IMG/VR virus record: IMGVR_UViG_2529292907_000015
Location: 1-41,886 of that record
DNA from: a virus
Lineage: Duplodnaviria; Heunggongvirae; Uroviricota; Caudoviricetes
DNA: 41,886 nucleotides
Direction: 5' to 3' (one strand)
The notes under the pieces are model-generated. The model saw nothing but the letters and a program-made list of their open reading frames with translations, did not search any database and had not been told where the DNA came from. The position numbers and the translations under genes are program-made. This document shows, piece by piece, positions 1-41,886 of this stretch (positions within the stretch are counted from its first letter, which is position 1; the number at the start of each line of letters is the position of its first letter).

Positions 1-16176: not shown

Positions 16177-16200
16177 AACCCGCCCACAAGCGGGTTTTTT
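16177..16200 (+). terminator. rho-independent terminator (tR'-like)
   Basis: Stem CCCGC/GCGGG with a 6-nt loop followed by T6. Confidence 0.7.
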
Positions 16201-16305
16201 GTACCACTTATCTCGGATAGACATGGTGAATGCGCTAGTGGAGGAGATAAGGGTGATTTTTGAATGCTTGCAACATTGATTTCGTAACGTTATTATCCTG
16301 CGCCC

Positions 16306-16381
16306 GGCCCTTTAGCTCAGTGGTGAGAGCGAGCGACTCATAATCGCCAGGTCGCTGGTTCAAATCCAGCAAGGGCCACCA
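16306..16381 (+). tRNA. tRNA with CAU anticodon (Met or Ile2-type)
   Basis: Cloverleaf folded by hand: acceptor GGCCCTT/AAGGGCC, anticodon loop CUCAUAA, T-loop TTCAAAT, encoded CCA. Confidence 0.8.
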
Positions 16382-16382
16382 G

Positions 16383-16459
16383 CCGCCACTAGCTCATCAG
16401 GAAAGAGCGTCAACCCTTTAAGTTGAGTGTGCGAGGTTCGAGTCCCCGGTGGCGGTCCA
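16383..16459 (+). tRNA. tRNA-like gene, atypical (anticodon loop CCUUUAA, apparent UUU with C33)
   Basis: Acceptor CCGCCAC/GTGGCGG. Perfect 5-bp anticodon stem TCAAC/GTTGA. T-loop TTCGAGT with one A-C mismatch in the T-stem. Encoded CCA. Confidence 0.5.
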
Positions 16460-16461
16460 GT

Positions 16462-16537
<76 letters not shown>

Positions 16538-16540
16538 TAT

Positions 16541-16615
<75 letters not shown>

Positions 16616-16821
16616 GTTAGAGTCTTTCAGTCTGCGATGATGGGAAATCCCGGAGTGACTGAAAGACGTTTAAGTTATGAATGATCGCCTTTTTTTGCAA
16701 AATTGCTGTGCAGAAATACTAACCTTCGAGCAGGCGATCATTCATAAGCACTCTGCTTTTATTCCGATTAACTGTGGGTGGTTTGTTGGATAGAGTGCTT
16801 TCCTTTCTGTATATATCGTTT

Positions 16822-16847
16822 CGCCCGCTTTTGCGGGTTTTTCTTTT
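16822..16847 (+). terminator. rho-independent terminator upstream of the holin gene
   Basis: Stem CCCGC/GCGGG with loop TTTT, followed by TTTTTCTTTTC. Confidence 0.6.
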
Positions 16848-16907
16848 CAAATCCCTTTCATTTCTCAGTGTAAAACTACGCCATCCGTTATTTGCGGAGG
16901 TGAGGCT

Positions 16908-17123
16908 ATGAAATCCATGGACAAAATTTCAACGGGCATTGCCTACGGCACCTCCGCAGGCAGTGCTGGCTACTGGTTTTTACAGTGGCTTGATCAGGTC
17001 AGTCCGTCACAGTGGGCTGCGATTGGTGTACTTGGGAGTCTGGTTCTGGGCTTCCTGACTTATCTGACAAATCTGTACTTCAAAATCAGAGAAGACAAGC
17101 GTAAGGCTGCACGGGGAGAGTAA
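16908..17123 (+). CDS. S: holin, phage 21 S-type (pinholin) with dual-start motif
   Basis: 71-aa product [53 protein letters not shown]... matches S21 as recalled. Strong GGAGGTGAGG SD. Confidence 0.85.
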
Positions 17124-17127
17124 TTCA

Positions 17128-17442
17128 ATGACTCAAAACTATGAACTGATTGTGAAAGGGATCCGCAATTTTGAGAATAAAGTTACGGTAACTTTAGCGT
17201 TACGGGACAAAAAACGCTTTGACGGTGAAATTTTTGACCTGGACATCTCGCTGGACCGTGTTGAAGGTGCCGCGCTGGAGTTTTATGAGGCAGCAGCCAG
17301 AAGGAGCATCAGACAGGTCTTCCTGGATGTTGCTGCCGGGTTATGTGAAGGGGACGAGCTGTTGCCAGAAACGCGCCCCTGTTCAGAGGCGCGGTATACC
17401 ATAAAAATTAACAGTTCTGATAACTCGATTACAGGTTGTTAG
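17128..17442 (+). CDS. hypothetical protein between holin and endolysin (YdfR-like position)
   Basis: 104-aa ORF starting 5 nt after the holin stop. Confidence 0.5.
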   Translation: MTQNYELIVKGIRNFENKVTVTLALRDKKRFDGEIFDLDISLDRVEGAALEFYEAAARRSIRQVFLDVAAGLCEGDELLPETRPCSEARYTIKINSSDNSITGC

Positions 17443-17497
17443 CTTTTTGCAGTTGGCTTTCCAGTATCTTTCATTGGTAGCATCCTGATAAATATCC

Positions 17498-18031
17498 ATG
17501 AGCGCAAAAATCAAATACGGCCTGTCAGCTGCTGTTCTGGCGCTGATTGCTGCAGGCGCGTCTGCTCCTCAAATACTTGACCAGTTTCTGGATGAAAAAG
17601 AGGGTAACCACACTACGGCATACCGCGATGGTTCCGGTATATGGACCATCTGTCGTGGTGCCACAATGGTGGATGGTAAGCCCGTCATACCGGGAATGAA
17701 GCTGTCGAAGGAAAAATGCGACCAGGTTAACGCTATTGAACGTGATAAGGCGCTGGCATGGGTGGAGCGCAATATTAAAGTACCACTGACCGAACCACAG
17801 AAAGCGGGTATAGCGTCATTCTGTCCCTATAACATTGGCCCCGGTAAGTGTTTCCCGTCGACGTTTTATAAGCGGCTGAATGCCGGTGATCGTAAGGGTG
17901 CATGCGAGGCGATTCGCTGGTGGATAAAAGATGGTGGGCGCGATTGCCGCATACGTTCAAATAACTGCTATGGACAGGTTATTCGTCGTGACCAGGAAAG
18001 CGCATTAGCCTGTTGGGGGATAGATCAGTGA
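17498..18031 (+). CDS. R: SAR-endolysin (lysozyme, GH24-type)
   Basis: 177-aa ORF with an N-terminal hydrophobic signal-anchor-release segment ([15 protein letters not shown]). Lysozyme-like core. Downstream of the holin. Confidence 0.8.
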
Positions 18032-18495
18032 GCAGAGTCGCAGCGATTATTTATACTCTGGTTATCTGCACCATCGTCTGCCTGTCGTGGGCGGTCAATC
18101 ATTACCGTGATAACGCCATCGCCTACAAAGAACAGCGTGATAAAAAAGTCAGTGAGCTGAAGCAGGCGACCGCCACCATCGCTGACATGCAGCAGCGTCA
18201 GCGTGATGTTGCTGCGCTCGATGCAAAGTACTCGAGAGAATTAGCCAATGCGAAAGCTGAAAATGAAACCCTGCGCGCTGATGTTGCCGCTGGTCGTAAG
18301 CGCCTGCGGGTCAATGCCAGTTGCTCCGCAGCCGTGCGTGAAGCCACCGGACCCACCAGCGTGGATAATGCAACCAGCCCCCGACTGGCAGACACCGCTG
18401 AACGGGATTATTTCACCCTCAGAGAACGGTTGATGACGATGCAGAAGCAACTGGAAGGGGCACAGCTATACATTCGTGAGCAATGTCTCAGATAA
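18028..18495 (+). CDS. Rz: i-spanin Rz
   Basis: GTG start overlapping the endolysin stop (GTGA). N-terminal TM segment and coiled-coil periplasmic domain. Confidence 0.75.
18248..18433 (+). CDS. Rz1: o-spanin Rz1 (lipoprotein, embedded in Rz in the +1 frame)
   Basis: [22 protein letters not shown]... with a lipobox and Pro-rich mature part, similar to lambda Rz1 as recalled. Entirely nested inside Rz. Confidence 0.8.
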
Positions 18496-18673
18496 AAACC
18501 GGCCAAGGATAATCCGCTAAAGATTCGCCGGTGGCGAAAGAGAGCCAGGGTGTCAACCTACGCTATTACTTATGATAATGCAACAGACGAAGCGGGACAT
18601 TCAGGCGCATAACAAAGCGTGGCAGGTGAACTGCAAACCTGAAAAGGCGCAAAAATCTGCGCCAGAATGGTAG

Positions 18674-19159
18674 TTATTTTGTGGTTTTGAAAAGTTTCAT
18701 GTACTGATTGATAGGTTTTCCTGAGTAAGAATCTGTCCCTGGCTCAGGAGTATCAGATAAAACTTTTGCAGCTAATTTGTTGGAGGCTTGATTACCAACC
18801 CCGACAATAGCCTCTACATAGAATTCATTGAAGGAATTTCTAAATCCGTATTGCATTTCTTCAATGCTGGCGATGAGAAGTTGAGTACCGATGCCTTGCG
18901 CTTTATATTCATCAGCTACTGCATAGCCAACGCCAAAGCATGGTTTACCTTCAACAAACTCTGCAGGGACATATATAGCAACACCTTTAACATTTTCTCC
19001 TTCAAAGAATGCATAAGTAAACCGTGGTGTACCCTCTGCATCATCCAAAAGCACCTTCATATTTGGGTGAACTATGCATGGTGAAGGCTTAATCAGACCA
19101 TTAGAAAAGGCGTATTGAAAACTAATTAATGAGTCTGTTGGATCAACGAGTTCTGGCAT
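18674..19159 (-). CDS. GNAT-family N-acetyltransferase (moron, opposite strand)
   Basis: 161-aa ORF with the acetyl-CoA-binding motif (KAQGIGTQLL). AT-rich. Convergent with the lysis cassette. Confidence 0.65.
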   Translation of the reverse strand: MPELVDPTDSLISFQYAFSNGLIKPSPCIVHPNMKVLLDDAEGTPRFTYAFFEGENVKGVAIYVPAEFVEGKPCFGVGYAVADEYKAQGIGTQLLIASIEEMQYGFRNSFNEFYVEAIVGVGNQASNKLAAKVLSDTPEPGTDSYSGKPINQYMKLFKTTK

Positions 19160-19403
19160 TTTGAGTCCTATGTATTTTGATATAAGCGATTCAACATACT
19201 ACTTTCTTACGTTTAATTCTTTAACATTAACGAGCCAGGATACGAAATTTTGAAAAAGAGCAAAGTTTTTAATAATTCATTCAAAGCATATCGCATGTGC
19301 ACATCTAAGAAAGGCTTTCAGCTGTGAGCCTGGGTAAACCGTAAACTTTCGGCGACTCTGCCGTGCGACAGGTTCACGTCTAACATGTCTAAAAGGAAGA
19401 GTT

Positions 19404-19604
19404 ATGAAGTTTCAGGTCGCTAAACTGTATCGTGGTAAACATTTCGCAGGGTATGGGATTGCAGTTAATGGTGAGTTACTGGAAGGGCAGCTTTCCGCCA
19501 GGACAGAGACACGCGGAGGCGAGCCACCAACAGTCACTGTGACTTTCAGACTGACAGCAGAACATATCGAGAATCAGCCTGTCATTAAACCGAACAGGGT
19601 ATGA
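19404..19604 (+). CDS. hypothetical small protein
   Basis: 66-aa ORF with an AAAAGGAAGAG SD, upstream of the HNH gene. Confidence 0.45.
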   Translation: MKFQVAKLYRGKHFAGYGIAVNGELLEGQLSARTETRGGEPPTVTVTFRLTAEHIENQPVIKPNRV

Positions 19605-19611
19605 GGTATTT

Positions 19612-19962
19612 ATGCCATCACGAATCCCACGAGCCTGCCGTAAGCGTGGATGCGCAGGTACAACCACAGACAGTTCTGGTTACTGCGATAAACATCGTGG
19701 CGAAGGATGGGTACAGCATCAGCGCGGACTGAGTCGCCACCAGCGTGGCTATGGCTCGAAATGGGATGCCATACGTGCGCGCATAATGAAGCGTGATAAT
19801 CATCTGTGTCAGAACTGCCTGCGCAATGGGAGAGCCGTTGAAGCCAGAACTGTGGACCACATCATTCCGAAAGCTCATGGTGGCACGGATGCAGACAGTA
19901 ACCTGCAGAGTCTGTGCTGGCCCTGTCATAAAGCAAAAACAGCGTGCGAACGCATCAATTGA
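19612..19962 (+). CDS. HNH endonuclease (terminase-associated)
   Basis: 116-aa ORF with CxxC...DHIIPKAHGG...N...CWPCH. Adjacent to the terminase small subunit, as in HK97-like cos phages. Confidence 0.8.
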   Translation: MPSRIPRACRKRGCAGTTTDSSGYCDKHRGEGWVQHQRGLSRHQRGYGSKWDAIRARIMKRDNHLCQNCLRNGRAVEARTVDHIIPKAHGGTDADSNLQSLCWPCHKAKTACERIN

Positions 19963-20109
19963 TAACATTTCCCATCTGTAGAGGAGGGGCGGGTCAAATC
20001 TCTGCAACCCTGGCTGCTCAGTACCGCCGCCTGACCTTTCCTCGCATCGCCGCAGGTTCGAAAACTTTTTTTTGGAATGTGATTAAATGATTGATAGGTA
20101 AAACCGATT

Positions 20110-20592
20110 ATGTCAGGACCCCCGAAAACCCCGCCACGCCTGCATTTGATACGAGGCAACCCCTCAAAGCGCCCCGTTAAAGACCCAAAAAAAACCGCTA
20201 AAAAGGATGAAAAAGGTCTCCCTAAAATTCCGCAACATTTAGGGGCGCAGGGAAAGTACTGGTTCAGACGAATGGCGGAAGAACTGAATGCGGAAGGGAT
20301 CATTTCTCAGCTTGATGCGCGTGCACTCGAGTTACTGGTGGAAGCCTACACCGAATACCGGCATCACTGCGAAACACTCGATGTTGAGGGGTATACCTAC
20401 CGCACGGAAACGCAGAATGGCGATGTGATGATCAAGGCACATCCGGCTGCGGCGATGAAAGCGGATGCCTGGAAGCGGATCCGGGCGATGCTTGCAGAGT
20501 TTGATATGTCACCGGCAAGCCGGGCGAAAGTAAATACCGCCGGACCGGATGATGTTGATCCGCTGGCGGAACTTTTAAAAGCGAGAGACTGA
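20110..20592 (+). CDS. terminase small subunit (P27 family)
   Basis: 160-aa ORF with a basic N-terminus. Stop overlaps the large-subunit start. Confidence 0.7.
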   Translation: MSGPPKTPPRLHLIRGNPSKRPVKDPKKTAKKDEKGLPKIPQHLGAQGKYWFRRMAEELNAEGIISQLDARALELLVEAYTEYRHHCETLDVEGYTYRTETQNGDVMIKAHPAAAMKADAWKRIRAMLAEFDMSPASRAKVNTAGPDDVDPLAELLKARD

Positions 20593-22349
20593 TGGCAAAA
20601 GTGGCTGACGGGATCCGCTACGCCGAACGTGTTGTTGCAGGAGAAATTGTCGCTGGCGAATTTGTCCGTCTGGCCTGCCAGCGTTTTCTTGATGATCTGA
20701 AGTACGGCGAAGAGCGGGGGATTTATTTCAGTGAACCCCGTGCGCAGCACATCCTGAATTTCTACAAATTTGTGCCCCATGTGAAAGGGGCGCTGGCAGG
20801 CCAGCCCATTGAACTGATGGACTGGCATGTATTTATCCTCATTAATATTTTTGGTTTTGTCATTCCGCTGGTCAATGAAGAGACCGGGGAAGTTGTCATG
20901 CGCAGCGATGGCAGCGGACGTCCGGTGATGGTGCGCCGGTTCCGTACGGCGTACAACGAAGTCGCCCGTAAAAACGCAAAATCAACCCTGTCATCGGGTA
21001 TCGGCCTGTATATGACGGGGGCAGATGGTGAAGGCGGTGCTGAGGTGTATTCAGCCGCAACCACGCGTGACCAGGCCAGAATTGTGTTTGAAGACGCCAA
21101 AAATATGGTCAGAAAAGCCCGGTCGACACTCGGGCGATTGTTTGATTTCAACAAGCTGGCGATTTACCAGGAGCAGAGCGCATCAAAATTTGAACCGCTT
21201 TCCTCGGATGCAAACAACCTGGACGGTCTGAACATCCACTGCGCCATTATTGATGAGCTGCATGCACATAAAACCCGCGACGTGTGGGACGTTCTGGAAA
21301 CGGCAACCGGTGCCCGTCTGCAGTCCCTGTTATTTGGTATCACCACGGCGGGCTTTAACAAGGAAGGGATTTGTTACGAGCAACGCGATTACGCCATCAA
21401 GGTATTGCGAGGCTATAACAGCGACGTGGAGGGCGCGGTAAAAGATGATTCCTACTTTGCGATTATTTACACGCTCGATGAGGGAGATGATCCGTTTGAT
21501 GAAACGGTCTGGCAGAAAGCGAATCCCGGCCTGGGCATCTGTAAACGCTGGGATGATCTGCGTCGTCTGGCGAAAAAAGCGAAAGAACAGGTCTCTGCGC
21601 GGGTGAATTTTTTTACCAAACACATGAATGTGTGGGTCACTGCCGAATCTGCCTGGATGGATATGATTAAGTGGGAGAAGTGCGAATACATTGCTCCACA
21701 ACATGAGCTGAAAACATATCCCATGTGGGTCGGCGTCGACCTTGCTCATAAGATTGATATCTGTGCGGCGGCAAAACTCTGGCGAACCGATAACGGACAT
21801 GTTCATGCTGATTTTAAATTCTGGCTTCCGGAAGGACGGCTGGAACGATGCTCGCGGCAGCAGGCAGAACTTTACCGGAAGTGGGCGGAGATGGATAAGC
21901 TCATCCTGACGGATGGTGATGTTATCGATCATGCTCAGATAAAAAGTGACTTACTGGAATGGATTGGCGGTGAAAACCTCAGGGAACTGGGATTTGACCC
22001 GTGGAGCGCAATGCAGTTCAGCCTGGCACTGGCTGAAGAAGGGATACCGCTGGTGGAGGTTCCGCAGACGGTCCGCAATCTGTCAGAGGCCATGAAGGAA
22101 ACGGAATCACTGGTTTATGCCGGGCGTTTCCATCACAGCAATCATCCGGTCATGAACTGGATGATGTCTAACGTTACTGTAAAACCGGACAAAAACGACA
22201 ACATCTTCCCGAATAAATCCACGCCGGAAGCCAAAATCGACGGCCCTGTTGCGCTTTTTACAGCCATGAGCCGCTTTCTGGTAAATGGCGGGGGCGTGAA
22301 TGATTTTCTGTCCACGCTTGATCCTGATGAGGACCTTTTAATTCTGTGA
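20592..22349 (+). CDS. terminase large subunit
   Basis: 585-aa ORF with ATPase and nuclease regions. TGATG-coupled to terS. Confidence 0.85.
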   Translation: MAKVADGIRYAERVVAGEIVAGEFVRLACQRFLDDLKYGEERGIYFSEPRAQHILNFYKFVPHVKGALAGQPIELMDWHVFILINIFGFVIPLVNEETGEVVMRSDGSGRPVMVRRFRTAYNEVARKNAKSTLSSGIGLYMTGADGEGGAEVYSAATTRDQARIVFEDAKNMVRKARSTLGRLFDFNKLAIYQEQSASKFEPLSSDANNLDGLNIHCAIIDELHAHKTRDVWDVLETATGARLQSLLFGITTAGFNKEGICYEQRDYAIKVLRGYNSDVEGAVKDDSYFAIIYTLDEGDDPFDETVWQKANPGLGICKRWDDLRRLAKKAKEQVSARVNFFTKHMNVWVTAESAWMDMIKWEKCEYIAPQHELKTYPMWVGVDLAHKIDICAAAKLWRTDNGHVHADFKFWLPEGRLERCSRQQAELYRKWAEMDKLILTDGDVIDHAQIKSDLLEWIGGENLRELGFDPWSAMQFSLALAEEGIPLVEVPQTVRNLSEAMKETESLVYAGRFHHSNHPVMNWMMSNVTVKPDKNDNIFPNKSTPEAKIDGPVALFTAMSRFLVNGGGVNDFLSTLDPDEDLLIL

Positions 22350-22366
22350 AACAGCTTATTACTGAT

Positions 22367-22507
22367 ATGACCGGGTTGATCGGTTTCGGTTTGCTCACTG
22401 CTGGCGTTTATCTGTATGCAGGTCTGCCAGCGTCTCTGATGCTGTCGGGCTGTTTGTTGCTGCTTTATGCACTGGTGGTGTCCATGAGGAGAAAACATGC
22501 TTCTTGA
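22367..22507 (+). CDS. 46-aa hydrophobic peptide (putative)
   Basis: MTGLIGFGLLTAGVYLYAGLPASLMLSGCLLLLYALVVSMRRKHAS between terL and portal. No clear SD. Confidence 0.2.
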   Translation: MTGLIGFGLLTAGVYLYAGLPASLMLSGCLLLLYALVVSMRRKHAS

Positions 22508-23723
22508 TGCTCTGTTTCGCAGTGAGCCTCTGGAAAATCCCTCGGTTCCTGTAACCGGAGAGGCCGCTGAGACGGATAATATTTTTGCCCGGGATGTGTA
22601 TGTCAGTCCGGAAACATCCATGAAGCTGGCTGCTGTCTATGCCTGTATTTATGTTATTTCATCCAGTGTGGCTCAGATGCCCCTGCATGTGATGCGAAAA
22701 ACGAATGAGCATGTTCAGCCGGCACGCGATCATCCGTTGTTCTGGCTCGTTCATGATGAACCTAATGCCTGGCAGACCAGCTATAAGTGGCGGGAACTGA
22801 AGCAGCGTCATGTGCTGGGGTGGGGCAATGGTTATACGTGGGTAAAACGTAATCGTCGTGGAGAGGTTACCAGCCTTGAATGCTGTATGCCATGGGAAAC
22901 CACGTTACTTAACACCGGTGGGCGTCATACTTACGGGGTGTATAACGAAGAGGGTGCATTTGCGGTAAGTCCGGACGACATGATCCATATCAGGGCGCTG
23001 GGAAACAATCAGAAAATGGGACTGAGCCCGATCATGCAGCATGCTGAAACCATTGGTATGGGAATGAGTGGCCAGCAGTATACCAGCGCCTTTTTTAACG
23101 GTAATGCCCGTCCCGCCGGTATTATTTCTGTGAAAAATGAACTGAACGAACAAAGCTGGGGCAGGCTTAAAAATATGTGGCAGCGGGCGGTGACAGCGCT
23201 TCGCAGCCAGGAAAATAAAACCATGTTGCTGCCTGCGCAACTGGATTACCGCGCTCTGACAGTTTCTCCGGTGGATGCTCAGATCATTGATATGACCAAG
23301 CTGAACCGGTCGATGATTGCCGGGATTTTTAATGTCCCGGCGCACATGATTAATGACCTGGAAAAAGCCACATTTTCGAATATTACGCAGCAGGCGATTC
23401 AGTTTGTTCGCTACACGATGATGCCCTGGGTTGCGAACTGGGAGCAGGAGCTTAACCGTCGCCTGTTTACCCGTACAGAACGGGCTGCCGGGTATTACGT
23501 TCGTTTCAACCTCACGGGGTTGCTCCGTGGGACCCCACAGGAGCGTGCGCAGTTCTATCACTTTGCCATTACAGATGGCTGGATGAGTCGGAATGAAGCC
23601 AGGGCATTTGAGGATATGAACCCGGTTGACGGTCTGGATGAAATGCTGGTCAGCGTAAATGCAGCAAATCCGTTGAATAACTTTAAAGATACGAAAGGCA
23701 AAGAGGAAAAGAACGATGAATGA
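22497..23723 (+). CDS. portal protein (HK97 family)
   Basis: 408-aa ORF with a GAGGAG SD. Follows terL and precedes the prohead protease. Confidence 0.85.
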   Translation: MLLDALFRSEPLENPSVPVTGEAAETDNIFARDVYVSPETSMKLAAVYACIYVISSSVAQMPLHVMRKTNEHVQPARDHPLFWLVHDEPNAWQTSYKWRELKQRHVLGWGNGYTWVKRNRRGEVTSLECCMPWETTLLNTGGRHTYGVYNEEGAFAVSPDDMIHIRALGNNQKMGLSPIMQHAETIGMGMSGQQYTSAFFNGNARPAGIISVKNELNEQSWGRLKNMWQRAVTALRSQENKTMLLPAQLDYRALTVSPVDAQIIDMTKLNRSMIAGIFNVPAHMINDLEKATFSNITQQAIQFVRYTMMPWVANWEQELNRRLFTRTERAAGYYVRFNLTGLLRGTPQERAQFYHFAITDGWMSRNEARAFEDMNPVDGLDEMLVSVNAANPLNNFKDTKGKEEKNDE

Positions 23724-24315
23724 CCGTGAAACGCGCTGTTACAGCGGGGAGGTGCGGGCGGAACAATATGATAATGCCCCGACCCACATTCTGGGGTATG
23801 GCTCGGTATTTAACAGTCGTTCAGAACCTCTGTGGGGATTTCGTGAAATCATCAAGCCGGGGGCTTTTGATGATGTACTGAATGATGATGTACGTGGCTT
23901 GTTTAATCATGATCCTAATTTCATTCTCGGACGAAGTTCTGCCGGCACGTTGTCATTGTCGGTGGATGAACGCGGTTTACGTTATGACATTGTTGCACCG
24001 GATACTCCGACTATTTGTGACCTGGTGCTGTCTCCAATGTTGCGTGGTGACATTAATCAGTCCTCGTTCGCGTTTCGTGTCGCCCGTGACGGAGAGAGCT
24101 GGTATGAAGACGACGAGGGGATTGTTATCCGGGAAATCACGCGCATTTCTCGTCTGTATGACGTCAGCCCGGTGACATATCCGGCCTATCAGGACGCAGA
24201 CTCTGGTGTCCGCTCAATGAAAGCCTGGCAGGAAGCGCGGGCGAGTGGTGCGCTGAAGAAAGCTGTTAACGAACGAATGGCGCGTGAGCGTCTTTTGACC
24301 CTTCTTAATGCATAA
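23716..24315 (+). CDS. prohead protease (HK97 family)
   Basis: 199-aa ORF overlapping the portal stop. Order is portal-protease-capsid. Confidence 0.8.
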   Translation: MNDRETRCYSGEVRAEQYDNAPTHILGYGSVFNSRSEPLWGFREIIKPGAFDDVLNDDVRGLFNHDPNFILGRSSAGTLSLSVDERGLRYDIVAPDTPTICDLVLSPMLRGDINQSSFAFRVARDGESWYEDDEGIVIREITRISRLYDVSPVTYPAYQDADSGVRSMKAWQEARASGALKKAVNERMARERLLTLLNA

Positions 24316-24329
24316 GGATACTACTGACG

Positions 24330-25547
24330 ATGAAACTTCATGAGATGAAGCAAAAACGAAACACCATTGCAAAGGATATGCGTGCACTGCATGAAAAAAT
24401 TGGTGATAACGCATGGACTGATGAGCAACGGGCAGAGTGGAACAGGGCGAAAGCTGAGCTGGATGCGCTCGATGAGCAAATCGCCCGTGAAGAAGAGTTG
24501 CGCCGTCAGGATCAGGCATATGTGGATGAGTCCGGGCCGGAAGAGCGCCAGAATAATGAGGCGGAGAACGGGAAAAAGGCGGTGGAAGAGAAGCGCGCTG
24601 CGGCATTTAACCGTTTTCTGCGTGCCGGATTTGCAGAACTGAATGCTGAAGAGCGTAATCTGATGCGTGAACTGCGGGCTCAGAGTGTAACAACAGATTC
24701 TCAGGGCGGATATACGGTGCCCACGCAGATGCGTAACAAAATCATTGACACCATGAAGGCTTATGGCGGGATTGCCAGTGTGGCGCAACTTCTGACCACG
24801 TCAACCGGGCAGGATATCACCTGGTCAACGTCTGACGGCACGACTGAAGAGGGCGAACTGCTGGCGGAAAATACAGCCGCAACGGAACAGGATGTGACGT
24901 TCGGGACTGCTATTCTGGGGGCTAAAAAGCTGTCATCAAAAATAATTCGTGTGTCCAATGAGCTGCTCCAGGACAGTGGGGTGGATATTGAATCTTATCT
25001 GGCAAACCGTATTGCCCAGCGTATTGGTCGTGGAGAGGCAAAATATCTGGTTCAGGGGACCGGAACGGGATCACCGTTACAGCCAAAAGGGCTGGCAGCG
25101 TCGGTGACGGGAACCATCCAGACTGCAGCCTCTGCCGCTTTCACCTGGAAAGAAATGAATGCCCTGAAACATGCCATTGATCCGGCATATCGTGGTGGGC
25201 CGAAATACCGCTGGGCATTCAATGATGCCACATTGCAGACTATTGAAGAGATGGAGGATGGACAGAAACGCCCGTTATGGCTGCCGGATATTGCAGGCGG
25301 TACGCCGGCTACTGTGCTGGGGATCCCTTATGTTATTGATCAGGCTATTGACGGGATTGGTACCGGAAAAAAATTCATTTTCCTGGGGGATTTCAACCGC
25401 TTTATCATTCGCCGCGTTACTTATATGGAACTGAAACGTCTGGTTGAGCGTTATGCTGAGTTTGATCAGGTGGCGTTTCTGGCTTTCCATCGTTTTGACT
25501 GTGTGCTGGAAGATGTGGCAGCCATCAAGGCGCTCACTGGCAAATAA
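24330..25547 (+). CDS. major capsid protein (HK97 fold)
   Basis: 405-aa ORF with an N-terminal coiled-coil delta domain followed by the capsid domain. An intrinsic terminator follows. Confidence 0.85.
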   Translation: MKLHEMKQKRNTIAKDMRALHEKIGDNAWTDEQRAEWNRAKAELDALDEQIAREEELRRQDQAYVDESGPEERQNNEAENGKKAVEEKRAAAFNRFLRAGFAELNAEERNLMRELRAQSVTTDSQGGYTVPTQMRNKIIDTMKAYGGIASVAQLLTTSTGQDITWSTSDGTTEEGELLAENTAATEQDVTFGTAILGAKKLSSKIIRVSNELLQDSGVDIESYLANRIAQRIGRGEAKYLVQGTGTGSPLQPKGLAASVTGTIQTAASAAFTWKEMNALKHAIDPAYRGGPKYRWAFNDATLQTIEEMEDGQKRPLWLPDIAGGTPATVLGIPYVIDQAIDGIGTGKKFIFLGDFNRFIIRRVTYMELKRLVERYAEFDQVAFLAFHRFDCVLEDVAAIKALTGK

Positions 25548-25568
25548 CCACTCGTTGTTCAGTTACAG

Positions 25569-25591
25569 ACCGCGCCGACGCGGTTTTTTTT
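25569..25591 (+). terminator. rho-independent terminator after the capsid gene
   Basis: Stem ACCGCG/CGCGGT with loop CCGA, followed by T8. Confidence 0.75.
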
Positions 25592-25624
25592 ATGCCCGCA
25601 CAGTGTTGCGGGCAGGAGTTTCTG

Positions 25625-25942
25625 ATGGCAGCAATAGTGGAAAAACTCAGGGCGCAGTGCCGTATTGATACAGATGATGCAACTGATGATGAGTTACTGA
25701 TGCTGTATTTCCGGGCTGCCTGCCGCAAGGCAGAAAATTTTATCAACCGTAAGCTTTATGAGGAGACGGTGCCGGAAGGTGATCCTGAAGGGGTGCTTAT
25801 AGCTGATGATGTTTTGTTGGCGCTCATGTTGCTGGTCGGACACTGGTACGAAAACCGGGAAAATTCCTCAGATGTCAGCAAGGCACCAGTTCCGTTTGGT
25901 TTTTCTTCTCTGCTGGAGCCTTATCGTTTTATTCCTTTGTAG
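25625..25942 (+). CDS. head-tail connector protein (gp6-like)
   Basis: ATG 25625 with an AGGAG SD (the ORF track opens at 25592). Position is after the capsid gene. Confidence 0.6.
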   Translation: MAAIVEKLRAQCRIDTDDATDDELLMLYFRAACRKAENFINRKLYEETVPEGDPEGVLIADDVLLALMLLVGHWYENRENSSDVSKAPVPFGFSSLLEPYRFIPL

Positions 25943-25950
25943 GAGGAGGC

Positions 25951-26289
25951 ATGCAGGCGGGCAGATTACGTGATCGCGTAATTATTCTGAATGTCACCAC
26001 CGTTCGCTCTCCGTCAGGGCATCCGGTGGAGACGGTGACGGAGGGAGCTACCGTATGGGCAGAAGTTAAGGGGATCAGCGGGAGGGAGAGAATCTCAGGC
26101 GGAGCAGAAACCGCTCAGGCTACGGTCAGAGTCTGGATGAGATTCCGACGCGATGTGACGGCAGCTTCACGTCTGAAAGTGCTGACCGGTGCATTCAAAG
26201 GAGCCATTCTTGGTATAGAAGGGCCACCAATACCGGATGCACGCGCCACCCGGCTTGAAATGCTCTGCAGTCTGAAGGGGAATGTGTGA
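25951..26289 (+). CDS. head-tail adaptor / head closure protein
   Basis: 112-aa ORF in the conserved HK97-type order. Confidence 0.6.
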   Translation: MQAGRLRDRVIILNVTTVRSPSGHPVETVTEGATVWAEVKGISGRERISGGAETAQATVRVWMRFRRDVTAASRLKVLTGAFKGAILGIEGPPIPDARATRLEMLCSLKGNV

Positions 26290-26735
26290 TGGATTTCAGT
26301 CTTGATTTTTCAGGTCTGGCGGATATTGCACGGGATCTGGAGACGCTCAGCAGGGCAGAAAACAATAAGGTGCTGCGCGATGCCACCCGTGCCGGTGCTG
26401 AAGTTATGCGGGATGCGGTTGTTGAACGTGCGCCGGAGCGAACCGGAAAACTGAAGAAAAATGTGGTTGTTCTGACTCAGCGCTCAAAGCGTCGGGGGGA
26501 AATTATTTCTGGTATCCATATTCGCGGACGGAACCTGCGAACCGGAAACAGTGATAACAGCATGAAAGCCAGCGATCCCCGAAATGCGTTTTACTGGCGC
26601 TTTGTGGAGCTGGGAACGATAAACATGCCCGCGCATCCATTCATTCGCCCGGCTTTCGATACGACAGAGGAGCTGGCGGCGCAGGTTGCCATACAGCGAA
26701 TGAATCAGGCTATTGATGAGGTCTTAAGTAAATGA
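26286..26735 (+). CDS. HK97 gp10-family tail component
   Basis: 149-aa ORF with overlapping start and stop. Confidence 0.6.
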   Translation: MMDFSLDFSGLADIARDLETLSRAENNKVLRDATRAGAEVMRDAVVERAPERTGKLKKNVVVLTQRSKRRGEIISGIHIRGRNLRTGNSDNSMKASDPRNAFYWRFVELGTINMPAHPFIRPAFDTTEELAAQVAIQRMNQAIDEVLSK

Positions 26736-27076
26736 GGGAAGCCACACTGTATTCCCTGCTGTCTCAGTTGGCCGGAGGACAGGTTTATCCTTATGTGGTC
26801 CCGCTGACGGAGGGAAAGCCTGCGGTATCTCCGCCGTGGCTGGTGTTTTCTGTGGTGTCTGACACGGCGTCTGATGTGCTTGATGGTCAGGCTGAATCCA
26901 GAATTACCGTGCAGATCGATGTCTGGGCAACGGTACCTGATGATGCTGATGGTATTCGCGAGCAGGCGCTTGATGCGGTAAGGGAACTGGCACCCTCCGT
27001 TATTTCTAAAACGCAGGGTTATGATCCTGATTCCCGTCTGAACAGAGCCACGCTTGAATTTCAGGTAATAGCCTGA
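26732..27076 (+). CDS. tail terminator / tail completion protein (U-like position)
   Basis: 114-aa ORF immediately upstream of the major tail gene. Confidence 0.55.
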   Translation: MREATLYSLLSQLAGGQVYPYVVPLTEGKPAVSPPWLVFSVVSDTASDVLDGQAESRITVQIDVWATVPDDADGIREQALDAVRELAPSVISKTQGYDPDSRLNRATLEFQVIA

Positions 27077-27135
27077 GGTTGTTAATGATTTTACCCACCC
27101 GCCGCTGGCGGGTTTTTTATTTTCAGGAGACGAAT

Positions 27136-27840
27136 ATGTCCTCTAATTTTGAGCGTTCGCAACTGACGAAAATTATGATTTCGTCTGCACCGGTAACAGC
27201 AGAAACCCTGGATTCTGCCAGCTATCTTGGCCTGAGCTGTACAATCAAAGAGGTGCAGTTTACCGCAGGACAAAAGCAGGATATTGATGTCACCACGCTG
27301 TGTTCTGTTGAGCAGGAAAATATTAACGGCCTTGGGGCTGCTTCAGAGATTTCCATGTCAGGCAACTTTTATCTCAATGCTGCCCAGAACGCGTTGCGCA
27401 GTGCCTATGACAATGACACCACGTATGGCTTTAAAGTTATTTTTCCGTCAGGCAACGGATTTACCTTTATGGCAGAGGTGCGTCAGCATACCTGGTCTGC
27501 AGGAACCAATGGTGTTGTGGCTGCAACGTTTTCCCTGCGCCTGAAAGGTAAACCTGTGCTGACGACAGAGCCGCTGAAAGTGAAGGTCGATTTAAACAGC
27601 ACGCTGCGGGTTTCTTCCGGAGCGAAACTTGAAATGGCGGTTGAGGCTGCGGGTGGTGTGCCGCCTTATTCTTATGCTTGGAAAAAAGGTGGTTCTCCTG
27701 TTTCCGGACAGACGGCGGCAACGTTCAGTAAGGCATCAGCAGCATCCGGTGATGCCGGTGCGTATACCTGCGAGATTTCTGATTCAGCAAGCCCGGTTAA
27801 CAAGGTGACCTCCACTTCCTGCACTGTTACCGTCAGTTAA
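27136..27840 (+). CDS. V: major tail protein with C-terminal Ig-like domain
   Basis: ATG 27136 with a CAGGAGA SD (the ORF track opens at 27079). C-terminal Ig-like segment. Precedes the G/GT chaperone pair. Confidence 0.75.
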   Translation: MSSNFERSQLTKIMISSAPVTAETLDSASYLGLSCTIKEVQFTAGQKQDIDVTTLCSVEQENINGLGAASEISMSGNFYLNAAQNALRSAYDNDTTYGFKVIFPSGNGFTFMAEVRQHTWSAGTNGVVAATFSLRLKGKPVLTTEPLKVKVDLNSTLRVSSGAKLEMAVEAAGGVPPYSYAWKKGGSPVSGQTAATFSKASAASGDAGAYTCEISDSASPVNKVTSTSCTVTVS

Positions 27841-28337
27841 TGAGGATAGATGTGATGACTAAAAATATCCGTAATCTGGCACTGGCAACGATGTCGGGGT
27901 TTCGCCATAAAACCGTTGATGTGCCTGAATGGGAAGGGGCAACGGTTGTGTTACGGGAACCTTCTGCAGAAGCCTGGTTGCGCTGGCAGGAGATCGTTAA
28001 AGCCAGGGAAGATGATACATCGCCATCTGTTGCAGAGCGTGCCCGCCGAAATCTGGAGGCGGACGTTGAACTGTTCATTGATGTTCTGTGTGATACCGGG
28101 CTGCAACCCGTATTTTCAGAGGGTGATCGTGAACAGGTGATTGCCGTGTATGGTCCGGTGCATGCCCGGCTTCTTCGCCAGTCTCTGGAACTGATCAGTG
28201 ATGCCGGAGAGGTTAAAAAAAGTAGCGCTTCCGGGGATGCGTTTTCTGATGATGCTGGCGCTCAGGATGGGGCGCACATTGTCAGAGTTACGCCGGGAAA
28301 TGTCCGCATCAGAAATCATGATGTGGGCAGAATTTGA
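27840..28337 (+). CDS. G: tail assembly chaperone G
   Basis: ATG 27840 is coupled to the V stop; an alternative ATG at 27855 has a GAGGA SD. A7 slippery run at 28215-28221. The overlapping downstream ORF is in the +1 frame. Confidence 0.7.
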   Translation: MRIDVMTKNIRNLALATMSGFRHKTVDVPEWEGATVVLREPSAEAWLRWQEIVKAREDDTSPSVAERARRNLEADVELFIDVLCDTGLQPVFSEGDREQVIAVYGPVHARLLRQSLELISDAGEVKKSSASGDAFSDDAGAQDGAHIVRVTPGNVRIRNHDVGRI

Positions 28338-28527
28338 CAGGTTCAGCCCGCTGGGGGACGAACGGGCTGATATCCGGGCTGCCCAGATTGTTTCAGCTGT
28401 TTACGGTGCGCAGGGGGTCAAAGTGCCACTGAATGATGCGCTTCTTCAGTGGGAGAAGGAGCAGACAGAAGGCACCTCAGATCCATTTGCTGAGATTGAG
28501 AAGGCATTATTTGTTGCAGCTCGATGA
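28198..28527 (+). CDS. T-domain reading frame of the G-T frameshift fusion chaperone
   Basis: Frame opens at 28195 with no independent SD and overlaps the G 3' end. Conserved G/GT arrangement upstream of the tape measure gene. Confidence 0.6.
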   Translation: MMPERLKKVALPGMRFLMMLALRMGRTLSELRREMSASEIMMWAEFDRFSPLGDERADIRAAQIVSAVYGAQGVKVPLNDALLQWEKEQTEGTSDPFAEIEKALFVAAR

Positions 28528-28584
28528 TCTTTTCACTTTACTGGATTATTATTCCCACTTTATTGAGAAAGTAAGGAAACATTG

Positions 28585-28926
28585 ATGGAATTTTTACTTA
28601 TTTCAATAGTTTTGGGACTAATTCCAGCTATTATTGCGAAAAGCAAAGGTCGCTCATTTTTAGGATGGTGGGTATATGGTGCGATGATCTTTATTGTTGC
28701 TCTGGTTCATTCGCTAGTAATCCAAAGAGATGAGAAGGCACATGAACAACAAATGGTAAGCAATGGCATGAAGAAATGCCCTTACTGTGCGGAGTTGATC
28801 AAAGAAGAGGCTATTAAATGTAAGCATTGTGGTAGTGATTTAATTTGCAATGCAGATAGTTCCGTTTCACAAAAAACGGATGATGAATATCTTCAGGAAG
28901 CAAGGCGTAAGGCCGGACTTCTTTAA
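28585..28926 (+). CDS. membrane protein with C-terminal zinc-ribbon (moron)
   Basis: 113-aa product with two hydrophobic segments then CPYC...CKHC. AAGGAAA SD. AT-rich. Its own intrinsic terminator follows. Confidence 0.6.
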
Positions 28927-28935
28927 AGAATACAA

Positions 28936-28958
28936 AAACCGCTTCGGCGGTTTTTTTT
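28936..28958 (+). terminator. rho-independent terminator of the moron
   Basis: Stem CCGC/GCGG with loop TTCG, followed by T8. Confidence 0.75.
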
Positions 28959-28968
28959 CGTCCGGAGA

Positions 28969-31900
28969 ATGAGTGTGGCGACATTACGTGAACTGATTAT
29001 TAAAATCTCGGCAAACTCCCGGTCATTCCAGTCAGAGATCGCCCGGGCTTCGCGTATGGGGCAGGATTACTACCGCACCATGCAGAACGGAGGTCGACAG
29101 TCTGCTGCTGCATCCCGTGAAATGCGGCGTGCACTGGCAGAAGTGACGGATCAGATAAATACAGCTAAATCTTCGGCACTGAATATGGCGGGGGCATTTG
29201 CCGGGGCTTTTGCTACCGGTCATCTTATTTCTCTCGCCGATGAGTGGAATTCAGTAAATGCCCGTCTGAAGCAGGCCTCACAGTCCAGTGATGATTTTCA
29301 GGCATCACAGCGTGAATTAATGGCGATCAGCCAGAGAACGGGGACGGCGTTTTCTGATAACGCCAGCCTTTTTGCCCGTTCTGCAGCTTCCATGCGGGAG
29401 TATGGTTACAGTTCTGAGGAGGTACTGAAAGTCACCGAGGCGATCTCCACGGGCCTGAAATTATCCGGTGCCAGTACAGCAGAAGCCAGTTCAGTGATCA
29501 CGCAGTTCAGTCAGGCACTGGCGCAGGGAGTGCTGCGCGGTGAAGAGTTTAACTCGGTGAATGAGAACGGCGATCGTGTTATTCGTGCGCTGGCTGCGGG
29601 AATGGGGGTTGCCCGTAAGGATCTGAAGGCCATGGCGGATAACGGAAAGTTGACCGCCGATAAGGTTGTTCCTGCACTGATTAGTCAGCTTGGGGCATTA
29701 CGTGATGAATATGCGGCAATGCCTGATACGGTTTCATCCTCTGCAACCAAAGTTGAAAACGCCTTTATGGCCTGGGTTGGTGGTGCGAACGAGGCAAGCG
29801 GAGTGACAAAGACACTCACCGGGGTGTTGAATGGTGTTGCAGACAATATTGATACCGTGGCTACTGCAGCTGGCGCACTGGTTGCCGTCGGGGTAGCCCG
29901 ATATTTTGGCAATATGGCGTCGTCTGCTGGATCTGCAACTGCCGGATTAATTACTGCAGCCAGAAACGAAGTGGTTCTTGCTGAAGCGCAACTTCGGGGG
30001 ACACAGATAGCAACCGCCAGGGCGCGTGCGGCGGTTTATCGTGCGCAACAGGCGGTTGTTGCTGCTCGCGGTACCGAAAGGCAGGCCGCAGCAGAAGCGA
30101 AGCTGACAGCTGCCCAGGCGTCACTTACCCGTAATATTGCGGCCAGAACAGCGGCACAGACAACGCTGAATACTGTCACGTCAGTGGGGAGTCGTCTGTT
30201 AAGTGGTGCGCTGGGGCTGGTTGGTGGTGTGCCGGGACTCGTCATGCTGGGGGCGACGGCCTGGTACGCGATGTATCAGAATCAGGAGCAGGCCAGAGAA
30301 TCTGCACGCCAGTATGCCGCAACAATCGACGAAATTCGCCAGAAAACGTCGGCAATGTCGCTTCCTGAAGCGTCAGATAATGAGGAAAAGACGCGGCAGG
30401 CACTTGATGAGCAAAACAGGTTAATTGACGAGCAGAAAAGTAAGATTAAATCCTTACAGGAAAAAATTGCTGGCTATCAGTATGTGCTGGCAAACCCGGG
30501 CTGGACAACCGATAACGGTTTTATGATTAACCACATGACGTCGGTAAAAACTGTCACAGAAGGGCTTGCAGAAGCAACAAATCAACTGGCAGTTGAACAG
30601 TCCCGTCTCACACAAATGCAGGGCAAAGCGCAATCCATTCAGGATGTGCTTGCCGGGCTGGAGGAGCGACGGGTGGCGTTGATCCGTCAACAGGCAGCGG
30701 AACAAAACAAAGCGTATCAGTCCCTGTTGATCATGAATGGGCAGCATACCGAGTTTAATCGCCTTCTCGGGCTCGGTAATGAATTACTTCAGCAGCGACA
30801 GGGGCTGGTGAATGTACCGTTACGGCTACCACAGGCAACCCTGGATGATAAACAGCAGACCGCACTGAATAACAGCAAGCGCGAACTGGCTCTGTCCCGC
30901 CTGAAGGGGGAAGCGCGTGAGCGTGCCCGACTGGGCTATGCTGCGGATGATCTCGGCTTTGTGGGAGAGGCGTATCAGACAGCCAGACAGAATTATATCA
31001 ATAACTCACTGGATGCCTGGCGAAATAACCAGGCAAATAAACCGCATAAAAAACCGAAGCGGAAAAAACAGAGGATATTTATAAACGGCTGATTAAACAG
31101 CAAAAAGAACAGATAGCACTGGCAGGGCAGAATACTGAACTGGCTAAGATGAAATATCAGGTCAGTCAGGGCGAATTATCAACCCTGTCAGAAGCGCAGA
31201 AAAAAACGCTTTTGCAGAATGCAGCACTCATCGACCAGAAAAAGATTCGTGAGCAGCTTGCTGCGTATGAGAGCAGTCTGGCGGACAGTAATGCCAGTGC
31301 CCGGGCATCTGACGAAGCGCAGTTGCTGGGATATGGTGAAGGCTCACGGATGCGTGAACGACTCCAGGAAATGTGGAGTATCCGGCAGACGTTTGAGCAG
31401 AAAAATAACGAGCTGCTGAGACAGTATCAGGCCGGAGAAATTGAAGAAGCCCTGTGGAAACAGGAGAAAGAACTGAATAAAAAATATCTGGAAGAGCGTC
31501 TCAGCGATCAGCAGAATTATTATGCAAAGGCCGATGCTTTACGTAATAACTGGAATGCCGGACTCCAGGAGGGACTGACCAACTGGGCAGACAGTGCCAC
31601 CGATTATGCTTCACAGGCGGCAGATGCTGTCGTTTCCACGATGGACGGGCTGGTATCAAATATTTCCGATGCACTGGCCGGGAATGTTGTGGACTGGAGG
31701 AACTGGGGGAGTTCAGTTCTCCGGGAAGTTTCAAAAATTCTGATGAATGCAGCCATTGTTAACGGACTGAAATCACTCTCCGGTGCCGGAGGGTGGCTTG
31801 GTACGGTCGGCGGATGGATTTCGGGGGCAGTGGCAAACGCAAAAGGTGGTGTTTACACATCGGCAAATCTGAGTGCTTACAGTAACACTATTGTGGATAC

Positions 31901-32195
31901 ACCGACGTATTTTGCTTTTGCGAAAGGTGCCGGGTTGATGGGCGAGGCCGGGCCTGAAGCAATCATGCCACTGACACGGGCAGCGGACGGCTCTCTTGGG
32001 GTCAGGGCCATTGGAAATGTGAATGGTGGCGGTGGATTTGTTTATTCTCCCGTGTATCACATCAGCATTCAGAATCAAGGGAGCAATGGCGAGATAGATG
32101 CGCGCTCAGCCAGGGGACTGGTGGATCTGATCGACAGCAGGGTTGTGTCAATTATGCAGTCATCGCGTCGGGATGGAGGATTGTACAGTGCCTGA
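28969..32195 (+). CDS. H: tail tape measure protein, split into two reading frames near an A6 run
   Basis: ORF 28969..31092 (707 aa) has tape-measure-like N-terminal and coiled-coil regions. The next frame opens at 31050 and continues to 32195 with a Gly-rich C-terminal region. Inserting one A at 31048-31053 gives one continuous ORF. Confidence 0.75.
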
Positions 32196-32529
32196 GCCTG
32201 AAGTTTTTAACTGGATCCCCCGTGAGGGGATGGAGACGACACGAAAGCCATCAGTTATTACGGTAAAGTTTGGTGACGGATATGAACAGCGACGGGCTGG
32301 TGGTCTGAATGCGGATCTGAAAACGTTTAAACCGGTATTTCGTGTCACAGATGAATATTCCCGTGCCGCGCTGGACAGTTTTTTATCCCGTCATGCCGGG
32401 ATTCGTGCTTTTTTGTGGCGTCCGCCAAAACACAACAGGACTGTCCGGGTTGTCTGCAGGGAGTGGAGTATTTCGGATAATGCCATGTATACCGATTTTA
32501 ACTGTACCTTTGAAGAGGTCACTCACTGA
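32188..32529 (+). CDS. M: minor tail protein M
   Basis: GTG 32188 with a GGAGGA SD 7 nt upstream. Product resembles lambda M as recalled (VRFGDGY...AGLNA...FLW.PP). Confidence 0.75.
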   Translation: MPEPEVFNWIPREGMETTRKPSVITVKFGDGYEQRRAGGLNADLKTFKPVFRVTDEYSRAALDSFLSRHAGIRAFLWRPPKHNRTVRVVCREWSISDNAMYTDFNCTFEEVTH

Positions 32530-33227
32530 TGCAGGATATACAGCAGGAAACACTTAATGAGTGCACTAAAACGGAGCAATCCGCGCTGGTCGTGCTCTGG
32601 GAAATTGATCTGACAGAGGTCGGCGGAGATCGTTATTTCTTCTGTAATGAGCAGAACGAAAAAGGTGAGCCGGTCACATGGCAGGGGCGACAGTATCAGG
32701 CGTACCCTATTCAGGGGAGCGGCTTTGAGATGAACGGCAAGGGAGCCAGTGCAAGGCCAACGCTGAAAGTCTCTAATCTGCACGGCATGGTCACCGGGAT
32801 GGCTGAAGATCTGCAGAGTCTGGTCGGCGGAACGGTGGTCCGGCGTAAGGTTTACGCCCGTTTTCTGGATGCGGTGAACTTCGTCAACGGAAACAGTGAC
32901 GCCGATCCGGAGCAGGAGGTGATCAGCCGCTGGCGCATTGAGCAGTGCAGCGAACTGAGTGCGGTGAGTGCCTCCTTTGTGCTCTCCACGCCGACGGAAA
33001 CGGATGGTGCCGTTTTTCCGGGGCGCATCATGCTGGCCAACACCTGTACCTGGACCTATCGTGGTGATGAGTGCGGTTATCACGGTCCGGCGGTCGCGGA
33101 TGAATATGACCAGCCGACATCCGATATCACGAAGGATAAATGCAGCAAATGCCTGAGTGGTTGCAAGTTCCGCAATAACCTCGGCAACTTTGGCGGTTAC
33201 CTTTCCATTAACAAACTTTCGCAGTAA
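32529..33227 (+). CDS. L: minor tail protein L
   Basis: 232-aa product beginning MQDIQQETLNECTKTEQSALVVLWEIDLTEVGGDRYFFCNEQNEKGEPVTWQGRQYQ..., near-identical to lambda L as I recall it. Confidence 0.9.
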   Translation: MQDIQQETLNECTKTEQSALVVLWEIDLTEVGGDRYFFCNEQNEKGEPVTWQGRQYQAYPIQGSGFEMNGKGASARPTLKVSNLHGMVTGMAEDLQSLVGGTVVRRKVYARFLDAVNFVNGNSDADPEQEVISRWRIEQCSELSAVSASFVLSTPTETDGAVFPGRIMLANTCTWTYRGDECGYHGPAVADEYDQPTSDITKDKCSKCLSGCKFRNNLGNFGGYLSINKLSQ

Positions 33228-33231
33228 TCCC

Positions 33232-33975
33232 ATGACAGAGACAGAATCAGTGATTCTGGCGCACGTCCGGCGATGTGCGCCAGCGGAGTCGTGCGGCTTC
33301 GTGGTGAGAACGCCGGAAGGGGAAAGATATTTTCCCTGCGTGAATATCTCCGGTGAGCCGGAGGATTATTTCCGGATGGCTCCGGAGGACTGGCTGCAGG
33401 CCAAAATGCAGGGTGAGATTGTGGCGCTGGTCCACAGTCACCCCGGTGGTCTGCCCTGGCTGAGTGAGGCTGACCGGCGGCTGCAGGTGCAGAGTGATTT
33501 GCCGTGGTGGCTGGTCTGCCGGGGGGCGATTCACAAGTTCCGCTGTGTGCCACATCTTACCGGGCGGCGCTTTGAGCACGGGGTGACGGACTGTTACACG
33601 CTGTTCCGGGATGCATACCATCTGGCGGGAATTGAGATGCCGGATTTTCATCGCGGGGATGACTGGTGGCGTAACGGTCAGAATCTCTATCTGGATAATC
33701 TGGAGGCCACGGGGCTGTATCAGGTGCCGTTGTCATCAGCACAACCGGGCGATGTGCTGTTGTGCTGTTTTGGTTCATCGGTGCCGAATCATGCCGCCAT
33801 TTACTGTGGTGACGGCGAGCTGCTGCACCATATTCCTGAACAACTGAGCAAACGAGAGAGGTATACCGACAAATGGCAGCGACGCACACACTCCCTCTGG
33901 CGTCACCGGGCATGGCACGCATCTGCCTTTACGGGGATTTACAACGATTTGGCCGCCGCATCGACCTTCGTGTAA
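33232..33975 (+). CDS. K: tail assembly protein K (Mov34/JAMM plus NlpC/P60-like)
   Basis: ATG 33232, inside the longer 33157..33975 ORF. HSHP motif present. Position is between L and I. Confidence 0.75.
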   Translation: MTETESVILAHVRRCAPAESCGFVVRTPEGERYFPCVNISGEPEDYFRMAPEDWLQAKMQGEIVALVHSHPGGLPWLSEADRRLQVQSDLPWWLVCRGAIHKFRCVPHLTGRRFEHGVTDCYTLFRDAYHLAGIEMPDFHRGDDWWRNGQNLYLDNLEATGLYQVPLSSAQPGDVLLCCFGSSVPNHAAIYCGDGELLHHIPEQLSKRERYTDKWQRRTHSLWRHRAWHASAFTGIYNDLAAASTFV

Positions 33976-34519
33976 AACGGGGGCTGAAGCCATCCGGGCG
34001 CTGTCCACACAGGTCCCGGCGTTTCGTCAGAAACTGAATGACGGCTGGTATCAGGTGCGCATTGCCGGGCGTGATGCAGGCGAAAATGAATTATCTGCCC
34101 GTCTTAATGAACCGCTGGCAAATGGTGCCGTGATCCACATCGTTCCGCGTCTGGCGGGTGCCAAAAGTGGCGGTGTGTTTCAGGCGGTGCTGGGTGCGGC
34201 GCTGATTGCGGTGGCATGGTGGAACCCTGTTGGCTGGCTGGGGGCCGCGGCTGTATCTGGTATGTATGCAGCAGGGGCCAGTATGATCCTGGGTGGTGTG
34301 GCGCAGATGCTGGCACCGAAAGCCAGGACGCCCACGGCAGCCAGTACAGATAACGGCAAACAGAACACCTATTTCTCGTCACTGGATAACATGGTTGCCC
34401 AGGGCAATGTTCTGCCTGTTCTGTACGGGGAAATGCGCGTGGGGTCACGTGTTGTTTCTCAGGAGATCAGCACGGCAGACGAAGGGGACGGTGGTCAGGT
34501 TGTGGTGATTGGTCGCTGA
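33873..34519 (+). CDS. I: tail assembly protein I, frame-disrupted at an A4 run
   Basis: N-terminal 34 codons (MAATHTLPLASPGMARICLYGDLQRFGRRIDLRVK) are in frame 0 from ATG 33873. The rest (TGAEAIRAL...GGQVVVIGR) is in frame 2. The junction is at AAAA 33974-33977, and one extra A gives a continuous lambda-I-like protein. Confidence 0.7.
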
Positions 34520-34539
34520 TGCAAAATATTTTATGTGAA

Positions 34540-34562
34540 ACCGCCTCCGGGCGGTTTTGTCG
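34540..34562 (+). terminator. terminator-like hairpin between I and J
   Basis: Stem CCGCC/GGCGG with loop TCCG, followed by TTTTGTCGTTT. Confidence 0.4.
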
Positions 34563-34579
34563 TTTATGGAGCGTTAGGA

Positions 34580-37500
34580 ATGGGTAAAGGCAGCAGTAAG
34601 GGGCATACCCCGCGCGAAGCGAAGGACAACCTGAAGTCCACGCAGTTGCTGAGTGTGATCGATGCTATTAGCGAAGGGCCGATTGAAGGTCCGGTGGATG
34701 GATTAAAAAGCGTGCTGCTGAACAGTACGCCGGTGCTGGACAGTGAGGGGAATACCAATATCTCCGGTGTCACGGTGGTGTTCCGGGCCGGTGAGCAGGA
34801 GCAGACACCGCCGGAGGGTTTTGAATCCTCCGGTTCCGAGACGGTGCTGGGTACGGAAGTGAAATATGACACGCCGATCACCCGGACCATCACGTCGGCA
34901 AACATTGACCGTCTGCGCTTTACCTTCGGTGTGCAGGCACTGGTGGAAACCACCTCAAAGGGTGACCGGAATCCGTCAGAAGTCCGCCTGCTGGTTCAGA
35001 TACAACGTAACGGTGGCTGGGTGACGGAAAAAGACATCACCATTAAGGGCAAAACCACGTCGCAGTATCTGGCCTCGGTGGTGGTGGATAACCTGCCGCC
35101 GCGCCCGTTTAATATCCGGATGCGCAGGATGACGCCGGACAGCACCACAGACCAGCTGCAGAACAAAACGCTCTGGTCGTCATACACCGAAATCATCGAT
35201 GTGAAACAGTGCTACCCGAACACGGCACTGGTCGGCGTGCAGGTGGATTCGGAACAGTTCGGCAGCCAGCAGGTGAGCCGTAATTATCATCTGCGCGGGC
35301 GTATTCTGCAGGTGCCGTCGAATTATAACCCGCAGACGCGGCAATACAGCGGTATCTGGGACGGAACGTTTAAACCGGCATACAGCAACAACATGGCCTG
35401 GTGTCTGTGGGATATGCTGACCCATCCGCGCTACGGCATGGGGAAACGTCTTGGTGCGGCGGATGTGGATAAATGGGCGCTGTATGTCATCGGCCAGAAT
35501 TGCGACCAGTCGGTGCCGGATGGCTTTGGTGGCACGGAGCCGCGTATTACCTGTAATGCGTACCTGACCACGCAGCGCAAGGCGTGGGATGTGCTCAGTG
35601 ATTTCTGCTCGGCGATGCGCTGTATGCCGGTATGGAACGGGCAGACGCTGACGTTTGTGCAGGACCGGCCATCGGATAAGGTGTGGACCTATAACCGCAG
35701 TAATGTGGTGATGCCGGATGATGGCGCGCCGTTCCGCTACAGCTTCAGCGCCCTGAAAGACCGCCATAATGCCGTTGAGGTGAACTGGATTGACCCGAAC
35801 AACGGCTGGGAGACGGCGACAGAGCTTGTGGAGGATACGCAGGCCATTGCCCGTTACGGTCGTAACGTCACGAAGATGGATGCTTTTGGCTGTACCAGCC
35901 GGGGGCAGGCACACCGCGCCGGGCTGTGGCTGATTAAAACAGAACTGCTGGAAACGCAGACCGTGGACTTCAGCGTGGGCGCAGAAGGGCTTCGCCATGT
36001 GCCGGGCGATGTCATTGAAATCTGTGATGATGACTATGCCGGTATCAGCACCGGCGGGCGCGTGCTGGCGGTAAACAGCCAGACCCGGACGCTGACGCTC
36101 GACCGTGAAATCACGCTGCCATCCTCCGGCACCACGCTGATAAGCCTGGTTGACGGACAGGGGAATCCGGTCAGCGTGGAGGTCCAGTCCGTCACCGACG
36201 GCGTGAAGGTGAAAGTGAGCCGTGTTCCTGACGGCGTTGCCGAATACAGCGTGTGGGGGCTGAAGCTGCCGACGCTGCGCCAGCGCCTGTTCCGCTGCGT
36301 GAGTATCCGTGAGAACGATGACGGCACGTATGCCATCACCGCCGTGCAGCATGTACCGGAAAAAGAAGCCATCGTGGATAACGGGGCGCACTTTGACGGC
36401 GACCAGAGCGGCACGGTGAATGGTGTCACGCCGCCAGCGGTGCAGCACCTGACTGCCGAAGTCACCGCAGACAGCGGGGAGTATCAGGTACTGGCCCGCT
36501 GGGACACGCCGAAGGTGGTGAAGGGCGTGAGCTTCCTGCTTCGCCTGACCGTGGCAGCGGATGACGGCAGTGAGCGGCTGGTCAGCACGGCCAGGACGAC
36601 GGAAACCACATACCGCTTCACGCAACTGGCGCTGGGAAACTACAGGCTGACAGTCCGGGCGGCAAATGCCTGGGGGCAGCAGGGCGATCCGGCATCGGTA
36701 TCGTTCCGGATTGCCGCACCGGCAGCGCCGTCGCGGATTGAGCTGACGCCGGGCTATTTTCAGATAACCGCCACGCCGTATCTTGCCGTTTATGATCCGA
36801 CGGTACAGTTTGAGTTCTGGTTCTCAGAAAAGCGGATTGCGGATATCAGGCAGGTTGAAACCGCAGCCCGCTATCTTGGCTCGGCGCTGTACTGGATAGC
36901 TGCCAGTATCAATATCAAGCCGGGCCATGATTATTATTTTTATATCCGCAGTGTGAATACTGTTGGCAAATCGGCATTCGTGGAGGCTGTCGGTCGGGCG
37001 AGCGATGATGCGGAAGGTTACCTGGATTTTTTCAAAGGAGAAATCGGGAAAACACATCTGGCCCAGGAGCTGTGGACGCAGATTGATAACGGTCAGCTTG
37101 CGCCGGACCTGGCTGAAATCAGGACGTCCATTACGAATGTCAGCAATGAAATCACGCAGACCGTCAATAAAAAACTGGAAAATCAGAGTGCGGCAATCCA
37201 GCAGATACAGAAAGTTCAGGTTGATACAAATAATAACCTGAACAGCATGTGGGCCGTGAAACTGCAGCAGATGCAGGACGGACGCCTTTATATTGCGGGT
37301 ATCGGTGCCGGTATTGAGAATACGCCAGCAGGAATGCAGAGTCAGGTGCTGCTGGCGGCAGACAGGATTGCGATGATTAATCCTGCGAATGGCAACACAA
37401 AGCCGATGTTTGTTGGTCAGGGCGATCAGATATTTATGAATGAAGTGTTCCTGAAATATCTGACGGCTCCCACCATTACCAGCGGCGGTAATCCTCCGGC

Positions 37501-38059
37501 ATTTTCCCTGACACCGGACGGGCGGCTGACGGCGAAAAATGCCGATATCAGCGGTAACGTGAATGCGAACTCCGGGACGCTCAACAACGTCACGATTAAC
37601 GAGAACTGTCGGGTTCTGGGAAAATTGTCCGCGAACCAGATTGAAGGCGATCTCGTTAAAACAGTGGGCAAAGCTTTCCCCCGGGACTCCCGTGCACCGG
37701 AGCGGTGGCCATCAGGAACCATTACCGTCAGGGTTTATGACGATCAGCCGTTTGACCGGCAGATTGTTATTCCGGCGGTGGCATTCAGCGGCGCTAAACA
37801 TGAGAAAGAGCATACTGATATTTACTCCTCATGCCGTCTGATAGTGCGGAAAAACGGTGCTGAAATTTATAACCGTACCGCGCTGGATAATACGCTGATT
37901 TACAGTGGTGTTATTGATATGCCTGCCGGTCACGGTCACATGACACTGGAGTTTTCGGTGTCAGCATGGCTGGTAAATAACTGGTATCCCACAGCAAGTA
38001 TCAGCGATTTGCTGGTTGTGGTGATGAAGAAAGCCACTGCAGGCATCACGATTAGCTGA
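34580..38059 (+). CDS. J: tail tip / host-specificity protein J
   Basis: ATG 34580 ([20 protein letters not shown]...), inside the longer 34535..38059 ORF. N-terminal two-thirds closely resemble lambda J as recalled; the C-terminal part appears divergent. Confidence 0.9.
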
Positions 38060-38078
38060 ATTTTATAACCCAGATACG

Positions 38079-38102
38079 GGCGCCAGAAATGGCGCCTTTT
38101 TT
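38079..38102 (+). terminator. rho-independent terminator after J
   Basis: Stem GGCGCC/GGCGCC with loop AGAAAT, followed by T6. Confidence 0.75.
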
Positions 38103-38126
38103 ATTGCAGAAAAGCGAGAGGTAATT

Positions 38127-38726
38127 ATGCGTAAATTATGTGCTGTTATTTTGTCCGCAGTAGTCTGGCAGGTCGCCGCTGCTACGCCAGCGAGTGCAGC
38201 AGAACATCAGTCCACGCTGAGCGCGGGGTATCTCCATGCCTCGACGAACGTTCCCGGTAGTGATGATCTGAACGGGATTAACGTGAAATACCGTTATGAG
38301 TTTACGGATGCGCTGGGGCTGATTACGTCCTTCAGTTATGCCAATGCTGAGGATGAGCAAAAAACGCGCTACAGCGATACCCGCTGGCATGAAGATTCCG
38401 TTCGTAACCGCTGGTTCAGCGTAATGGCGGGGCCGTCTGTACGCGTGAATGAATGGTTCAGCGCGTATGCGATGGTGGGTGTGGCTTACAGCCGTGTGTC
38501 GACTTTCTCCGGGGATTATCTCCGCGTAACTGACAACAAGGGGAAAACGCACGATGTGCTGACCGGAAGTGATGACGGTCGCCACAGCAACACGTCTCTG
38601 GCGTGGGGAGCTGGCGTGCAGTTTAACCCGACCGAATCCGTGGCCATTGATATTGCTTATGAAGGCTCCGGCAGTGGCGACTGGCGCACTGACGGTTTCA
38701 TCATGGGTGTCGGTTATAAGTTCTGA
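38127..38726 (+). CDS. lom: outer membrane protein Lom (Ail/Lom family)
   Basis: 199-aa ORF with a signal peptide and beta-barrel-like pattern ending in the aromatic C-terminus GVGYKF. Position is after J. Confidence 0.8.
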   Translation: MRKLCAVILSAVVWQVAAATPASAAEHQSTLSAGYLHASTNVPGSDDLNGINVKYRYEFTDALGLITSFSYANAEDEQKTRYSDTRWHEDSVRNRWFSVMAGPSVRVNEWFSAYAMVGVAYSRVSTFSGDYLRVTDNKGKTHDVLTGSDDGRHSNTSLAWGAGVQFNPTESVAIDIAYEGSGSGDWRTDGFIMGVGYKF

Positions 38727-38753
38727 TTAGCCAGGTAACACAGTGTTATGACA

Positions 38754-38779
38754 GCCCGCCGGTTCAGGCGGGCTTTTTT
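38754..38779 (+). terminator. rho-independent terminator after lom
   Basis: Stem GCCCGCC/GCGGGC with a 7-nt loop, followed by T6. Confidence 0.75.
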
Positions 38780-38781
38780 GT

Positions 38782-38790
38782 GGGGGGGGG
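38782..38790. repeat. G9 homopolymer immediately upstream of the side tail fibre start codon
   Basis: GGGGGGGGG then AAT then ATG (38794). The tract overlaps the SD position. Confidence 0.9.
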
Positions 38791-38793
38791 AAT

Positions 38794-40224
38794 ATGGCAG
38801 TAAAGATTTCAGGTGTTCTTCTGGATGGCGCAGGCCTTCCTGTTGCTGGCTGTCGTATTGAATTGCGGGCCAGGAAAACCAGCTCCACGGTAGTGGTGCA
38901 TGTCGCCTCTTCAACACTGACTGCGGAAAATGGGCAATACAGCATCGATGTAGAGCCAGGTTACTACGACGTTACATTATGGCGGGATGGATACCCGCCG
39001 ATACGTGCCGGTGATATTTGTGTAACCGAAACTGATAAGCCTGACACGCTAAATGCATTCCTGGATGCACCGACAGAGGCAGATCTTCGTCCTGAGGTAA
39101 TGAAACAGTTTGAAGAAATGCTGAAAGAGGCTATTCGCGTGGCCGGAGAGGTGGAAAGTAACAGACATGCATCGGAAGAGGCTGCAAATTCAGCCCGGCA
39201 GAGCGAACAGAATGCCAGCAAACACGCTGCTGAAGCAGGAAAAGCGGCGGAGCAGTCCGGCAGTAATGCGCAGGCTACCGCAAGTGCCCGTGATGACTCT
39301 CAGCGGTATGCCATGAGTGCCGCTGCCAGCGCAGAGAGTGCAGAAAGAAGCGAGAGAGAGGCAACCGAATGTGCCAGCTCAGCCTCACAATCAGCGTCCA
39401 GCGCAGCACTGTCTGCTTCGACCGCTACTGAAAAGGAACTGGGGGCTGGAAATCATGCGTCGTCTGCAAAAGAAAGTAAAACCGCTGCAGAGCTCGCGGC
39501 TGAGAGGGCTACTTCTGCTGCTCAAAATGCGGCTGCTGATGCAGCCACACAATTGCGCAACGAAGTTCGTGAGGAGATAGACAGGGCATCGGGGCTGGCA
39601 GAAAGGGCCGAGGCAGCAAACGAGGGCGCCTGGCAGGCTCTTGCTGAAGCACAGGAAATAGCCAAAACACCCGGACCTCCTGGTGATAAGGGAGATAAGG
39701 GTGACAAAGGTGACAAGGGGGACAAAGGTGACAAGGGAGACAAAGGTGACAAGGGGGACAAGGGGGAGGGGATTGCACCAGCCGGCGTATTGCGGACTAC
39801 ACCGATGGGCACTGATTTCAACGATGCTGGTATGGGGACATATGCCTATCCATTATTAGGACAGGAAAACAGTAACGCCGCCGCAGTAAGTAATCACCCC
39901 ATTCCCGGTTCAACAGGTAACACAGCCTGGGGGATTGTGTGGGCTGCACCCCGAAGCATCTACCCCGCTCAGGTGTTCATGAATTACCAAGGGCAGATGC
40001 TATCCAGAATCAAGGCCAACTACGGCTGGTCAGCCTGGTGGCAGTTTGCCGGAAAAACACTCAGTGAATATCCCGGAACGTATCTGTTTACCGTAACGAC
40101 CGCTGCGGTCAGATATCTGCAGGAAGTTTCCGGTAGTACGCTGACACCACAACGAGCAGGAACCTGGGTTGCCCTGGGGGAAACGACCGCGAACGGTACA
40201 ACACTATTTCAGAGGATAAGGTAA
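38794..40224 (+). CDS. stf: side tail fibre protein with collagen-like (GDK)9 repeat
   Basis: 476-aa product whose N-terminus (MAVKISGVLLDGAG...) resembles lambda Stf as recalled. Ala/Ser-rich coiled region, then PGPPGDK(GDK)8GEG, then a C-terminal domain. Confidence 0.8.
   Translation: MAVKISGVLLDGAGLPVAGCRIELRARKTSSTVVVHVASSTLTAENGQYSIDVEPGYYDVTLWRDGYPPIRAGDICVTETDKPDTLNAFLDAPTEADLRPEVMKQFEEMLKEAIRVAGEVESNRHASEEAANSARQSEQNASKHAAEAGKAAEQSGSNAQATASARDDSQRYAMSAAASAESAERSEREATECASSASQSASSAALSASTATEKELGAGNHASSAKESKTAAELAAERATSAAQNAAADAATQLRNEVREEIDRASGLAERAEAANEGAWQALAEAQEIAKTPGPPGDKGDKGDKGDKGDKGDKGDKGDKGDKGEGIAPAGVLRTTPMGTDFNDAGMGTYAYPLLGQENSNAAAVSNHPIPGSTGNTAWGIVWAAPRSIYPAQVFMNYQGQMLSRIKANYGWSAWWQFAGKTLSEYPGTYLFTVTTAAVRYLQEVSGSTLTPQRAGTWVALGETTANGTTLFQRIR
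39682..39762. repeat. nine tandem 9-bp units (GGNGAYAAR) encoding Gly-Asp-Lys
   Basis: Counted directly from the sequence. In-frame, with degenerate third codon positions. Confidence 0.9.
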
Positions 40225-40838
40225 TGGAAGAAGTGGACTTTATTACTGCGGTCAGGAATGCCGCGTATAACGAATATGGCGCTATCACCTGCGAGGTACA
40301 GTTTGAGGGGGCCGTGGATACCAGAGGGGAGCCAATATGGTCCCCCTTTACGGCCACAGATTTGGATGTTACAGACTACGGAAAGAAATTGTATAACTCT
40401 CTGGTAAATGGCGAGTATGGTGAAGTCACCCCCTTCTCAGCCACACCTGAGATGCTGGAAAGAGAAAAAGTTGCCAGGTGTGAAGAAATTAATCTCTGGC
40501 GCGACCAGCAGGAGAGTATCGAATACCTGATGGAGTTTAACGGGCGCCGCTGGGATTACGGTAAGCGTACAAAGGAACGTATTTCAACCTCACTGACTGT
40601 CGCCAGAAATGGACAGCTACCTGAAGGTTTTGCCTGGACAGACGGTGATAACAATATCGTGCCCGTCACTGCGGCCGAGCTGCTGGCTCTGGGGGATGCC
40701 ATTGATCTGGCGATATTCAACAAAGGGGTGGAAATCAATACCCGCCAGATGCAGATGAAGGCTGAGGTCCGCGCGCTGCAAACACTGGAGGAAATTCGCG
40801 GGTACCGGATTGGCTGGCCGGAGGCGACAGGTGAGTAA
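40224..40838 (+). CDS. tfa: tail fibre assembly protein (Tfa-like)
   Basis: 204-aa ORF immediately after stf (ATG overlaps the stf stop). Assignment is positional; family not confirmed. Confidence 0.65.
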   Translation: MEEVDFITAVRNAAYNEYGAITCEVQFEGAVDTRGEPIWSPFTATDLDVTDYGKKLYNSLVNGEYGEVTPFSATPEMLEREKVARCEEINLWRDQQESIEYLMEFNGRRWDYGKRTKERISTSLTVARNGQLPEGFAWTDGDNNIVPVTAAELLALGDAIDLAIFNKGVEINTRQMQMKAEVRALQTLEEIRGYRIGWPEATGE

Positions 40839-41208
40839 ATTCACGACACCAGCAGTGCTGGAGATGCTGGACGATTATCGCTGGCGACTGGTGGAGCCGT
40901 TTGAGTTCTGGCTGACGGACGAGCCGGAAGACGTCATCAGCGTGCCGGCAGGGTACGTCACTGACCTTGCCAGCGTACCGCGTCTTCTCTGGTCAGTGTT
41001 CCCGCCACATGGTCGTTATGCGAAAGCGGCAATCATTCACGACTGGCTGTATGACAACGCGTTGCGTACGAAGAAAGAAGCCGACAGGATATTTCTGGAT
41101 GCGATGAAGGTGCTTAAGGTTCCGGCCTGGCGGCGGAGCCTGATGTACTTCGCAGTACGGTTGTTTGGTAAAGGGAAGTACCGGTCAGGCAGTATGGTAA
41201 GGCCGTAA
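40829..41208 (+). CDS. DUF1353-like protein
   Basis: GTG 40829 with a GGAGG SD 7 nt upstream, inside the longer 40810..41208 ORF. Motifs YVTDLASVPR and HDWLY. Confidence 0.5.
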
Positions 41209-41358
41209 AAAAATCCCGCCATAAGGCGGGATAAATGAGTTAGTTCAGTTTTAATTTACGGAAAATTGGGATATTCAGCACAAGTAGTATGCGCTAAAAA
41301 ATTGAGGGAAAAGTGATACTTTTTATCCATGGAGAACTCTCAACATATCCTAAAGTGA

Positions 41359-41886
41359 GGAGCGGAGCCTGGCATACAACAGATTGATCATGACCCCGTT
41401 CCCTATACTGCCACACCAGAAGATACAGCCAAAACTGGCCAGCGCGTCTGGCAGGAACTACAAAGTGGCAAATGGAGCGAAATCGCCCCGTTCACCGTCA
41501 CGCCCGAACTTATCGCAGCGGCAAAAGATGCCAAAAAGATGGAAATCGAGGCGTGGCGCCCAGAACAGGAAGCGCAGCCGTTCACGTTCGAATGGAACGG
41601 TCGCACCTGGAATGCTGACCCTGACTCACTGGCCCGACTCTATCCGGTAGTAATGGCGGCGAAATCCGATACGGCACGAACCACCCTTGCGTGGGGCGAC
41701 GCTGATAATCAACAGGTGAAACTGTCGATGCAGGAACTTGAAGAACTGGCGGCAGCAATGGCGCAGGCACAGGTCGATCGCAATGACGAGATTTATCAGC
41801 GTCAGCGGGAGATGAAGCAAGAGCTGAATAACCTGGAGGATTTGCATTCAATCAGGAAACTGGTCGTTAGCTCAGAAAAACCTTGA
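41359..41886 (+). pseudogene. second tail-fibre-assembly-like gene, lacking a usable start (in-frame TGA after codon 9 of the only upstream ATG)
   Basis: The open frame encodes ...WNGRTWNADPDSLARLYPVVMAAKSD...ELEELAAAMAQAQ..., which parallels the Tfa at 40224. ATG 41329 is in frame but is followed by TGA at 41356-41358. Confidence 0.4.

Follow-up and report, generated by a model that had tools for sequence, protein, structure and literature searches.

In phage lambda, expression of the tail assembly chaperones G and GT involves low-level -1 frameshifting (PMC5009743). In the virus record IMGVR_UViG_2529292907_000015, the whole stretch of which (41,886 nt) was analysed and is called the window here, the frame of gene T lies +1 to that of gene G at a run of seven adenines. 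The question that this locus raises is whether the +1 relation belongs to the phage, where it would be read by a true +1 or transcriptional-slippage frameshift, as the title of an earlier note on this DNA had it, or whether one base is missing from the record. Here we compare the overlap of G and T with that of near-identical and distant prophages, count run lengths in public data, and examine the other single-base differences that separate the window from its closest relatives.

Genes G and T in the deposited record

The window carries on the + strand, in this order, a major tail protein gene (27136-27840), the product of which has an Ig-like C-terminal domain, then G, T, a zinc-ribbon moron, and the tape measure gene from 28969. 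G and T are two overlapping open reading frames flanked by the genes for the major tail and tape measure proteins, the arrangement by which a G/GT pair is recognized. Pfam domain PF06222 (Phage_TAC_1) spans residues 1-123 of G (E = 1e-56), and PF06223 (Phage_tail_T) matches the T frame at residues 151-220 of the reconstructed fusion (E = 2e-19). The moron (PF13248, 28585-28926) varies among relatives, some of which have it and others, such as MS6192, do not.

In the record as deposited, the G frame runs from an ATG at 27855 (or 27840) through GTT AAA AAA AGT to a TGA at 28335-28337 and, counted from 27855, gives a product of 160 aa. The T frame follows a TGA at 28192-28194, is open from 28195, and is closed by a TGA at 28525-28527. 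The run itself, at 28215-28221, reads AAAAAAA and is flanked by T on one side and G on the other. The earlier note had described seven adenines at this place and a T frame open from 28195 in the +1 relation to G, and the letters of the window bear out both descriptions. The -1 frame is blocked by a TAA at 28211-28213, and the overlap holds no in-phase X XXY YYZ heptamer combined with T in -1; the codon that follows AAA AAA into the A site in the zero frame is AGU. A and T runs of at least 7 nt occur ten times in 23.6 kb, and the A7 run alone is thus not unusual; it is notable because it lies exactly at the conserved slip-site position of the G/T family.

Insertion of a single A changes the zero frame to GTT AAA AAA AAG TAG, shortens G to 123 aa and places T in -1, which is what the earlier note had foreseen for a run of eight, with G ending at a TAG just behind A AAA AAG. 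With the A restored, gene G, the tail assembly chaperone of the Phage_TAC_1 family, would occupy 27855-28225 (TAG at 28223-28225). The slip site, 28215-28222, is A7 followed by G in the record and A8 followed by G in relatives. The T segment of the GT fusion (Phage_tail_T) would begin at 28222 with VALPGMRFLMM and end at 28527. The remaining part of the deposited G product, a 38-aa extension (SSASGDAF...VGRI, 28221-28337), would then be spurious, a product of the missing A, which adds 38 false codons to G and shifts T into +1. All other contigs with an identical T or major tail protein have a G of 123 aa in their gene calls, and exact copies of the 160-aa product were found in only two places, the draft assembly GCA_000249615.2 and the Logan assembly of SRR094138.

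Length of the run and reading frame of T in related prophages

The window is 100% identical to AIFW01000009.1 of GCA_000249615.2 over the 20.5 kb that were fetched, which makes this contig the origin of the window. Near-identical prophages in independent assemblies were found through exact copies of the T protein and the major tail protein of the window. One of these, L189 (GCA_012452065.1), together with nine similar places, differs over 8,705 nt by no substitution at all and has A8 instead of A7 in the G run and A7 instead of A6 in a run of the tape measure gene. L200 (GCA_013074065.1; 19,058 nt, 5 substitutions) and L203 (GCA_012619285.1; 17,432 nt, 4 substitutions) differ at these two runs and at a third, in the tail assembly gene gpI, where they have A5 and the window A4. 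L197 (GCA_054888795.1; 12,355 nt, 6 substitutions) differs at the G run and at 13101, 13102, 13654 and 15554. The sequence A AAA AAG TAG with T in -1 is present in L189, L200, L203, L197, L206 and others. The earlier note had proposed a comparison of slip sites across related prophages, in which a shared A7 and +1 arrangement would speak for a real +1 site; the opposite was found, with A8 and T in -1 in the near-identical copies.

Complete genomes of E. coli were searched with exact-match probes, an 80-mer with A8 and a 79-mer with A7 that have identical 36-nt flanks, and these matched A8 in 670 genomes and A7 in 13 (13/683). Nine of the 13 belong to one batch of porcine ETEC genomes (CP1226xx-CP1229xx), which also contains a record with A6. 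The short slip sites clustered in this batch (CP122620, CP122872 and siblings, L005 and L006) are probably homopolymer errors too. With a pattern that allowed 6-9 A's, the viral contigs of IMG/VR gave 100 A8 and 3 A7 among 103 loci, and the metagenome contigs gave A8 in 53 of 53 and A7 in none. Among the first nine loci fetched, A8 was present in tcmA_3 (99.4% identical), M9, EH01-18-04-A, ECONIH1 (88.5% identical) and the phages PhiR49_2 and Evi, while two records had A7 and one had A6; in those three, PGAP annotates G as an incomplete pseudogene. tcmA_3 was considered as a reference, being the closest complete-genome match in G/T, but has many frameshifted pseudogenes of its own and was set aside.

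More distant relatives were examined as far as Burkholderia, and T lies in -1 relative to G in all of them apart from one record. The heptamer is G GGA AAG in HK97 and mEp506, A AAA AAG in Stx phages and Bordetella PHB09, and A AAA AAA in Burkholderia KS9, where the product is annotated as a join. The Klebsiella phage ST13-OXA48phi12.2 (L172, at about 590-610) has a G/T overlap of 10 nt (GCA AAG TAA), also with T in -1, that holds no X XXY YYZ heptamer; a single A AAG adjoins the stop, and the only plausible shift there is single-tRNA slippage on that A AAG. The exceptional record is LC727891 (Stx1_JNE122398, L176), the only one in the sample with T in +1. It was rejected as a natural +1 site: its slip site is unchanged, the match to T falls into three pieces, and the span of that match is about 10 nt shorter than in the records of sibling Stx phages, so that it looks like an indel inside T and not another type of frameshift. 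A +1 relation of T to G is thus conserved in no relative, close or distant, among those compared.

Substitutions in the overlap were scored in 47 unique relatives over 28222-28337. Seven of the eight variable columns fall at third positions of T codons, and all nine distinct substitutions are synonymous in T (9/9), while the same nine are nonsynonymous in the frame of the G extension of the window. This frame-specific pattern indicates that the 38-aa tail of G is not a conserved protein sequence.

These observations bear directly on the possibility that A7 is real and functional, so that +1 (or -2) slippage of tRNA-Lys, or slippage of RNA polymerase, would yield GT; in the latter case one A would be lost, the A6 mRNA encoding a direct G-T fusion, or one would be gained, bringing the canonical site back. 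The +1 relation is there in the deposited record, tRNA-Lys can re-pair anywhere along an A run, and shifts other than -1 are known for G/GT genes, namely -2 in Mu, and forward shifts in 350 entries of the SEA-PHAGES data set (PMC5009743, PMC10885494). The tail chaperones of Mu (-2) and of some actinophages and the haloarchaeal phage HSTV-2 (+1) do reach the +1 frame, as the record appears to. In those phages, however, the relation is conserved among relatives, whereas here only one draft assembly and a few error-prone records show it, and the near-identical copies have A8 with T in -1. The G extension bears no trace of coding selection, and three other genes broken in the same record are beyond rescue by recoding, for example at the A4 run of gpI. 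The run is 7 nt here and 8 nt in relatives, whereas polymerase slippage is expected on long A/T runs, of about 9 or more, or on shorter ones in a stimulatory context; efficient slippage has been documented for runs of about 9 (PMC5009743). Judged from the sequence comparisons, a functional +1, -2 or transcriptional-slippage site is contradicted by every comparative test, and we regard it as extremely improbable. Just as little credence is given to the idea that the isolate truly has A7 and yet makes some G-T along with normal G, by these kinds of tRNA-Lys slippage or by polymerase slippage that gives A8 or A6 in part of the transcripts, as a 'leaky' mutant of a programmed frameshift site. The reading in the title of the earlier note is therefore not supported, given that no relative conserves +1, that A7 is rare and clustered by batch, and that the G extension is non-coding. 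The A7/+1 arrangement is real in the record and does not appear to be so in the organism.

Single-base deficits elsewhere in the prophage

In the comparisons with L197, L200 and L203, all seven distinct indels (7/7) are one-base deficits of the window in A or T runs, and only 4-6 substitutions per comparison stand beside them. Four genes are broken in the record by such deficits, namely those for the antiterminator Q, G, the tape measure protein and gpI, and with one more A in the run G has 123 aa, the tape measure protein 1075 and gpI 215, each again at full length. The tape measure gene (28969-32195, +) is split in the record into open reading frames of 707 aa (28969-31092) and 348 aa (31149-32195), between which tblastn shows a change of frame; the run at 31048-31053 is A6 in the window and A7, with the gene intact, in L036, L189, L200 and L203. 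The gene for the tail assembly protein gpI (Lambda_tail_I, 33873-34519, +) has A4 at 33974-33977 where L029, L200 and L203 have A5. In the antiterminator gene Q (15423-16111, +), the run at 15554-15560 is A7 in the window and A8 in L197, and it is here that the tblastn match passes from frame 3 to frame 2. The four gene-breaking runs, at 28215-28221, 31048-31053, 33974-33977 and 15554-15560 of the window, correspond to 127889-127895, 130722-130727, 133648-133651 and 115228-115234 of AIFW01000009.1.

Several smaller differences were seen alongside these. The K gene that overlaps gpI keeps a correct end in spite of the change at the A4/A5 run, which makes its TGA stop a TAA. The three T-run deficits at 13101-13102 and 13654 (T4/T5, T6/T7 and T5/T6 relative to L197 and E41) fall within or close to intergenic parts of the early region. 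In the near-identical copy L194/L205 a base is missing at the position corresponding to 28367 of the window, just before an IS-type gene. T8 at 25584 and T6 at 27113 were considered as further errors on comparison with MS6192 and were rejected, as both are also present in L189, which has no mismatch to the window; T6/T7 at 27113 is polymorphic in the population, and both are real lineage alleles. A G9 run at 38782-38790 lies directly upstream of the start codon of the tail fibre gene at 38794, where MS6192 and tcmA_3 have GGGGT-G, and may be either a tract of truly variable length or one more error of run length.

A deficit of one A could also have arisen in the bacterium itself, by a genuine, private slipped-strand loss in this isolate that left the prophage tail-defective. 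G would then carry a 38-aa nonsense tail, no GT would be made, and the frameshifts in Q, the tape measure gene and gpI would be real. Natural mutations are concentrated in homopolymers, prophages do decay, and rare A7 alleles are also found in other records. The NCBI assembly agrees with the Logan assembly of SRR094138 in having the A7 run and the A6 run of the tape measure gene, and if SRR094138 had been sequenced on an accurate platform, the A7 deletion would be real. The two assemblies, however, are probably derived from common reads and hence are not independent evidence. The Logan assembly agrees with the window except for three more one-base homopolymer deletions (TT to T and, twice, A6 to A5), which are further technical undercalls in the same DNA and indicate that the underlying reads are visibly prone to undercalling homopolymers. 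Seven indels, every one a deletion, against about 5 substitutions is also far too indel-rich for divergence from near-identical relatives, and other signs of decay are absent: the head proteins are complete, with 96-100% identity to intact relatives (100% for most of them in the comparison with MS6192), and there are no nonsense codons or IS elements. About one indel per substitution, all of them deletions, together with reads that undercall, fits systematic undercalling, and fits natural decay much less. We consider a private deletion unlikely, and the A7 deficit is almost certainly technical, to judge from these comparisons.

The missing A is thus, with high confidence, part of a systematic homopolymer undercall in GCA_000249615.2. 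The AIFW accession is presumably a 454-era project of the DEC collection, and this was not used as evidence. Of the two explanations that the earlier note had weighed, a true +1 or transcriptional-slippage frameshift and another single-A undercall, the second is favoured by the A8 of near-identical prophages and by six other one-base deficits, three of them gene-breaking. The A7/+1 arrangement is very probably a one-base undercall in an old draft assembly, and the true site an A8 run in which A AAA AAG is followed by a stop and T is read in -1. An undercall of one base in a homopolymer can in this way make a textbook -1 signal look like an exotic +1, complete with an invented 38-aa tail. Three more prophage genes are broken in this way in the draft assembly, and pseudogene, 'defective prophage' or recoding calls made from the GCA_000249615.2 record would mislead.

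The predicted -1 site and its counterparts in HK97, lambda and dnaX

In all likelihood the locus is an ordinary G/GT tail-assembly-chaperone pair of the lambda/HK97 type with a -1 frameshift, already known in kind. Genes gp13/gp14 of HK97 are the direct homologue, with 61% amino-acid identity to the reconstructed GT; they too follow the major tail gene and precede the tape measure gene, with T in -1, and their GenBank annotation reads "translated due to a -1 frameshift". The gp15 moron of HK97 follows T, and the zinc-ribbon gene of this prophage is at the same spot. The two differ in the heptamer, which in HK97 is G GGA AAG, 5 codons before the stop of G, and in this prophage group is A AAA AAG, adjoined at its 3' end by the stop. 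Lambda G/GT, with a slip heptamer of G GGA AAG, has its architecture, presumed role and Pfam families in common with this prophage and is more distant from it in sequence than HK97. The use of A AAA AAG followed by a stop to drive G/GT in HK97-like prophages of E. coli is already known in kind.

At the restored site most ribosomes would make G (123 aa) and terminate at the TAG that adjoins A AAA AAG. A minority would slip one base back on the heptamer, with tRNA-Lys re-pairing from AAA-AAG to AAA-AAA; the next codon would then be GTA, and the -1 frame would be read through T. The predicted product is a 224-aa G-T fusion (...GEVKKK|VALPGMRF...), the junction peptide of which would be ...EVKKKVALPGMR (also given as ...GEVKKKVALPGMR). 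In lambda, G and GT bind the tape measure protein, the T domain recruits the major tail protein, and tail assembly needs G and GT at a ratio of about 30:1 (PMC5009743). By analogy, the fusion predicted here would link the tape measure protein to the major tail protein, and a low GT:G ratio is expected. We infer -1 slippage at this site from the homology with HK97 and lambda, from conservation, and from the known tendency of A AAA AAG to shift in E. coli.

Of the heptamers tested in E. coli, A_AAA_AAG is the most prone to shifting; it is the site used in dnaX and depends on a single tRNA-Lys (PMC5009743). The heptamer of dnaX is identical to that predicted here and is decoded by the single tRNA-Lys(mnm5s2UUU). 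Shifting in dnaX reaches about 50% with the help of a strong SD-like stimulator upstream and a stem-loop downstream; unlike dnaX, the prophage site has no stimulator that can be demonstrated as conserved. The stretch 28222-28300 has a folding energy of -31.7 kcal/mol (z = -2.15), and among six relatives only an invariant hairpin of 7 bp survives, about 36 nt downstream, where it coincides with a conserved LALRxGR peptide; no covariation was found in this hairpin among the six, and no conserved stimulatory RNA structure was found from the fold of 28222-28300 and these relatives. The SD-like sequence GGAGAGG, which ends 2 nt before the run, is GGCGAGG in most relatives and was not taken as a signal.

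The prophage also carries four tRNA genes at 16306-16615, between Q and the holin gene, for Met(CAT), Lys(TTT), Thr(TGT) and Gly(TCC). The codons of the A AAA AAG slip site are precisely those read by the tRNA-Lys(UUU) of this set.

Follow-up and report, generated by a model that had tools for sequence, protein, structure and literature searches.

It was at the junction between the T and H genes of the tail module that a moron, HK97 gene 15, was first described. The product of that gene, gp15, is an inner-membrane exclusion protein that is expressed from the prophage and acts after adsorption, and its block depends on the tail region of the incoming phage (PMC3594210). Imm of phage T4 is a small inner-membrane protein that binds the tape-measure protein (TMP) and blocks genome translocation of the superinfecting phage; in the same study, induction of Imm at higher IPTG slowed cell growth, which the authors ascribed to probable toxicity, and an analogy with colicin immunity was proposed (bioRxiv 10.64898/2026.03.06.709160). 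A third protein, gp065 of Pseudomonas phage YMC11/02/R656, a temperate siphophage, is annotated as 'immunity to superinfection' and combines an Imm_superinfect domain (1.6e-18, 67 bits) with a zinc ribbon; its gene, with the chaperone gene on one side and the TMP gene on the other, occupies the same slot as the moron described here.

The window, by which we mean the whole stretch of 41,886 nucleotides analysed from a caudoviricete record of IMG/VR (IMGVR_UViG_2529292907_000015), is from an E. coli prophage and carries a moron gene for a 113-residue protein in this slot. To its left are the chaperone gene G, with a Pfam Phage_TAC_1 domain, and the T reading frame (28198..28527, plus strand), which supplies the C-terminal portion of the protein made by the G-T frameshift (Phage_tail_T, 2.3e-20; phrog_337/14766). 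To its right is the tape-measure gene H (28975..31092, plus strand; Pfam TMP_3 and Phage_HK97_TLTM), which likely starts with the GTG at 28975 (MATLREL..., the same as in relatives), and whose frame breaks off near 31052, with the coding resumed in an ORF at 31149-32195. Putative 1-nt deletions lie at 15.5 kb, at 28214-28220 and at about 31050 in this assembly. A Lom moron is also encoded in the window. The lysis cassette, placed by comparison with an annotated relative, lies far away, at ~17-18.5 kb, and a holin or lysis role for the moron is rejected; in that relative, L181, the holin, lysozyme and lysis protein are encoded at 16848-18480, and the window ORFs in that region match them in size.

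The moron coding sequence runs on the plus strand, in an intact frame, from the ATG at 28585 to a TAA at 28926. The program-made ORF list has an upstream start, TTG at 28582, and we take the ATG as the start because homologues begin with ME. The GC content of the gene is 0.38, against 0.52 in the flanks; in 200-nt windows it is 0.35-0.40 over 28500-28999 and 0.51-0.55 on either side, and the AT-rich contrast with the flanks recurs in the copies from Cronobacter, Atlantibacter and Edwardsiella. Measured against diverged orthologues, the dN/dS ratio is 0.08-0.12, with the ribbon and the hairpin (see below) most constrained, and the gene is under strong purifying selection. The protein matches phrog_8436 (2e-50) and finds 1623 homologues in a sequence search; a chance ORF is ruled out by the dN/dS ratio and the homologue count. 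We are highly confident that this is a real accessory gene, kept by selection, of the moron type (in the sense of Juhala et al. 2000 and Cumby et al. 2012).

The N-terminal half of the protein consists of a first transmembrane helix (TM1, approximately residues 3-18), an invariant loop of sequence K-x-KGRSF (residues 19-25) and a second helix (TM2, approximately residues 25-46). Two hydrophobic segments are found by Kyte-Doolittle analysis (residues 1-22 and 23-48), and the AlphaFold2 model (mean pLDDT 76) has a helical hairpin formed by residues 2-21 and 25-45. Both helices contain small-xxx-small motifs (Gly11, Ala15 and Ala18 in the first, Gly32 and Ala39 in the second). The C-terminal half comprises a helix (residues 50-59), the zinc ribbon (residues 62-86, encoded by 28768..28842 on the plus strand) and a variable tail with a final helix (residues 99-109). 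The ribbon, CPYC...CKHC, scores 34.7 bits with Pfam Zn_ribbon_3 (PF13248; cut-off 27, E 1.1e-8), its four cysteines (Cys65, Cys68, Cys79 and Cys82) are invariant among 27 diverse family members, and the model places short paired strands within it (residues 62-64 and 71-73 by DSSP). Throughout the family the hairpin is extremely conserved and the C-terminal tails are variable; what its members have in common is the membrane hairpin of two helices and, after it, the Cys4 zinc ribbon. The family is large, with 1693 clusters at 50% identity (E <= 1e-10) and at least 549 viral copies in IMG/VR.

Variants with a third transmembrane helix, together with a fusion to FliL, put the ribbon in the cytoplasm, whereas one signal-peptide fusion suggests the opposite; we note that the invariant basic loop, if periplasmic, is at odds with the positive-inside rule. 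Possible tasks of the ribbon are oligomerisation and the binding of a partner in the cytoplasm. A Pfam scan of ten long family members for informative fusions returned zinc ribbons and the one FliL only, an NCBIfam scan of the moron protein gave only marginal zinc-ribbon matches, and a PADLOC-DB 2.0 scan gave only two marginal matches (E 1e-3 and 7e-3), over the ribbon region. Nothing significant was found by Foldseek comparison of the model with the PDB or by a profile search of PDB sequences, the candidates (generic zinc fingers and ribosomal bL32) all being non-significant, and a full-text literature search returned no paper that joins a zinc ribbon with a moron, a tape measure or superinfection exclusion.

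Profile comparison connects the moron family to the proteins that, like gp065, carry both Imm_superinfect and a ribbon. The alignment of the moron family with gp065 by hhalign (probability 97.8%, E 7e-13) is mainly carried by the ribbon, and a ribbon-only comparison with the Imm_superinfect and ribbon proteins gives E 1.6e-21. The hairpin-only comparison scores 22.1 (P 5.6e-4, probability 30%), a score that is reached by none of 100 column shuffles and compares with 11 for the reversed profile. At the level of sequence profiles, the ribbon is clearly homologous to that of the Imm_superinfect and ribbon proteins, and the hairpin, more weakly, appears to be so too. The domain order is the same, with a membrane hairpin, a linker, a CPxCAE...C(K/R)xCG ribbon and a variable tail, and both groups have a similar TM1 motif, (L/I)PAxIA, followed by a basic loop, and GW...AL in TM2. 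They differ in the C-terminal domain and in the stretch that joins the two helices, which in the moron hairpin is shorter by about 10 residues. The function of the Imm_superinfect and ribbon proteins is itself an annotation transferred from T4 Imm, which scores 58 bits against PF14373 (gathering score 27.9 bits); neither the window protein nor the 27 family members match this profile, even at E <= 1. When the moron profile is compared directly with T4 Imm, the match falls short of significance (probability 4%), and in the weak alignment Pro26, Ala30 and Arg33-Gly34 of Imm pair with Pro14, Ala18 and Lys21-Gly22, which are invariant in the moron family.

Predicted signals for expression lie close to the gene on both sides. 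A Shine-Dalgarno sequence, AAGGA, is read from the sequence at 28573-28577 (plus strand), 7 nt before the ATG. Further upstream is a predicted sigma-70-type promoter (28524..28552, plus strand), composed of a −35 element ATGATC (28524-28529), which the T stop codon TGA (28525-28527) overlaps, a 17-nt spacer and a −10 element TATTAT (28547-28552). This pair sits where a conserved xTGACx-17-TAGGAT pattern does, at −61 to −32 from the ATG, in a footprint built from 57 unique orthologous upstream regions. The −35 and −10 hexamers of the footprint hold 1.18 and 1.54 bits, respectively, against 0.46 in the spacer and against 0.32 and 0.55 in a shuffled-and-anchored control, and an unanchored MAFFT alignment of the upstream regions gives both hexamer peaks too. 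A consensus promoter scan upstream of the moron called nothing, since the −35 matches at only three of six positions; the conserved −35/−10-like pair is the predicted moron promoter.

Downstream, an intrinsic-terminator-like hairpin (28934..28958, plus strand) begins 8 nt past the moron stop codon and has a 9-bp stem, a C(UUCG)G tetraloop and a T8 tract. The stem strands AAAAACCGC and GCGGUUUUU enclose the UUCG loop at 28934-28955, the T-run reaches 28958, and an A5 run upstream of the hairpin makes the terminator symmetrical. Its form is that of a textbook terminator, and its folding energy alone (−12.2 kcal/mol, z = −1.5) is unexceptional. A hairpin and T-run lie 3′ of 45 of the 46 unique short orthologues, where the differences in the stem are compensating. 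An identical hairpin is found in the insert-less phage 640R1 and in an 83%-identity variant, and the hairpin belongs to the T-H junction of the 843 insert-less E. coli genomes considered below; because the identical hairpin and T-run are present in insert-less junctions, the terminator is not private to the insert. Matches to Rfam rsmX and isrK over the hairpin were sub-threshold and were rejected as chance. The presence of a Q antiterminator gene in the window would explain how a terminator is tolerated inside the late operon. All the parts named in the original prediction (an AT-rich insert, a Shine-Dalgarno sequence and a 113-residue protein with two transmembrane segments and a CPYC...CKHC ribbon) are present by ORF, GC, hydropathy and Pfam analysis. 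Its picture of a self-contained unit gains the footprinted −35/−10-like pair, which it had not claimed; the terminator that it gave to the insert stands as a hairpin and T8 tract after the gene, but does not belong to the insert alone.

Relatives that lack the insert define its accessory status. Eleven sequenced phages with 96-97% identical flanks are without about 400 bp at the T-H junction, corresponding to extra DNA at roughly 28519-28934 in the window, and the terminator hairpin falls outside this missing stretch. Among 5426 complete E. coli genomes, the junction is uninterrupted in 843, whereas 46 carry the moron gene and 6 carry gp15. The phages isolated without the moron gene include ones with a 98%-identical TMP; vB_EcoS-640R1, phi467, Evi and PhiR49_2 are among the insert-less relatives that share the TMP. 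In HK022 the slot is empty, with a T-H gap of 19 nt; in HK97 and HK544 it is filled by the unrelated gp15 moron; and in strain 2014C-3075 a decayed copy of the moron is found. The moron gene is accessory and dispensable, and the idea that it is accessory cargo within the G/GT-H block is borne out by this comparison with insert-less relatives. Presence in all close relatives, expected of a structural or assembly protein of the tail, is not observed, as isolated phages with the same tail are without the moron.

When present, the 113-residue type keeps to one position. It occupies the T-H slot at all 80 of the T-H-type loci in a first scan of IMG/VR, and a second scan listed 30 more, some of them on contigs already counted, for a total of up to 110. 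The position is fixed even between tails that share only 45-78% identity in their T and H proteins, and the identity of the moron to the window copy tracks the identities of V, G, T and H (Spearman 0.85-0.90), a co-variation that is no proof of co-evolution because the loci were found via the moron gene itself and comprise few deep clades. From the occupancy of the slot in all examined loci and this tracking, we infer that the moron has long resided in the tail module, with frequent losses, and is not a recent one-off insertion. In tails of the lambda-like, other sipho- and Mu-like types, longer relatives adjoin genes for the TMP or the tail tip, in the K-I and L-K slots, directly upstream of other TMP types or directly downstream of the Mu-like TMP. 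Phage-borne members are thus beside TMP or tail-tip genes, or a few small genes from them, in at least four tail architectures, and nearly all viral loci whose context was examined are in tail modules, most of them beside the TMP gene. Some relatives lie outside prophage tail modules, in a Pantoea island and in Desulfobaccales. Tail-gene slots are general hot spots for morons, and the moron may adjoin the TMP gene simply because insertions are tolerated there.

We propose that the moron protein sits in the inner membrane and excludes superinfecting phages by acting against the entry of DNA through the TMP, a reading to which we give an even chance; gp15, in the same slot, and T4 Imm, through binding of TMP, are described as acting likewise. 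The prophage is lambdoid and HK97-type, and the accessory unit between its T and H genes would be an autonomous transcription unit, with predicted promoter, Shine-Dalgarno sequence, ORF and terminator. The lysogen would make the protein from its own promoter, and during lytic growth it would also be made by Q-antiterminated read-through. The protein would insert into the inner membrane, with the ribbon probably in the cytoplasm, and superinfecting siphophages with a related TMP would be kept from opening the inner-membrane DNA conduit, so that exclusion would take place after adsorption. A broader version, which we hold to be possible but rather doubtful, is that the whole family consists of widespread TMP-cognate immunity genes, with an Imm-like hairpin and a ribbon, lying beside the TMP gene and co-diverging as colicins and their immunity proteins do; each prophage would thereby keep out phages that use its own type of inner-membrane DNA conduit, and possibly shield the producing cell from its own TMP.

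In abortive infection, by contrast with exclusion, the hairpin would oligomerise into a pore or depolarise the membrane when the cytoplasmic ribbon and tail sense infection, and the cell would die before phage release. The small two-TM protein with its small-xxx-small motifs, and a conserved hairpin with variable tails that resembles an effector-sensor layout, would suit such a mechanism, as would the growth impairment by Imm at higher IPTG; however, there is neither a PADLOC model match nor a partner gene, the association with TMP and tail-tip genes is unexpected for a generic module, and the closest analogues, gp15 by slot and Imm by architecture, exclude and do not kill. Homology and context favour superinfection exclusion, and we regard abortive infection as unlikely. 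The location of the gene, within the late operon and next door to the TMP gene, also suits protection of the producer or assistance in assembly, in which late-made moron protein would neutralise the pore-forming segment of its own TMP before tail packing and exclusion by the lysogen would be a by-product. The window TMP does have a TM-like hydrophobic segment (residues 409-435, by hydropathy), the divergence of the moron tracks that of the TMP, and the colicin-immunity analogy has been made for Imm. Yet isolated phages with a 98%-identical TMP and the 843 genomes with an empty junction do without the gene, the G/GT chaperones already shield the TMP, and the predicted promoter and the terminator speak for expression at times other than the late programme, which leaves this explanation very unlikely.

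Lysogenic conversion without a role in defence would make the protein a small membrane regulator that alters the host envelope (transport, stress tolerance or colonisation), like Lom and Bor. The size of the family, its chromosomal copies outside recognisable prophage tails, its fusions to unrelated domains such as FliL, and the Lom moron of the same window are all in keeping with this; the at least 549 viral copies, whose examined contexts are nearly all tail modules, and the homology to the Imm_superinfect and ribbon architecture are not, and we consider conversion improbable. A protein serving in tail structure or assembly, conserved within the lineage, would have counted against accessory cargo in the original prediction. 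The gene is indeed conserved in related tail modules, in a fixed position despite the divergence of T and H, but the protein is not structural in kind: it is a predicted integral membrane protein, it is absent from near-identical isolated tails, from HK022 and from the 843 genomes, an unrelated gene replaces it in HK97, and it has a deviant GC content and expression signals of its own. We give a structural role almost no weight.

If the family does exclude phages by acting on TMP, blockade of the TMP conduit at the inner membrane would be a general prophage strategy, carried out by proteins with or without detectable mutual similarity. A small membrane protein and its adjacent TMP would then form a compact, testable pair with which to study the passage of siphophage DNA through the inner membrane, and would help to predict whether a lysogen resists therapeutic or competing phages. 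Under the TMP-cognate reading, the exclusion specificity of temperate sipho- and Mu-like phages could be inferred from the gene next to TMP. If there is no phage exclusion, the gene is an ordinary uncharacterised moron.

Among the known systems, T4 Imm offers the mechanism and differs in setting: it has no zinc ribbon and is the product of an early gene of a virulent myophage, which is not beside the TMP gene. Colicin/immunity pairs offer an analogy, in which a small membrane protein encoded beside a membrane-inserting partner, and apparently co-diverging with it, may neutralise that partner; there is no homology between these pairs and the moron and TMP, and an interaction of the moron with TMP is hypothetical. 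HK97 gp15 differs in its protein, which has 62 residues, one transmembrane helix and no zinc ribbon, is related to the chromosomal YebO proteins and has no similarity to the moron by BLASTP (E 0.30 over 11 residues), and its gene is the rarer of the two in E. coli genomes (6 against 46). However, the two genes share an identical slot, flanked by the G/GT chaperone genes and the TMP gene of an HK97-type tail, and like the moron gene, gene 15 is AT-rich, has a Shine-Dalgarno sequence and is followed directly, before H, by a hairpin and T-run. In sum, the slot and the logic are the classical ones of HK97 gene 15, and the cargo is a member of a very large, unstudied protein family.

The window is a lambdoid E. 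coli prophage that opens with an integrase gene (1-1020, - strand) and a CI-type repressor gene with HTH_3 and Peptidase_S24 domains (6287-7060, - strand); the Q antiterminator gene (about 15.4-16.1 kb) is followed by HK97-type head and tail genes, and these by Lom and the tail-fibre genes. In the tail block, the major tail protein gene (27136-27840) is succeeded by the chaperone frames G (from 27840; Phage_TAC_1) and T (28198-28527; Phage_tail_T), the 113-aa ORF of interest here, the moron (28585-28926, + strand), and the tape-measure gene H (from 28969/28975; TMP_3 and Phage_HK97_TLTM), whose product is the TMP. A second classical moron of this prophage, an Ail/Lom outer-membrane protein gene (38127-38726; Pfam Ail_Lom, 5.7e-124), lies downstream of J.

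The moron ORF is a real gene. A Shine-Dalgarno sequence, AAGGA, stands 7 nt before its ATG, and GC content around the gene dips to 0.35-0.40, compared with 0.51-0.55 on both sides. In the AlphaFold2 model of its product (mean pLDDT 76), two hydrophobic helices (residues 2-21 and 25-45) form a hairpin and are followed by a helix (50-59), the ribbon (62-85) and a terminal helix (99-109); the CPYC...CKHC zinc ribbon scores above the Pfam Zn_ribbon_3 threshold. The original prediction, made from the sequence alone, described the Shine-Dalgarno sequence, AT-richness, 113-aa ORF, two TM segments, cysteine motif and downstream intrinsic terminator accurately. The gene matches phrog_8436 (function unknown) at 2e-50, with 1623 homologues in a 90%-clustered protein collection and, at E <= 1e-10, 1693 cluster representatives at 50% identity. 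Against diverged orthologues, in which 52-69% of synonymous sites differ and non-synonymous differences amount to 7-21%, dN/dS is 0.08 and 0.12, the strongest constraint falling on the ribbon and hairpin.

At lengths of 87 to 471 aa, the family members share a conserved core of residues 1-86, beyond which the tail varies in length and sequence. Among 27 diverse members, G11, P14, A15, A18, K21, G22, R23, F25, W28, W29, Y31, G32, F36, A39, H42 and the four cysteines are invariant. In variants with a third TM helix, basic residues flank that helix on its ribbon-facing side, and this, like a FliL fusion, hints at a cytoplasmic ribbon; the invariant K-x-KGRSF loop would then lie in the periplasm and be unusually basic for that location. 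A fusion with an N-terminal signal peptide hints at the opposite side. The rare fusions concerned, family proteins P0250 and P0233, consist in one case of the two TM helices, the ribbon, a third TM helix and a periplasmic FliL domain, and in the other of a 200-aa signal-peptide-bearing domain in front of the conserved module; their topology hints conflict. The family is uncharacterised and is named by NCBI only 'zinc ribbon domain-containing protein'; PADLOC holds no model for it, and fold and sequence searches of the PDB return no solved structure.

Comparison with relatives lacking the insert, the check proposed with the original prediction, gives a clear answer. Eleven sequenced E. coli phages (including vB_EcoS-640R1, phi467, Evi and PhiR49_2) have flanks 96-97% identical to those of the window and are about 400 bp shorter, with the hairpin and H coming almost at once after T. 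Across 5426 complete E. coli genomes, the slot between T and H is uninterrupted in 843, holds the moron gene in 46 and the HK97 gp15 moron in six. HK022 has only a 19-nt gap there, with no hairpin, and in HK97 and HK544 the slot is taken by gp15, an unrelated moron. The gene of interest here is therefore dispensable cargo and not a tail component. Its 46 copies group into three variants by sequence, at about 99%, 88% and 83.5% identity. The 88% variant (for example 6001-6433 of locus L003, E. coli 2014C-3075; also match H31) lies in the same slot and bears a 1-nt and a 6-nt deletion that break the frame and remove the first CxxC; no gene is annotated, and it is therefore a decayed copy.

The gene is not a one-off insertion. 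An IMG/VR scan yields 252 relatives; each of the best 80 (61-100% identity) sits between homologues of T and H, and a second scan lists 30 further such loci. Several contigs are shared between the scans, so that the distinct loci number at most 110. Cronobacter prophages and Salmonella phage FSL SP-016 show the same arrangement. Moron identity to the window copy tracks that of V, G, T and H (Spearman rho 0.85-0.90), with no tracking of J identity in the same analysis, and the moron is still 61-70% identical where T is 48-66% and H 45-78% identical. From this tracking and the fixed slot, the moron, when present, has been co-inherited with the V-G-T-H block over long divergence; the loci compared were found via the moron itself and represent few deep clades, a sample that shows co-inheritance and is no proof of co-evolution. 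We note that one Cronobacter prophage (L007, 6343-9289) is disrupted just past the moron: the next called gene encodes a 651-aa product matching HK97_TLTM and IMS/IMS_C (UmuC-like), followed by non-tail genes, and its TMP is apparently truncated or fused.

The moron has conserved, predicted expression signals of its own. A generic promoter scan calls nothing upstream of it. When the regions upstream of 57 unique orthologues are compared, a pair of conserved hexamers with a 17-nt spacer stands out between -61 and -32 from the ATG; the upstream one reads xTGACx (mostly GTGACA) and the downstream one TAGGAT, replaced in the E. coli clade by TATTAT or TATGAT. They carry 1.18 and 1.54 bits of information, against 0.46 for the spacer, 0.30-0.37 for the surrounding intergenic DNA, and 0.32 and 0.55 for a shuffled control with the same anchoring, and the same two peaks appear in an unanchored alignment. 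By this footprint, the predicted promoter of the window is ATGATC (28524-28529) with TATTAT (28547-28552). Conservation of the upstream hexamer may in part be coding constraint, because the end of T, with its stop codon, runs into it; the downstream hexamer lies wholly in intergenic DNA and retains A2 and T6, the critical positions of a -10 element. Eight nt past the moron stop lies a terminator-like hairpin (28934-28958; 9-bp stem, C(UUCG)G loop, T8). Among unique short orthologues, 45 of 46 have a GC-rich hairpin with a T-run after the gene, as do 20 of 28 long orthologues, with compensating stem changes (CCGC/GCGG, CCCGC/GCGGG, CUCGC/GCGGG). Together, the hexamers and hairpins point to a full moron layout of predicted promoter, Shine-Dalgarno sequence, ORF and terminator.

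The terminator credited to the moron is present; it is not private, as it also occurs in the insert-less phages and the 843 empty junctions, and it is identical in the 83.5% variant despite the diverged coding sequence. The empty junctions may have arisen by deletions that spared the terminator; otherwise the terminator is a feature of the slot itself. In relative L001 (3690-3735), as in the 843 genomes, the hairpin (AACCGCTTCGGCGGTTTTTTTT) stands between T and H with no moron, where it may have been left behind by the loss of a moron or may be a fixed site at which cassettes are exchanged. By analogy with lambda biology, a late-operon terminator could be read through during lytic growth, since the phage encodes a Q antiterminator. 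Rfam matches to rsmX (24.7 bits against 56) and isrK (18.1 against 50) at 28855-28957, spanning the 3' end of the ORF and the hairpin, are sub-threshold and judged to be chance.

Three window genes, G, the TMP gene and Q, carry apparent single-base deletions. The A-run at the end of G (28214-28220) is A7 in the window against A8 in three relatives (L001, L004, L025). The A8 version reads A AAA AAG TAG, a classical -1 slippery heptamer just before the G stop, with T in the -1 frame; in the A7 version the stop is lost, G extends to 28337 (165 aa) and T is out of the -1 frame, through either a homopolymer sequencing error or a mutation breaking G/GT expression. The tape-measure gene is split into ORFs 28969-31092 (707-aa product) and 31149-32195 (348 aa); compared with the 3228-nt gene of L001 and L003 (1075 aa), the lesion region (31040-31055) has a 6-nt in-frame deletion and a 1-nt deletion (AAAAAGACC to AAAAAACC). 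Q (about 15423-16111) appears broken too by a 1-nt deletion, its first ~50 residues (MNNQYLQFVREQ...) lying in one frame and its Pfam match (profile positions 51-217) in ORF 15578-16111. The assembly may undercall bases, or the prophage may be on its way to a cryptic state that would leave expression only to morons with their own transcription.

Longer relatives with other C-terminal domains occupy other positions, almost all adjoining tape-measure or tail-tip genes: between K and I of lambda-like tails in Atlantibacter, between L and K in Edwardsiella, 30-95 nt upstream of other TMP types (L116, L125, L160), directly downstream of TMP in Mu-like myophage tails before a DNA_circ_N gene (L148, L150), just after another TMP and ahead of a Lom-like gene (L166), and between the chaperone and TMP genes of Pseudomonas aeruginosa temperate phages (L177, L179). 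No tail module is recognisable around a few copies, which reside in a chromosomal island of Pantoea and in an integrase-linked locus of Desulfobaccales. L166 (2516-6847) has a moron cluster, in which TMP (phrog_24), a 168-aa zinc-ribbon member and a Lom-like outer-membrane protein gene follow one another. In L120 and L137, a 178-aa variant is followed directly by a small lipoprotein-signal ORF (MKQIIISLVVLVLAGCSS...) in place of the terminator; the pair could make up a moron of two genes, and the small ORF may be a Cor/Llp-like exclusion lipoprotein. In L155, L158 and L159, a 179-aa variant without terminator is followed, after a short gap, by a small ORF starting MKKLKIVLFF..., known from this N-terminal start only.

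The moron product is a dispensable, selected, predicted membrane zinc-ribbon protein encoded beside the TMP gene. Hydrophobic segments of TMPs, like residues 409-435 of the window TMP by hydropathy, have been proposed to form the DNA conduit. We give about even chances to superinfection exclusion, in which the moron blocks the conduit of phages with a related TMP: the protein would be made in the lysogen and insert in the inner membrane, and incoming phages with a related TMP would be kept from establishing their conduit. Phages with a 98%-identical TMP and no moron are abundant, and would be its natural targets. That the protein shields the producing cell against the TMP made there is unlikely. 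Abortive infection and a lysogenic-conversion function of an unrelated kind are unlikely too, if slightly less so than self-protection. A structural role, for all the constancy of the slot, is highly improbable for a gene that so many tail blocks lack.

Superinfection exclusion has a precedent in the same slot. HK97 gene 15, the first element called a moron, encodes an inner-membrane protein, gp15, which is expressed from the prophage and blocks DNA entry by HK97 and HK75, leaving the receptor untouched and depending on the tail region of the incoming phage (PMC3594210); gp15 has no sequence similarity to the window protein. The moron protein is related to proteins that combine Imm_superinfect with a zinc ribbon, of which a whole set exists. 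One homologue, gp065 of Pseudomonas phage YMC11/02/R656 (RefSeq name 'immunity to superinfection'), has both Pfam Imm_superinfect (66.8 bits, E 1.6e-18) and the ribbon, and the family profile aligns to it across hairpin and ribbon (97.8% probability, E 7e-13). In profile comparison the ribbons are clearly homologous (ribbon only, E 1.6e-21), and the hairpins only suggestively related (score 22.1, P 5.6e-4; column shuffles mean 10.1, maximum 20.0; reversed 11), the family's hairpin being about 10 residues shorter between the helices. In the Pfam scan neither the window protein nor any of 27 family members matches PF14373, which leaves the protein outside Imm_superinfect while it shares the architecture of that family, and profile comparison with T4 Imm alone is not significant. 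T4 Imm, for whose function R33 and W50 are important, is reported to bind the TMP gp29 and block its pore-forming step, which the authors liken to colicin immunity and gp15 (2026 preprint, bioRxiv 10.64898/2026.03.06.709160). The individual gene is ordinary moron cargo. At the level of its family, several tail types have copies next to TMP genes, in the hundreds overall, with co-inheritance with TMP and an architecture link to proteins of a class for which TMP binding is now reported. This pattern offers a concrete, testable lead on the means by which prophages stop DNA entry at the inner membrane; a moron in the slot between T and H that encodes a small inner-membrane protein is an already known kind, here represented by an uncharacterised protein family.

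Follow-up and report, generated by a model that had tools for sequence, protein, structure and literature searches.

A tail tape measure gene split at an A run in an Escherichia coli DEC6B prophage, most likely through a homopolymer undercall

In the window (the whole 41,886-nt stretch of DNA that was analysed), the tail tape measure gene H lies in two reading frames, and one A is missing at the break, in a run of six that has seven in relatives with the same allele. The split was judged to be a homopolymer undercall artefact and not a biological feature (probability roughly 0.8), the actual DEC6B chromosome most likely carrying an unbroken H (A7, 1073 aa). According to this reading the deposited DEC6B draft would under-call single-base run lengths; one A would have been dropped from A7 at 31048-31053, and the resulting frame shift would leave, on paper, ORFs of 705 and 348 aa, while an error of the same type would account for what look like frameshifts in Q, in the G/GT slippery run and in I. 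The cause would lie in read chemistry or assembly, of the type known as 454-pyrosequencing homopolymer undercalls; the platform was presumably 454-type, given the known behaviour of that chemistry and the project date.

The ORFs 28969..31092 (+, 707 aa) and 31149..32195 (+, 348 aa), 56 nt apart, were present in the ORF list as written in a preliminary description of this DNA. Translation in three frames agreed with its statement that the second frame is already open from 31050, a TAA at 31047-31049 preceding it, and the A6 runs that it placed at 31048-31053 and 31063-31068 are exactly there, each read as AAA AAA in the first frame. The C-terminal piece is in the -1 frame relative to the N-terminal piece, which ends in a 14-residue out-of-frame tail (PKRKKQRIFING, then the stop). 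The first ORF had been given a start at 28969; its homologues begin at GTG 28975 instead. In a tblastn search, the tape measure protein (TMP) of MS6192 matched the window with residues 1-700 in frame 1 and residues 695-1075 in frame 3, at 98-99.5% identity for the two pieces (99.5% for residues 695-1075), as expected from the earlier claim of a single tape measure gene in two frames. Among Pfam families, PF20155 (TMP_3; 3.8e-58, 196.8 bits) and PF06120 (Phage_HK97_TLTM; 1.1e-92, 310.8 bits) were found in the first piece and PF09718 (Tape_meas_lam_C; 1.8e-14, 54 bits) in the second, all above cut-off. Judged by sequence similarity, the end-to-end match of the two pieces to one TMP is far beyond chance, and the two ORFs are pieces of one lambda/HK97-type tail tape measure gene. 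Tape measure proteins are long and mostly helical, and the length of the protein sets the length of the tail.

The missing base was located by alignment. TUM1881, which has the closest allele at the junction, reads CAT AAAAAAA CCG and the window CAT AAAAAA CCG, a one-base difference; a second allele group has AAAAAGA at 31048-31053 together with a 6-nt insert. A7 was found here in 16 independent sources, AAAAAGA in 11, and A6 only in DEC6B data. The deposited sequence holds no single continuous H frame; once one A was added to the first run, a 1073-aa protein without internal stop was obtained, 100% identical to the TMP of the near-clone GCA_900450015.1, and neither fragment of H carries any other change relative to the intact near-clone allele. 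The lesion is thus a one-base length change in a single-base run, with n+1 bases and an intact gene in the near-clone and 15 other sources. The preliminary description had allowed an extra A in either A6 run and a joined protein of about 1,050 aa: the first run stood, the second did not, and the repaired protein is longer than proposed. Repair at 31063-31068 gave HKKPKRKK..., which is in no homologue; since every intact relative also has A6 there, this run was rejected as the lesion. DEC6B is the sole recorded source of the truncated 705-aa product (EHV62924.1). Exact-pattern scans of metagenome, genome and viral collections gave no occurrence of the A6 allele, and a pattern tolerating 0-2 extra bases matched four contigs, all four with 7 bases at the site.

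Against phage and prophage tail length tape measure genes the H interval aligned over its full length with 96-98.5% DNA identity, and the junction was matched in about 1000 complete E. coli genomes. In TUM1881, SMS-3-5, MS6192 and phage vB_EcoM-606R7, H is one uninterrupted CDS of 1073 or 1075 aa, and every relative examined has one gene of 1064-1091 aa. Alignment to intact tape measure homologues, which the preliminary description had proposed as a check, gave a single frame in all 27 independent sources and no two-gene arrangement. In the window and in annotated relatives the major tail gene is followed by the G/GT chaperones, H and then M, L, K, I and J. Nine other assemblies encode an identical K protein, and in 9/9 both the TMP (1064-1073 aa) and I are intact.

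Two further features of gene content were recorded in this comparison. A gene for a 113-aa zinc-ribbon protein (PF13248; window 28585-28926) is inserted between T and the tape measure gene; many relatives have it, it is absent from others (e.g. SMS-3-5 and MS6192), and it looks like a moron. The related prophage of TUM1881 has its large terminase gene broken by an insert of ~17 kb (locus L005, 3452-22103). The insert looks like a satellite or second phage, having an integrase, capsid, portal and terminase genes of its own, and an IS3 element.

By exact-protein matches the window was identified as part of contig AIFW01000009.1 of the E. coli DEC6B draft GCA_000249615.2, window position x corresponding to AIFW01000009.1 position x + 99674; the prophage lies between an integrase next to yccA and hyaA. 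The near-clone GCA_900450015.1 (UGEP01000005.1) has the same prophage at the same site, with 100% identity to window 1-11020 and with 2 substitutions and 1 gap over 20.3 kb including 10 kb of host genes. GCA_002917315.1 and GCA_013074065.1 provided further independent, near-identical copies of parts of the prophage. DEC6B was compared with the near-clone over window 1-21368, window 25896-41886 and 10 kb of host flank (about 47 kb), and each site was checked in a second draft (GCA_013074065.1 up to 21368, GCA_002917315.1 for the tail module). The comparators agreed with each other at all compared sites. The coordinates of the features are collected in Table 1.

Table 1. The two pieces of H, the two A6 runs and the one-base A/T-run contractions private to DEC6B (window coordinates)
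Feature	Position or interval	Run	Strand	DEC6B	Relatives	Remark
H N-terminal piece	28975..31092		+			705 aa from GTG 28975; 707 aa from ATG 28969
H C-terminal piece	31050..32195		+			open from 31050; first ATG 31149, giving 348 aa
First A6 run, site of missing base	31048..31053		+	A6	A7 in same-allele relatives	from alignments
Second A6 run	31063..31068		+	A6	A6 in all intact relatives	A5 in SRR094137 assembly
Non-coding T tracts	13097..13107		+	T4-A-T6	T5-A-T7 or T5-A-T8	non-coding
Contraction, non-coding	13100			T4	T5
Contraction, non-coding	13101			T6	T7 or T8
Contraction, apparently upstream of a 91-aa gene called in the near-clone	13653	13654..13658	+	T5	T6	T6 in 5/5 related loci
Contraction, antiterminator Q	15553	15554..15560	+	A7	A8
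Contraction, G/GT slippery run	28214	28215..28221	+	A7	A8
Contraction, tape measure gene H	31047	31048..31053	+	A6	A7
Contraction, K stop / I overlap	33973	33974..33977	+	A4	A5

Three substitutions (at 20504, 38402 and 38423) and seven one-base contractions of A/T runs (Table 1) were private to DEC6B, and the same ~47-kb comparison gave no one-base expansion in DEC6B. Seven of seven indels in one direction correspond to a two-sided p = 0.016, and at least seven indels alongside three substitutions have P < 1e-3 even at an indel:substitution ratio of 0.5. The rate of contraction rises with run length (4 of ~15 runs of at least 7, 3 of ~138 runs of 5-6), and four of the seven contractions break phage late genes or their recoding site, namely Q, the G/GT slippery run, H and I. 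No indels were seen in the adjoining 10 kb of host genes; this does not count against the error model, because that stretch has only three A/T runs of at least 6. Since DEC6B is one base short at six other single-base runs, the H split is most likely a sequencing miscall. The either/or of the preliminary description, a defective tail or a homopolymer miscall, was supported, the contractions at the six other runs favouring the miscall.

A second assembly was available in the Logan contigs of SRR094137, which cover window 18432-28604 and 28611-32669 (14.2 kb) with 0 substitutions and carry the TerS allele with the private DEC6B base at 20504, on record nowhere else. From these sequences we infer that the contigs come from DEC6B itself or from a sibling that cannot be told apart from it. 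Three single-base runs set them apart from the GenBank assembly: G/GT (A8, not A7, which restores the canonical arrangement), 28591-28595 (T4, not T5) and 31063-31068 (A5, not A6). DEC6B run lengths therefore vary with the assembler, a sign that the reads are noisy in run length; the two adjacent short H runs of the SRR094137 assembly are more readily explained by flow-type undercalling than by two independent real deletions 15 nt apart. Both assemblies read A6 at 31048-31053. This counts against the artefact reading, as most reads may favour A6.

The agreement of the two assemblies would also follow from a real and very recent slipped-strand deletion (A7 to A6) in DEC6B, which was considered unlikely. 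The TMP would then end after residue 691 with a 14-residue junk tail, the C-terminal third with the lambda-type domain would not be made in useful amounts, no tails would be built and the prophage would be tail-defective, lambda H being essential and setting tail length. An A7 run is a natural slippage hot spot, and related prophages do show real slippage in runs of this kind, which likewise speaks against an artefact. Late genes of related prophages also have real-looking lesions of other kinds: SRR29324797 and three similar places have a GAA-to-TAA nonsense change at the position matching 31107, and the near-clone has an insertion of ~1.3 kb in its major tail protein gene. Against a real deletion stand the restriction of the A6 allele to DEC6B data, the otherwise 100% identity of the H fragments to the intact allele, and the number of events that it would need, with four simultaneous private late-gene frameshifts and seven private contractions against three substitutions; such a mutation spectrum is unexpected from natural processes, even in mismatch-repair mutators. 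In addition, at least one sibling contraction (G/GT) was not reproduced in the SRR094137 assembly. Nor does the pattern resemble an inherited pseudogene: the lesion is confined to DEC6B data, and the H fragments show no other decay. Were the deletion real, DEC6B would only add to the tail-defective lambdoid prophages that are common in E. coli.

The prophage of SRR29324797 (locus L007), with 99.93% identity over 6 kb, reads A7 at the run and has its nonsense change 59 nt downstream, leaving products of 711 and 348 aa; it looks as if H was genuinely and independently knocked out there. The insertion in the near-clone (locus L027, 1408-2715, at about window 27300) is probably an IS element; its ends overlap by 5 bp, and DEC6B lacks it.

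The other broken late genes were compared with closer relatives in the same way. At G/GT, relatives read GTT AAA AAA AAG TAG (A8) with T in the -1 frame; with A7 in the window, G extends to 160 aa and T falls in the +1/-2 frame, which does not fit the canonical A AAA AAG slip. G in its 160-aa form was found on >150 contigs, one 160-aa variant alone on 151, and the G/GT run is polymorphic or repeatedly miscalled well beyond DEC6B. Q (window 15423-16111) is split into 52 aa and a C-terminal part for which 173 aa were called; with A8, as in the near-clone and another close relative, Q is intact at 229 aa. The break falls at CGA AAA AAA TCC, where A AAA AAA is in frame and the C-terminal part continues in the -1 frame. 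The 52-aa N-terminal fragment (A7 allele) was found on about 92 contigs in several different prophage contexts, and two complete genomes, IMT5155 and S931B, have Q marked 'frameshifted' by PGAP. That annotation fits a real deletion, and the occurrence of Q and G A7 alleles in many other assemblies argues against an artefact. At K/I, near-clones with A5 have an intact 215-aa tail assembly protein I, and A4 in the window puts the first ~33-39 codons of I out of frame. A 154-aa I product in other assemblies, including Shigella sonnei, was considered as a shared real frameshift and rejected: the corresponding Logan contigs have A5 and an intact frame in 4/4, and the short product comes from the gene caller's choice of start codon. 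Likewise, comparison with MS6192 suggested loss of a non-run T or G for the Q and I lesions, and closer relatives showed A8 to A7 and A5 to A4 instead.

It is scarcely credible that A6 is real and the gene still works, through a -1 slip of tRNA-Lys on AAA AAA or stuttering of RNA polymerase that restores the frame; a fraction of the products would then be the exact wild-type protein, and the lesion would be leaky or switchable, not null. The zero frame reads CAT AAA AAA CCG, slipping by -1 at the second AAA yields ...HKKTEAEK..., the same as in the intact protein, and the prophage has its own tRNA-Lys(UUU) gene. Set against this, the T before the run makes the heptamer U AAA AAA, which is not a canonical X XXY YYZ; the 77 nt downstream have an MFE of -8.4 kcal/mol (z = -0.85), with 36 of 200 shuffles folding at least as well, and so hold no structure above background; and the two-frame arrangement is kept in 0 of 27 independent homologous sources. 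There is no conserved recoding site, because all 27 are single ORFs. A programmed -1 frameshift at H was rejected on these three counts. For efficient transcriptional slippage a run of A6 is short. If A6 is real, a trace of spontaneous slippage may still occur at H.

Very unlikely, too, is a reading in which the short runs are real and the slippage-prone A tracts (A8 in Q, A8 in G/GT, A7 in H, A5 at K/I) toggle virion production on and off. If it were true, occasional ribosomal or transcriptional slippage, perhaps aided by the phage tRNA-Lys(UUU), would restore some full-length TMP, and the two assemblies would disagree because the population was mixed, not because the reads were noisy. The tRNA-Lys gene is one of four phage tRNA genes downstream of Q (window 16306-16615): one with a CAT anticodon (Met per ARAGORN, tRNA-Ile in annotated relatives), Lys(UUU), Thr(UGU) and Gly(UCC).

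Two other variable tracts were noted in the window. A perfect (CCCAG)27 pentanucleotide repeat (window 12535-12669) lies inside a methyltransferase-like gene of the prophage, whose homologues match PF05050 and, weakly, PF02475. Its copy number among related prophages was 27, 26, 12, 10, 10 and 4; with 10 or 4 copies the gene forms a single ORF (298 or 288 aa), and with 27, 26 or 12 it is split in two. As far as sequences can tell, this is the pattern expected of a phase-variable repeat, and it is more interesting than the H split. A G9 run (window 38782-38790) lies just upstream of the start of the tail fibre gene; in relatives this site reads GGGGT-GA or GGAGTGG, and thus varies in both length and sequence.

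For users of the DEC6B draft, the apparent A/T-run frameshifts in Q, G/GT, H and I should be taken neither as prophage decay nor as recoding without a check of the reads. Whether the H split is the homopolymer undercall preferred here or an ordinary prophage pseudogene, it is nothing new in either case.

Compared with known systems, the H gene is of the lambda gpH / HK97 gp16 type, which it resembles in its position after the major tail gene, G/GT and the small zinc-ribbon insert and before M-L-K-I-J, and in its domains PF20155, PF06120 and PF09718. It differs in that the window gene, as deposited, is in two frames; its TMP is HK97-like in the N-terminal two-thirds and lambda-like in the C-terminal domain only, and lambda gpH, with 853 aa, is shorter than the 1073 aa found here. 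With programmed -1 sites (dnaX A AAA AAG; phage G/GT) the H break shares an in-frame AAA AAA at which a -1 slip regenerates the normal protein, but it does not belong to this class, its heptamer being non-canonical and without stimulatory structure, and its split unconserved; a true A AAA AAG plus stop site is found in relatives at G/GT, 2.8 kb upstream of the H break. The likeness to 454-type homopolymer undercalls lies in single-base losses that are confined to A/T runs and strictly one-directional in DEC6B, and in two assemblies of what is probably one strain that disagree on run lengths; the case differs in that both assemblies are short at 31048-31053 and in that the DEC6B platform is a presumed one.

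Follow-up and report, generated by a model that had tools for sequence, protein, structure and literature searches.

Apparent split of a lambda gene I homolog in a draft-assembled lambdoid prophage: a probable homopolymer under-call

The gene I homolog of this lambdoid E. coli prophage is broken after codon 35 in the deposited sequence, and the frame-disrupted gene is most likely not a real biological feature. We assign a probability of roughly 85% to the explanation that the split is a homopolymer under-call, in which a run of five As (A5) was called as four (A4), and that the gene is intact in the cell. Under this explanation, gene I of the prophage would be a normal, intact homolog of lambda gpI, its open reading frame (ORF) would appear split after codon 35 only through the draft assembly, and the same under-calling would have shortened six other A/T runs and produced the apparent frameshifts in Q, G/GT, and H. 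Two observations argue for an artifact. The missing base belongs to a homopolymer, and independent assemblies of the same prophage lack the indel; in addition, length-dependent errors in the same direction are found at other homopolymers, noncoding ones included.

Gene I as deposited and the restored protein

The window (the whole stretch of DNA analyzed, 41,886 nucleotides) has a standard lambdoid late region, with an HK97-type head module followed by G/T, H, M, L, K, I, J, lom, and stf. The features around gene I are the following:

33232..33975, + strand, gene K (Prok-JAB plus NlpC/P60 peptidase, 247 aa), intact
33873..34037, + strand, 5' fragment of gene I: 35 gpI codons, 19 out-of-frame codons, TGA
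33974..33977, + strand, A4 run in gene I, the presumed missing-base site (A5 in all closest relatives)
33977..34519, + strand, rest of gene I (frame 2; 180 codons and a stop)
34580..38059, + strand, gene J (tail tip host-specificity protein, 1159 aa), intact

No single uninterrupted frame exists for gene I in the window; it is split at 33974-33977, after codon 35. An earlier note on this DNA had described a lambda-I-like N terminus running from ATG 33873 to a stop at 34035-34037, and these coordinates hold. The ORF consists of 54 codons, of which the first 35 encode gpI residues (MAATHTLPLASPGMARICLYGDLQRFGRRIDLRVK), followed by 19 unrelated codons and TGA 34035-34037. The remainder of I had been placed in frame 2, with no start codon between 33848 and 34055. 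Frame 2 (...KTGAEAIRALSTQVPAFRQKLNDGWYQVRIAGRD...; from 33977, TGAEAIRALSTQVPAFRQKLNDGWYQVRIAGRD...) is indeed stop free between the stop at 33845-33847 and 34519, and its earliest ATG, GTG, or TTG is GTG 34055, from which an ORF of 154 aa extends. Genes K and I overlap by 103 nt, and the first two As of the 33974-33977 run complete the TAA stop of gene K, whose product is unchanged with A4 or A5.

Adding one A to 33974-33977 restores a single ORF, as the same note had proposed. The restored ORF is 215 aa long and identical to the intact gene I of UGEP01000005.1 (locus L010). Its product matches PF06805 (Lambda_tail_I) at 86 bits, above the Pfam gathering cutoff of 23.8 bits. The 5' fragment reaches 19.2 bits on residues 14-35, below the cutoff, and the frame-2 remainder read from 33977 reaches 53 bits on residues 1-62. 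As deposited, the two gene I fragments score 19.2 and 20.7 bits, and neither attains the PF06805 cutoff. Alignment to lambda I, a check that had been suggested, gave a full-length match of the restored protein to lambda gpI (PDB 8IYK chain I, 8iyk_I; E=1.5e-106; query 1-215 versus chain 1-223). Relatives are annotated with the same gene arrangement, with I between K and J and its start inside K. The lambda tail tip contains three copies of gpI, whose plug domain seals the tube; residues 101 onward are resolved and the N-terminal domain is unseen (PMC11101478). The frame break of gene I falls inside the N-terminal domain, the part that is unresolved in lambda gpI. Gene I is a lambda gpI homolog whose frame is interrupted at a run in which every close relative has one A more.

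The same prophage in other assemblies

The exact gene J protein sequence was used as the query for finding the same prophage elsewhere. The window corresponds to about 99,675-141,560 of contig AIFW01000009.1 in the NCBI draft GCA_000249615.2; loci L005, L011, and L035, from the same draft, either reproduce part of the window exactly or continue it. In UGEP01000005.1 (GCA_900450015.1), the same prophage occupies the identical chromosomal position, its integrase beside the yccA side and its tail-fiber end beside hyaA. This copy, NSKM01000155.1, and at least five other assemblies are about 99.9% or more identical to the window. Positions 1-11020 of the window are 100% identical to UGEP01000005.1, and the adjoining chromosome (8.7 kb and 6.2 kb) differs from it by one mismatch and no indels. 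Compared with the near-identical copies, the window shows ~5 substitutions in 42 kb, one 8-nt difference in a pentanucleotide repeat, and seven one-base indels that are private to the window.

Several other features of this locus were observed. The prophage (ends at window 1-1020 and 41539-41886) sits between the yccA-side genes and the hyaABCDEF operon, with its integrase adjoining the Bax1-I/yccA gene, and the same site is occupied in many E. coli genomes by different lambdoid prophages with an identical integrase. UGEP01000005.1 has a ~1.3-kb insertion in the region of the major tail protein gene (L010 1408-2716; window ~27300), which is a genuine difference and probably an insertion sequence. 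In the same assembly, yccS (FUSC family; L024 18954-21020) is split into 510 + 229 aa, compared with ~720 aa in other assemblies; this split may be an error or a mutation in GCA_900450015.1, in which case the comparator is also imperfect.

Two repeat tracts were also seen. The pentanucleotide repeat, (GCCCA) x 27.4, is perfect and occupies window 12534-12670, inside a methyltransferase gene (ORFs 12114-12680 and 12505-13095). Its end differs by 8 nt from UGEP01000005.1, and several draft contigs start or end nearby. The methyltransferase halves are fused in some assemblies (303 aa or 288 aa) and split in others (190 + 130 aa), and the repeat looks like a phase-variable simple-sequence switch. 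A G9 run at window 38782-38790 lies directly upstream of the side tail fiber ATG (38794) and has the same length in UGEP01000005.1, with GGGGTG in its place in relatives at 96% identity. This run may be a tract of variable length within the ribosome-binding region.

Identity of the missing base

Relatives at 96-99% identity (phage Ayreon; E. coli tcmA_3, MS6192, and S1-INA-02-B) have, at the gene I site, GTGTGAAAAC, a G followed by A4. These alleles pointed to loss of the G in GTGT[G]AAAAC, a change that would turn the K stop from TGA into TAA. The closest alleles, however, read GTGTAAAAAC (A5) and come from four Logan assemblies (L006-L009) with flanks identical over 215 nt. Because the identical-flank alleles carry A5, the missing G was rejected and a run one A short was accepted. 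A5 is also found in two assemblies of the same prophage, and 10 assemblies encode an identical K protein, 9/10 of them with A5. These alleles make A5 the immediate ancestral form of this site.

Among the public sequences searched, the split is private to one assembly. Gene I is uninterrupted in loci L010, L012, L081-L086, and L088-L090. The earlier note had recognized that the same split in related intact prophages would speak against an error, and the A4 split was absent from all of the >50 related copies inspected. An exact match to a 78-nt probe across the site was found at none of 6,538 places in 5,426 complete E. coli genomes, and the best matches there were all 79 nt with one gap. A 28-nt A4 pattern had no exact counterpart in IMG/VR or among 241 million metagenome records, and the A5 pattern gave 34 IMG/VR matches. 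Among the loci fetched, A4 is restricted to those of GCA_000249615.2. Gene calls of a 154-aa ORF in the four Logan assemblies were considered as support for the split and rejected, as these loci carry A5; the short call is a choice of the gene caller owing to the 103-nt overlap with K.

Seven homopolymer contractions

The seven private one-base indels fall in the following runs, the first two being covered jointly by the third line:

13101, T5>T4, after the methyltransferase gene
13102, T7>T6, after the methyltransferase gene
13097..13107, + strand, both T runs one shorter than in relatives (TTTTATTTTTT), after the methyltransferase gene
13654..13658, + strand, T6>T5 (T5 run in the window), extends ORF 13494-14003
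15554..15560, + strand, A8>A7, antiterminator gene Q; A8 in six near-identical assemblies; truncates Q
28215..28221, + strand, A8>A7, end of tail chaperone gene G, inside the G-T slippery site
31048..31053, + strand, A7>A6, tape-measure gene H; splits H into 28969-31092 and 31149-32195
33974, A5>A4, gene I

All seven (7/7) are contractions of A/T runs with a true length of 5-8, and there are zero expansions (sign test p=0.016). The number of contracted runs rises with true length, from 0/~314 at length 4 to 2/116 at 5, 1/39 at 6, 2/11 at 7, and 2/7 at 8, which corresponds to rates of 0, 1.7, 2.6, 18, and 29%. One-base indels (7) outnumber substitutions (~5) in the window. Three of the seven contractions fall in trivial ORFs or away from annotated protein genes; the pattern is indifferent to coding status and shows no sign of selection. 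No further contractions were found in core genes of the ~15 kb of flanking chromosome, though only ~1.5 were expected there. Gene I had previously been described as the second tail gene with a one-A-short signature, and H, G/GT, and Q were suspected of sharing its error direction. Both statements are correct, and the first understates the extent: H, G, and Q plus three T runs are also short, and all of the contractions are private to one assembly.

Two observations concern the ORFs created by these changes. The 169-aa ORF 13494-14003 exists only through T6>T5 at 13654, which joins upstream sequence to an ORF that measures 91 aa in all relatives. Intact H measures 1073 aa in L010 and L012, and exact-sequence lookups returned no record of the 707-aa H ORF or the 177-aa Q fragment of the window.

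The contractions could instead be real slipped-strand mutations in a decaying prophage, perhaps in a transient mutator background, so that gene I, Q, G/GT, and H would be pseudogenes and no tails would be made. We consider this unlikely. Homopolymer slippage is the commonest natural route to a frameshift and is also length dependent, and genuine lesions do occur in related prophages, including an H nonsense change at 31107 (SRR29324797) and the ~1.3-kb insertion in UGEP01000005.1. Seven indels against about five substitutions are, however, far from a natural spectrum; all seven contractions run in one direction, three of them at sites outside annotated genes or in trivial ORFs; and the same rate over the whole genome would amount to hundreds of frameshifts. 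Were the lesions real, the prophage would have no tail and no late-gene antitermination, making it an ordinary cryptic prophage rather than a new mechanism.

Run-level re-assemblies

The aberrant products of the H and G contractions served as queries in exact-sequence lookups. A Logan contig of SRR094137 contains the 348-aa C-terminal H fragment, and one of SRR094138 contains the 160-aa G product. These contigs show 0 mismatches to the window over 4.1 and 2.7 kb, respectively, and the two re-assemblies share its A6 (H) and A7 (G) alleles. On account of the zero mismatches and the common A6/A7 alleles, these adjacent runs are very probably the raw data of GCA_000249615.2. Because both run-level re-assemblies reproduce the short H and G alleles, these alleles must prevail in the raw data and did not arise during assembly. 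The reproduction is equally expected with real mutations and counts in favor of slippage in the cell to that extent.

The same contigs also contain one-base contractions that are not in the deposited consensus (31063 A6>A5, 28871 A6>A5, and 27437 TT>T), indicating that the SRR094137/8 read sets are error prone at homopolymers and arguing against real mutations. In later (Illumina-era) runs, Logan contigs at the I site (L006-L009) carry A5 in 4/4 cases, and L078 (SRR29324797) has both other runs at full length, A8 in G and A7 in H. Given the extra contractions in the run-level contigs and the full-length runs in later ones, the data behind GCA_000249615.2 under-call homopolymers, always in one direction. 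SRR29324797 also yielded a 348-aa H fragment, which was considered as a recurrence of the same lesion and rejected. This run comes from a different strain in which G>T at window 31107 creates a stop in H, with the A7/A8 runs intact; the nonsense change is an example of true gene inactivation within this prophage family.

Homopolymer under-calling is a known behavior of flow-based platforms (454 or Ion Torrent type), and the error signature points to base-calling error on such a platform as the cause; the cellular DNA presumably carries A5. With good coverage, a consensus is seldom wrong at a run of only five, which counts against an under-call. Confidence in the under-call is limited by the rarity of A5 errors and by the dominance of the short alleles, and the assessment was made on assembled sequences.

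The practical value of this result is in quality control. The apparent pseudogenes Q, G/GT, H, and I are no evidence that the prophage is defective, and homopolymer-linked frameshifts elsewhere in GCA_000249615.2 are also suspect. AIFW01000020.1 of this assembly (L095) contains another lambdoid tail module, whose gene I is intact and has the GTGTGAAAAC allele. Its gene J is present as three ORFs (93 + 55 + 1012 aa), with a -1/+1 indel pair ~147 nt apart. When this contig was compared for the error signature, the nearest comparator was only 97% identical, and the two J indels may be either errors or real changes.

Possible recoding or internal initiation

If A4 were real, gene I might still be expressed, either by a -1 tRNA-Lys P-site slip on GTA_AAA or by initiation at GTG 34055. 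A slip of one base back on the four As, before a rare CGG codon, recreates exactly V-K-T-G-A-E. The 154-aa product from GTG 34055 would lack the N-terminal domain and keep the elements observed in the virion (helices, plug, and beta-strands), and the lambda tail tip shows only gpI residues 101 onward (PMC11101478). The codons at the site, CGT GTA AAA CGG, nevertheless contain no X_XXY_YYZ slippery heptamer and permit only the four-A P-site slip. No stimulatory structure was found, the 83 nt downstream folding at -30.4 kcal/mol (z=-0.54 versus shuffles). The earlier note had named a functional noncanonical start in frame 2 as a finding that would overturn its reading; only the internal GTG was found, with no Shine-Dalgarno-like sequence upstream and no convincing ribosome-binding site. 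The split is shared by no relative; therefore, nothing could have selected for recoding, and the idea is relevant only if the A4 allele is real. We regard expression by either route as extremely improbable. A combined version, in which A4 and the contractions in Q, G, and H are all real, a burst of slippage silenced the prophage, and gene I leaks wild-type protein by a -1 slip, is very improbable.

A genuine recoding site is present elsewhere in the tail module. The G-T junction in intact copies (L010 3627-3644; window 28206-28224) reads GTT AAA AAA AAG TAG, and its -1 frame continues into T (KKVALPGMRF...MMLALRMGRT...). This junction is an A_AAA_AAG programmed -1 frameshift site just before the G stop. 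The A7 run of the window puts T in the +1 frame and yields the aberrant 160-aa G product. The G-T site is the only true recoding element of the tail module, and it is corrupted as deposited.

Comparison with known systems

The restored protein is alike end to end with lambda gpI (PF06805; PDB 8IYK/8IYL/8XCG chain I), and the window shares with lambda the order L-K-I-J and a gene I start 103 nt inside K. It differs from lambda gpI in a central hydrophobic segment that is 8 residues shorter, and the ORF of the window, as deposited, is broken after codon 35.

Defective lambdoid E. coli prophages with frameshifted morphogenesis genes exist. The window resembles them in having tail genes broken by single-base changes in an otherwise complete prophage. 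In contrast to such prophages, its lesions are all homopolymer contractions, include noncoding runs, and outnumber substitutions, and a near-identical copy occupying the same place in the chromosome lacks them.

The -1 frameshift of the tail chaperone gene G/GT offers a second comparison. This genuine site lies 5.8 kb upstream of the gene I site and is also one A short in the window. Unlike G/GT, the gene I site has no slippery heptamer, stimulatory structure, or conserved split, and relatives use one frame.

The under-call reading agrees with artifacts of the 454/Ion Torrent type. Like those artifacts, the changes in the window are single-base contractions confined to A/T runs of at least 5; they are length dependent, in one direction, private to one assembly, and indifferent to coding, and the re-assembled runs show additional contractions. 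The attribution made here is drawn from the error signature.
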